A stretch of 64,000 nt of DNA from Octopus sinensis. Lineage: Eukaryota. Positions 1 through 64,000 of this stretch are shown in pieces (positions within the stretch are counted from its first letter, which is position 1; each line of letters opens with the position of its first letter). The position numbers and the translations under genes were made by a program. The stretch spans positions 104,408,001 to 104,472,000 of the forward strand of contig NC_043000.1 in assembly GCF_006345805.1 (NCBI RefSeq). Reading direction: 5' to 3'. A model generated the notes under the pieces. The model saw nothing but the letters and a program-made list of their open reading frames with translations. It was not told the DNA's origin and did no database searches.

Positions 1-575
1 GAAAACCTGTTGAGGCAAGTGAAATCGAAATCAAACTCGATGACTAGCATTCGTGCTAGCGGGGTGCAAAGAGCACCATACGAGTGTGATCGTTGACAGA
101 GAGGCTAACCGGCTTCCATGCCAGTGGCACATAAAAGGCACCATTTGAGTGTGATCGTTACCAGCATCGCCTTACTGGCACTTGTACCCCGTGCAAGTAG
201 GGTGCTAAGAGCACCATCCGAGCATGATCGTTGCCTGAGCGGCTAAATGGCTTCCGTGCCGGTGGCACGTAAAAGGCACCATTTGAGTGTGATCGTTACC
301 AGCGTCACTTTACTGGCTCCAGCGCCGGTGGCATGTGCAAAATGATTCGAGCAAGGTCGTTGACAGTACCGCCTGACTGTCCCCTCTGCTGGTGGCATAT
401 AAAAGTACCCACTACACTCTAGGAGTGGTTGGCGTTAGGAAGGGCATCCAGCTGTAGAAACTCTGCCAGATCAAGATTGGAGACTGGTGCAGCCATCTGG
501 TTTGCCAGCCCTCAGTCAAATCGTCCAACCCATGCTAACATGGAAAGCGGATGTTAAACGATGATGATGATGATG
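1..575 (+). mobile_element. RTE-type LINE/SINE 3' end with internal tandem units and (GAT)n tail
   Basis: GTGGTTGGCGTTAGGAAGGGCATCCAGCTGTAGAAAC...CCCATGCTAACATGGAAAGCGGATGTTAAACGATGATGATG. The same tail recurs at about 12600, 16250, 28110, 32160, 34130, 36900, 42110, 46640, 56880 and 61100, and follows RTE RT fragments. Confidence 0.75.
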
Positions 576-2410
576 TTGCTGTTATGTGTGATACAAAGAC
601 ATATTGTATATAATCCATAAAATGCAACCACTTTGTGATCCTTCATATACATAGATTATCAGAGAGTAACTACTGGAATATCATGAAAAGGAGAGGCTTT
701 TATTTTGTTTTTGTCACTGAGCTAGAGAAAGAGGAGCAACATCTTTGATTTTTAAGGGCTTAAAGACTACTAGGAAGAAGTTATCCCTAAATGAAAGGCC
801 AGTCTTAAAAAGCTTGCAAGAGAACAGACTCTGCCAAGGGAAAACAAGGGCCAAGTAATGGGATTGTGGATAGAGTCTATCACCTGGAGGAAAGTTTCAT
901 TGGGAAGGAACGAGGGCTTGTGTAATCAACAATGTGGATGGAGTGGGTGTTCAATAGCTGTAGGAATTGTCTGAGCTAAAGAGCAGGGTATTCAGTTGGG
1001 GAGCAGAGTAATCTATGAAAAAGGGAACAAGATAATTTATATTTAAGACAGTGACAAATGGAATAGTTAGAGAAATAGAAAAGAATCAGTAAGGTGTGGG
1101 GTATGAGAAGATTTGGAGGTGGTGATGGGAATTAGTATTAAAATTAAATGTGGGAGAAAAGAAGCTGGCAGATATGTTAGACTTAAATACAGAGAGCCAT
1201 TTAAATTATTTTAATTAATTATGAGATAAGAAGGAATATTGACAGAAGTTACCAGAACATACTGTAGCACTAAACGTTTAATCACTACAGCAAGTTACAA
1301 CTCAGGACATGTTTCGGATCTGTTTAACGAATTCACAGGGTTTAAATGATCTTTTTCTATCGTTGCAGAGTTTTAGAGACAAAATAAAAAAAAAACAAAA
1401 CTGCAAGACCTCGAAGGTTTGCGGCTATAGTCAAAGCAAGCTAAATTTAAATATAATAACATCAAAACATGTAAATAACTGAGTTTTAACGAAACATTCG
1501 ATAGTAAGGAACAAGCGATGGTTTGTGTCGACATAGTAAATTACGTAGAGTTACCCCCCTTGGATTAAAAACCAAAATACCCACTCAGAGAAATGTTTTC
1601 ACGAAGTAAATCGTTAATCGGGCATTTCTGAAAAGGTGTAAAAAAAAAAAAAAAACCCTGCAAAAATATGAATGCTCAATATCAGTTAACTTCCTTTAGC
1701 ATGCTGATGTGTGTGTGTATGTAAAGCATGCTGATAAAACACTCTTACACTACTAAAGAACTTTCGCACTATGTACGAAAATTGTTCACTATCATTTAAA
1801 CATGGCATTTGTTCTTTGAAGTAATATTCATATTTACCTCAGCATAATGTTAATTTCGAGCGCAAAACTCCTAAACAAGGAAATGGGCATTAATTTAATG
1901 AATAGACAACTGGCACGTGTTATATTAACCCCGGGGGAAAGTGGTGTAGCAAGAGTTCTCATTAAAGACAATTTTTGCACTTCCATGGCATGATAAGCAA
2001 GAGGAAATTTTTCACAGTTGCACTTAGTGCGTAACTTTCCTCTTAGCCCATCTCTCTTATTATGCCTCTGCTGGAGGGATGCATAGTAAAGTCAATCTTA
2101 GAGATATCTGAACAGAGAAGTTAGCTTAAGTGTACAGACTGTTGTGTGTGTTTGTGTGAGTGAGAGATAGAGAGGGGGTTTAGAAGAATAATAGGAAAGT
2201 CTTTATCGTTGATAAACAAATAAAGTTTTACGCTAATAAAGCAGTAACTAGGTCACAACAGGTCCCAGAAAAATATTCACAAAAAACAAAAAAAAAAAAC
2301 AAAACAAAAAGGTGAAGTGGTGTGGTACATGACAGAAGAATACAATTGAAAAATGTCCATTTCCAAATGCAATTACATGTAGGATGTATGTTAGCAGAGA
2401 AACTATAAAA

Positions 2411-4130
2411 TACTAGTAGAGATGCCAGGCGTTGCCTGTGTTACATGCAATTGAAGAATTAGACTTTTCTGTTATATTTTCTCTAATGAACTGGAATACC
2501 TATGATTCGAATTTCATCAAAATTGCAGTTGAGGGTTCTTTCCCTCTTTACACACCCTAATAAAAAATTTAATCATGACACATGTATCCCATACTACTGA
2601 TCTTTATGCGCAGAATCCAAAATTCCAATCTCATGGAACCTGTTAAAAGGATTTTGCTCCTGAAAAAGGATGTCATGGAGCTCTAAAATGTGGGAGTTAA
2701 GGTCCCTATTAGGGGAGAAGTTGAATTGTTGAGAATCTTTTTATCTTGGGTCTTATATGTATTGTTCGAATTTCTTTGAAATAGAAAATACATGTATGTT
2801 CACTGGATTTGTAAAAGCGAGCAAAGCTACAGGAAACCAAAAGACGAATGATCACAATAAGCAGTCAGCTACTCTGCCCTAGTCGTTACCACTCCCAATG
2901 TAGGATTCCTCACTATACAGGTGACAAGCATAGCTGTAAGATGCATTATGGATCTATAGCAATTGGAAGGGCATGACCCAACTCAAACATTAACAACTGA
3001 GTGATGTGAGGGCTAAGGGGAAATGAAAGTGTCACCTCTGGAGTTTGCAAATGACCACTATACTGATACGTAACTGGACAGAATAAATTTACAATCTATA
3101 AATGTCTTTCAATAATAGTCTCTCATCTGGGAAGGCCTTGAAATCAATGTTACCATCGGGGGACTATGTGTGACCCAGTGATAATAAAAAGACTCAAAGG
3201 AGGTCTGCAACTAAATAACTTTACTGAACACTTTGCAACTGAATCAGTGGAGGCAAAGATGCCTCTCATTTACTTGACAATTTATGCACTGCAGAAATCA
3301 CAATCTAAGTATATCTCAAAGCAAACTCTTACACCGTTGTACCATTGAATTACAAATAATGCTCATCTTTTATGCTTGGGTGGATCTATAGATTTCAAGA
3401 GTACAACTGTATTCGTCTTTGCTTAGATAAAATGACTAAATTGTGGGTGTTAAGTCCCCATGAAGGAGTCTTTGTAACTTCCAAGAAGATGAAATTTTAG
3501 AAGTATTACTTCATTTGTGTCTAATATCTATGGTTAAAATTTCATCAACAGCAAAAATATATGAATTTTCATGGGGGTTATGGCCCTTATGCATAGAATA
3601 TAATTTCCAAATTTCATAAAGATCCATTCAGTACTTTTGACCTAGTTTTGGATCATAAAAAATGACTAGAATTTGGGAGCTAAGGCGCCCATTAGGGGTT
3701 TAGAATCCTCATGAGAAGTGGAAACTTTAAGAATACTTCTTGATGTGTGTCAATTACCCATGATTGAAATTTCATCAACATTGAAAATTTATGAATTTTC
3801 ATGGGGGTTCTACTCCCTTTAAGCCATCTCAAATTATACCCGCCCTTATGCATTGAATCTAAGTTCCAAATATCATAAGGATCCAGTCTGTAATTTTGGT
3901 CCATGAAATTGTATGAAACACACAGCATTATCCTTCTCCCTAGGCTTGGATTTTGTGTTCCAATTTCATTAGGATCAGTGCAGTAGTTTTCAAATGTATA
4001 AGTAACACACGAACACACATAAAGACATTTTCTTTTATATAATAGATATGAATATGAATGAAACTGGTTGTGTAGTTCTCAAGTTTTAGGGATTCACACA
4101 GACACACATTCTCATCTTTATATATATAGA
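2411..4130 (+). mobile_element. Possible non-autonomous Helitron-like element, decayed
   Basis: Starts TACTAGTAGAGATGCCAGGCGTTGCC (similar start at about 14833). Ends with ACAC...TTTATATAATAGAT-type termini at about 4047 and 4130. Internal direct duplication at about 3530-3650 and 3766-3900. Confidence 0.35.
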
Positions 4131-5959
4131 TGACTATAAAATAGGAGAAAGATTAAAAGCTGGAAGTTGTTATGCCATGCCATGGTTTTGACTGTCATAG
4201 AGCAGTAACTCTGAGGCAAGATTTCAAAAAGGATTGTTTTATTATGTAAAATCACTTCTTAAAAGGCTTCTAAAACATACTGAATGCACCAAAAAGTAAG
4301 AGTTTAACTGGCTGAAAAACATCATAAAAACAAAACAAACAAACAAAAAACAACAAAACAATGTGATTTACTAACATTGTCAACTGCTATGTTAGCATAA
4401 AGAGATCATGTGACTAGGAAAACTGATTTTACTATTGAGCCAAATATCAAGCATATAATCATATACTGTGATGCAAGATAGTGAGAAAGGCAATTAATAT
4501 TTATATCTTTGTGATCAAACACAGACAACATTCACCACAAAGTGATATCAAATACAAGGCACACTGTTGATTCTACCACTTATACATTTTATATTAGCAT
4601 AAAGTTGAAAATACTATCATCCAATATCCATGGTGTACTATTAGCTGGTAGACTTAATCTGCCACCCTAGCCCTTCAGATCTGTTAGTAGAGTTCACTTT
4701 GTTGCAAACATCCAAGCTAGTTCTCTGGTCTGAAGACAACTGATTTTTGAGATACTGCAGAAGGACATGGGTGCTTTTCTTCTTTTCCTGACAAAGCTAT
4801 TACAAAAATTTTATATGCAATACAAGACATAATTTAGTGAGTATTTTTCATGCTCAGAGGCTGTGAGTTCAGTTTTTAGGCATTTGTTATTGCTTATCCC
4901 AATTTGACAAAACCTATCAGGATCAAGCAAAACCTATGATAAAAATGATTCAGCTATCATTAAGTTGTTTTGCATACCAAGACATTGTCAAAGGTGTCCA
5001 ACCTTTACCAAGACAGTAGAGTATAATTTGAGTAAGATTTAGCTACTATTTCTAGAAGGTCATCCATTCATTTATACATCAATATAGCAAGTCTCAGAAA
5101 TACATTGGAACCAAACAAATTGAAACTATTCAACTTCTGCAAGAAAAAAAAAAAGATTTTTATACAATACTAGCATGTGTAAGTTTTGTTGTGAAGCTCC
5201 TATTGTTTAATGTCAAACACTGATCTTTTAAGCAAGTTTTTAACTGAGCAGAGTGAAAAGACTTTGACAAACAACAATTTGTAGTATGCCTCCAAAGATG
5301 TTATTATGTCCATTGTGAACACACTTAAGTTTTAAGTGCATCAATTCACTTAACATATATTCATATGTACATGGATATACACCTACACTCATGCACACAC
5401 AAACATACACATGCATGTAAACCACATTATATATATAAAGATATATTTATATATATATATTCACACACACATTTACAAACAAACACATGCATACATACAT
5501 CAATACACATACACACACAGGCCTCTTTGTTAGAATATCGGATTCATTGTTTTGCTGGCTTTTGCACTGAGTTCAATCCCACTAAGAACAATTTTGCCTT
5601 TCATCTTTTTGAGATTAATAAATAAAGTACTAGTTCTATATTAGGGTTAATTCTCTTTTTTTCACCCTTTCCTTCTGTTTATGTATCTCCCTTTCTGGAA
5701 GAAATCAGCTACGATCAGACCTGAGAGAGATAGGCTCAAGACACACCATATGTGACAGTAGCCTCTACAACTTCATAAAAAAGTTGAGGATCCAAAGTAA
5801 AGCTATACATATATATATATTACATAATATACATATATATATTACATATATATGCACACACATATACATGTATTTACACACACACTAATACAAGATGCAA
5901 GAGGTATTTGAGGATGTATTTAGTACTTTAAAATTTGTGCACATGTTCTCAATAAGCTT

Positions 5960-6830
5960 TCTTATAAGAATTTTCTATGAAACTACCTTCAGCTTCAATG
6001 ACTGTTTCAATGTGGGACAGGAATCATTGACATGCCTGTATGAAATGTTCCTTATTCATTTTGAATACCAGCTGGACAATAGCAGCTTTCCATGAAGCTA
6101 TCGGATTGTCAGGATGTTCATTAGTCTTCTTTTCAACAACACTTCAAACATCCATGTAATTTAAATCTAGCAAGTTTAATGTTACATGATCATAAAAACT
6201 GTCAGACATCCATTCTTTAGTTATGTGGGCTTGTGAAAAAAGTGCTAAGTTTTGTTGAAATATGTATGGCCTACTGTATCCTTCATCCATTCAGCATTCA
6301 ACAGCTGTCTCTAGTACCTCAACATATCCAAAAGCATTAATTCCAAGAACTTGTGGAAAAATATGAGGTGGCATGACATGGCCTTTATTACTCACCACTT
6401 CTAACACTATCACAGTTGCTTGAAACTTAGTATGCAAATCCTTCTGATGGGGGCATCAGAAGAATCTGCACATAACCATCTGTCAGTTCTCTTGTTAGAC
6501 TTTGGTCTTGGTCAAAGTTTTTCTCATCAGAAAAAAACCCAAAGCATGTCATGTTTTTGAGGGTTTTTAATCATGTTAAGTAACTGCTTGGCACAGACCA
6601 GTTTTCCTGTGTTTTTGCAGACATGAATTGGCTTCTCTTCTTAATATCTACAACTTGTATCAAATGTCCTCACCCACTGCAGCACTGACAGTTCATTCCA
6701 ATGCTTGAATTTCTTTTGTGATGGACCTCATTGATTTTCCAGGATCATCATTGATAATGTTTTGAATCTGCTGGATGAAACTGATGTCCTCAAAGTGTCC
6801 AAATATTTAGAATGTTTTTTTTTTTAATTT
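5960..6830 (-). mobile_element. Tc1/mariner-superfamily transposase remnant (catalytic and C-terminal region)
   Basis: Minus-strand pieces SDEKNF, VVSNKGHVMPPHIFPQ and VVEKKTNEHPDN...KAAIV...IETVIEAEGSFI, interrupted by stops and frameshifts. Confidence 0.7.
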
Positions 6831-8929
6831 TGTCTCCTTGCTACAGTTTAAACATTCCTGCTAGAGGATTCTAATTCTACCTGAACTTTGTGTACAAAAG
6901 ATCTTGCAACATTTAGAAAGCTGGCAATTTCAAAATTGCTGTGTTCTGCACATAAGGCAACAATGACTGCATGTCTTTTCATTTCTTAGGGTAACAGTTT
7001 ATATGCTAATAGGAGATCTGGATAAAAATGAGATCTTTTCGATTGGTTTGAAGGGAGTAACATACTGATAATTAAGAGTCCTCAAATACTCTGTCACCTT
7101 GTAGACAAACAAACATATATATATAAATACATACACATAGGCAGACATGACTATGGATATGGATTTCACTTTATTATCTTGTAGTTTTAAGTTTTTTCTC
7201 TCACCGCATGGCACCTCAGGCAAATTTCTTCTGTAGCTTTGGGCTAACCATTTCCTTGAAATCAATGTAGGGAAACTGTATAAAAGCCCGTCATACAATC
7301 ATATATACTTGTGTATGTATGTAGATATATGTATGCAACAAAACCTCCATAAATTAGAAACCCACACTAGAATTAGAATCCCAGTAAAGGACAATTATAC
7401 AATATCAGTGTATATCATAATACAATACTAATGTATGTTATATATACTACAAAATCACCAAAAACCAAGAACTCCTAAACAAGTTCAGCCACACAAGAAC
7501 TACAAATTTAATGAAAGGCAACTTAAAACAGCGAGAGCACAAGATACAGAAAAAGCACATCACATGCATATTCCCATCTTCAGCTACTAATGGACATCAT
7601 TATGGTTTTGATACTACATATATATGTGCATTACTTTCTTAGACAACCCTGGAAATTATCAGTATAAGATGACAGTGGTTGGTCTAAGCTAAGCCAGATA
7701 TAATTTTCCTCAGATAAAATGCAAATGGTTTTTCCCAAATGACACTGTAAACAAAATATTAATAGCTATCAGCTGTATTAGTATATTGAGTGCTTAGTTT
7801 GCTAAACCTATCAACAAATCATCAGTACACAACATACATGTTTGTGGGTGTACATGCACATGTATCTGTTTATATGCTAATGTTCTGTGTACTTGCATGA
7901 AAAACATTGAGGGAAAGAAGAATATGATGTTTATTGACATTCCTTGCTCATAAATCATCTCAGCTCTGTTTTTGTAAACAAGTGGAATAAAAATTCTACT
8001 ACTTAAAAAACAGTTAAGGGTCAGTGACATGAAGGGCACCTAGCTGTAAACTATGTCCCAATATGCATTTGTCCAACCTGTGCTTGTATGGGAAAATGGA
8101 CATAAAATGAATGAACATTTATATGTGCTTCTCTGTCTATCTATCTATACACACACATAGACATATATGCAAACACACACACACATATATACACATTAAA
8201 TTAGTGGTGTGTTTTCTTTTGTTGCTATACTGTACAACAGAATACATCTACAGAAGGTTTTTTTTTAGCCCATACTCTATGTTACAATGGATGTAAAAAT
8301 GTCTTACAAATATATTTTCATTGACAGATAGATAGTGAACAGTCATATATGCCGTACTTGAATCAGATTTCATCAGCATCTATGCGCCCTCTCTAACTAT
8401 TCTTTAACACACTGCTTATAAACCCAGTTATTAAAGGATTAGGTAAAATGGACAGACCAACATGCATACATAGCACTTTCTCGGCAGCTAATTTAAATAT
8501 TAAATAAGTGATGTGTTAACAGAGCCATAAGGTATACTTATGGGTTTACTTCTTTAAGAAACACTTTTAATGTCACATTGAAAGTAGATATTTTGGTTGA
8601 TTTACATATTTTTTGCTGTAACCAGAAAAAATGCTGCATGTATTTTTTTTCATTTCTTAGTAAGCAGAGCCTACAATGCACATTGTGACCAGCTTATTAG
8701 CACTTCTAATTTCACAAGATCTTAGTCCATTCCAAGTTTAAATTCTGTCAAGGCTGATTTTGTCTTTCACCTTTTCGAAGCCTATTGAATAAGTACTAGT
8801 CAAGAACTAGGGTTGATATAATCAACCAAATCCCTCCTCTTAAAATTACTGACTTTGTGCCAAAATTTGGAACCATTCTAATCATTGCTATTATCATTAT
8901 TAGTTGTATTGTCAAGGCAGTGAGCTTAA

Positions 8930-9130
8930 GAATTGTTACAGTGCTGGGCAAAATGCTTAGTGGCATTTCATCTTTACATTCTGAGTTCAAATTCTGCCAA
9001 GGTCGACTTTGCCTTTCATCCTTTCAGGGTTGATAAATTAAATACCAGTGAAACACTGGGGTCAATGTAATCAACTAGTCCCCTTCCCATAAATTTCAGG
9101 CTTTGTGCCTTTAGTAGAAAGGATTATTAG
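8930..9130 (+). mobile_element. SINE family B copy
   Basis: TTCTGAGTTCAAATTCTGCC-AGGTCGACTTTGCCTTTCATCCTTTC core with AGGATTATTA tail. Many copies in the window (about 5520, 11810, 17240, 22090, 35810, 53090, 54095). Confidence 0.75.
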
Positions 9131-9309
9131 TTGTATTGTCACATCATTGAAGACTGTGTCTTTGGAGTTACATGTACCACATTCCTGACAGCTTATTCAG
9201 CCTCATTTTGACTGTAGTTTGATTTTAAAATATATAAAAAAATGAATTTCATTCTTATGAGACAAAGTTAAGTAATGGTCAGAGTTTACAGGGACTACCA
9301 GATTCATAA

Positions 9310-9600
9310 TGAATAAGTAAGTAGTGGCACTCCATTGGATACAACAATGAGTGTTCCAGTTGATCTGATCAATGGAACAGCTGACTTGTGAAATTAACAT
9401 GCAAATAGCTGAGCACTCCACAGACATGTGTATCCTTAATGTAGTTCTCAGGGTGATTCAGCATGACACAGAATGTGATAAGGCAGGCAATGTGAAATAA
9501 AGTGTATTGCTCAAGCACACAACACATTACTAACATTGGAACTCATGACCTCATCATTGTGAGTCAAATACCTCAACCACTGAACCACATGCCTTCACTA
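9310..9600 (-). mobile_element. SINE family C copy
   Basis: GTTCCAGTTGATCTGATCAATGGAACAGC...GCTGAGCACTCCACAGACATG motif recurs at about 58340-58500 and 58690-58990. Confidence 0.6.
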
Positions 9601-9629
9601 TTCATAATGATGAAGCACTATATCTTTTA

Positions 9630-9790
9630 GGTGCAGGCATGGCTGTGTGGTAAGAGGTCTCTTTCCCAACCATATGGTTCTGAGTTCAGTGCCATTGCAT
9701 GGCTTTTAGGTGGGTGTCTTCTACTGTGACCCTGAGCTGATCAACACTTTGTGAGTGGATTTGATAGATGGAAGCTGAAAAAAAGCCCAT
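9630..9790 (+). mobile_element. tRNA-derived SINE family A, 5' part
   Basis: GGCATGGCTGTGTGGTAAG (A-box-like)...GAGTTCAGTGCC (B-box-like); matches the full copy at 25784. Confidence 0.7.
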
Positions 9791-9859
9791 TGTATATGTG
9801 TGTGCGTGTGTGTGTGTATACATACACACACACACACACACATATATATAAATTGAAGA

Positions 9860-10117
9860 GTATTACATATCCATTACGGCTGATCTTACCAATCAGTTTC
9901 ACACCAGGGATTCAACAGAATGTTAGGTAACAGTCCAATTATGTAACCCTGCCCTCTTCAGTGATGGTAGTAATAGAATGAAATATGGTAACAACAGTCA
10001 ACATATTTCATTCCATCTTGAGTGCAAGGTCACATAATTGGACTGTTATCTAACACTCCATTGAACCCCTACAGTGAAACTGATTGGTAAGATTGGCTGT
10101 AATGGATATATAATACT
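9860..10117. repeat. Inverted repeat (about 85 bp arms, about 80 bp spacer) of a hammerhead-bearing PLE-like unit, decayed
   Basis: TATCCATTACGGCTGATCTTACCAATCAGTTTCAC...CAGTCCAATTATGT and its reverse complement at about 10030-10110; homologous to 26177-26268. Confidence 0.7.
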
Positions 10118-11809
10118 GTACACTTCAATTAATATACTCAGTCTACTGACAAATATATGAGAGCATTTTTTGACATAGACTTTTAGATGGTTGTGTGTGT
10201 GTGTGTGTGTGCTTGTGTGTTTGCTTCTTGTTGTCTTGACATCAAGTGATAGCTTTAAGTAAGTGTCACAGCTATGCAAATGGTGTCCTTCATTTTCAAT
10301 GTTCTGAAAACATATCTAGTCATGGGTAAAAATTGCCTTACTTGGAAACAGGTGAGGGTTGGTGATAGGAAAGGCATCCAGCCATAGAAAATCCATCTCA
10401 ACAAATTCCGTCTAACCTATATGAGCATTACATATGAGAGATGGTTCAACAAATACAATCAGACAATTAATTATACATTTGACTGTGTATATATTTCAAT
10501 CTTGGGAATATACATCTCAAAGAAGATCTATTTATATAAAAAAGTTTTTTTATTCTACATTTTGTTTAGGATTAATGTGTTTATAATGAATGTCAAAATT
10601 CAACAAAGATTTTTTTGTTACAAAATAACGTATTCAGTTTAAACAGAAGAATAGTCTCTGTCCATAATGCAGGAAATTATTTTGTAGCAGATTGTCTATT
10701 CAATTCAAATACAATATCCTTTTGTATGCCTCTGTATGTGCTTAGTAGTTTGTGTTGGTTAGGCTTATAAACCATCAATCTTCTATTCCTTATGATCACT
10801 TCTACATAGCACAGTCTTTTCAACCAATCTGCAATGCTTAACTAAAAAACAATTATAACACTTAACAATTTTGTGTGCCATCTTTGAGAAGGCACCATGC
10901 TAATTTACTCTGCATCACTTCAATTTTGTTAAAACTGATACTAAAAATACTTTCCAAGATAGGATTGAATTACAACAAGCCAATCTGTCATAGTTCTGTG
11001 AAATCTTTCCAGTGAGGTTTAATATGTTCAAGCAAAAACTGAGAATATGAGAAAAATGTCATGGATTTGCGATATTGAGTGTTAGTTAAAATTGGTTGGT
11101 GTATAGAGTGGAAAAAGCTGACATCAAGGTAATGCCTATGATACTGCACAGAGCCTCCCAGATTGGCATGAGAGGGGGAGGAAGTTATCCTCAAATCAGA
11201 TATCTAGCTTGAGTAAATGCAAGAGAGTAGACTCTGCTGAAGTACCCAAGGACCAACTGGTCATATTAAGACATGCAATGGATTAACTCTATTACCCAGC
11301 TAAGACACAGCAGGGTTTGAACTCATAACCCCCAAAAAATCAAAACAAATATGGAATACCACTTTAGATTGATAATTTATCAACTCCAAGATGATGAAAG
11401 GTAGAGCTAACATTGATAGGATTTGAACACAAAATGCAAGAAGTTGAAATAAATACTTCATGGCATTTCATCTACTGCTCAAACAACTGTCAATTTGCCA
11501 GTTATTGACAGAGCAACTTAAACACAACACATCATCTAAAGGTTAAAGCCAAAAATACAAGCATTTTTCAGTCTTCATGCAGCCAAACATGTTGACAATA
11601 ATCAAACTCTCCTAGTTTTACAATCAATATTTTCAAATGTGTTCTCATTGCTTTCTTTACTACAAGCTGCTTCAACTAGAGTCAGTTCTGACCTCATTGA
11701 CACATTTAGTAGTGTTTCTAGCTACATTACATAAAATATACGTAGGCAGGAGAGCTCACAGACATGCATGTGTGTATTAAAAAATGCTTATGTGCACATG
11801 AATATGCAG

Positions 11810-12070
11810 AAATGGGTAAATGTATAGGTATATATATATTTCTTTATTGTCCACAAGGGGCTGAACATAGAGGGGACAAACAAGGACAGGTAAAAGGATT
11901 AAGTCAATTACATTAACCCCAGTGTGTAACTGGTACCTATTTAATTGACCCTGAATGGATGAAAGGCAAAGTCGACCATGGCAGTATTTGAACTCAGAAC
12001 GTAATGGCAGACGGAATACTACTAAGCATTTCACCTGGTGTGCTAATAATTCTGCCAGCTCACCACCCTA
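11810..12070 (-). mobile_element. SINE family B copy, near full length
   Basis: Reverse complement of the family B core (GGATGAAAGGCAAAGTCGACC...GAACTCAGAACGTAATGGCAGACG). Confidence 0.75.
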
Positions 12071-12870
12071 AATATATATATATGTGAGTGCTTATATTTT
12101 ATTGATTAAAATTTCAATTGTACAATATCAAATCCACCCAGAAATGTTAAAATTAACACAGGTTATCTACTATGCTACAGCCAAGCTATTACCCTTCTTT
12201 CTCATACTACTTGTGCCAATATAATAAATCATATTTCTCTTTATTGAACATTTTTTCTATACCAGCAGACATTCTGGAATACATCTGAGGTTTCATTTAG
12301 ATTGCCTTTTTACAGAAACTTCCAAATTCATAGAGTCATAGGTGGCACATCATGGGAAGATGTTGCCTCAGGTGACATCTATATTTAATTCAATGTTACA
12401 TATGTTTTATTATAAGATAGAAGTTACAAAAGTATATATGTAGAAAGAAAACATATAGAGACTTTCATATCTGTAATTCTTTAGACAAAGATTAAAAAAA
12501 TAATACAAATTTATACTTGGATGCTGTTTATAATATAATACTATAAATGGCAGTTGAGGGTTCTAGTCTTGAGAGTCACTTAGCAACTTCACAAGTAGCA
12601 CTAAGTATACACTGTAAAGTGGTTTGGGTTAGAAAGGACATCCATTTGTTGAAACCATGCCAAAACAGACGTTAGAGCATGATGCAGTCCTCTGACTTAC
12701 TGGGTCCTGTCAAACTGTCTAACCCATGGAAGATAGATGTTAAATGATGATGATAATTATGATTCATCTATACCCACATACACACAGGTATATACATATA
12801 TACATACACCTAAACATCCACATATGTATATATGTGTATAATTTTCTACTCTGTTGTGTATGTGTGTGTG

Positions 12871-12902
<32 letters not shown>

Positions 12903-14368
12903 TGTATGGTGATTGCTCCATCTTCACAGATGATTGCTGTCCCTTTGTGCTTCCTTGTTGTTAATGACACTTCTGACTTCCCATCCATGTCCTTTCTGAT
13001 GACTATTCAGTACAACTAAAGATATCTCTGCACTTCAAACTGGCTAGGTTTGCACATGTCACCACACTTCCATTGTTATAAGATTTTTAGTAGATGAAAT
13101 GACAAATGAGATCACCACCAGTAGTGGGGAAACAGTTCAGGATTTTCAGGGTTTTGAAAAGTATGGAACCACCTCTTCACCACTATTGCTTCAAGGTCTA
13201 CTCTCTCCCAGAGTATTAGCACTTGCCAGTGTGCCAGCTATAGGTTAATTTGCATGTAACTAATGACTGACCAGCCAGTCGACCAGTCAGCAAACCAACC
13301 AGCCAAGCAACCAACACACATACACATACATCCACACACGCACACATATCTGTGCATGTATTTATATATATATGTACATATATGGCTAACAATCTGTCCT
13401 CCATTCTATACTGCCCAGGTTTAGATCTTATTGAACATCCTACACCAGAGAGTGAGAACAGGACAACACTACAGAGAAGACACTTTCACCTACAGTATCA
13501 ATACAACACAGGGGAAAACAACACAGTCTTATGTCATTACTCGATTGCAGAGATTCCAATTTTTCTATTGGAGTGTTCAGCCATAGGCAATGCTGTCCCA
13601 GTAGGGTGGTCAACTAGGAACTTCATCCCTGGCCATTAGATATAGACAGAGGTGAAAGATATATATAGCAACACAATAAAGAATGGAGAATTACTCATCT
13701 TTAATTAATAGTTGACAACATATAAGATTCTGACATATATTTCTGTTATGCAGGCATGTAAGATGTTTTATTTCTGTACAACTAATTGATTCACAATTAA
13801 GTAAATCCAAAGATATACATAAGAATAACTTTTCACAAGAGTAACGTTTCCAAGGCATTCCTTCTAAAGGAAGTTGAAGAGAACTGTATGTTGTAGCAGT
13901 AGAATTAAGTGAGCAAAACACCTTACAAAGCAAGAGAACAAGAAGATAAAGGAAGGGAAGGATAGAAATGTAGATGTGGTAATGAAGTATGATATGTCAA
14001 GAATGTTAGTCACATTTAAACCAATGCTGACTGAGTGGACACTGAAAAAAAAATATATAATTTCAATTGTAATTAAGAGCAACTTTATTTAGGTCAGAAT
14101 GATTAAGCACATTGGCCACTGATTCTAAATAAAAGTAGAAATGAAAGATAGGATATTACAAGCATTAAGAGGATTTGAAAAAGAGAAGCAAATATTGTTG
14201 TCAGGGAGTAACAAGTTATAACCATAATAATAAAATTAATAATTTAAAGTAAACACAAAACAAAAATCTAAAAATTTTGTCAGAAAGATTAATAAGATTA
14301 AAATGAAAACAACAAATATAGCACCACCTCAGTAGTAGAATAGAAAACTAGCATTATTTTGTTAAAAT

Positions 14369-14735
14369 TATCTAAAGACTATTTCGTTTTGGGATTTGGT
14401 TTGCAAGATTCTTTATGTAAGTTCGTGTGTTGAAGCATATTCTGTTGTGTCATTTTCTTTTTGTGCCTTATAATTTAACATACTCACCAGTAAAGTTTCC
14501 ACTTATTTCTTGTTTTTATTTTCCTAAAATTTTCGTTGTGTCTTGCAACCTTTTCAAATAGTCTTAATTCTGTACATTGACAGAATCAAGATTATTGAAA
14601 AGGCTGCAAGATGCAACAAAAATTTTAGGAAAATAAAAATAAGAAATAAGTAGAAACTTTACCGGTGAGTGTTAAATTATAAGGCACAAAAAGAAAATTA
14701 CTCACCCCAGACACAACAGAATATCTAAAGACTAT
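14369..14735. repeat. Palindromic insert (14383-14721) flanked by 14 bp direct repeat TATCTAAAGACTAT
   Basis: Arms about 14437-14573 and 14580-14724 are reverse complements with scattered mismatches. The direct repeat is at 14369-14382 and 14722-14735. Confidence 0.85.
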
Positions 14736-14879
14736 ACAGAGATTATTAATCTAGGGTTATGCATGTTCAGCTTTTATTTAAGTTAATTAGCCTTAAGGCT
14801 AATAGGGAGGTGTTTAAAAGTTTTATATATATACTAGTAGAGATATCCGGCCTTGCTTGAGATTAAAATGGCATAGTCT

Positions 14880-15150
14880 TTTTATTGTTTTACTTGTTTC
14901 AGTCATGTGACTGCAGCCATGCTGGGGCAACGCCATTGGTCGAACAAATTAACCACACGATTTATTCTTTGTAAGCCTAGTACTTATTCCATCAGTATCT
15001 TTTACGAAACCACTAAGTAAACACAGCAAAATAGGCTGTCAAGCAATGGTGGGGTACAAACACAAGCACATACACATATATGCAACAGTCTTCTTTCAGT
15101 TTCCATGTATGAAATCCACTCACAAGGCTTTGATCAGCTTGAGGCTATAA
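14880..15150 (-). mobile_element. tRNA-derived SINE family A, 3' part
   Basis: TTTTACTTGTTTCAGTCATGTGACTGCAGCCATGCTGG...TTCTTTCAGTTTCC...AAATCCACTCACAAGGCTTTG. Confidence 0.75.
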
Positions 15151-15168
15151 TATATATATATATATATA

Positions 15169-15520
15169 CAGGGGTTGGACAAAATAATGTAAACACCTAG
15201 CATCATAATTTTGAAATATGTATAAAACCCTCAAAAGCTTGTTTATTTTTATGTTTTCTGATTTATTATTAGTGTTGCTTAATATGTTTTGCTAAAATTG
15301 CTGTTTCTTTTCAGATATCATCAGGAAAAGGTAATTAAAATTCATTAAAATGACATTTCTATCGGACTTTCAAAGTGGTCAAGTTGTTGGTGCTCATATG
15401 GCAGGCACTAGCATAACGAAAACAGCCGAACTGTTTGGTGTATCAAGAAGTACTGTCTCGAAAGTAATGACAGCCTTTGAGAAAGAGGGAAAAACCTCCT
15501 TGTTGAAACAAAAACTCTGG
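15169..15520 (+). mobile_element. Tc1-like element 5' end (TIR plus transposase N-terminal HTH), truncated
   Basis: TA|CAGGGGTTGGACAAAATAATG TIR. ATG at 15350 gives MTFLSDFQSGQVVGAHMAGTSITKTAELFGVSRSTVSKVMTAFEKEGKT. Confidence 0.85.
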
Positions 15521-16395
15521 TAGCACACTGGTAGATAAAGCAATTAAGGGTATGAAGCCAAGAAAAGCCCCCAGCCCATCAGGAATCACTGCTGAGATGC
15601 TTAAAATATCTGGTGGTATGGGTTATGGCTTAGTCACCCATATTGTAAACTAGGTAGTTCATGATGGAGTCATACCCAATGACTGGCATAGCAGCACCAT
15701 AGTCAACTGCTACAAGGGTAAAGGTGATGCTTTAGACAGAAATAACTACATGGGTATCAAACTGCTGGATCAGGAGATGAAGATCATAGCCCAACAAATT
15801 AGGGAGAGAGACTGCTTAGATGAGATGCAGTTCGGTTTTGTGTCAGGTAGAAGCACCACTGATGCTATATTCCTGGTACAGCAACTGTAGGTGAAATACC
15901 TAGCCAAAGATAAACCCCTACACTTGGCTTTTGTGGACTTGGAGAAAGCTTTGACAGGGCCCCCCCGATTGCTTATCTGGTGGGCAATGTAGAAACTAGG
16001 GATTGATGAATGGTTAATAAGGGCTGGCTCCCATGCTGGTGGCACGTAAAAAGTACTATCTGCATATGGCCAATGCCAGTACCCACTGACTGGCTCTTGT
16101 GCTGATGGCACATAAAAAGCATCATCCAAATGTGTCTGATGCCAGTATCCCCTGACTGGCCCCCGTGCCAGTGACATGTAAAAAGCACTATCCAAACATG
16201 ATCAATGCCAGGCCCGCCTGACTGGCTCCTATGATGGTGGCATGTAAAAAGCACCCACAACATTCATGGAGTGGTTGGCATCCAGCTGTAGAAACATTGC
16301 CAGATCAGATTGGAGCCTGGTGCAGCCGCAGGCTCTCCAGTTCATCAAACCCAAGCCATCATGGAAAATGGATGTTAAACGATGATGGTGACGAT
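15521..16395 (+). mobile_element. RTE-clade LINE reverse transcriptase fragment plus 3' tail
   Basis: KAPSPSGITAEMLK...IPNDWHSSTIVNCYKGKGDALDRNNY...EMQFGFVSGRSTTDAIF...LAFVDLEKA, with stops, followed by the RTE tail. Confidence 0.9.
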
Positions 16396-16415
16396 GTGTA
16401 TATATATATATATAG

Positions 16416-17080
16416 CACATAATTGTATACATATATGCTGTAATCGCCCCAAACACTGATCAAGAATTCCTTATACTCACTGATCAGTTTTGACTATTCT
16501 TGTAGCATCATCAGTAAGGACCTCTCACTCAGCTGATTTCAGGTTTAATTCTCTATCAGCATATATGTATTCACCATAAACAGCCAAATAACTATAACTG
16601 TTACAAAACAGGAAAACTATAACTGTCGCTAAATGCAAACTAAGGGTGTTAGAACAACTACATTGCTAGAAATAAGAGCTAAAATGCTCTAGTTAAAGCA
16701 CATAATTGTACACATATATGCTGATAGGGACTGTAGTCATTCAAAACACCTATCAAGAATTCCTTGATCAGAATGGACTGATCAGTTTTGGCTATTTCCG
16801 AATATGGTGAATATATATATGCTGATAGGGAATTAAGTCTGGAATCAGCTGAGTGAGCAGTCCTTATTGATGACACAATGGAAATAACTGAAACTGATTG
16901 GTCAATATAAGGAATTCTTGATTGGTGTTTTGGGTGATAACAGTCTCTGTTAGCATATATGCTTACAATTATGTACTTTAACTACAGCATTAGAGCATTT
17001 TAGCATTTGTTTCTAGCAATGTAAATGTTCTAACACCCTTAGTTACATTTAGTGACATTTATAGCTTTCCTTTTTGGTAA
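16416..17080. mobile_element. Penelope-like pseudo-LTR remnants in direct and inverted arrangement with decayed hammerhead motifs
   Basis: Unit 16416-16570 is partly repeated at 16698-16800 and inverted at 16803-16980. Segment 16570-16700 is inverted at 16978-17080. CTGATGA..(G/A)AAAC TGAT(C/T)(A/G) GT(C/G) motifs are present. Confidence 0.55.
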
Positions 17081-17730
17081 CACATTCTGTATAGCTCTTT
17101 ATATTACTTTGTATATATATACGCATTTTGTTACTAATTGATTTCTACAGTTTAATAAATTAAATTTTAAGTTAAGGATATGGAATATTTCTTCAAGAGT
17201 TAAGCCCATAAAACTCCATGCTAATATGTTTCCCTCTAGGGTGACATGCTGACAGAATCGGTACTGCACTGGAGAAAATGCTTAGCAGCATTTTCCCGAC
17301 TTTATGGTTTGGGTTCAAATCCTACCAGGGTTGATAAAATAAGTATGAGTTGACCACTTCCCCTGAAATTGCTAGCCTTGTGTCAAAATTTGAAACTAAT
17401 ATATTTTCCAACACCAAGTTGATAATAACAAAGTTACTTTAATAACTCTTCTATTATTAATTTTAAAAAAATTAAGACAAAAACTGGGTATTTCAACAGA
17501 AATTCAGCAACAAAAGTGTTAAAATATCCCATTAACCATTGTTAAACTAATCATCTAAGGCTCAATAAATGCATTGGAAGTACTGATAATAATAAACTAT
17601 GCAATACAATAAGCATTTGTGGTTTTCCTGACAAACTGAATTTCTCTGATGATTTATTGGCTGTAATAGAGCATAAAAAAGCATTTACGGAAGTTAAAAG
17701 TAATTATATATTACAGGAAATTCTACTAAC

Positions 17731-17777
17731 TTTGAGAGCAACTTTTCGTCTGGCAGTCACGTAATTCCACCCAAAGC
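17731..17777 (-). CDS. Putative coding exon 3 of unidentified minus-strand gene ((G)FGWNYVTARRKVALK)
   Basis: Acceptor catttctcttgttggtag, donor gttagt, open frame, phase-compatible with the 29 nt exon across a 77 nt intron. Confidence 0.5.
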
Positions 17778-17854
17778 CTACCAACAAGAGAAATGTGTAT
17801 GTAAACACTTTCTATGCTTTTGATGTGTGAAAAACAGAGAGGAGAATTTCTTAC

Positions 17855-17883
17855 CAGGCTGTTTTATGGTTTGTCGACCACTC
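17855..17883 (-). CDS. Putative coding micro-exon 2 (29 nt; (R)SGRQTIKQP(G)) of unidentified gene
   Basis: Strong donor gtaaga. Upstream TACTAAT branch-like motif and pyrimidine tract end in an atypical GAG acceptor. Phase 2 in and phase 1 out match the neighbouring exons. Confidence 0.45.
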
Positions 17884-18618
17884 CTCAGAGAAGATAAACC
17901 CAAATTAGTAGCATAGAATATTCAATTATATACAAAGCTCTGTAAATTAGGCAATTACTGTAGTGGGTAGCTTAATTTTCATATTCATGCCTTTGATAGC
18001 TTGTCATTAATTAAACAATATATATTTTATACACGACACACTATGAATCAGAAGTATCAAAATAAATTGAAATGTAAGAAAATCTGGGAAATAGGAAGTT
18101 AAAAACATTCTATGATTTTAATCAGAATATACTTTTAAGCACTGAATATAGTCAGGTGGCTCTGCCCTCTTTTTTTTCCTGCACATTGAAAGCATAGAAG
18201 GAGCATGCTAATATTCCTACTTTCTTACAGACAAGTTTTCTAATTATTAAATTTATTCCAGAAATTCTGATTCATACTATTATTGTGTTTAAAATATACA
18301 TTGGTTAATTCATAAGATGCCACTAATCTCTCTCCCTCTCTTTCTATATATATATATATATATATATCACACACACACATACATATATAAAATCCTTTGT
18401 ATTTGTCCATTCCCAATGCATTCTCAAATGTCTCAACCAAATCAAATCAAATTTTACATGATAATACTATCACACCTTAGGAGTATCAGCTTATAATTTT
18501 TGGGGGATTAAAACAATGCAACATTGATACTGGTTCTGTATTACGTCACAAAACTTGAAGAATGAAAGGGAAACCTTCAACAGAGTAACAGTTACAAATA
18601 GTTTCACTTTTAATAGTT

Positions 18619-18659
<41 letters not shown>

Positions 18660-18848
18660 ATATATATACATGTATATATATACATGTATGTACAAAATTT
18701 ATAGCACTGACCACTAAAAGTGGACAGTCTATATGCTAGATATAGACGTCAAAATCGCTATTTTCCACAAAGAATGTGTTCTCAAGAAAAAACTCAGCGA
18801 AAAGTTTATATATATACATGTATGTATATATATATATATATATATATA

Positions 18849-18875
18849 CAGGGTCGTGCAAAAGTTTGGACCTGT
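18849..18875 (+). mobile_element. Isolated Tc1-like terminal inverted repeat
   Basis: (TA)n|CAGGGTCGTGCAAAAGTTTGGACC; no partner TIR found. Confidence 0.45.
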
Positions 18876-20692
18876 ACGTAATTTAACATATAGCAATTAA
18901 TGGTTTACAATAAGTATTCAAACTGATTTCCACCTTCTTCCAAACACTTTCTTTACTCAGGAAACATATGATCTTTGTACATTTCTGAGCATAGAATTAA
19001 TGCATCTTATTGTTTCAATTTCTTGTGTGATGTTATTTTTTAGTGCTGGTAATGAGAATGGAAAAGTAGATGTGAAAATGATGATGATTATGTTGATATA
19101 CATATATTTCATCCCACTTTTTGCTACCAGTTATTCTTTTTCTTGGAAATACTTTGTTTTGTCACTCATCCTGCAGTCTCATTTATTTTCAACTGAACAT
19201 ACCTTACTCCTGTGCTTCATATTATAACTGCCACATTTCATCCTTAACACCCTCTCATTTCTGCTATAATTCTCAACAGCCTCGCTTTTGTCCATCACTC
19301 TATGTACTCCAACACATATCTGTCACTCTACATCATCTCCATGTATTCATGGTTTTATTGTATTGCTGCTTTACACCACCTTTTTGTACAGCTACTCCTC
19401 ACCTCCTTCTGCTTGACCCACCTCAATTTCCTTCATCTTCCCCCATAAACTGATATTTATCATCGACCACACTTCCACCCTTTTTCAATATTCACTGCTT
19501 TTACCACTATTCCCAACTTCACACTTTTTTTAACTTCCCCACCCACTCTTCCCAATCGTTTGTCCAATTCTTTCTGACAATCACCTTCTTGTACCCTGAC
19601 AACTCGTCACCACTATCTTTATGTTTTTTTCCAGCTGGGGTAGTCGTCTATCTTCTCAACAGCATGACACCTGTTGCAAGGAGATACATGACTATCTTAG
19701 CTGCAATGACAACTGAGCAGCATATGCTTTAAAACGACTGAAACATATTTGTTACTTTAACTAGTTGATTTTAAAGACGGCATACGCTCTAATCTGCACT
19801 GTCTTTATTAAAAATACCCATCAACTGATTTTTTTGGAGATATGTAGTTTAATTTTAGCTTTAAGATTTTAAACATTTCTCGAATGAGTTTTTATCTACT
19901 AAATACTTGAAAATCTCAGTTGATCGAAGTTTTTCAACATTTTATGTAACATGTGAGAACTTACTATGCCAAAGGCTTTACTCAACAAATAAATCTGTCA
20001 ACATTCGTCTGGTTTGGAAGAAAGAACTCACTTATCATGTGACACTTCAGTTATTAAAAGAATGTGAAACCAGTAAAAGAATACACAATACTCATAACAT
20101 TACATTTTCTAAAGAAATAATCAACGATTCAACAATTAAGTTATACAACATATGTATACTGAATATTTTTTTCAAGTATACTTAACAATGTTAGTAGAGT
20201 TTCATTCAATACAATACTAACTGTATCAGATTGTTTTTGTTTTGTCAACGAAAGAACTTTCGCGTCTTTACATTTTATTGATTTTAGTTTTATTCTTGAG
20301 TTTACGGTCGTTATCTAAATGATTGACACTTCTATAAAATTTCTCTCAACAAACTCCCTCACTGTCTGTGGAACCACATTTAAATTCTATATCATAACAC
20401 ATCATATCTGGCTAGGAGGGCTGACAATGCACTAAGATTCAATTTTGATAGATCACTAAATGTATTATTTACTTACTTTCGTGCCATACAATCGTATGGA
20501 ACTATTTATTATTCAGCATGGTTATTCAAATGATGATTGTAGTGTGGTAAGCATCCGGTCAAATGAGGCCAAATCATAGTCGTTGTACACTTACGCCACT
20601 AATGTCCATTATATAGAAATTTCCCTGCAATCAATGATCAAATCTGAGGCTTCACACCTAAAGACGAAAGAAATTTACTTCGTATTACTTAC

Positions 20693-21006
20693 CTTTGGCT
20701 ATTTCGTTTCGAATTTGTTCTTTTATACACATTAGGTTTGTTGGCAATTTCAACATCACAGTTGTCGTTGCTCCGATTTTCTTCTGCGACGCATTCGCCT
20801 TCTCTTGAAAGCGATTCCTTTTCACTGGCTTTCAACAGGCTCTTGGTAAAATTTTCGTCTGCCAGAACTGCATCATATTTTGAACTATTGTTTGGTGAGG
20901 GAATTGACGTTGATGTTATTGTCACCGTATCATCATCAATGATGACTGTATTTAGTTTCGGGCTGGACTCGGGAGTCATGAGACAGAGGGCAGCCTTTTC
21001 TGTCAT
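20693..21006 (-). CDS. Probable first coding exon of an unidentified gene (low-complexity, disordered N-terminus)
   Basis: 104-codon open frame MTEKAALCLMTPESSPKLNTVIIDDD...KRTNSKRNSQ ending AG|gtaagt (perfect donor). CpG retained. The start codon choice is uncertain. Confidence 0.6.
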
Positions 21007-21079
21007 TACAATATTTTCTGCCAGTGTGCTTTGTAAAGTTGGCAGTAACTTGTTGTAATTATATACATATGAACACACA

Positions 21080-23460
21080 CATATATATTAGTGTATTTGG
21101 ATTTTTTCGTTACACCCTAACACAATACATTTTTCGCTAGTGTATGTTTTTATTCATGCGTTTATGTCAAGTAAACATATCCAGTTAACCGTTATTTCTA
21201 TGTAAACATTTATCAGAAATGTGTATATGGCTTAAAACATGTGAAGTGAAAAGATAAACAAAAGATTTACGAAAGTATAGTACAGCTACAGTTCTTATCT
21301 CGGTTATTTAAAATTCAATCACTACATATATACGATTATTGACATTATCTCCACCTTTACTAAAAGAAAATACACGAACTTACAACTCCTCTCAAACTTT
21401 CAAAATGTTGCACGCCTCGTAATTGGGGCATTCCACTTCACGCATATGTGAGGGGTGGTGTGGATTAGTTGACGTTTAACAACCACTAACTTCCATTCAT
21501 ATTTATTAACATTTATATTTATACATCAGCCTCTGTCACACACACACATGTATGTGCTATAAAGTTCCTGACCGAGATTAGTTGCAGTGTTTCCAAAATT
21601 TTATTATATCAATATTGTGAAATTTGCTGCGCCAGTGCTAAATAATTCCAAGAATATTGATATAATGAAAATAAATCAAGTTTTGTAACGAAAACTAAGA
21701 GCAACAGAGAATAAGTTATTTGGTTGGGACTGCTGTCTGAGATACTAATTACGGAACACCCTAAAGTAAAAACTTATTGTTTATAACGAAAGATGACCAA
21801 CTTATTAATTGTGGACACAGAATGCGTAATACTTTTGCTTTTTTTTAAAAAAGCTTCATGTCCATTTATGTACTGGATGTAGTGGATATTGTTTTACGTT
21901 GATTAAGCACAAATACTTTATATTTTAGAAAAAATTTATAAATGAATTAAAAAAAGTGTAACGTTTCTGTTTTCCAAGAGCATTCACAGCGTAGATTTAG
22001 AACCTGAGAATTATGAAGGGGGGAAAAATAAAAATATGACCGGCTAGTGATGGTCGGGAGTTGAATCGTTATCGGACAAAATAAAAATGCTTAATGGCAT
22101 TTCTCCTAAGTTCAAATACTGCCAAGGTTCACTTTGCCTTTCATCCTTTCGGGGTCGATAAATTAAGTTCCAGTCAAGTACTGGGGTCGATTACATCGAC
22201 CCCAGCACATGACTGGAACTTAATCCACTCCCCACAAATTTCAGGCCTTGTGCCTACAGTAGAAAAGATTATTATTATTATTATTACGATCTGGCAGAAT
22301 CGTTGGCACAGCGACAGTTCTTCAGGTTTTACGATCTGAGTTCACATTCTGCCGAGGTCGATTTTGCCTTTCATCCTTTTGGGGTCCATGAAATAAGTGT
22401 CAGTTGAGCACTGAGGCCAATGTAACCCACTAGCCGCTTCCTCCCAAACTTCAGGCATGCTTATAGCAGTAAGGATTATTATTATATGACCAAGAGGAAG
22501 AAGGGCAGCTCAAACACTTTCCCCAAGATCTAATACGATTTAATAAGAAACGAGTTGTGAGTTATTCTCCAAGAGAAGATCTTGTGCAAATGCATGGAAA
22601 ACAGTTGACTCTACTAAATGCGGATGGACTGTGCAACAAATTCGTAGCTACCTAATGATATCTAGCACAGTTTCTCAGTTTTCTAAGTTCAAATACTGCC
22701 GTGGTTGACTTTGCAATACATATTTCAGAATTTGATATAATACCTGTAACATTCGAGATGAAATATACCACTCATAATTTCATCCAACAAAATTTCACCT
22801 GCGTCTTGTTAAAGAAATCACTATTTAAAAGTATCTATTTTTTAAAAACTTTAGATATAATTTAAAGATGAAAAACTTTCCGCTGAGACCAGTTCAACTT
22901 ACGACGACATAAATATCGAAAGAGGCATGAATATCACAGCCTCAATGCGTTTTGAGAATTGGTCGTTAAGGCGTCGGATGGCCCTTGTTTAATCGACTAA
23001 TTCATCTTTACCTTTCATCTGACTGGGGTCGATAAAACGAAATACCGGTCACGGAAATGGAGTTGATTTAATATTTCTATAAAGCATTCTAGATAAGAGT
23101 GATATTTATTTCTATAAAGCATTCTAGATAAGAGTGATATTACAGGACACCAGAGGACTATATGGTTTTTTCTTGCGTCTAAGAAATTAAGTAGAAAAGT
23201 TAAACAAGTTATTTCTTTTTACAATTTTGTCTTGATTTTGATCTGATATGGTGTATTGGAACAAATATTGGTAAAATTTGTTAATTGTTAATCGTGAAAT
23301 AATTACGAACTGATTTAGTACAGTAAATCCCGAAGACAGAAAAGAGAAACGGTGTAAGGTGTCCACCCCTCTCGTATCAGTTGAGTCTAAGTCTGAAATG
23401 CGATAGTAGCTTTCACCTGTAAACTCGTTATCGTGTTTTAAACTTGAATACAGTGGAAAG
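21080..23460. promoter_or_regulatory. Likely divergent promoter region between the minus-strand gene and ADHFE1
   Basis: Lies between two oppositely oriented first coding exons about 2.4 kb apart. CpG dinucleotides are visibly more frequent than in the flanks. Confidence 0.45.
22090..22490 (+). mobile_element. Two head-to-tail SINE family B copies
   Basis: Core GTTCA(A/C)AT(A/T)CTGCC.AGGT...TTTGCCTTTCATCCTTT occurs twice, each ending (A/G)GATTATTATT. Confidence 0.75.
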
Positions 23461-23464
23461 CACG

Positions 23465-23529
23465 ATGGTGAGATTTTTCTTTAGCAGAGAAAAAGTTAGT
23501 CATTTGATGCGAACAGTTTCATCGAAATG
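23465..23529 (+). CDS. ADHFE1: ADHFE1 coding exon 1 (mitochondrial-targeting-like N-terminus)
   Basis: MVRFFFSREKVSHLMRTVSSK+TG|gtgagt. Resembles the vertebrate N-terminus (RARVAYLLRQL, from memory), is basic and Ser-rich, and ends in phase 2. Confidence 0.7.
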
Positions 23530-24399
23530 GTGAGTTTATTAAACATTTTTGTTATTAATGCTCGACGGAGTAGTTGCCCGAAGCAGATTGATATACTAAT
23601 ATTAGACCAAGAAATGCCTATGGTAGCACATATATACAATCAAACACGCGAACTAGCAACTTCAATTATTTGTTTCTTAGTCTCGGTTATTTTATTTTGT
23701 GTGGGCTGGCTGGAGGCAATAAATTCGCGAATATATATATATACAAGATTTTAAAACTTGCAATCTTTGCATTTTGAAGTTAACGGGCTTAACGAGAAAT
23801 TTGGTTGACTGTGAGCAAGTCAAAGTGATTACATAAAAGTTCCTTTACTGAGTACGAGAGATACATAAAACGTGCTGCGAGCGATAAGACAGTGTAATGT
23901 TTTGAGGTAATTTCCTTAATTGCAGAAAGAATAATTATAAACGAAAGACGGAGGCGACCGGTGTCTGCAGTCTTTTATTATTATATTTTCTTTTTATTTC
24001 TTGTTGGCATTTTAATGAGACCACGATCGATTCTTTTGCGCAGACACAAACACAGCTGGGTATTTGGGAATTCACTTCTAAACCACGTGATTTTTGGTTC
24101 GCTTTCTCTGCACGACACTCCAGCCAAGTGTTTTGCCACGGCTTTGAATTAACGGAAAGTGTTGAAATCTAGTTGGCGGAAACCGTCATCTCTGCACATA
24201 TATCTGTCAGGGAGAAAGCCAGTGTGCTTGATAGAAACCATCTTCGATAGTTTGTGTAACTCGGACGGATACTTATTCCCGTCTAAGTTACACAGATACA
24301 CAAATAATACTTCATTACTCTTGCCATCAAAATGCGACGCGGGTATAATTGTGTTGTTGAGAAAGTTCCTTTCCAACTATGAAGTTTAGGATATATATT

Positions 24400-24539
24400 T
24401 GTACAGCCGTGGCTGTGTGGTGAGAAGCTTGCTACCTAACCACATGGTTCTGGGTTGTGTCACCTTGGCTAAGTGTCTTCTATAGCCACTGGTCGACCAA
24501 AGCCTTATGTATAGAGACGGAAACTGAAAGAAGCCCGTC

Positions 24540-24581
<42 letters not shown>

Positions 24582-24790
24582 CTTTGTCTCCCCCCACCAC
24601 CACTGTTTGACAGCTGGTGTTGGTGTGTTCACGCCCCTGATACTTAGCACTTTGGCAAAAAAGACCATAGAAGAAGTACCAGACTTGAAAATAATAAGTA
24701 TTGGGGCTGATTCGTTCAACCAAAATTCTTCAAATCAATGCCCCAGCATGGCTGTGGTCTGATGACTGAAACTAGTGAAGGATAAAAGAT
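24400..24790 (+). mobile_element. tRNA-derived SINE family A
   Basis: GGCTGTGTGGTGAGAAGCTTGC...GACCAAAGCC...CCCCAGCATGGC...GACTGAAAC. Confidence 0.8.
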
Positions 24791-24873
24791 ATTTCTATAT
24801 ATAAATTTATATCTTTATTTTATTATATACACATATATGTTTATATATAAATCTCTCTCTCTCTCTCTACTCT

Positions 24874-25150
24874 TTTACTTGTTTCAGTCATTTGACTGCG
24901 GCCATGCTGGAGCACCGCCTTTAGTCGAGCAAATCGACCCCTGGACTTATTCTTTGTAAGCCCGGTACTTATTCTATCGGTCTCTTTTGCCGAACCGCTA
25001 AGTGACGGGGACGTAAACACACCAGCATCGGTTGTCAAGCAATGCTAGGGGTACAAACACATACATACAAACATACACACACATACATATATATATACAT
25101 ATATACGACAGGCTTCTTTCAGTTTCCGTCTACCAAATCCACTCGCAAAG
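24874..25150 (-). mobile_element. tRNA-derived SINE family A, 3' part, young
   Basis: Near reverse complement of 25900-26156; CpGs retained. Confidence 0.85.
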
Positions 25151-25182
25151 CATTTATACAGATGTAACTCTTTGGAATAACA

Positions 25183-25284
25183 ATATTTGCGGCTGAAGAG
25201 AACTTTAAACCATCTTTTATATCAATTATACACTGATGTAAGAAGGGGTTGTTTATAAAGCTTGAAACACGTGTACCGCGATAT
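25183..25284 (+). ncRNA. Minimal type I hammerhead ribozyme (sense to ADHFE1 intron 1)
   Basis: Helix I ATATTTGCGG/CCGCGATAT; core CTGAAGA 25193-25199; helix II GAACTTT/AAAGCTT; GAAA 25264-25267; palindromic helix III CACGTG; GUA triplet with predicted cut after 25275. Confidence 0.8.
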
Positions 25285-25325
25285 CCTTCGTGTTCTGTTT
25301 TTGATTTTATTTGATATATATATGT

Positions 25326-25673
25326 TGTATAAAAGATCGTGGATAAGGCCAAAACAATGCAAAGTAAATGCAAGGTAAATCACAAGAAAACAAATATGTG
25401 AATTAATGTAGACTTACCTTGTATTCAATATTTCAGGGTTATGACTCCATCCTCAAGAAATTGATGAATGTTGCCGATGTGTGTGTGTGGGCTTTCTTTC
25501 TCTTTTTTCACACACACGCACATCGGCAACATTCGTCAATTTCTTGAGGATGGAGTCATAACCCTGAAATATTGAATACAAAGTAAGTCTACATTAATTC
25601 ACAATTTTTTTTCTTGTGATTTACCTTGCATTTACTTCGCATTGTTTTGGCCTTACCCATGATCTTTTATACA
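25326..25673. repeat. Long near-perfect palindrome (about 165 bp arms, about 19 nt loop)
   Basis: 25326-25489 is the reverse complement of about 25509-25673 with few mismatches (ATATTTCAGGGTTATGACTCCATCCTCAAGAAATTGA / TCAATTTCTTGAGGATGGAGTCATAACCCTGAAATAT). Confidence 0.9.
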
Positions 25674-25783
25674 GTACATTATATACAATGCTTCACAGTA
25701 ATTATCCCATATATGTATATTATTATATATTATATACATATATATATATGATTTGAAATGTATAGTATTAAATATCCATCACA

Positions 25784-26156
25784 GGCGCAGGAGTGGCTGT
25801 GTGGTAAGTAGCTTGCTTACCAACCCCATGGTTCCGGGTTCAGTCCCACTATGTGGCACCTTGGGCAAGTGTCTTCTACTATAGCCTCGGGCCGACCAAA
25901 GCCTTGTGAGTGGATTTGATAGGTGGAAACTGAAAGAAACCCGTCGTATATATGTATGTGTTTATGTGTTTGACCCCCCAACATCGCTTGACAACCGATG
26001 GTAGTGTGTTTACATCCCCGTAACTTAGCGGTTCGGCAAAAGAGTCCGATAGAATAAGTACTAGGCTTACAAAGAATAAGTCCTGGGGTCGATTTGCTCG
26101 ACTAAAGGCGGTGCTCCAGCATGGCCACAGTCAAGTGACTGAAACAAGTAAAAGAG
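25784..26156 (+). mobile_element. tRNA-derived SINE family A, full length
   Basis: GGCGCAGGAGTGGCTGTGTGGTAAG (A box), GGGTTCAGTCCC (B box), internal TA/TG microsatellite, tail GACTGAAACAAGTAAAAGAG. Confidence 0.85.
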
Positions 26157-26176
26157 AGAAAAAAAGAAAGAAAGAG

Positions 26177-26268
26177 AGCTGATCTTACCAGTCAGTTTCG
26201 CGTAAAGAATACAATGGAGTGTTAGGTAACAAACCAATTATATAACTTTATGCTCATCAGAGTTAGCT
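26177..26268 (-). ncRNA. Type I hammerhead ribozyme motif, slightly decayed
   Basis: Helix I AGCTAACT/AGATCAGCT (one bulge, one mismatch); CTGATGA 26260-26254; helix II GCATAAAG/CTTTACGC; GAAA 26199-26196; C-TGACTG-G; GUA. Confidence 0.65.
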
Positions 26269-26489
26269 GATATGGAAGGGAATATGGCTACTGCTCTCTA
26301 TTGTCGGAGGTGTATTAGCCACAACTGGTCAGTGGCTGCTGTGAAAAACCTGGTGGAATGTAAAAAGGCCAGGAGATTAGTCTACGAGTTCTGTCTCTTG
26401 GTTGGATATGCTGTGAAACTGGCAAGAGTTATCTTGAAGTGGGGAAAGTGTGTATTAATGTGATGCTCCTGTGGGGATGGGGTGTGTGG

Positions 26490-26860
26490 TAAACAGCCAC
26501 TGCAATATGGAAACAGTTGTTTATGAGGCAACTGGACCCAGTGGACAATATGGAAGTATGTGGGGGCAATGGAAGGCCCCTTCAGAAACTGCTTTAATAA
26601 CCACAAGTCCTCATTCAGCATTTCAACATCCAAGAGAAACATAATGCCACAACCCTAGCCAAGCATGTCTGGACATTGAAGGAAAGCACCATGGAGTACA
26701 ACATAAAGTGGGAGTTCCTAGAAAGAGGCAAAAATACTTCAATAGCAGCAGGAAGTGCAGATTATGCCTGGCTGAGTAGAGAGCAATTTTAAAAGGTATC
26801 CAAAGTCCAGATGTTTACCTGAATTGTGGGAGTGAGGTGTTTAATCCTTGCCTGCATGAA
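26490..26860 (+). mobile_element. Penelope-like element GIY-YIG endonuclease remnant
   Basis: VYEATG...KYVGAMEGPFRNCFNNHKSSF...NATTLAKHVWTLKE...YNIKWEFLE...SRKCRLCLAE, with frameshifts. CA/pyrimidine-rich 3' region extends to about 28110. Confidence 0.75.
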
Positions 26861-27276
26861 AGGAAGTACATTCTATCATACCTGCGCACTCCACTATGAC
26901 TGCAACCACAGATCCCTTGCCTTGACCTTCTGCAAATGACTTTCCTGGCAAGAAGAGTTTGACCAAAGCACACACCAAAGCATCCATGTACACATATGCA
27001 CACCCATATAAGGCAGACACCCACAAAATAAACTGTTTCCCACCACCTACAACACACCCCTTCACACAAATTGTACCCCCCACATACACACAGACCCGCC
27101 ACACACACATACATTGCACGCTAACATACAAAAGCTTCCCACAACTTTATCCTTTACACAAAGGAAATAGACCAACAAACAGCTATTATACCTACATCCC
27201 TGTAAAAAATTATACATATAACACCGCTACACATACCACATCTCCCATCCCCATGGGAGCACCACATTAATAATAC

Positions 27277-27926
27277 TGTTATGAACTTGCCGTCGCTCAA
27301 ACTCGAACCCGGGACCCTACTAAGTCGAGCGACGACGACTGACCAGCTCAGTCGAACGGGAATCCGCCACAGAGAAAAAAACGGTGGTAGGGGATGGCAG
27401 CAAACTCGAACTGGTGACCGGAGATAACAACAACAACAACAGGAAGAGAGAGACAGACATGGCAGAAGGCAATTGCTTACATTTAAGAACAGTTTATAAC
27501 AATTATTACAACATCAAATACAATGTGATACATAGCAGATACATTAAAGAAAATAACATGCAACAGAATTAAAAAAGAAAAAGAACAACAATGCATTTAA
27601 ACATAACACGTTGTTCGAAAACAATCAAAGGCATGCATGATACACCAAGTCCGGAGACAATCAAAACAGTTCAAATTGATGCAATATAGTTCGAAACAGT
27701 TCAACATTAAAGTCTTTCTCTTTCTTTCTTTTCTTCCTCTTTTCCTTCTTTCTCTTTTTAACACTATTCACAATGTTCTCTTTTCTTTGACACAATTCAT
27801 TTTTTTCTCTTCATCAATTCTTTTTTTAGTTCTTTACAACAGATTACAATTTACGTCACAATCTCGTTTCTTTTACAATTCACATCAAAACATAAACAAA
27901 ACATACCGTTACGAACTCCTACTACA
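27277..27926 (-). mobile_element. Solo LTR (650 bp), probably Gypsy-type, inserted into the PLE 3' region
   Basis: Termini TGTAG...TAACA on the minus strand; flanks ATAC/ATAG (4 bp TSD, 1 mismatch); internal TATAAACTGTT; CpG-rich relative to flanks. Confidence 0.6.
27289..27360 (-). other. 72 nt tRNA-like sequence at the LTR 3' end (not a functional tRNA)
   Basis: D-arm-like GACTGAGCTGGTCAGTC, B box GGTTCGAGT, partial acceptor stem CCGTT/GACGG. T-stem and anticodon arm are non-canonical. Confidence 0.55.
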
Positions 27927-28359
27927 ATAGCTGTGCCTTTCCGCTGTAATCTCTCTCTTTTGCTCTACATGTCCCCAATGCTATCTGCCTGTCCTTCTCG
28001 CCACTCTTGACATCCTCTCGCTTGTCATCTCTCACATTCACTGTCTGTCTTTCTCAACGTTGTCGTTGCCTCTCGCCATCACCACCCTCGCATCGACTGC
28101 TGTCATCTAAGTTTTTACAGCTGGTTGCCCTTCCTGGATGCCAACCACTCTGAGAGTGTAATGGGTGCTTTTACGTGCCATTGGCATGTGGGCCAGTCAG
28201 GCGGTACTGGTAATGGCCACGCTCAGATGGTGTTTTTTATGTGCCACTGGCACAAGTACCAGGAAGGCGACGATGGTAACTATCACGCTCAAATGGTGCT
28301 TTTTACATGCCACCAGCACCAAAGCTAGTCAGTTGTTATGCCAACGATCATGAGAAGAA

Positions 28360-29470
28360 CTGCCTTTAGTTCTTGGAGTTTTTAATTTTGTTCTATAATT
28401 TGAGACAACTGTACAGATTCTTTTCACAAGGTTGAAGGGGATGTTTGTCTTCGTGTGCTTTGGGTGATTGGAGGTGAACAGAAGTTGTTGTTTGGAATCA
28501 GTTGGTTTGTAGTGGATATCAGTTTCAATGTTGGTGCCTTTTCTTATAGTTGGTCAAGTATATGGGACTATAGGATGAGGCAATCATCCAAGTAGCGTTT
28601 CCAATTCTCCAACAGGTATTTGTGGAAAGACAGGCCGTATTTTGATTTGGATTCTTCATAAGTTTTTAATTCTAGGTAGGCCATCACCAAGTTTGCATAA
28701 GTGGGGGCAACTTTAGTACCCATTGCAGACCCTGATATCTGTCTGTAGCTATTATTAAAATTCAAAAAGATGTTTTAGAGAATAAACTTAAGGCCTTCGA
28801 TGATAAATTCTTTTTTTATTCTTTCCGGGACCTCATTGGAGTATTTTTCTAGCCAGAATTTAATGGCTTCCAGTCCATTTTGATGTGGGATCGTAGTGTA
28901 AAGGTTTATTACACCAAAGGAGGCAATGAAAATGTCTTTATTGGTATGTTTGGGGAGATGATTTAGTAGGTCCAGGTCATCTCTTACAATACTTGGTATG
29001 TGTTTAAGTACTGGTTTTAAGAGGATATCGATAAAGTTGCTTAATATGTGTGTTTCACAGTTTGGGCCTGCCACAATTGGTCTCAGTTTGAGATCAGTGG
29101 GATGTGGTACAGTGATGCAGGTTGAAGTGAACTTTTTGGAAGCTTCAGTAATTATTTTGCTCTTGTGGATTTTTGGAAGCCCATAGAGGATGCTGGTTTT
29201 GCAATTAAAACTTGTTAGGTAGTCGTATTCCTTTGCTGTTAAGTTATTTCGATGTTGACAAATGAGTGTGTTTGGAGTGGGAAGCTGTTTGTGGGTGTAA
29301 TGGTGTGTGAAGTGAGTAATAAGTTGAACAGTGTGTATGTGGCGAGGGTACTGAAGCAGTCAGTATACAGGTGTGTAGGTGGATGGGAGGGGCGGTTGAA
29401 TGTGGGAGATGTGTGAGAATCTGTGTGGGGTAGTGTCAGATGAAGAGAGGTGGGGAGTTGAGCCAATAAG
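28360..29470 (-). mobile_element. Penelope-like element reverse transcriptase remnant
   Basis: KPRILYGLPKIHK...LRPIVAGPNCET...FGVINLYTTIPH...NFNNSYRQISGSAMGTKVAPTYANLVMAYLE...WKRYLDD (PLE-type RT motifs). Confidence 0.9.
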
Positions 29471-30399
29471 GCACAAAGGAATGAACATTCTTGTTCATGG
29501 CAAAGGTAAGAGTCTGGGTGGCCCCTCTACAGAGACAGTCTGAACACAGACATAGTGAATGACCAGTAGAGAGGAAGTGGCATGCCCATTATAGTAAGAT
29601 AGCAAATCTGCCCATCTATGATGGGAAATAAAGAGATAGTATTGCAAATCTAAACCTTCTATATTCATGAACTATATGGGGTGGGGGTGGGGGAGAATCC
29701 AGAGTTTTAACCAAAAGAAATCAATGGTGATTTATTAATACAAAACTCAATATCCGCTATATAATCATACTTTTTCACATTTTTTTTGCTAAAAACCTCC
29801 TGATTATCTCCTTCATAATCCCGAAAAACATCGTGACCATTTGTCCAGCTGTTTGACTGTGAGGAGGGAACAGACAGACATAATGCCCATTGTAGTAAGG
29901 GAACAGACAGACATAATGCCCATTGCAGGTTGTCAACACCCCTCTCTTTCTCCCTCCCTCTCTGTCTCTCTCTCACACATAATGGGTTTTTTTCTTCAGT
30001 TTCCATCTTCCAGATCCACTCCCAAGGCTTTGGTCAGCCTGAAACTATAGAAGATACTTATCCTAGGTGTCATGCAGTAGGACTGAACCTAAGACCACAT
30101 GGTTTGGAAGCAAGCTTCTTAACTGCACAACCATACCTGTACACACACACATCATACTCACACATACATACATACATACATACATGATGGCTGCCCCCTC
30201 GTTATCGAGTATGGCCATTGCACGAAGCTTAATCAATGTTGTTATCGTGCAATGCCTGTGCAAGAAGATTTTTTTTAAAGTGAAGAAAGGCTGTGCACTG
30301 AGTCAGTCTCACTCACTAAGCAACAGCAGCCATAATCCGAAAAGAAGAGCAAGTCATCATCATCGGTAACCACTGAGCTGCAGGTTTTATGTCGGAATT

Positions 30400-30730
30400 A
30401 TCCCAGTTACCTGAGTTACCTTCTCCTAGAAGGATGCCCTAACAAAAGCTGGAAGTCCTTCCCTTCCAATGGTTTAACTGCACGATCGGGTATTCAGTCC
30501 GATTATTTCTATGTCCCCATGCATGATACAGCCTTAAGACATTTATTGGATGACCGTTGACTCTCAAGAGTTCCTCCACCCTTTGACGGGTTTTGTTTTT
30601 CCTTCCGCAGGGTGTCCAATAAACACCCTCCTCACCAAGCAAGCTTGGTGGGGTTGCCGGTTTAGTCGCCGACGACCCGACCATGCAACAGGTTGTACTG
30701 GGTTACATGTTACCAGTAGCACTCGAAAGT
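30400..30730 (-). mobile_element. LINE 5'-region fragment, probably RTE-type
   Basis: GCAACCCCACCAAGCTTGCTTGGTGAGGAGGGTG...GGCATCCTTCTAGGAGAAGGTAACTC resembles RTE 5' UTRs (pattern recognition only). Confidence 0.4.
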
Positions 30731-31593
30731 GACCTGACATAACATACATACATACATGCATACGTGTGTGTGTGTAATTGATATTAGAACAAGGCATTCA
30801 CGTGCTATGTAACATAATACTTCAGAAAAATGGAACGGAAATGGAAAAAGGATGGAGACTAACTGAGAGAAAGAAAAGGAAAAAAAATGGTTGTGATGAT
30901 ATCATGTGATAGACTTGTATATGTATCAGAGAGAAAAAGAGGAAGAGAAGAAGGCAGAGGAGGGGAATAAGAATAAGATAGGGAGATAAAGGTATATACT
31001 AACAGAAGTAACAAACAAAATTTAAGTATTTTTTTTCCATGAAATGGGACTTAAGACCACAATTTAGATTAGAATTTTGGCCTTGATCAAAGGTACAGAA
31101 AGATGGCTGAGGGAATTGATATAGTGAAAGTATTGAAAAGAAACTATATTATGACATGTTACTCTTTATGTACTAACCAAAGTAATGGAATTTATATTTT
31201 TGTAAGCAAAAGACAAATGAATTAACAAAATAAGATTACTTGTTTCAGTCATTGGACTGTGGTTATGATGGAACACCAACTTGAAGGGTTTTTAGTTGAA
31301 CAAATTGTGCCCTTACCCCTCAGTACTTAATTTATAAACTTTGTATTTATTCTGATGCTCTCTTTTGCTGCACCATTAAGTTATGGGGATGTAAATAAAC
31401 CAACACTGGTTATTAAGTAGGGGACAAATACACGGATACAAGCACAAAGACACACACGTATATATATATATCAGAAATTAACTGCATAAAAGTCAATAGG
31501 AAGAGTACTCCATCCAATGAGAGTACAATATTACTAAATGTTTCAACTACATGTACTTACTGCTATAAGTACATGTAGTTGAAATGGTTAGCA

Positions 31594-31657
<64 letters not shown>

Positions 31658-32640
31658 GCTTGATGGGATTCTTTTAATTACCATCTACGAAATCTACTCA
31701 CAGGCTTTGGCCTGGGGCTATATTAGAAGACACTTGCCCAAGGTTTTACACTGTGCAACTGAACATGGAACTATGTGATTGGAATGCAAACTTCCTACTA
31801 AACAGCCATCTGCCTGCAATACAGCCACACCTGTACCTATTTTGTATATAAAGATTGAATATTTTAATAAAAAAGTTATCAAATGGGTGATAGAATCTGA
31901 GTTTTTGATGTTTTGATTAATGTAGGTTTAACCCATGTCAGCATAGACATTAATTGATGATGATGTAGAACAAAGTAACTGGAGATTGAAGAGTGCTGTA
32001 AGGGGTTTGGGGGAGTGAAATATTTGAAGTGTAGATGAACTATTAAAATTTGCAATGGCTACAGACTCATATACATACACACACACTCACATTTATATAT
32101 TCATGCATCAATGAATGTGAAAAGCTGAGTATACATGCACATCCCTCAACACAGATATTTGACATGGTTTCTACAGCTGGATGCCCTTCCTAATGCCAAC
32201 CACTTTACACAGTGTTCTAGTTGCTTTTTATGTGGCACCAGCACCAATGAGGTTGCATTGAACTGTAGAAACCATGCCAAAACAGACAATTGAAGGCTAG
32301 TGTCATTCTCTGACATGCTAGCTCCTGTCAAATCGTACAACCCATGTTAGTATGGAAAATAGATGTTAAAAGATGATGATGTTGATACATAGGTGTGTGT
32401 CTTGATATTTTGTGAGGGATGTAAACAAGCATCACCACCATACAAGCTATGTTGATTTTTTACCAATCTTCTGTAAAAATTATGTCTGGGCATGAGAGAT
32501 ATTACCTTGATTGGAAACATCTGAGGGTGGGCAACAGGAAGAACATCTACCTATTAAAAAAAATGAACAAATTCTGTCTGACCCATGCAAGCATGAAAAG
32601 TGGACATTAAAAGATGATATGTATATATGTGTGTGCGTGT

Positions 32641-33318
32641 ATATATATAGGGTAGCGAATATTCCTTAGAAATATCACCACCAGTGGTCTAGCATGTATA
32701 AATAGTCAATAGACAACATATTCTTAATATAAAATAGTGTACATTTAAACTACCCTTTAACAGGTAATTTTTACATGCTAGAAGAAGCAGTCAAAATGAC
32801 CAAAACCACATTTAATAGCAATTTTCGAAGGAAATGCAAAATAAAAACTTTTACCTTGTTATTTTTTCTGGTTATACCTAGGTTTCAAATTTCTTTAGCA
32901 AATAAGATAATTTGCTAGGCGAATTCTCATCAGTAACCAGCCTTAACAACTAACTTATAATTCAGAGACAAATAACATGTGTCTCATCATTATATGTTAT
33001 AACCTTTCAAAATTCAGTGTGCAAGTGCAGTTTCAGTCGGCAGTAAATGGATAATGCCAAGCTGATTCTTCAAGAATGCTAAGATCATATTCGTAAGATA
33101 CATATATAGGGTAGCGAATATTCCTTAGAAATATCACCACCAGTGGCCTAGCATGTATAAATAGTCAATAGACAACATATTCTTTATATAAAATAGTGTA
33201 CATTTAAACACAAGAGAAAACTACCTCTTAACAAGTATATTTTTACATGCTAGAAGAAGCAGCCAAAATGACCAAAACCACATTAAATAGCAATTTTCGA
33301 AGGAAATGAAAAATAATA
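32641..33318. repeat. About 205 bp direct repeat (32641-32845 and 33101-33318), period about 460 bp, bracketing a hammerhead
   Basis: GGGTAGCGAATATTCCTTAGAAATATCACCACCAGTGG...CGAAGGAAATG present twice with few differences. Confidence 0.9.
32868..32940 (-). ncRNA. Minimal type I hammerhead ribozyme, intact
   Basis: Perfect 7 bp helix I CTGGTTA/TAACCAG; CTGATGA 32933-32927; helix II GAATT/AATTT extended by TAGCAAAT/ATTTGCTA; GAAA 32886-32883; palindrome CCTAGG; GUA with predicted cut after 32875. Confidence 0.85.
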
Positions 33319-36300
33319 ATATCACTGATGAAAGAAGATCCTTATAAATCTGAGACCTTGTCCCTTCCTAAAAATTCTTTGATAGTCTTCTTCACTGAAT
33401 TGTTCTCATTGAAACTCTGTCATCCTAAAAGGAAATAAGTACATTTTGGTAATTGCTTTCCTTTTATCCTGAGCATATTCATATATAAATTTGTTTACTC
33501 ACTACACCTTTCTATCTCAGAAAACATGTTCATCAAGTTGTTTTTTTTTCAGTTTCTCACTAAATCAAGTAATTGCTGAACCCAACCCCCAGCCAATCCA
33601 GCTCTTTTCTCAATCACTTGTTATCTCTACAGCCACTCCAATTCCTCTCAACGTCACTGCTATCTCTGCTATCTCTAAACACCCCACTCACACTCTTGTA
33701 CAACATCCTCTTCTATCCACTCTGTACTACTTATACTACACCTACTGTTCCCTGTGGGCAAGCCCTCCTCTCATACTTTGACTTCCCTTTATCTCTAACT
33801 CTCACCCACCTTCCTCTTTCTCTATATCTTACTGAGCTAGCCGAATATCTTTTCAATTGTAAGAGGGCTTCCTTTGTCTTTCTATCATACTATAATCTCT
33901 CAGTTCTGCTTCCTCTCTCAGCTGAGACGTCCTTGTCTTGCAAGCTTTTGGGTGCTGGTACCACGTAAAAAGCACCCATTCTAGTGCCACATGAAAAGCA
34001 CCTGTGCTGGTGTCACATAAGAAACACCCATGCTGGTGCCACATCAGAAGCAACCATGTTGCTTCCACTTAAAAATCACCCATGTTGGTGCTACATATAA
34101 AGCACTGGAGCCGGTGCTTCCTAAAAAGTATCCAGTACTCTCTGTAAAGTGGTTGGCATTAGGAAAAAACCAGCTGTAGAAACCATGTCAAGACAGACAA
34201 TTGAAGTCTGGTGCTGTGCTCCAACTTGCCAGCTCCTGTCAAACCATCCAATGCATGCCAGCATGGAAAATGGACATGAAATGATGGTCATGATGATCAC
34301 ACACACACACAATGCCCCAGGTTAGACTGAGCCTCTTCATGGCATTTCCCAGTAAAATCTTTGCTGGCCCTACTCCTGTCTGACTACTTATTTCTTCCAA
34401 ATAAAAATAGTGTATACATTTAGGTTACCTGAATGTAGTTGGACAAAATGAGGAAGCCTGTTCATGATGATGTAGTTTGCTAAAAATAGTAGTCAAATTA
34501 CACACTTCTGTCAAAAAAAGGGAAAGACTGTATTGGATAATATAGATGTAGATACCCTAAAGAGATTGAATGATCTTGACTGGAACATATCTGATTGTAG
34601 ATCTGCTCAGTCAATTTCAACAACATATATATGTTTTTGAAATCAATGATATAACATATATCAAATGTAACCAGGCATATATAAGTCAAGATATGTATGC
34701 TTCAAAGTATTTGGAGGATGTGTAATTGAATAAATAAATAAATAAATAAATGACAGACAGTACATTTGTAGAACAAAAATAGACCTTCAAATATTACTAT
34801 TAATGATTTTAACTTTGAATGTATAGATGACTTTGGTTGGAATTGAACTCAGAACATAGTGCAAAACATTATTGCAGGCACAGCTTTGCAATCAAGTGGT
34901 TCCTGGTTTGATTCAAGTGTTTAGTACCTTGTTTTCCATAGTCAACTTAAGGTTTGTGAGTGAAATTGAGGTGATGGAAGCTGTACCGATGAGCTGTACT
35001 TGTTCTTTGTTGGTAGTCTTAATTTGTTACCAGGTTTAACTACTTGCAGGGCTGACCCAATACAAGGCACATGGGTTTAAATGTCTGTGATATCACATCT
35101 GTTCATGCGTCTGAGATGGCTGCTAGTAGTAGTTGCTGCTGCTGTTACTACTATTGCTACTGCAGCTGCTGCCACCCAACTTAATGGCAGATCTTCACTC
35201 ATTAGTAAGGATTAACTATTAGCACACTGATGTGTCTTCTCTATGTCTATTCTTCTAATCCATCCATACTGTCTCCTCTTCCTCACACTTTGCATTAACC
35301 ACTATGCTTAGTCTTTCTACTCCACAATATCGATCTTTTATAATTCTTTCTTCACACATTTTTCTCCAGTAGCTGCCATCTTGCAACTGTTCATGAGGAA
35401 CACAAACCATGTCGGCTTCACTGTCTCAGAGGACCTATGAAAGTTTTGGGCACAAGCCTTTCCTCCAGACCAGATCATTAAAAAAAAAATAGTCTTGAAT
35501 CTATGAACTTGCAAGCTTTATACCACCTACACCAAAGCTTACTTAGTTCACCAATCTCTTGTTTCTCAAGAGATTGTTTCTCAATCTCTTGTTTCTCATC
35601 CCAAAATACTGTATTAAGTCTCTTCATTAAACCTATTCTTCTATATCAACAATCTGAAACTACCTCCCTGCTATGTTTTCACTACATGTATCAAACTGTA
35701 GAAATTTAAGCTTAATATCAACCATATTGACCTTACTAAACTGATAGGGTTTCAAAAGGCTATGGGCACTGATCTACCTTTTAGAGATAAAGTAACTTTT
35801 AATAATCCTTTCTACTATAGGCATAAGGTCTGAAATTTTGGGGGATGGGCCTAGTATATTACATTGACCTTAGTGCTCAATTGGTCCTTATTTTATCAAC
35901 CCTGAAAGGATAAAAGGCAAAGTCTATTTCAATGGAATTTGAACTCAGAATGTAAGGAGCCAAGATAAGCATTTTGATTAGCATTTTGTGCAATGTGCTA
36001 AAGATTGTGTCAGATTATTTTCTTAGTAGCTTTTGATAATAACTGTGTAAAATATGACACTCTCAATTGATCAGAATATATACTCTATTAAAAATCACTT
36101 AAGGTTAATGCAGTAGGTCATGTCAGAAATATGACTATTTAATTGATTTAGCTAATTAATTAATAAAAATAAAAAATAATAGATGAAAAAATTAATTTTT
36201 ATTTAAAGAAATGACCTTGATTTTTTTGGTATTCTAATCTGCCAGCATAATACAGAAAGGCAGCTACCAATCTCTCAAGAGGTTAAACATCAGATACAAC

Positions 36301-36899
36301 TTGGTTATGTCAGAGGTCACAGTATGTGTTTAAATATATTTAACAAATTCTTTGCTTTTCTTCTCTCATTTATGTTACTAAATCTGTTTTTATTTTAAAC
36401 TTCTATTAGTACATAAACTATTTATTAATTTTTTTTATATATCACCTCATTATTTTAAAGTTCACTTTTCCATTCTTTCATGTGTCAGATGGAATTATTT
36501 GAGACAGGTTTTCTACAGCTGGATATCTTTTCTGTTCCCAATCCTTTCTTGTTTCCAAGCCAGATATTTCCCCATGGCAAAACATGTTTTCCATGGAAGA
36601 TTAGAAAAGAATGACACTCACAAGATGGTGATACAATGTCAAGACAAGAGGACACATATGCACTCTGTGCATGCACACACATTCACATGCATACACACAC
36701 TCATACATATACACACATACATACAAACACATATGCACATACACACAGTCATTTTGTTTTAGTCTCTGTCTTCAAAATCTGCTTGCAAAGTTTTGAGGTG
36801 CCATACACTGGGACTGAACCTGAAAGTACATGGTGAGGAAACATAATTCTTAACCACACAGTGCCTTATATTTCTTTATATATGTATATGTGTATATAT

Positions 36900-37625
36900 A
36901 TCATCATCATCGTCGTTTAGCATCCGCTTTCCATGCTAGCATGGGCTGGACGGTTCAACTGGGGTCTGTGAAGCCAGAAGGCTGCATCAGGCCCAGTCTG
37001 ATCTGGCAGTGTTTCTACGGCTGGATGCCCTTCCTAACGCCAACCACTCCGTGAGTGTAGTGGGTGCTTTTTACGTGCCACCCGCACAGGTGCCAGCCGG
37101 AGCTGGCAAACAGCCACGGACAGATGGTGCTTTTTACATGTCATTGGTACGGAGGCCAGTCGGAGCGGTGCTGGCAACGGCCATGATCGGATGGTTCGCT
37201 TACTTGTCACTGGCACTGGTATCACAGCCACAATTTCCATTGATGTTGATCGACTTCGATTTTGGTTCTGATATCTGATTTGATTTGGTTTGATTTGATT
37301 TTCACTTGCCTCAATGGGTCTTCACAAGTGGAGTTTTGTGTCCCAAGAAGGAAAGGTATGTATAAGTCGACTGGCTACATACCAGGTAGAGGCCACAGGT
37401 TATGGTCTCACTAGTCTTGCCGGGTCTTCTCACACACAGCATACTTCCATAGGTCTCGGTCTCTAGTCATTTCCTTGGTGAGACCTAAAATTTGAAGGTC
37501 GTGCTTCACCACCTCGTCCCAGGTTTTCCTGGGTCTACCTCTTCCACAGGTTCCCTCAACTTCTAGGGTGTGGCACTTTTGCACACAACTATCTTCAGCC
37601 ATTCTCGTCACATGACCATACCAGA
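36900..37625 (-). mobile_element. RTE LINE 3' end (C-terminal ORF plus tail)
   Basis: WYGHVTRMAEDSCVQKCHTLEVEGTCGRGRPRKTWDEVVKHDL followed by the family tail ending (GAT)n. Confidence 0.9.
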
Positions 37626-37627
37626 GG

Positions 37628-37670
<43 letters not shown>

Positions 37671-39541
37671 AAATGTTGCTTTGTGTATGTGTGTGTAATT
37701 TGTAATCCTGATAAAGTCAGATTGTTAAGTTCGAAGAGTAGAAAAGTTCACAATGAGTGACATTGCAGTTCAACTAAAACTAGTCTTATGGATGAAGAAT
37801 CTAGAATATTCTTTTCTTCTGTTTCCACAAGTAGCACCTTTGTAGTGGGAGTATTTGTTAAATAAAATTTCTTTGAGCAGCAAAATATGTGAAATTATTA
37901 CTCTTATTGATTACTAGAGGATTTCTGTTGGACAAACTTGTTCATACATCTGCACATATATGTGCAGGCCTGGGCAGGCTTTTTTGAGAAAGATTAGCAG
38001 TTGCCCATGCATCCAAGTTACCCTTCTTCACTCCACTGCTGTTATACCAGTTTGCATCAATACAGAAGTATCAGTGCAAACTTGAAACCTTTCTATTGGA
38101 TAACAACAGTGTCATTGCAGGTGAAAATTTATTCAAACAATTCACTTGTAAAGTGAAGTTGAATGCATGAAATTGTGTCATAGTCATATCATTATGATAT
38201 GAATAAAGTCCATCTCTGCATGAGATAGCTACTATAAAGTCAATGATACCCTACCTGCAAAAGTTGTAAATTTTTACTTGTTAGAAACTGAGCAAAGCAT
38301 TGGTTGATATCCATTTGCTTTTCTCTGAGAACATTCATTGATATAATTGCAGAAAATCTACAAGATAAGGAAAGAGCTACAAAGACACACCAAATTGGAA
38401 ACTGATGTTGCTGAGAGTATGAACATCAAGACATGGTATTTTGAACAATACTGGAGTGTTGTTCAAAATGTTTGTAGTATTTAGTTATAGCTTTTTATAT
38501 TGCAAGTTCAAATCCTGCAGAGATCAGTTTTATCTTTCCCGAGTTGATTAAAATAAAGTATCAGCCCAGCCAAGTAGTGACTGATTTAATATTCTTACAA
38601 AGATTCCTGATGTGAATGAAACTAAAATAGAAGATAAAAACACATTTTTAACTGTAATATTACTACTTTTATTGCAAGGGTATTGTCTTAAGATTTACAA
38701 TGTAAAAAATGATGTTAAATAATCTTTAACCTAATTTAATATTCATAAATCCAACCTGTATTCAATAAACTCAATTGACAAACATTTATGCATAAAATAT
38801 TTCCATATTTTATAAATGATAATGCAAATCCTGTGATATTCAACATTAACTCTGAAATTAATACTGATCCATCTTCTGGCCCATTGAAAGGTACTCAATG
38901 AATTTATTATTAAATAAGGACAAACTTGATAGAGTAGCTGTTAAACACCTTCTTGTATTTAGCTTGGTCCCTCTATCATTCTTTGTTCAAATTCTTCCAA
39001 TGTTGCCATTGCCTTTTATTCTCCTACTGTTAGTAAAATATATATCAGCAAATATTATTCTTAGTTTATTCAATTATACTTCTCTTCCTAATGTGTGGGT
39101 TTGTGTCTTGGATTGGTAAAATTGTTAGTATGTTGGGCAAAATGCCATTATTCTTTTACTTATTTCAGTTATTTGACTGTGGCTATGTTGGAGTACCACC
39201 TTAAGTTGAACAAATCAACCCCAGGACTTATTCTTTGTAAGCCTAGTACTTATTCTATTGTCTCTTTTGCTGAACTGCTAAGTTATGGGGATGTAAACAT
39301 ACCAACATCAGTTGTCAAGCAATGGTGAGGTGACAAACACACATACACATACACACACACACATAAATATATATATATATATATATTGTGACCGCGTGTG
39401 TACCGTTGGCGATTTTTTTTCCTCTGTCTTCCCTTCTCTGGATCTTTCCTGAGCGTCCAATAATACTATATTTGTTCCACGTCCTCACGTTGTTGTGTTT
39501 TCTCTTTGTGTTTTCATGCTTGGATTAACTATATATATATA

Positions 39542-39579
<38 letters not shown>

Positions 39580-40045
39580 GATGGGCTTCTTTCAGTTTCT
39601 GTCTATCAAGTCTATCAAATTCACTCACCTCACAAGGCTTTGGTTGGCCTGAAGCTATAGTAGAAGACATGTGCCATGCAGTTGGACTGAACTCAGAACC
39701 ATGTGGTTGGAAAGCAAGCTTCTTACCACACAGCCACACCTGTTTACAGTTCTATATTAAAACATGTGCTATTTTCAATATGTTGACAACTTGTGCAGTC
39801 ACGCACAAAATAACAGCTCCCAAGCCCTATTTCCTGACTGGGTAAAAATGATCAAACTTTAAAACCTCTATAACTTTTTTCTTAAAAATTTCTGGCAAAA
39901 ATATATATACAGTGTAATCTGAGATAACCTGCTCCACCTGGTATTTAGTTATGGACTGTTATGTTCTAAGTTCAAATTCTGTTGAAGTTGATTGTCTTTT
40001 TCTTCCACAAAGATCAATAAAATAAAATAACAGTTAAATAAAGTG

Positions 40046-40176
40046 GGATGCTTGGCAAATTGCAGGTTGCTTGGCAAATTGCAGGATGCTTGGCAAATTG
40101 TGGGATGCTTGGCAAATTGCGGGATGATTGGCAAATTGCAGGATGCTTGGTAAATTGCGGGATGCTTGGCAAATTG
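40046..40176. repeat. Minisatellite, 7 x 19 bp (GGATGCTTGGCAAATTGCA/G)
   Basis: Units start at 40046, 40065, 40084, 40103, 40122, 40141 and 40160. Confidence 0.95.
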
Positions 40177-40823
40177 ACTGTTCTTGCTCTCTCAAATCAT
40201 TGAGTCCTTGCAGCTATTTAAAAAATTTCTCATTATGGTAGTGATGTAGAAGATTTATTTTTGAAGTGGCTCCAATCAGTTTTGTATCAGGTCTATGGCA
40301 TAATGGTGGTTGACCAAACAAAACATTTGACTGACATTTCCATTTATTTTGGCTACTATATTGAACAGATCAATCAACAATTTAGAAATTTCTGTGTTTG
40401 TTTTAACTTTCTTGTTGGCTTGACTGGAAACTAGTGTTTCATATTTCTAATCACAATGCAGACATAAAATGATACAAAAATATGTGCAAACCAATGAGGG
40501 ATCCTTTGTATGGTTGTTTCACCTGCTAGAAAAAGCAACCAGATTTCCCTCAAATCATATTTTACTGTTTTGAAAAGGAAAGGACACATTAGATATTGTC
40601 AGTTATTACTAAAAGGACAGGATGGTCACAACAAGAATACCAATGAACATAGGTTTTATTTTGTATTCCTATAAATGTTGATGGTAATTAACTATCTTGC
40701 AAATGAAGATTGCAATAACAACATTGATGATGTTTTTGTTAGAAAAAAATAAACATAATCAAACAAATAATCATAACAACCAACTAAAATATTCTAAAGA
40801 AGTTTTATTATTCTCTTTTTCAG

Positions 40824-40858
40824 GAACATCTATTCGCCAGATTTTGTCCCACCAAGAG
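40824..40858 (+). CDS. ADHFE1: Probable ADHFE1 exon 2 (35 nt; (W)NIYSPDFVPPR(G))
   Basis: Strong ttattctctttttcag acceptor and AG|gtaagt donor. It bridges exon 1 (phase 2) to exon 3 (phase 1) in an open frame. The peptide is not conserved. Confidence 0.55.
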
Positions 40859-43078
40859 GTAAGTGAGGATTTCTTTAACATCAAATTTGTGCTTATTTTA
40901 CACATGTTGCTGGCATTAGGCAACTCTGATCCACAGCTGTACAAATATATGCTGATGACCCACAAATTCAACTAAGTAGTTACAAAATCCATTTTTTGTG
41001 GGATTTTTTAGGGAAAAGGGAAAACTGCTACTTAGGGTTGTACTTTGATCACTATAAGTAGACCTGCTGGATGACAGTTGTGAGTATGCACCTCTTGCAA
41101 GGGTGCATTTATGAATTAGGGAAGAATAGAATAGAATAAAAGCAATTAATTGTTGAATGCCAACAAGTGCAATGAATCATGCAAAGACTTGAACACAGAA
41201 CTATAAGCAGTGAATACATGCATGCACACACACACATATTGGTGCAGACATGATTGTGTGGTTAAGAAGTTCACTTTGAAACCATGTAGTTTTGGGTTCA
41301 GTCCCTACTGCTCCAATGCTCAGCATCTTGGGATGCCCCAAGCTAACCAATGCCTTGTGAGTGAATTTGATTGACAGAAACTTTATTAAGCTTTCCATAT
41401 GTGTGTGTGTGTGTGTGTGTGTGCATGTGTGTAATCCCACTCCACCTGCTTTCTCCTCCACTCCAGCTTTCTTAGTTGCCTTCCTTCCCCTCCCTCGAAC
41501 CACCTCCATTTCCCATTGTCTTCCTCCACCTGCTGTCTCTACCTGTTACCTCTTTTCTTAAACTTTCTCTCTCCTGTGTGGTTAATGCCTAGCTTATCTG
41601 CTATCACCCTCTGTGCTCTCATGTGTCTGCTGCAGCCCCACTCCCTGCACCTCTTCTGTATTTCACTCCGTCATTTGCCACAGTTACTACTATCCTGCCC
41701 ACTTGTGTGACTTGGGCCTCCATGTTATCTTGCTTGTTCTCAGTGCCTCTAGTGTCCCTTGGGTATGTCCCAGTGCGTCTTTTTCACCATCTCTTTCACT
41801 ATTGTCCTCTGGCTCACCCTCCTTTCTTTTCCAACTGGGATCCCCATGTGTCTGCTCTACAGCAGGACACTATCTTTGTCTCTCTCTGCCTTTGATCTCT
41901 TGTTGGCTGGCACAGGGCCACCCACCTCTTAGGTGCTGCTCCCCTCTCCTAGCTATAGGAATTTTTCTTGCAGGATGCTTGGCAACCCTGTCAGTGCTGG
42001 TGTCACATGGGTGCATTAGTTTTGGTGCCACGTGTGTGTGTGCATGCGTGTGTGTGTGTGTATATATGTGTGGGTGGGTGCTGGTGCTGATGTTCATATG
42101 AAATGCACCCAGTACACTCTGTAAAGTGGTTGGCATTAGGCAGGGCATCCAGCCATAGAAACCACACCAAAGCAGACAATAAAGAGTGGTGTAGCTCCTG
42201 GTCCTACCAGCTCCTGTCAAACCAGCCAACCCATGCCAGCATGGAAAACAGATGTTAAAGGATGATGTTGATGATGGTGTATTGGTGAATGTTCAGGAAT
42301 GTTGATATTTCACTACTTGTGCAAAGCAGTGTTGATGTTGACATTCATTGTTGACACTTTTGAACACATTTGGTATATAAAAATATCCCTTACCTGAAAA
42401 CAGGATAAGCTTGACAGCAGGAAGAGCTGTAAAATCTTGCCTCAAATCAATTCCCAACTAAGCCATGCTAACATGGTAAAGTAGATGTCATTTGAACAAA
42501 TGAACAATACGTACATATATATACATGCATGTAATAACATACATACTTCTTAACTGGCATTTTCCCTTCAATTGAAGTATAGTAAGTTTTGTCAAATTTT
42601 ATCTTGTTTCTTTCCAGACCAGCCTTATTGATAAAAACTATGATGAAAAGCATTCTGTGTTTATTGCCAAACAAATATTCTGTGTTTATTGTCCAATTTT
42701 TGGTGTTGCAACCCAGTATACTAAATGTGAATGATAGAATAACATTATATTCATATTTTACAAACAGGAGTAAGAAATAGTACCAAAAAATACTTCATAA
42801 TTTAAAACATTTTGGTAAGAAGCACAGATAAAAAAAAATCAGGAGAGACTTCTGTTTATATATAGATTTCAAACATTAAGATGTTGTCAAAACACTTGCC
42901 AGGATTACTCCTATTCATTCTCTATTCTTTCTTCATTTTTTTCTCTCAGTGAATTGTCTTCCCTCTGCCTGTGTGTTATCTTTTTCTCTGTCTCTCCCTT
43001 CTCTTCCTTCCATACTCTCATACCTTTTGATATAATAATGCTATTACTAATGGAATGATCTAATATATTAAAGTTTAA

Positions 43079-43299
43079 CCCTTTAGCATTTAAACCAGCC
43101 ATATCCGGCCAATAGTATTCTACCTGTTTTATGTTCAAACTGGCCAGATCTGGTCTCTCAGACCAACCCTACAATATCGTTTTAAAAATTAACAGCTACC
43201 TCATCAAAATCTCATAGCTACAAGATAATGCATGATTAATTCAAAACAATGTGGATAAAAATGGATTAATTTTGGCAGAATAATGCAAACACTAAAGGG
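43079..43299. mobile_element. piggyBac-type MITE
   Basis: TTAA|CCCTTTAG...CTAAAGGG|TTAA. Confidence 0.85.
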
Positions 43300-45270
43300 T
43301 TAAGGTTATGGAAGAAAGAATTAGCTGAGTGCCTTCTGGTTTTTGGTTATATTTCTTTGAGTTCTGATTCCAATTTCCACTGAGGTATCATCCTCTCAAG
43401 GTCAATAAAATAAGTACTAGGGAGGAATTAGTGCTGGTATAATTGGCTATCCTCCTCTTCTTCATTGCTTGCATGAGTTGGGTTGGTCTTTGTCAAAACA
43501 ACATCTCATAACTTGTGATACTTTAATATCTTCTTGAAGTTCAGCATTTTTTGACCAGCTTTCATCTCTTCTTCCAGTACCTTCCTTGATCATCTTCTGT
43601 TGCAGGTTCTTTCCGTTTGGATTGCTTGGCACTTTTTAACTTAACTCACATCCTTTGTACATTTCACTTATTCACACAAATACAACTTCTATTTTTTATT
43701 CTACAGCTATTTCCTCTTATGTCCAGTTTTTCTTTTAGTTTGTTTGTGCTGTGTCATTCATGCACACTCAAATTACATAGACAGCAGAACATGCTCACTT
43801 CATTTCTTTCTTGTCTTTGCACATCTGCCACATTCAGTGCCTATATTTTACTCCCATGAAATACCCCTCTTTACAAAAGTATCATATAATCTTCCTTGTA
43901 CCCAGAGGTTCTCTTCTTTTTTGCCAACAGAGGTAATAGCTCCTTAAACTTTTCCACCCCATTTTATGCTTGCTACTATGCTTATTGTACACCCACCAGT
44001 TAAAGAATGTCTTAGCTACTTCTAAGGAAATTTCCTGGTATTTTAAGAGTTCATTTATTGCAGAGGTTCTCAAAGTGGATGGTACTGCCTCCATGGGGTC
44101 ACTGGGCATGTTGAAGGGGATGTTAGTCTTTAAGGTAACATAATTAACACACTAAATTTTACCTTTAGTAGTAATTATATTACACATGATAAAACTAGTG
44201 ATGGTTATTAAAATAAAAGGCGAAATAAGTAGTGTGCTGTGATTTTCTAAAATTAGGTTGAGCAACTGTGTAGAATCTATGCTGTTGCTCAACCTGATAT
44301 GGAAAATTTAGCTATCAGGTATAAGGAAATCATTAATTTGCTATGTATAAAGTAAATTTACAACTTGCATCTTTATTAATTTTTAATCATTTCACTGTTA
44401 AAAGCTTATACAATCCATTTTTTGAGTAAAACTTATAAATCATCATCCACATTAAGTTAGTTTAGTCATGATACCTCTCTCACCACTCAGGTGGGTGCTA
44501 GGCATGATTACTTAAAAAGGAACACTACAAAAAAAAAAAAAAGGTTAAGAACTACTGATTTAATGAATGCTTTCACTGCTAACTACTTCTGGGCATCTGC
44601 TACATTTAAAGTCTTGTTCTAGTTTGTCTATAATCCCACAGTCTGTCTTGTATTTCTGTAGTATACATTATGATTATGAATTTTAGGGGAATTCAAGAAA
44701 AAAAAAGGGGGGGGGGGCAAAAATAACTTTTTTTCTAGGTTATTTTGATAAGAGCATTGTTTTAGATTAGATAATTTATCTGACAAATTAACCTGAAGAA
44801 GCATGGTAAAAATATTGAGTATGTGTGAGTTTTTATTAAGGAAAAAATGCTTGATATTCACAGAGGGTTTTTTTCTTTTTTTCTTGCAATATAAGGATGG
44901 TCTATTATGGAAAGATGTAACTCCACTTTGATTGTTTAATCAAAGATGAACAATCTTAAACTCTGCACTGTTTACAGTGCAGTATTTAGGAAAAACAAAA
45001 CAAAAACAAAACAAATGAACAAACCAATGATCCTTCATTGATACTTTGGTCCATTAATCTTTATTCTTTGCTAATCGACCTGCAATGTTTTAATCCAGTT
45101 AGTGGTAACAGACTTTAGTGGTGACTATATAATTGGATTCTAAATAGTTTAATTTTTTTATTTAATTATTTTTGGTATCAGCCATGTTACTAGTTAACTC
45201 TTAGTATAACAACATCATTTGCACTGTGTACACTGAGATCTGACACAATTATTTGCATATTTATTCTTAA

Positions 45271-45483
45271 CCTTTTTGTTATCATATTTTTAGTAACATA
45301 TGCTGCCTTTATTTCAATTATATATTTTTTAATGAAAAATTTAGTAAAATAACTTTCTAATTATTAAGCCTGGAACAATTTAGCAAAAAATTTTGTTGGA
45401 AGATTATAATTTAGATCATTTTAAAACAGTAAGTTCATGCTATATAACTTGGGGCAGTCTCAAGCAGCTTGGTATCAAAAGGA
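45271..45483. mobile_element. piggyBac-type MITE, older
   Basis: TTAA|CCTTTTTGTTATC...GGTATCAAAAGGA|TTAG (imperfect TIR and TSD). Confidence 0.6.
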
Positions 45484-45848
45484 TTAGTACATCCAGACAG
45501 GTTCAGATGCCAAATATAATGGTTGCTGTAATGTATGTCATAGGAGAATAATTTCTCTTTTTTACGATGACTGTTTTCAACACACTTGGCTCATTGGGAG
45601 ACTGGTTTAGGAAATGTGTCTCATCAGCCAGAAGCACCCAGATGTTCGAGCCTGAACCAAACTGCTAGTTTTTTGTAAAACATTTTTCTAGTGTATATAG
45701 CTGTATATATGCTACTGTATGCTGTTTACAGAAATCTACAGCTGATAGAATTTGACATACTTGTACAGCTGATGATTTTTCATCACTAATTAAGAAAAAC
45801 ATAGAACTTAAATTTCAGTAGAGTGAAAAGACTGTTGAATATGTATAC

Positions 45849-46005
45849 CAGTGGTTCCCAACCTGTGGTTCGTGGACCCCTGGTGGTCTATAAAGGTAGT
45901 ACTGGGGGTCCATGAACATGTTAAGCTGACAGACCTTTCAATATCCTGGGGTATCCTCATTTAAATAAAAGGGGTCCTTGGTAGTGAAAAAGTTGGGAAC
46001 CACTG
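45849..46005. mobile_element. hAT (Charlie-like) MITE
   Basis: TIR CAGTGGTTCCCAAC/GTTGGGAACCACTG; 8 bp TSD ATGTATAC/ATGTACAC. Confidence 0.9.
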
Positions 46006-46639
46006 ATGTACACTGCTTGTCATCTAACAATTATGGTAGTACCCACAAGACATTCTATTCAAGCATTGCATGTGCTGGTGAACAGAGAATGATGTCATAA
46101 ATATCATACGTAGGATCTGAACTTGTAACATTCAACATATATAAATTGAAGAAATAAAGAAAGTTGTCAGAAATTAGTGTACATCGATAATCGGAATATT
46201 TATAATGATTAAAAATTTTTAATTTTTGTAATTTTTTTGGTTTTCTTAATTATTTGTGTGACATGAATGGTGTTATTTATTGGCTTTATGTCATACATGT
46301 TATAAATACATACATGGGTAATGGAACACAATTCTGGCTGATCATTGATAACATAATGTTGTGTGACATTATAGAAAAATGACTAAGGGGATTTTACTTA
46401 ACTGAAATTAAAGTCATGATAAAGAGAAAATCATTAGCTTAATATTAATTCTGGGCAAGAATGACATTGGAAACAACTCCCAAATGTTAAAATTATTTAT
46501 TTCCCTTGGTTTTCTTGACTAGAATTTATCATGAATTCACTGTAAAACTCCTGACTGTATAGGATTTGTCAGAAAGATATATTGTTGGCAACTAATAATG
46601 TAAAAAAGCTTAGGTTTGTTTGTTTAGCATACATCATAA

Positions 46640-47560
46640 TCATAATCATTTAGCATCCGTTTTCCATGCTGGCATAGGTCAGACTGTTTGACTGGAACTG
46701 GTAAACCAGAGAGCTGTACCATGCTTTAGTCTGATCTTGGCTTGGTTTCTACAGCTGGACACCCTTCTTAATGCCAACCACTCCAAGAGTGTAGTTGGTG
46801 CCTTTTATGTATCACCATTACAGGTACCTTTTTTGTGTCATCAGCACAATTCATGACTATGATTTCACTTGGCCTGACATGACTTCTCAAGCATAGCAAA
46901 CAACCAAAGGTCTTGATCATTTGTCATCACCTCCATGAGACCCAACATCTGAAGATCATGTTTCACCACCTTGTCCCATGTCTTCTTGGATCTACCTCTT
47001 CCACAGGTTCCCTCTACAGTTAGTGATGATTGACACTTCTTTACACAGCTGTTCTTGTCCATACACATCATAAGACCATACCAACACATTTTTTCTTGTA
47101 CACCACATCTGGTGCCTCTTATGCCCAATTTTTCTCTCAAGATGCTTACACTTTGCTGTATATGCACACTGACATTGCTCATCCAGTGAAGCATACTAGC
47201 TTCATTTCTTTAGAGCATTTGCATGTCCTCTGCAGTCACAGCTCATGTTTCACTGCCATGTAGCATGGCTGTCAACACACAGTTATCATACAATCTGCCT
47301 TTCATTTTGAGGGAGGGGTTCTTTGTTGACAAAGGTAGAAGCTCTCTGAACTTTGGTCAGCCCATTCTTATTCTAGCAGCTATGCTCTCAGAGCATCCTC
47401 CACCACTACTGACTTGGTCATGCAGGTAATGGAAGCTATCAACTACTTCTAAGTATCCCCACTGGCATTTGATGGAGTCTATTTTCTGTACATTTCTTGT
47501 GTTTATTGTATCTGTATATCTGCCTCACACAAAACTATTTTCCCTGTTAACCTTCTTCTG
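46640..47560 (-). mobile_element. RTE LINE 3' fragment
   Basis: LREKLGIRG...WYGLMM...VEGTCGRGRSKKTWDKVVKHDL plus family tail. Confidence 0.85.
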
Positions 47561-48592
47561 ATATTGCTGTATCTCTTATGCATCCATAGCTTGCACCAGG
47601 TACATCTTATGGAATTTCTACCTACGCCTTTCCTACATATTGATCAGGGTCGTCTACCTGAAGAGATTTGTGATATGTCTGCTTTCCTACTTACTAAGAC
47701 CTGAAATTTCTACTCTAGTTCTGATAGTCACTCAAGATATCTATATTACATTAATTTCACCTCTTTTCTATGAGTCATTTTTCTATCTCTAAATTATGTG
47801 TGATTTCTGTCAAATTTTATATGTTGGTTAATATGTTATGCAACCTTCCCAGATAAGGTTATAAGTTAATGTGTACTTAGTTTATCATCATCATAATTAT
47901 CTATTGATATTTTGTGGCCTTGGATTTTCACTATTTAATAAGGACATAAACTCTTTAATTCAGTACTTTTTTTTGCTTTCTTTGTTCACCCAGATAAGGC
48001 TGCTTCACTGTAATGGTGGTCTATGTGGGGTTTTAAACTCAGAATGTATGGATCCAAACTAGCTACTACAAAGTGTCTCATCCAATGCTGTAACAGTTTC
48101 ACCAGTCCTTCACTCTGGACTAGTATCCATCTCATTCACAAAGGATGAAATACAAAGCTTACTTCAGTAGGATTTGCAGAGAGTCACAACAAATACCCAC
48201 AAGGCATTTGATCTGACATTTTAACAACACTTGTCAATTTGATACCTTTTGTATATTTATTGTTTACAGTTTTTTATTTAAAATTATTTATATTACACTT
48301 TTTTATAATATGTCTATGACCCAAAATAATTATTAAAAATGTATTTTTTTTCACCTTATTTTTAGAAAAATTTGAAGGTTATAAAGAAAATGTTATCTCC
48401 TCATTTAGTCACTTCTTCATTGCTATCTAAACAATGAAGTCATATATGCATACTTATTATATCAAACTCTGTTACTGTGGTCAACTTTGCATCCTTAAAA
48501 GTTAAATTTGACTAGCATAGCTTTTCAGTTACTGCTCACAATATACTAATTTTCAAACTTGGGATATTCAGAAAAGAAGTAATGCTCTATAT

Positions 48593-51518
48593 CAAAGGCT
48601 CTCAACCCATTTTGGCCAGAGGCCCCCTTTTCACCCTTGGAGTCACAATGAGATAAACATGTTGTCTATTGAAAAAGTACTCTTTGGTACAAGTAAATGC
48701 CCATGAAATCATTTCAAATCTTTCCGATTTCCCTTATCAAAACAGCTAGAACTTGTGCAACTATCTGACGTGTACATTATTGTCACCCGGAAAGAGGATT
48801 TTTCATGCTCAAGAAAGAGAGTGTATTTGATAGAAATTGTTGAAATACATATGTACTTCATATGAGTAGCAAATTATGGAGGATGGTATTCACTGTACTT
48901 GGATCTAGTTAGTTTGAGTCACAAAATCAGCCCCTTTTAAAATGACTTTAAAAAATCTGAAAATTTATTATATTAAACATTCATTTCTTATTCAGGATCT
49001 AGTTTTGTTTCATTCACAAAATCTGCATTTTTTAAAAGGAACTAAAAAATCTGAAAATTGGTTATCTTGATGCAGTTTTCCATGCTTATTCCTATGAAGC
49101 CTTGAACTTCTGGAGAAGAAATTTGCCACACACAAAATTTTTTTTCTAATTCGTGGTTTTAAAATCTACAGTCCGAATCTACTGGTCGTTTCTCTTTATA
49201 ATTTCCAAATAACCTTTTGTATACTTCAAAATCAAAATTGTGTAAATATGTGTGTCAGAAACAGTAGTTAAAAATTAAGGAAATAGATTTTTGGGAGATT
49301 TCTTATAATGACTGACTTTTATTCTATTATTCTGATGTCTTCTGAAACTTATACATATACATGTATAAATACATACAGAAACATACAAATACATACACAC
49401 ACATACATTTTTACAGAGTTAGTTTTATATACATCCTTGTATATGGGTTGGTGCATAATTATTATGGCTTTTTTTCAACAAATTTATTCAACACAAACAT
49501 CTTTAAATGACAAAAACATCTTTAAATGACAGAGATGGTGAATATGCTCCGGAATAAGCATTTAAAGAGATTTTTGTTACATATTGTTATTGTTTTTGTT
49601 GAATAAAATTTGTTGAAAAAAAGTCACCATAATTATGCACCAACCCAATATAAATATTTCGGCATAGTTACACAATTGTGCCCCAAAGATTTGCTTCTGC
49701 ATAACCTTGAGAAAATTAAATATCTCTTTTCTACAAATATACTTTAGATCATGTAGATTCTGATTAAATTGGAATTCATTGTGAAAACCATTTGTCCTTA
49801 GAGGAGTTTTAGAAAATTCACACCATTAGGCTTTGATGTGTATCTCTCTCTCTCTCCATATATATATGTGGGTGTATACATATTGTTTTAATTATATCTT
49901 TATACACACACACATACACACATGAATGACTGGTACACTGTCGTTTACAACAGTCACAAGTATCTAAAATTTCTTCACCACTGTTCCAACTTCATTTTTC
50001 CTCTTAAAAAGAAGGCTTTCGTCTACTTGGACTATATGCACAGCTATCTGTTGGCTAATATTGCTGATGGATATGCAGTATGTCACTGGCATTTCACATA
50101 TGACGTGAAAAAGTGTGAAAACCGTCAATTGACTTTCTTCTATAAAAGTACTAAAATATTATTTGGAAATTATAAAGAGAAACGAATGCTAGATTCAGAC
50201 TGTCAGTATTTTAAAACAACAAATTAAAAAAAGAAAATGGTGGGTGGGAGATTTTGTTTTGCTGCATAATCATATCAATTCCATTATACAGAAGACAGAA
50301 TCAAAAACATCTAGTAAAAATTCGTAAAAATACAAAAATTACAAGGAGTTTTAGCACGTGCTTACATCATAATTCCACCCATTCATATATATATATATGT
50401 ATATAAGTGTGTGTTTGCTAGTGTCTGTTTTTCCTTTGGTTTTTGTTTACTTATACACATCAACAAATGACCCAATAAGTTACTCACTGTGTGGTTGTTC
50501 AATTTGCTAGAAATAACAGCCAAGTCTTCCTCATACTATGCTCTTGTTAGTATTAAAGGAAGGGAAAATGTTTACTCCTCTCTATCATTACAATTAAAAT
50601 TAATATTCTTGATTTTGTTCAGCTCTATGAATTTAATTTTTTTTTAAATGCTTCTGTCCATTGCTTGATACAGAAAATTGGAAAATCCTGACCAAAACAG
50701 AAAAATTCTAACTTAAGAAAAAATATAGAAAGAGAAAGAAAAGATTCTGTTTTCCAAAGCCAAAAGATGTGTTTTTAGCTGGGATGTAATTTTATGATTA
50801 AAACAAATTCAGAATTTGACTTTCAGAACTTACCACATTATCTGGTGTATATCCACAATTCAAATGGGTACAAAACCTAAAACAAATGTGTGTGTGTGTA
50901 TGGTTGGGTCTTTAATAGCCAGGGGTCAATTTAAGTTCAATCGCAGAAAGGAATTCAAAACGGCAACAGACGCAATCATATTCATACAAACGCACCCATA
51001 CATACACACACATACACAAATACATACCTGTCAGCCACTCTCAAAAGCCAGTTTGATCCAAAATTCTGACCACCATTCTTTATATATTTGGGCACACACA
51101 CACACACACATTCAGCTTTCCGCTTTTATTCATTACTTTTTTCTTTTAATTGTCTGCCACTATTCATCTGTTTTTTGGTTTTGTTTTGGGGGCTTCACTT
51201 TAGCAACACCAGTTACACATGATACCAGGAATTTGCTTGGTGTTGTCAAAGTGGAAAAAAGTTTTTTTGAGTTTTTGAAAATTTAAAACAAAAACACATG
51301 GTTTCTTTAAAACCGACTGTCACAGAAATGTGAAAATATGGCTACTACTCGTTAATTCCAAATTAATAATTACTGAAGACGAGGGTCTTCCAGCACCTCA
51401 CTAGCACCCCCAAGTCTCCTAACGACCTCCCCCTAGTGTCTCTTTGCTCCAAAATGCATCCCTTGAGCCTCAAATGGTCCCCGGGGTGGGGGCATATGGC
51501 CCCTGTTGAGAACCTTTG
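48593..51518. mobile_element. 2.9 kb non-autonomous or decayed hAT element with perfect TSD
   Basis: TIRs CAAAGGCTCTCAAC / GTTGAGAACCTTTG; identical 8 bp flanks CTCTATAT (48585-48592, 51519-51526). Confidence 0.85.
49444..49648. mobile_element. mariner-type MITE nested in the hAT element
   Basis: TA|TGGGTTGGTGCATAATT...AATTATGCACCAACCCAA|TA. Confidence 0.9.
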
Positions 51519-52762
51519 CTCTATATCACAGACATGGCAATGTTTTTAAGAAGCTTGTTTTGGCTTCCATCATTTTGGGTTCCATTCCACTTGGGCAATT
51601 TTTCTTTGGAGTTTTGTTGTGATTATAGACAGAGCAGTTACTTCTACATTGCTTTAGTTCATGTAATTATTGAGAATGTTCTGGAGAATGTTACATATAA
51701 TATAGTGGTGTCACATACAAAGGAAGATTTAGATTTACCTCTCATCTTCTCCACCATGTAACTGGAGATTAGCACCTGCCCATAAAAGCCCATAAAACAT
51801 TTAGGAATCATTTCAATATTTTGACATATTGCACATCAGCCTGTAAGCTAATGGTTGTTATGGAGGTGCAGTGTATCAGTCAAGACATATTATACCTACT
51901 TATTTAATGAAGCTCACGAGTTTGGCTAAATTTGTGTCCTGTGTGGAGAAGTGGAGTCTGATGTTTTGAGACTGAACCTTCATCTGACAGGAAAAATAAT
52001 GTAATGAAAGGCTACGATAGCAGAAAATATCAATGAGGGAAAAGACATTTATTTTGAGTGAATTGGTTCTTGTGTGTCTGTAAGAGATGTGTAGTACAGC
52101 AATGATAGTGATTGTGGAAGTAGTAGAATTTCATAGACAAAGTTGAGTGTTGTAAGTCCCTGCAGCCATTGATCTTGACTCTGTTATGACCACTGACCAG
52201 GTATCAGGCACACTATATATAGCCAATGTCAGTCAAAGAAAAGGTGCCAAAGACAAAATTGTTAATGACAGTCCCATATATTGTTTATATATATTGTTTG
52301 CATCTAAACACAATGATTTTTGGTTTGATTCCTAGGAAGTGAATTGGTATTTGGGACTCTGCTAATATTCCTGCTACAGTACCATCTGGTTGATGAACAC
52401 TATCTCTTGTGACTTCATTGACAAGTGCTCACTACTGTGATCTGCTTTAGGTAGTCTGACAGCAAATTTTATATAGAATAGCTACTCAGTCACTGTTATC
52501 AGCTCACTGCCAACATAGAATCTCATGCTGATGCTTACCAACAGTAGTATCAAGTATGATGGTTCACTTGAGACTGAGGAATGGCTGGTGGCAGTAGTTA
52601 TGGCCAAAGTATGTTAGTTTCTGTTTGTGCACAGTGTTTAACAGGCTGGAAAGCTATTGCTATGGCAATGATAAATTCCTTTCTTAAATGTAGACTTGAA
52701 AATTTGAACAAATTATGTGATGGTTTGATATAACTTTCTTTTTATTTTAATTAATTATTCAG

Positions 52763-52818
52763 GCTTTCAGTATCATGGGACCTCTACCACACAACCACAA
52801 AAAGAATACGCATTCGAG
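52763..52818 (+). CDS. ADHFE1: ADHFE1 exon 3 (FQYHGTSTTQPQKEYAFE)
   Basis: ttattcag acceptor, GAG|gtaaaa donor. The YAFE motif immediately precedes the conserved MA.S..RYG exon. Confidence 0.85.
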
Positions 52819-54094
52819 GTAAAAATTTTTTTGTTTCTTTGTTGACTTTTTTTGTTTATTGGTCTTCTCTCTCCATCACTACCACTAATACAATCATATC
52901 TGCCACTGCTACCCCCCACCCTCACTACCACCATCATTACCACTGCACCCACCATAATAACCACTTTTTTGAGTAGCACAAACATCTTTCTTTTTTTTCT
53001 TTATGAGAATGGGGCTGGTGCAAGTCTAATAGAATAAATACCATTACTATTCTGGAGTTGGTTCAATTGTCTATAAGCCTTTGTCTACAAAAATTGTGAG
53101 CTGGATGAATCAATAGAGTGTCATGCTAAATGTTTTGCAGTATTTCATCTGGCTCTTTGATTCTGAGTTCAAATCCTACCCAAGTCAATTTTGCCTTTCA
53201 CTCTTTTGGGGTCAGTAAAATGAAGTACCTGTGTAGGATTGAAGTCAAGGGTATCAACTTACCCACTCCCTTCAGAATTACTGGCTGTTTAGAAAATGTT
53301 GAAGATGCAGAAGTAGGAGGAGGAGGAGAAGAAAAAGAAGAAGAAGCAAATGAACATCACTGTCAGGACTCATGAAAAAGTACTTTTATTAAGATTATTT
53401 AATAGAAAATTGGGCTTTTTTATACCAACAAAAGGTTTTGAATATTTAAAAGTACACACAAGGTGGAAATGATGGTGTGTCCTGAGCCATTTTATTTTGC
53501 TTTGTTTATTAGTAATTCAACATGTTCAACTCTGTTATAGTGGAAGAAGGTTGGTAGGCTTGCAGGATGTAGTAGTACTGAACATGCCACCCCAAAATCT
53601 TTGCCCTGAAGATCACTCAGCTTCTCTGGTGTTGTACCCAATTGTGGGAGCAAAGAGGAAATCAATCAGACTGATGGGGTTAGAAAAGCTGGTTAAAAGA
53701 AGTAGGCCAAGGTTGGCAACAGCAGAGGCTGTAACTACACCAGCAGGTTCTGAGACGAAGACCATATCTGCAGCCACTGGTCTCAAGTCCAAGGATAATC
53801 AGAGTGGAATTTATCTTCAGTGCCATTTTTACTGATCACCACTGCCACCACTCTTCAACCCCCGGGACTTTTGATTTAGGCCATTGTGAAGCCAAGAGAT
53901 TTTATCCTGTTACACAAAATTGGTGAGAGGTTCCCAGCAGCAGTTTTATTCCATGAATTTTGTGATGATGGAAAAGTGATAGTGACTGGAGAAAGGTAAA
54001 AAACCATCAGGAACAGTAAAAAAAGTGACAAAAGAGGGGAAAACAAAAACAAAAATGAGTCCAAATTGAAGACCTATGTTAGAAATTATTATTA

Positions 54095-54550
54095 TTCTTA
54101 AGGTGGTGGGCTGGCAGAATTGTTAGAATGCCACACAAAATGTTTAGAAGCATTTTGTCTATCTTTACATTCTGAGTTCAAATTCTGTTGAGGTTGACTT
54201 TGCTTTTCATCCTTTTAGGGTCAATGAAATAAGTACCAGTTAAGCACTGGAGTTGATGTAATTGACTATCCCCTTACCAGGCCTTGTGCCTTTAGCAGAA
54301 AAAATTATTAATATTAAAATGGTGAGCTGACTAAATCAGTAACATACTTGACAAAATGCTTAGTGGCATTCTTGTGGCTTTATGTTCAAATTTTGTCAAA
54401 GTTAACTTTGTTTTTCACCCTTTCAGGGCTGATGAAATAAGTATCAATTAAGCACTGGGGTTAATGTAATCAACCATCCGACCACTCACAAAAAAGAAAA
54501 AAAGAAAAATTCAGGCCTTGTGCCTGTTTTAGAAAGGATTATTATTATTA
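54095..54550 (+). mobile_element. Two head-to-tail SINE family B copies
   Basis: Family B core twice, each ending CAGGCCTTGTGCCT...A(A/G)(A/G)ATTATTA. Confidence 0.75.
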
Positions 54551-54569
54551 TTGGATTGATGGAATCTGC

Positions 54570-54845
54570 TTAGATGAGATGCAGTTCGGTTTTGTTCCCG
54601 GGTAGAAGCACCACTGATGCCATATTCCTGGTTCGACAACTGCAGGAGAAATACCTAGATAAAGATAAACCTCTCTACTTGGCTTTCGTGGACTTGGAGA
54701 AAGCCTTTGATAGGGTCCCCCGATCCCTTATCTGGTGGGCAATATGGAAACTGGAGATTGATGAATGGTTAATAAGGGCTGTACAGGCCCTATACAGAGA
54801 GGCCGTTAGTAAGGTTAGGATTGGCAATGAGTATAGTGAAGAATA
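54570..54845 (+). mobile_element. RTE reverse transcriptase fragment
   Basis: LDEMQFGFVPGRSTTDAIFLVRQLQEKYLDKDKPLYLAFVDLEKAFDRVPR. Confidence 0.9.
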
Positions 54846-56094
54846 TACCTCAGTATATTTTTCTGGTTGAGAATCTGGCATTGTCTTCATATTTTTTAAC
54901 AATTTTTTAACCATTATTTCTCAAATCATTTTGAAGAATGTTTCTATTTCTTATTTCTTGTGGATTTGAGTGACTCTTTAAATTGTTAGTGTATTTCCCC
55001 ATAGAATTGTTTCTAGTTACATTTTCTGTTGAATATTTCTTCTGCTTATATAACCTTCTATTTATGCTAAAGCTTGTCCTTGTTTGGACTGTGTATCTTA
55101 TATCATGTTTCTTGAACAATGTTTTTGAAAATGTTGTTTCTACATTTTTCTTTAGATTCTATTTTTAGCTTATTTCAGTTTATAATAAGAATTTCCATGT
55201 TGAATTTTTGTGTTTAACATCTAAAAAACATTTTTGTAGTCTTGTGTACTTGCAAGTAAAATAAATAAATATCATAATTTTATACACACACATGCATGCA
55301 CACACACACACACATTCACACACACACACTCACGCACACAAACACACACACACACACACGCACACATTGTTTTTATGTTGTTATGATAAGAACAATTTTA
55401 CATTAGTCTGATCAGTTACTCCATACTTTTATAGAGTACAAATATATAATTCTTACACACACATATTATTGACAGTGACTTCAAAGTTCCAGGCAGCTAA
55501 GCCATCATTGGACTGCAGCCTAGCTGGCTAAAACTTCGACGTCACTGTCAACAACATTCTTGTGTAAGAATCTCTGTCTCTCTCTCTTTCTTTATATAAA
55601 TAAATAAATAAATAAATAAATAGATCAAAGGTTCTTCCTGAGTCATGAGACCAGTTTCCCAGATTCTGTGGTGTATATATTCTCTCCTTAGATGGGATGC
55701 CAGTCCATCACAGGATTACTCATTTTTGCCAGCTGAGTGGACTGGAATAATCCCTGGTTTAGGAACCAAAAGTACAATCATAAGATTGCAATATCCTAAC
55801 CATTAAACCATGTATCTCCCCATATGGGTGGTGCATTGTGTTCTTGTGCAAAACACCTTATACACTGTGCACCTTTTCAGTTTATGTCAATTTTTTCATC
55901 AAATTGACATAAACTGAAAAGGTGCACTCTGATGTACACTCTGTACTGTACAATTTGATCTACAGTACAGAGCTAATGTACAGTACACATTTGATCAGTT
56001 TTAATACATGCATGCATGCACACACACACACACACACACACACACTAATTCTTATTCTTATTATTAGTAAATTTGGGATTCTCCTGTTTTACAG

Positions 56095-56148
56095 ATGGCG
56101 TGTTCTTCAGTTCGTTATGGAGAAGGTGCTACACAAGAAGTAGGTAAA
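56095..56148 (+). CDS. ADHFE1: ADHFE1 exon 4 (MACSSVRYGEGATQEVGK)
   Basis: ttttacag acceptor, gtaagt donor, 54 nt; homologous to vertebrate MAVSNIRYG...EVG. Confidence 0.92.
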
Positions 56149-56527
56149 GTAAGTATAGAATACTTTATTTCTCTCTGTCTCCCTAGATGTGTGTGTATGT
56201 GTATGTACATGTTTATCCCATGCTAGAATGGAAAAAATGGATGTAATAATAAACAAATGTGCCCCAGCATGGCCACAGCTCATAAGCTGAAACTAGAATC
56301 AATCAATACCTTGTAGTATCTTTGGTAAGTGTCTTTTACCTTATTCTCAAGTTGACCCAGGCCTTGTTAGTGGAACTGGATTGATGAAAACTGAGCAGAA
56401 CCCCATTGGATGACTTGCACCTATAATTCAAATGATTTGTCTTGTTACACAATGTGTCATGCTAATTCTGTGAGATGGTTATGTTCAGGATACAGATGTC
56501 TATATGTGTGTATGTATGCATGTATGT

Positions 56528-56569
<42 letters not shown>

Positions 56570-56879
56570 TCATGTGTATATAAATATATTTTCCATGTTT
56601 ATTTGTATTTGTGTATTGAGAACACATGGCCTAGTGGTTGGGTGTTGAACTCATGATTGCAAGATTGTGGTTTCTATTCCTGGACTGGGTGGTGCATTAT
56701 GTTCTTGTGCAAAACATGTTATACACTGTGCACCTTTTCAGGTAATGTCAGTTTGATGGCGAGAGTGAGCTAATGTACAGTTCACACTTGATCAGTATTA
56801 ATAAATCACTTGTGCAACTTGTAAAAACTGAACACTTATATGTCATCTTTGATTGAGGATTCCATCATACACATATATA

Positions 56880-57700
56880 TATCTCATCATCTTTAACATA
56901 CATCTTCTATGCTGGAGAACTGCACCAGGTTCCAATTTGATTTGGCATGATTTTTATGGTTGGATGCCTTTCCTAATGTCAACCACTTTACAAAGTGTGT
57001 TGGGTTCATTTTAGGTGACACTGACATGGGTGCCAGTTACATAATACCAGCATCAGCCATGACTATGATCTCATTTGGCTTGACATCTGTCACTACTGCC
57101 ATGAAGCCCAATGCTTGAACAGTACTTTTTACATGCCACCAGCACAGGTGCCGACACTGGTTTCAGCTATGATTATGATTTCACTTGGCTTAACAGGTTT
57201 TCTCAAGCACAGCATATTGCCTAACGTTTGAAGTGTGCTTTTTATGTGCCAGTTATGTGACACTGGCATCAGCCATGACCACGATCTCACCTGATTTGAT
57301 GGGTCTTCTCAAGCATGGCTTTTTGCCAAAGGTCTTGGTCATGTGTCATTGCTTCAGTGAGGCCCAACGTTCAAAGATCATGCTTCACTACCTTGTCCTA
57401 TGTCTTCCTGGGTCTACCTCATCCACTGTTAGAGTGTGGAACTTCTTCACCCTGCTGTCCTTGTCCATATGCATCACATGACCATACCAGTGCAGTCATC
57501 TCTCTTGCACACCACATCTGTTGCCTCGTATGCTCAACTTTCCTCTCAAGATGCTGTCGTGCATGCACGCTGACATTTCACATCCAGCGAAGCATGCTAG
57601 CTTCATTTCTCGGCAGTCACAACCCATGTTCCACTGCCCTGTAGCATGGCTGCTTGCACACAGGCATCATACAATCTGCCTTTCAATATTGCTGAATGGT
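56880..57700 (-). mobile_element. RTE LINE 3' fragment
   Basis: LKGRLYDACVQAAMLQGSGTW... followed by C-terminal remnants and the family tail. Confidence 0.8.
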
Positions 57701-57849
57701 AAAGAAGTTCACTTTGCATTTGTGAGTGAATTTCTGTGTTTAATCTCAGTGTGTGGCATTTCAGCAAGTGTCTTTTACCATTGCCATAGGTCAACCCAAG
57801 CCCTATGAGTTAAACTGGGGAAACATGCATAAGATCTGGACATGCATAA

Positions 57850-58322
57850 GATCTGATCATCAAATCTAAGTAGAGACTTCAAACTTGAAATCTTCAAAGC
57901 CACAGTCGAACCAATTCTACTATATGGCTCAGAAACCTGGACGTTATCAAAGAAGCTTGAGAGGCAGTTGGATGGAACCTACACTCGCCTCCTTATAAGA
58001 GCTCAAAATCTCTTGTGGAAGCGTCATCCAACCAAAATGCAAATATATGGGAAATACCACCTGTGTCATCTCTAGTGAAAGGTAGGAGAGTCCAGTTTGC
58101 TGGACATTGTTGTAGCGCTGAAAACGAGGAAATTTCTACGCTTCTCCTCTGGAAGCCATCTACTCGCAATACCAGAGGGTGCACACTCTCCTACCCTGAC
58201 GTAATCTCCAGGGATACAGGCATCCAGCAACAGGACCTCTGTAATGCTATGATGGACTGTGAAGTCTAGCGTAGCATGGTAAATTCCATTGTCTCGACCA
58301 CGGTCGAACAATGATGATGATG
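57850..58322 (+). mobile_element. RTE-X-like LINE 3' end
   Basis: KLEIFKATVEPILLYGSETWTLSKKLERQLDGTYTRLL...RRVQFAGHC...LLLWKP, ending (ATG)n. Confidence 0.8.
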
Positions 58323-58558
58323 GGGAAACAAAATCCATGCTGAGGCCTAACAAAACTATATAGCATTGTCATACATTGTGTTATGTTGATTCTGCTTGAG
58401 GATTACATGCTTCTGTGGAATGCTCAACCATATGTATTTTAATTCAGGAAGCAGATAACTCAGTTGATTGAACACAACTGAATCTTCATCATTGAAACAG
58501 ACAGAAATCTATTTACTTACATGCACGTATGCACACACACACATGTGTGTGCGCTCCC

Positions 58559-58560
<2 letters not shown>

Positions 58561-58614
<54 letters not shown>
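58561..58614. repeat. Perfect (AG)27 microsatellite
   Basis: Direct reading. Many TA, CA and TG microsatellites elsewhere (for example about 18625, 31599, 39530, 56530). Confidence 0.95.
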
Positions 58615-58619
<5 letters not shown>

Positions 58620-59856
58620 AATAGCTGCAGTGAATGCATAGCAGTTAGGGCAAGAAAAAGTGAAAGACTTTGAGTTAACTGTAACTTAAGGACAACAGTT
58701 ATGACAATGAGTGTTTCAACCTTACAACCTGCTTGTAAAATTAATGAGCAAGTCGCTGAGCACTCCTCAGACATGCATATCTTTAACATAGTTTTCAGAA
58801 TCACACAGAAAAGGATAAGATTGGCCTTTTGAATTACAGGTACAGCTCACTTTTGCCAGTTGAATGAACTAGAGCAACAAGAAATAAAGTATCTTGCTCA
58901 AGGGCACAATGCACTACTGGAAATTGAACTGACAACCTTAGGATCATGAGCTGAATACCCTAACCGCTAATCGACATACCTTCACTGTTGGCAACAAAGT
59001 ATTTCTCCGACAGTACTAAAAGGAAGACTACATACATAAGGAGTATGATGCAGCATTGATAGTGAGATATTAGTATAGGATAGAGGAACTCTATAGGGTT
59101 GGAGTTAAATGAGTCAGTTGTACTCTGTTGGGTGTGTAATATTCACTTCCATGAAAGATAATGAGGTCATATCTTATAATGATACAGGGTCAAGATGATG
59201 TCAGTCTACTGTACTGCAGATCTGTCTATCCCACGTGAGTGTGGAAAACTAAATGCCAGTCAGGGAACTGCTTCTAAATAGTCTCATGACTTGATAGAAA
59301 TAGCTGCCCAAACTCCTTCAAATCACACTATTGTTTTAATATAGGACAGTTAAATAACGTAATCCAACATACCCCTAAAAGGATGGAATAATCAGTGCTG
59401 GAATACTTTTGATCATAAGCCTGCTCAATTAGGGTGAATCAGGGTTAAACAACAACAATAACAAACATTAATATGTAGATGATTATGATTATGTAAATCC
59501 ATTTTAAAATTCAATGTGTTTGTATTTAATAATGTGTACTGTTGTTGTTTAGTCCCAGATTAGCTCTCATTGAGTTGATCCTATGATCAAAGGCATTCCA
59601 AATAACACCATACTGCCATTTTATAGATATCTGTTGCAACATTATCCAGTTTGTCTGCTTATTCAAAGTGGGAGGGTGAAATTTGAAGCAGATTTGGCTG
59701 CTAATTGCAGCTGGCTATGCAACTACATAGAAACTCTTGTTGTTTTGGTGTCTCTGCTGTTTGATGTAGTGAGTTGTCTAACTTGTATTTGATCATCATG
59801 TTGGTGACATAGTTATGTTAATTAATGTACAATAATGTTATGCAATTATTTTGTAG

Positions 59857-60011
59857 GACTTCCGCAATTTAGGTTCCAAGCTGATATGTGTGATGACAGA
59901 TAAAGGTGTTTTGAAAACACGAGCTGTGAAAGTAGCACTTCAGTCACTGGAGGATCAAAACCTGAAATACAAGTTATTCACAGATGTAAAAGTGGAACCA
60001 TCTGATGAAAG
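59857..60011 (+). CDS. ADHFE1: ADHFE1 exon 5
   Basis: DFRNLGSKLICVMTDK...FTDVKVEPSDE; tttgtag / gtaaga; 155 nt. Confidence 0.93.
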
Positions 60012-61179
60012 GTAAGATAGGCAAGCTTTAGATATAATTCTATAAACAAATGATCAGTTCTAGTACAGCTAGTGTCAACTAATTAATTCTTTTTTGAAGA
60101 TGAAAGCTAATCTTACAACATTTGATATCAACAGCAAACCCATGGATTTGGTGTTGGTATTAAAGTGGGTGATGTATTAAGTCTTACTATCCAAGAACAG
60201 GAATATTTCCTCTGACAGGCTTTCACACAATTCCCAACTACCAAATTACATTCACAAAGCTTTGGTCAGCTTGAGTCTATAAGGTACAACACAATGGAAT
60301 TGAAATTATTTAGTTACAAACACTTAACCATAAAGTGTACACATACACTTCTATCTAAGTGAGTAATATATGTGAGTAATGATGTATTTGACAAGAATAT
60401 AGAAATAAAAGTTGCCTTATGTTAATATGTATCTGTATATTGTTTTGTAGCCACAACCAATTCAGATCAAATAATCCTTTTGATATGCATATAGTTGGCT
60501 TAATACTATATCATGTCTCCACCTTGTTGAAGATCATACTGCACATGCTGATATGCTGTGATGAATGTTATGGAGAGCAATATGACAGCTTGAATATGTT
60601 ACACACTCACCACTATCCATTTATTCTTGATGCTTACAGATTATGGTAGTGGCTACCATAAAAGCAGGTAAGGTAAGCTCAATCGGAACATGAAAGTTGA
60701 TATAGTTTATTCCTATTTATACTGTCTGAATAAAAAAAATGGATAGTCATGGTTGGAATACTTTCAGTCAGGACTGATGTGGAACTAAAGGAATAAACAG
60801 TACCTGCCTAATTCTATAGAACTCTCAATTCATAAAAAACTTCCCCTGATCACTATAGATGCTTTAGGTCTGTCATGCCCTTTTCACTGACTTTGCATGG
60901 AGATATACGGTGGTGGTTGTGGTTTCCATGTTGGTGTAGACTGAACAGATTAAAAATACAGAATCTCAGCACATATCTCTTTCCTATGAAAGTAATGTTC
61001 CCAGATCTTATGTATTTCTTCTGTGTGCTTCTGTTGAATGTACACTTTACTATCAACCTAAATCTACAAGGGTTGGCAAGAGGAAGGATATCTGGTCATA
61101 AAAAATCTGCTTCAACAAATTCCATCCAAGCATTACAAGTGGATGTTAAAGAATGATGATGATATGTATATAATTTCAG

Positions 61180-61376
61180 CTTTAAAACAGCCATAGACTT
61201 TGTGAAGCAAGACAACTTCGATGCCTTCCTTGCGATTGGTGGTGGTTCTACTATGGACACATGTAAAGCTGCCAACTTGTACTCATCTGATCCATCAGCA
61301 GACTTCCTAGACTATGTCAATGCTCCAATTGGCAAAGGTCTCCCTATTACCATATCTGTAAAACCCCTTATTGCAA
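61180..61376 (+). CDS. ADHFE1: ADHFE1 exon 6 (GGGS nucleotide-binding motif)
   Basis: [22 protein letters not shown]...[13 protein letters not shown]...KPLIA; tttcag / gtaagc; 197 nt. Confidence 0.97.
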
Positions 61377-61507
61377 GTAAGCCAACATTTTTGTGTCAAT
61401 TTTAATTAAAATTTTATATTTATTTTTAGTTTATAAAAAAATGCTCTCTTATGATTTAGCTTTTTGTGACAGAACTGACTGTGTCATGTGGTGTTTATTT
61501 CTTTCAG

Positions 61508-61585
61508 TACCAACTACCACAGGAACAGGCAGTGAAACAACAGGCACAGCTGTGTTTGGATTTGATAAACTAAAGGCTAAAACTG
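61508..61585 (+). CDS. ADHFE1: ADHFE1 exon 7
   Basis: IPTTTGTGSETTG Fe-ADH signature; ctttcag / gtaagt; 78 nt. Confidence 0.97.
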
Positions 61586-62161
61586 GTAAGTTGTTACTCA
61601 TCTTGTTATGGTTGTTATCCTTATCAAGTAAACCTATGACTTGTAGGTAATTGGTCAATCAGCTTTGTATGATCCACACATCCACTGCACTAGATATAAC
61701 AAACCTCTGCCTAGTTGAGAACTGTATTGTTACTGAAAAGTGTATTTGGGATTATATTATGTAATGCATTCATCCTTTTCTAAAGATGGAAGGTTGTGTA
61801 TTGAAGGACACTTGGTTATTTAAATGCATGTTTGAGTGAATTTGGATGTGAGAAGACTGTCCACTGTGATAATAGTTCTGGAGAAAATGTTCTTCCTCTT
61901 GAACATGTTTGAAAACACATATTGGGCTGTGAATGATGTCATGGATTGTATGATGCATACAGTCCCTTGATCCATTGGATCCTGTCAAACCATTCAACCC
62001 ATGCCAGCATGCATCTATATGTAAGGACAAACAGATGCGCACTCACACATGCACGCATGCATGCACACACACACACACAAACACACACACACAGAGTTAT
62101 AATTACTGGAGAGTTTTCTAAAAACAGACTTTTTTCTCTCCTGCCTTTATTTATCTTGTAG

Positions 62162-62267
62162 GTATTTCCAATCGCTCTTTGCGACCAACATTAGGGATTT
62201 TGGATCCATTGAATGTGGTATCTCAGCCAGAACGTGTTGTTGCATACAGTGGCCTTGATATTCTGGG
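62162..62267 (+). CDS. ADHFE1: ADHFE1 exon 8
   Basis: GISNRSLRPTLGILDPLNVVSQPERVVAYSGLDIL; cttgtag / gtaagt; 106 nt. Confidence 0.95.
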
Positions 62268-62631
62268 GTAAGTCTAGTTGCCAAAGTGTAAAATTTCCTT
62301 TCTTTGACATGATTTTCAATTTCTCTTGTGTCCCAGTCTTTAGGACATAGAACTATCTACTTAGGGACATAGCTAAGCAGGTAGCATGCTAGACTAACAG
62401 CACATGATTTGTGAGTTCAAATTCCATGCAGAACTACAATCATTGTATAATATTTCTGAGTTTGACACTTTATTCTACATACCTCACTTCACCTAACTAT
62501 TAGGATTAGATACCAGGATGTTTGGGAAAATTGCATCTTATAGACTGGTGTCTCTTTCAGGAGATGTTCCTCATAACCATTATGCTTCACTATGTTATTT
62601 CTTCATCAGTAATTTTGTTTCTATATTTCAG

Positions 62632-62784
62632 TCATGCATTAGAATCTTACACAGCCCTACCTTATTATGAAAGAGCTCCTAGAGCAAGCAGTCCTGAACT
62701 TCGGCCAGCTTACCAAGGCAGTAACCCTATTAGTGATGTTTGGTCCCAAGCTGCACTTCAGGTGTGTGATAAATATCTTCAAAG
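62632..62784 (+). CDS. ADHFE1: ADHFE1 exon 9 (gene continues beyond window)
   Basis: [11 protein letters not shown]...[14 protein letters not shown]; atttcag / gtaagt; 153 nt. [12 protein letters not shown] is diagnostic of the HOT subfamily. Confidence 0.97.
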
Positions 62785-63392
62785 GTAAGTATCGTCAACA
62801 CTTTATTTACTTCTATCATTTATTTATTTAAATTGTAAAGAAACAAACAATATAATGTTGAGAGGACTCATTAATCTTGCATAGAACATGTCAAACTTTA
62901 TAGTTCTGATGTCACAAATAATTCACCCTGTGTACTCTGTAAATTAGGAAGGGAATTCAGCTGTAGAATTTATATTTGAAACTGAACAGACAAATGACCA
63001 TGGTCTACTGACTTGACTAGGAGAGCAGTAACTCTGAGTAAGAACTAAATTGGACAGTGATGACCTGTCTAAGTGGTGTCAGCATGGAGAGTGGATAAAA
63101 TAATGATGATGATGATAATGATGGTAGTGATGATTATGCCTTTTCTGTTTTATTCTGCTGTTTAAATATATTCAGTAATTTTAAAAATATTTTATAAATA
63201 GTTGTTTTCAGTGAATGAGTTAATGTTATATAACTTGACTAAATAGATTAGTAGTATTGATGAGATTATAACTGTTAGATTTTAATTAATCTCATCTTTA
63301 ATGTTGAAAGATTTTTTAAACATTTACATCTACACTGTGCTTCAACCAGTTTGACCTTTGGTTGTCATTGGGTATGTTATTTCTGGATATAT

Positions 63393-63434
<42 letters not shown>

Positions 63435-64000
63435 GCACCAGAGTAGCTTTGAGTTAGGAACCTTTATTTATCTACTAGGTCACTGACAAATGTATGTCTA
63501 TCAGTCAGGCCCTGAAGATAGCTAAGGATAAGATACCTCATAAGAAAAAGAGAAAACTAATTGAAACTTACTGTAATATAAATATAAATATGGCTGTGTG
63601 GTTAGGAAGCTTACTTCCTAGACACATGGTTTTAGGTTCAGTCCCATTGCATGGCAAATTGGGCGTCTTCTGCTATAACCTTGGGCTGACCAAAGCCTTG
63701 TGATTGAATTTGGTAGGCAGAAGTTAGCGTTGTGTGTGTCAGTGCTTGTGCCTCCTAAAAGCTTCATACACTGGTATATCTTGGTTTTAGAATTGGTATA
63801 CTGGTTCCAAAGCAAACTTCTCAAACACAGTCATACTTGTGCATTGAATATATTCATTACTACTTAATATTGAACATGTTCTAATATGTTCAGAAAGCTA
63901 GTGCAAGTTAGGTATTTAAGTGATATACTAGATGGATACTGTATGTACCAAGTATGTACCAAACTCATGAAATTTTACAGTTTTTTTCCAAACTTTTAAT

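What the first reader, a model, noticed from the sequence alone, without database searches (positions are those of the whole stretch)
25183..25284. Catalytically intact-looking hammerhead ribozyme in the sense strand of a housekeeping gene intron
All core nucleotides are present (CUGAAGA, GAAA, GUA cleavage triplet), helices I and II pair, and helix III is the palindrome CACGUG. Minimal type I hammerheads with a palindromic helix III are characteristic of Penelope-like elements and are reported to cleave best as dimers (established). Here it would be transcribed in every ADHFE1 pre-mRNA, about 1.7 kb into a 17 kb intron. Cleavage after 25275 could influence co-transcriptional splicing or release the downstream hairpin RNA. 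Weak monomer activity may be why it is tolerated (inference).
Basis: partly seen in the sequence, partly recalled or inferred. Interest (0 to 1): 0.75.

Follow-up and report, generated by a model that had tools for sequence, protein, structure and literature searches.

The report
Retroelement-type hammerhead motif in octopus intron
A complete hammerhead-ribozyme motif really does sit on the sense strand in the first intron of an octopus ADHFE1 gene, but it looks like a lone leftover of a ribozyme-carrying jumping gene (Penelope-like/retrozyme class), not a device serving the gene.

Summary
At 25187-25281 (+) there is a type I hammerhead motif with a perfect core: CUGAAGA, GAAA, and U-A with the predicted cut after 25275. 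Helix I has 6 bp, helix III is the palindrome CACGUG, and helix II is a 64-nt imperfect arm.

- **More than chance:** 0 of 300 shuffles give such a motif. Three occur in 347 kb of octopod DNA against 0.01 expected.
- **Gene context:** The window is an Octopus ADHFE1 locus (95% identical to the O. bimaculoides protein). Exon 1 ends at 23529 and exon 2 starts at 40824. The motif lies 1.66 kb into this 17.3-kb intron, on the sense strand.
- **"Catalytically intact" is overstated:** no Rfam hammerhead hit, G.U instead of G10.1-C11.1, a mismatch in helix II, and the hammerhead fold is about 10^-4 of the predicted ensemble. No same-strand partner exists for dimer cleavage.
- **Surroundings are transposon debris:** SINE-like copies, a Penelope-like RT fragment, and a second hammerhead element on the other strand. 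The downstream hairpin is a separate foldback repeat.
- **Orthologous conservation:** could not be tested, because the O. bimaculoides assembly has gaps there.

Verdict: probably a neutral retroelement relic, a new member of a known kind, of low-to-moderate interest.

The parts
25187..25192 (+). Helix I, 5' strand (UUGCGG)
   Evidence: Pairs with 25276-25281.
25193..25199 (+). Core box C3-A9 (CUGAAGA)
   Evidence: Direct reading. It is one of only two CTGANGA boxes between 24000 and 34000 that complete a motif.
25200..25263 (+). Helix II arm, 64 nt. It has G.U at 10.1-11.1, an A x C mismatch at the third position, then a long imperfect hairpin.
   Evidence: folded alone: -12 kcal/mol, z = -1.95.
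25264..25267 (+). Core G12 A13 A14 plus A15.1 (GAAA)
25268..25273 (+). Helix III/loop 3 palindrome CACGUG. In a monomer it gives C15.2-G16.2 closing an ACGU tetraloop. Two copies could form an 8-bp ACACGUGU duplex (-10.3 kcal/mol).
25274..25275 (+). U16.1 and A17. The predicted scissile bond is 25275/25276.
   Evidence: with Hertel numbering as used in PMC4209133.
25276..25281 (+). Helix I, 3' strand (CCGCGA)
25158..25305 (+). The whole single-copy fragment that carries the motif. The 5'-truncated end of a SINE-like copy bounds it on the left. A short (TA)n run and the foldback repeat bound it on the right.
   Evidence: No other copy exists in the window or in 304 kb of other octopod loci.
23465..23529 (+). 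ADHFE1-like exon 1 (MVRFFFSREKVSHLMRTVSSKW), with a GTGAGT donor at 23530
   Evidence: tblastn with the O. bimaculoides and Argonauta proteins; splice sites.
40824..40858 (+). ADHFE1-like exon 2 (NIYSPDFVPPR), preceded by ...tttttcag
25315..25685 (.). Foldback repeat: a 169-bp near-perfect stem, -267 kcal/mol as + strand RNA. It is a separate repeat family, not part of the hammerhead fragment.
   Evidence: copy in O. sinensis L008 28573-28832, flanked by (TA)n.
32868..32940 (-). Second hammerhead motif of the same architecture: CUGGUUA-CUGAUGA-[40 nt]-GAAA-CCUAGG-UA-UAACCAG. It is antisense to ADHFE1.
32640..33325 (-). The 686-bp element carrying the second motif: a ~220-bp repeat, a spacer, the hammerhead, then the ~220-bp repeat again (period 459-472 bp). 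Its 3' end abuts a (TA)n/(CA)n run. It is absent from the gap-free orthologous site in O. bimaculoides.
28338..29359 (-). Fragment of a Penelope-like-element reverse transcriptase, truncated at its 3' side
   Evidence: It is 72-84% identical to O. bimaculoides P0121. The relative P0222 combines RVT_1 with GIY-YIG.

Best explanation
The motif is a solitary remnant of a hammerhead-carrying retroelement. That class comprises Penelope-like elements and their non-autonomous derivatives, the non-LTR retrozymes. The remnant landed in intron 1 of the octopus ADHFE1 gene in the sense orientation, next to a (TA)n tract.

In the parent element such a hammerhead would process multimeric element RNA, alone, as a dimer, or helped by the element's protein (inference from the family). 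Here only about 150 bp survive (25158-25305), wedged between a SINE-like copy and an unrelated foldback repeat.

The fragment is transcribed as part of every ADHFE1 pre-mRNA. That follows from its position and strand, not from RNA data. It most likely cleaves very slowly or not at all, for four reasons:
- Helix III is only 2 bp plus a tetraloop.
- There is no partner copy on the same transcript.
- The 10.1-11.1 pair is G.U and helix II has a mismatch.
- No loop-loop tertiary contacts are recognisable.

Its presence is therefore probably neutral for the gene. Shown here: anatomy, excess over chance, gene context and transposon context. Inferred: origin from a PLE/retrozyme, low activity, neutrality.
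For: - **Architecture matches the family.** It is type I with an open helix I, a perfect core, a 2-bp helix III with a palindromic tetraloop, a short helix I and a long helix II (family features in PMC4209133, and PMC7229834).
- **The motif class is real in octopus DNA.** There are 3 hits in 346.6 kb against 0.01 expected. All three share GAAA-C-NNNN-G-UA with different palindromes (CACGUG, CCUAGG, CAGCUG) and unrelated helix I sequences.
- **The second motif is clearly in a mobile element.** It sits in the same intron inside a discrete 686-bp partly tandem element that ends at a (TA)n/(CA)n run. That element is absent from the gap-free orthologous site in O. bimaculoides. This fits the partial-tandem structure and microsatellite insertion bias described for PLEs (PMC8557442).
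- **A PLE RT fragment lies 3 kb away** in the same intron.
- **The third motif** (O. sinensis L005) also lies about 110 nt upstream of a (TA)n run.
- **The immediate surroundings are transposon copies**.
- **Low activity is expected.**
  - The hammerhead fold is about 1.6e-4 of the predicted ensemble, and the MFE pairs core UGAAG with CUUUA of helix II.
  - Single PLE min-hammerheads showed no detectable cleavage in vitro (PMC4209133).
  - An Anolis PLE hammerhead cleaved only when the element's protein was added (PMC11167929).
Against: - No second copy of the 25158-25305 sequence was found in the window or in 304 kb of other octopod loci. A repeat family for this particular fragment is therefore not shown.
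- It is not inside a recognisable pseudo-LTR. The nearby PLE RT is on the opposite strand and separated from it by other repeats.
- It lacks two features listed for metazoan PLE min-hammerheads: the unpaired nucleotide between A9 and 10.1, and G10.1-C11.1.
- Its helix II arm (64 nt) is much longer than described.
- All 13 core positions and all three helices are intact. That is mildly unexpected for an old neutral relic, although any search finds only the intact ones.
- A mussel retrozyme hammerhead lacks most of the canonical loop-loop nucleotides yet still cleaves at about 0.1 per min from a single genomic repeat (PMC7229834). Monomer inactivity therefore cannot be assumed for a motif without recognisable loop contacts.
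Confidence: 0.68

Rival explanations
1. The motif is an active intronic ribozyme. It self-cleaves the nascent ADHFE1 pre-mRNA after 25275, either as a tolerated side effect or as a brake on expression. It would compete with splicing during the time RNA polymerase II needs for the remaining 15.5 kb of intron 1, in the manner proposed for the CPEB3 ribozyme.
For: - The core is perfect, it is on the sense strand, and it lies early in a long first intron.
- A mussel retrozyme hammerhead that lacks most canonical loop-loop nucleotides cleaves from a single genomic repeat at about 0.1 per min.
- There is a precedent for intronic ribozymes tuned to co-transcriptional splicing (PMC10919898).
Against: - The 10.1-11.1 pair is G.U, helix II has a mismatch, and no tertiary contacts are recognisable.
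- The hammerhead fold is a very minor predicted conformer.
- No Rfam hit appears.
- No evidence of conservation exists, though that test was inconclusive.
- Slow hammerheads in introns do not impair splicing (Dye 2006 and Fong 2009, as summarised in PMC2995048 and PMC10919898).
- A preprint reports retrozymes depleted from vertebrate introns, which suggests that active ones are selected against.
Confidence: 0.14
2. It is a chance match. An AT-rich 64-kb window happens to contain the 13 core bases with pairing flanks.
For: - The core is short.
- No Rfam hit appears.
- The fold z-score is only -1.35.
- No homologous copy was found.
- By my rough estimate of about 0.001 per window, a 2-3 Gb genome would hold some tens of chance motifs.
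Against: - 0 of 300 shuffles reach it.
- A second motif with the same unusual features lies 7.6 kb away, and a third in O. sinensis. Together that is about 300 times the shuffle expectation.
- The palindromic helix III is a family hallmark that chance does not favour.
Confidence: 0.1
3. The hammerhead and the downstream 370-nt hairpin form one functional unit. The ribozyme would cut 40 nt upstream of the hairpin and free it as a long double-stranded RNA precursor for small RNAs or for editing.
For: - The two are adjacent: the cut is at 25275 and the hairpin starts at about 25315.
- The hairpin is extremely stable (-267 kcal/mol, 169 bp).
Against: - The hairpin belongs to a separate foldback repeat family.
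- Its copy in O. sinensis L008 is flanked by (TA)n and has no hammerhead beside it.
- The left end of the foldback here is truncated by about 45 nt compared with its right end.
Confidence: 0.03

Closest known systems
Minimal type I hammerheads of Penelope-like elements (Cervera & de la Pena 2014, PMC4209133)
   Same: - Type I topology and a perfect CUGANGA/GAAA/UH core.
- Very short helix III with a palindromic 15.2-16.2/loop 3.
- Short helix I and a long helix II.
- Mostly found as dispersed single motifs.
- PLE sequences are present nearby.
   Different: - No unpaired nucleotide between A9 and 10.1.
- G.U instead of G10.1-C11.1.
- The helix II arm is 64 nt with internal loops, against 6-8 bp plus a loop.
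- It is not inside a recognisable pseudo-LTR.
- The neighbouring PLE RT is on the other strand.
Type I hammerheads of invertebrate non-LTR retrozymes, e.g. mussel (Cervera & de la Pena 2020, PMC7229834)
   Same: - Mollusc host and low-GC context.
- Helix III of 2 bp capped by a tetraloop, described as typical of invertebrate motifs.
- The canonical loop 1-loop 2 nucleotides are missing, as in the mussel motifs.
- The second motif in this intron lies in a partly tandem unit of about 460 bp.
   Different: - Retrozymes are tandem repeats of about 170-400 bp, each with a hammerhead.
- The motif in question has no tandem partner and no repeat unit.
- Helix II is far longer than the canonical 4 bp.
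Amphibian satellite/retrozyme hammerheads that cleave as dimers (newt, axolotl)
   Same: A weak helix III with a palindromic loop, so that two copies can form an extended helix III. Here that would be the ACACGUGU duplex, -10.3 kcal/mol.
   Different: Those occur in long tandem arrays, so a partner is always on the same transcript. Here there is none. They also keep the canonical loop-loop contacts.
Conserved intronic self-cleaving ribozymes of amniotes/mammals: the ultraconserved intronic hammerheads (de la Pena & Garcia-Robles 2010, cited in PMC7229834) and the CPEB3 HDV-like ribozyme (PMC10919898)
   Same: Sense-strand position inside a long intron of a protein-coding gene, and the idea that cleavage competes with co-transcriptional splicing.
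   Different: - Those are conserved across orthologous introns and fold stably as monomers.
- Here conservation is not shown: the O. bimaculoides assembly has gaps, and the Argonauta intron cannot be aligned.
- The context here is transposon debris.

Membership tests
Hammerhead ribozyme (general) | Conserved core: C3 U4 G5 A6 N7 G8 A9, G12 A13 A14, A15.1-U16.1, H17 | tested here: met
   CUGAAGA at 25193-99, GAAA at 25264-67, U25274, A25275.
Hammerhead ribozyme (general) | Three helices around the core | tested here: met
   Helix I has 6 bp. Helix II has 7 of 8 core-proximal pairs and then a long hairpin. Helix III has 2 bp plus a tetraloop. However, the hammerhead fold is 3.4 kcal/mol above the MFE and about 1.6e-4 of the ensemble.
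Hammerhead ribozyme (general) | G10.1-C11.1 pair next to the core | tested here: not met
   G25200 faces U25263, giving G.U. The other two octopod motifs have G.U and U-A.
Hammerhead ribozyme (general) | Match to a curated Rfam hammerhead covariance model | tested here: not met
   No hammerhead family is listed at gathering score or at E<=10 in stretches of 1301 and 171 nt. The same holds for the two sister motifs. The models may simply not cover variants with a minimal helix III.
Hammerhead ribozyme (general) | Site-specific self-cleavage giving 5'-OH and 2',3'-cyclic phosphate | not testable with these tools
   Needs in vitro transcription or RNA end sequencing.
Hammerhead ribozyme (general) | Loop 1-loop 2 tertiary contacts for activity at physiological Mg2+ | tested here: inconclusive
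   Helix I runs into unpaired flanks after 6 bp and helix II is a long rod. No canonical loop nucleotides can be assigned by eye. No tool here models tertiary contacts.
PLE minimal hammerhead (PMC4209133) | Type I motif with a very short or absent helix III and palindromic 15.2-16.2/loop 3 | tested here: met
   CACGUG sits between A15.1 and U16.1. ACACGUGU is self-complementary, -10.3 kcal/mol.
PLE minimal hammerhead (PMC4209133) | Short helix I (4-5 bp) and long helix II (6-8 bp) | tested here: met
   Helix I has 4 G-C pairs plus G.U and A-U. Helix II has 8 positions with 7 paired. It continues into a 64-nt arm, longer than described.
PLE minimal hammerhead (PMC4209133) | Unpaired nucleotide between A9 and 10.1 | tested here: not met
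   Treating G25200 as bulged breaks the helix II register (direct reading).
PLE minimal hammerhead (PMC4209133) | Located in the pseudo-LTR of a PLE, same strand as the ORF, usually in partial tandem | tested here: not met
   The only PLE coding remnant is on the minus strand at 28338-29359. No direct repeat flanks the motif. Most genomic PLE hammerheads are, however, reported as solitary motifs from truncated copies.
PLE minimal hammerhead (PMC4209133) | Belongs to a multi-copy consensus family with compensatory changes | tested here: inconclusive
   There is no sequence homologue in 64 kb plus 304 kb. Two other motifs share the architecture but not the sequence. A whole octopus genome could not be searched by DNA.
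Non-LTR retrozyme (PMC7229834) | Tandem repeats of about 170-400 bp, each unit carrying a type I hammerhead | tested here: not met
   There is no tandem unit around 25187-25281. The sister element at 32640-33325 is a 1.5-unit partial tandem of about 460 bp with one hammerhead.
Conserved intronic ribozyme (amniote intronic hammerheads, CPEB3-type) | Conservation at the orthologous intron position across species | tested here: inconclusive
   Window 24217-29927 has no collinear match in the O. bimaculoides locus L002, but L002 3857-14398 is 58% N. Argonauta intron 1 cannot be aligned.

The most novel reading that the evidence does not exclude
The motif is a working ribozyme that has been co-opted or tolerated. 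With help from host factors or a PLE protein it would cut a fraction of nascent ADHFE1 pre-mRNAs 1.75 kb into intron 1. That would set the output of the gene during the minutes RNA polymerase II needs for the remaining 15.5 kb. It would be an invertebrate, retroelement-derived counterpart of the CPEB3 intronic ribozyme.
Probability: 0.06. Interest if true: 0.6.

Novelty: new member of a known kind. Interest (0 to 1): 0.25.

Why it matters
If the ordinary reading holds, the value is mainly as annotation.

- Octopus genomes carry dispersed hammerhead motifs of the PLE/retrozyme type with a 6-nt palindromic helix III and a non-canonical 10.1-11.1 pair.
- Current Rfam models do not report them, so they would be missed in routine annotation.
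- One of them sits on the sense strand of a first intron. That makes it a convenient natural test case for whether weak retroelement ribozymes in introns are tolerated because they are slow.
- A recent preprint reports that retrozymes are depleted from vertebrate introns, which gives that question some weight.

If the motif cleaved in vivo, it would be a rare example outside vertebrates of a ribozyme acting on a host pre-mRNA.

Tried and rejected
- **Rfam scans.** I scanned at gathering score and at E<=10 over the motif and both sister motifs. No hammerhead family appeared. This does not rule out a hammerhead, because even the compact O. sinensis motif was missed.
- **A plus-strand PLE endonuclease.** I guessed that plus-strand ORFs at 26230-26800 encoded one, downstream of the motif. 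Pfam and tblastn with 120 PLE proteins, including one with GIY-YIG, gave nothing there. Rejected.
- **One large inverted duplication.** I considered that 24854-26171 is a single duplication that the motif later disrupted. The two SINE-like copies are no closer to each other (82%) than to other copies (84-86%). The left copy is simply a 5'-truncated copy in the opposite orientation. Rejected.
- **Homology between the flanks of the two hammerheads in the window.** None was found.
- **The motif as a 3' module of a SINE subfamily.** None of the eight or more SINE-like copies in the window carries it.
- **Hammerheads beside PLE RT genes in nine further octopod loci.** Only one was found (L005), 3.8 kb downstream of the ORF and not in a pseudo-LTR.
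- **Exact 24-mer search of JGI metagenome contigs.** No hit.
- **An excess of G.U pairs in the foldback stem** as a sign of strand-specific constraint. Only 3 of 169 pairs are G.U. Rejected.

Full report
**What is there.** The sequence at 25187-25281 on the + strand reads UUGCGG-CUGAAGA-[64 nt]-GAAA-CACGUG-UA-CCGCGA.

In hammerhead numbering it breaks down as follows:
- C3-A9 at 25193-25199.
- G12-A14 plus A15.1 at 25264-25267.
- A six-base palindrome at 25268-25273.
- U16.1 at 25274 and A17 at 25275, so the predicted cut is between 25275 and 25276.
- A 6-bp helix I: four G-C pairs, one G.U and one A-U.

The 64-nt arm between A9 and G12 pairs at 7 of its 8 core-proximal positions. It has G.U at 10.1-11.1 and an A x C mismatch at the third position. 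It then continues as a long imperfect hairpin.

**Is it more than chance?** I wrote a descriptor with these requirements: a perfect core, at least 4 Watson-Crick pairs in helix I, at least 6 of 8 pairs at the base of helix II, an insert of up to 90 nt, loop 3 of up to 12 nt, and UH.
- The window has one hit, against a mean of 0.023 in 300 dinucleotide-preserving block shuffles.
- When loop 3 must also be palindromic, no shuffle gives a hit.
- Relaxing the helices slightly recovered a second motif, on the minus strand at 32868-32940: CUGGUUA-CUGAUGA-[40 nt]-GAAA-CCUAGG-UA-UAACCAG.
- That makes three motifs in 346.6 kb against 0.01 expected.

All three share GAAA-C-NNNN-G-UA. Their palindromes differ and their helix I sequences are unrelated. 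The descriptor was designed on the first motif, so that one is not an independent test. The other two are.

**How good a hammerhead is it?** The core is perfect, but several things argue against "catalytically intact".
- No Rfam hammerhead model reports it at gathering score or at E<=10, even in a 171-nt stretch. The two sister motifs are also missed, so the models may not cover this variant.
- The 10.1-11.1 pair is G.U. Cervera and de la Pena list G10.1-C11.1 as highly conserved in PLE hammerheads.
- The predicted MFE pairs core UGAAG with CUUUA of helix II. The hammerhead fold is 3.4 kcal/mol less stable and about 1.6e-4 of the ensemble.
- Helix III is only A-U and C-G closing an ACGU tetraloop.
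- Two copies could form an 8-bp ACACGUGU duplex (-10.3 kcal/mol). No second copy exists on the + strand of the window, and the palindrome of the minus-strand motif is not complementary to it.

**Where it is.** The window is an Octopus genome segment.
- Exon translations are 95% identical to O. bimaculoides hydroxyacid-oxoacid transhydrogenase (ADHFE1-like, P0241) and 86% identical to the Argonauta hians protein.
- tblastn with these proteins places exon 1 at 23465-23529 (start codon, GTGAGT donor) and exon 2 at 40824-40858. Further exons lie at 52765, 56089, 59857, 61178, 61498, 62158 and 62633.
- Intron 1 is 17,294 nt. The motif begins 1,657 nt into it on the sense strand, and 15.5 kb of intron follow the predicted cut.

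**What surrounds it.** The motif sits in about 150 bp of single-copy sequence (25158-25305).
- On the left is the 5'-truncated end of a SINE-like repeat (24854-25157). That repeat has at least eight copies in the window.
- On the right, after a short TA run, is a 370-bp foldback (25315-25685). Its + strand RNA forms a 169-bp stem at -267 kcal/mol.
- The foldback is a repeat family of its own. A copy in O. sinensis (L008 28573-28832) is flanked by (TA)n and has no hammerhead beside it. The left end of the foldback here is truncated compared with its right end.
- The "hammerhead releases the hairpin" idea therefore rests on two unrelated insertions lying side by side.
- Three kilobases further, on the minus strand, lies a fragment of a Penelope-like-element reverse transcriptase (28338-29359). 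It is 72-84% identical to O. bimaculoides P0121, and its relative P0222 combines RVT_1 with GIY-YIG.

The second hammerhead lies in a discrete 686-bp element (32640-33325).
- Its structure is repeat, spacer, hammerhead, repeat, with a period of 459-472 bp.
- Its 3' end abuts a (TA)n/(CA)n run.
- The whole element is missing from the gap-free orthologous site in O. bimaculoides.
- Partial tandems and insertion into microsatellites are described for Penelope-like elements (PMC8557442). Short tandem units with type I hammerheads define animal retrozymes (PMC7229834).

**Conservation.** The O. bimaculoides ADHFE1 locus (L002) aligns with the window up to 24217 and again from 29927.
- Nothing collinear lies in between, and the motif has no match anywhere in the 56.5-kb locus.
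- However, 7.1 kb of the 12.3-kb orthologous interval in that assembly are runs of N.
- Absence in O. bimaculoides therefore cannot be claimed.
- Argonauta intron 1 (8 kb) is not alignable at all.

**Most likely explanation.** The motif is a lone remnant of a hammerhead-bearing retroelement of the PLE/retrozyme class. It is carried passively in the intron.
- In the parent elements the ribozyme is thought to process multimeric element RNA.
- Single PLE minimal hammerheads showed no detectable cleavage in vitro.
- An Anolis PLE hammerhead cleaved only when the element's protein was present.
- Slow hammerheads placed in introns do not disturb splicing, whereas fast ribozymes do (Dye 2006 and Fong 2009, as summarised in PMC2995048 and PMC10919898).
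- A weak or dead ribozyme in intron 1 would therefore be neutral.

I put this at about 0.68. The main uncertainty has two sources. No homologous copy of this particular fragment was found in the limited octopus DNA I could reach. In addition, a mussel retrozyme hammerhead without the canonical tertiary contacts still cleaves at about 0.1 per min from a single genomic repeat, so activity cannot be excluded from sequence alone.

**Rivals.**
- An active intronic ribozyme, tolerated or regulatory: about 0.14.
- A chance motif: about 0.10.
- A ribozyme-plus-hairpin unit: about 0.03.

**Comparison with known families.** It works like, and most resembles, the minimal type I hammerheads of Penelope-like elements and the helix III form (2 bp plus tetraloop) of invertebrate retrozymes.
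- It fails three listed features of the PLE set: the extra nucleotide after A9, G10.1-C11.1, and a pseudo-LTR location.
- It also fails the tandem-repeat criterion of retrozymes.
- I therefore file it as a new, somewhat deviant member of a known kind, not as a confirmed family member.
- It is unlike the conserved intronic ribozymes of amniotes in everything except position.

**Verdict.** Interest is low to moderate.

Noticed in passing
window 32640-33325 (minus strand; hammerhead at 32868-32940): A second complete hammerhead motif (CUGAUGA ... GAAA-CCUAGG-UA, 7-bp helix I) sits inside a 686-bp partly tandem element of about 460-bp period. The element ends at a (TA)n/(CA)n run and is antisense to ADHFE1. 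It is absent from the orthologous gap-free site in O. bimaculoides, so it is a lineage-specific, retrozyme-like insertion.
   Followed up: yes
window 25315-25685: A near-perfect foldback with a 169-bp stem (-267 kcal/mol, only 3 G.U pairs) is transcribed in the sense pre-mRNA. It belongs to a repeat family with a copy in O. sinensis (L008 28573-28832) flanked by (TA)n. It is a candidate substrate for double-stranded-RNA pathways such as editing or small RNAs.
   Followed up: partly
window 28338-29359 (minus strand): A fragment of a Penelope-like-element reverse transcriptase lies here (YGLPKIHK ... RYLDD motifs). It is 72-84% identical to an O. bimaculoides protein and is cut short at its 3' side by another repeat at 28110-28352.
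   Followed up: partly
window 24409-24724, 24854-25157, 25783-26171, 9629-9815, 14877-15152, 29991-30139, 31236-31471, 39149-39385 and others: An abundant SINE-like repeat of about 390 bp has an internal (CA/TA)n tract and what reads like a tRNA-type B box (GGTTCCGGGTTCAGTCCC) at one end. At least eight copies occur in the window, and copies are also present in the O. bimaculoides and Argonauta loci.
   Followed up: partly
window 10847-10950 (minus strand): A U6 spliceosomal RNA match scores 53.4 bits (gathering score 44), about 12.5 kb upstream of ADHFE1 exon 1. The 5' stem is poorly paired, so it may be a pseudogene.
   Followed up: no
window 15654-15887 and 54574-54867 (plus strand): These open frames carry non-LTR reverse-transcriptase motifs (FGFVSGRSTTDAIFLVQQL; FPGRSTTDAIFLVRQLQEKY...AFVDLEKAFDRV). 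They are LINE fragments, the second inside an ADHFE1 intron.
   Followed up: no
L005 16093-16147 (O. sinensis, plus strand): A compact hammerhead motif of the same type (GUCU-CUGAUGA-[28 nt]-GAAA-CAGCUG-UA-AGAC) lies about 110 nt upstream of a (TA)n run and 3.8 kb downstream of a PLE RT-endonuclease ORF. A degenerate relative with the same CAGCUG palindrome is at L003 13221-13311 (minus strand).
   Followed up: partly
L002 3857-14398 (O. bimaculoides ADHFE1 intron 1): Four runs of N totalling 7.1 kb fall exactly in the interval orthologous to window 24217-29927. This assembly therefore cannot decide whether the motif is conserved.
   Followed up: yes
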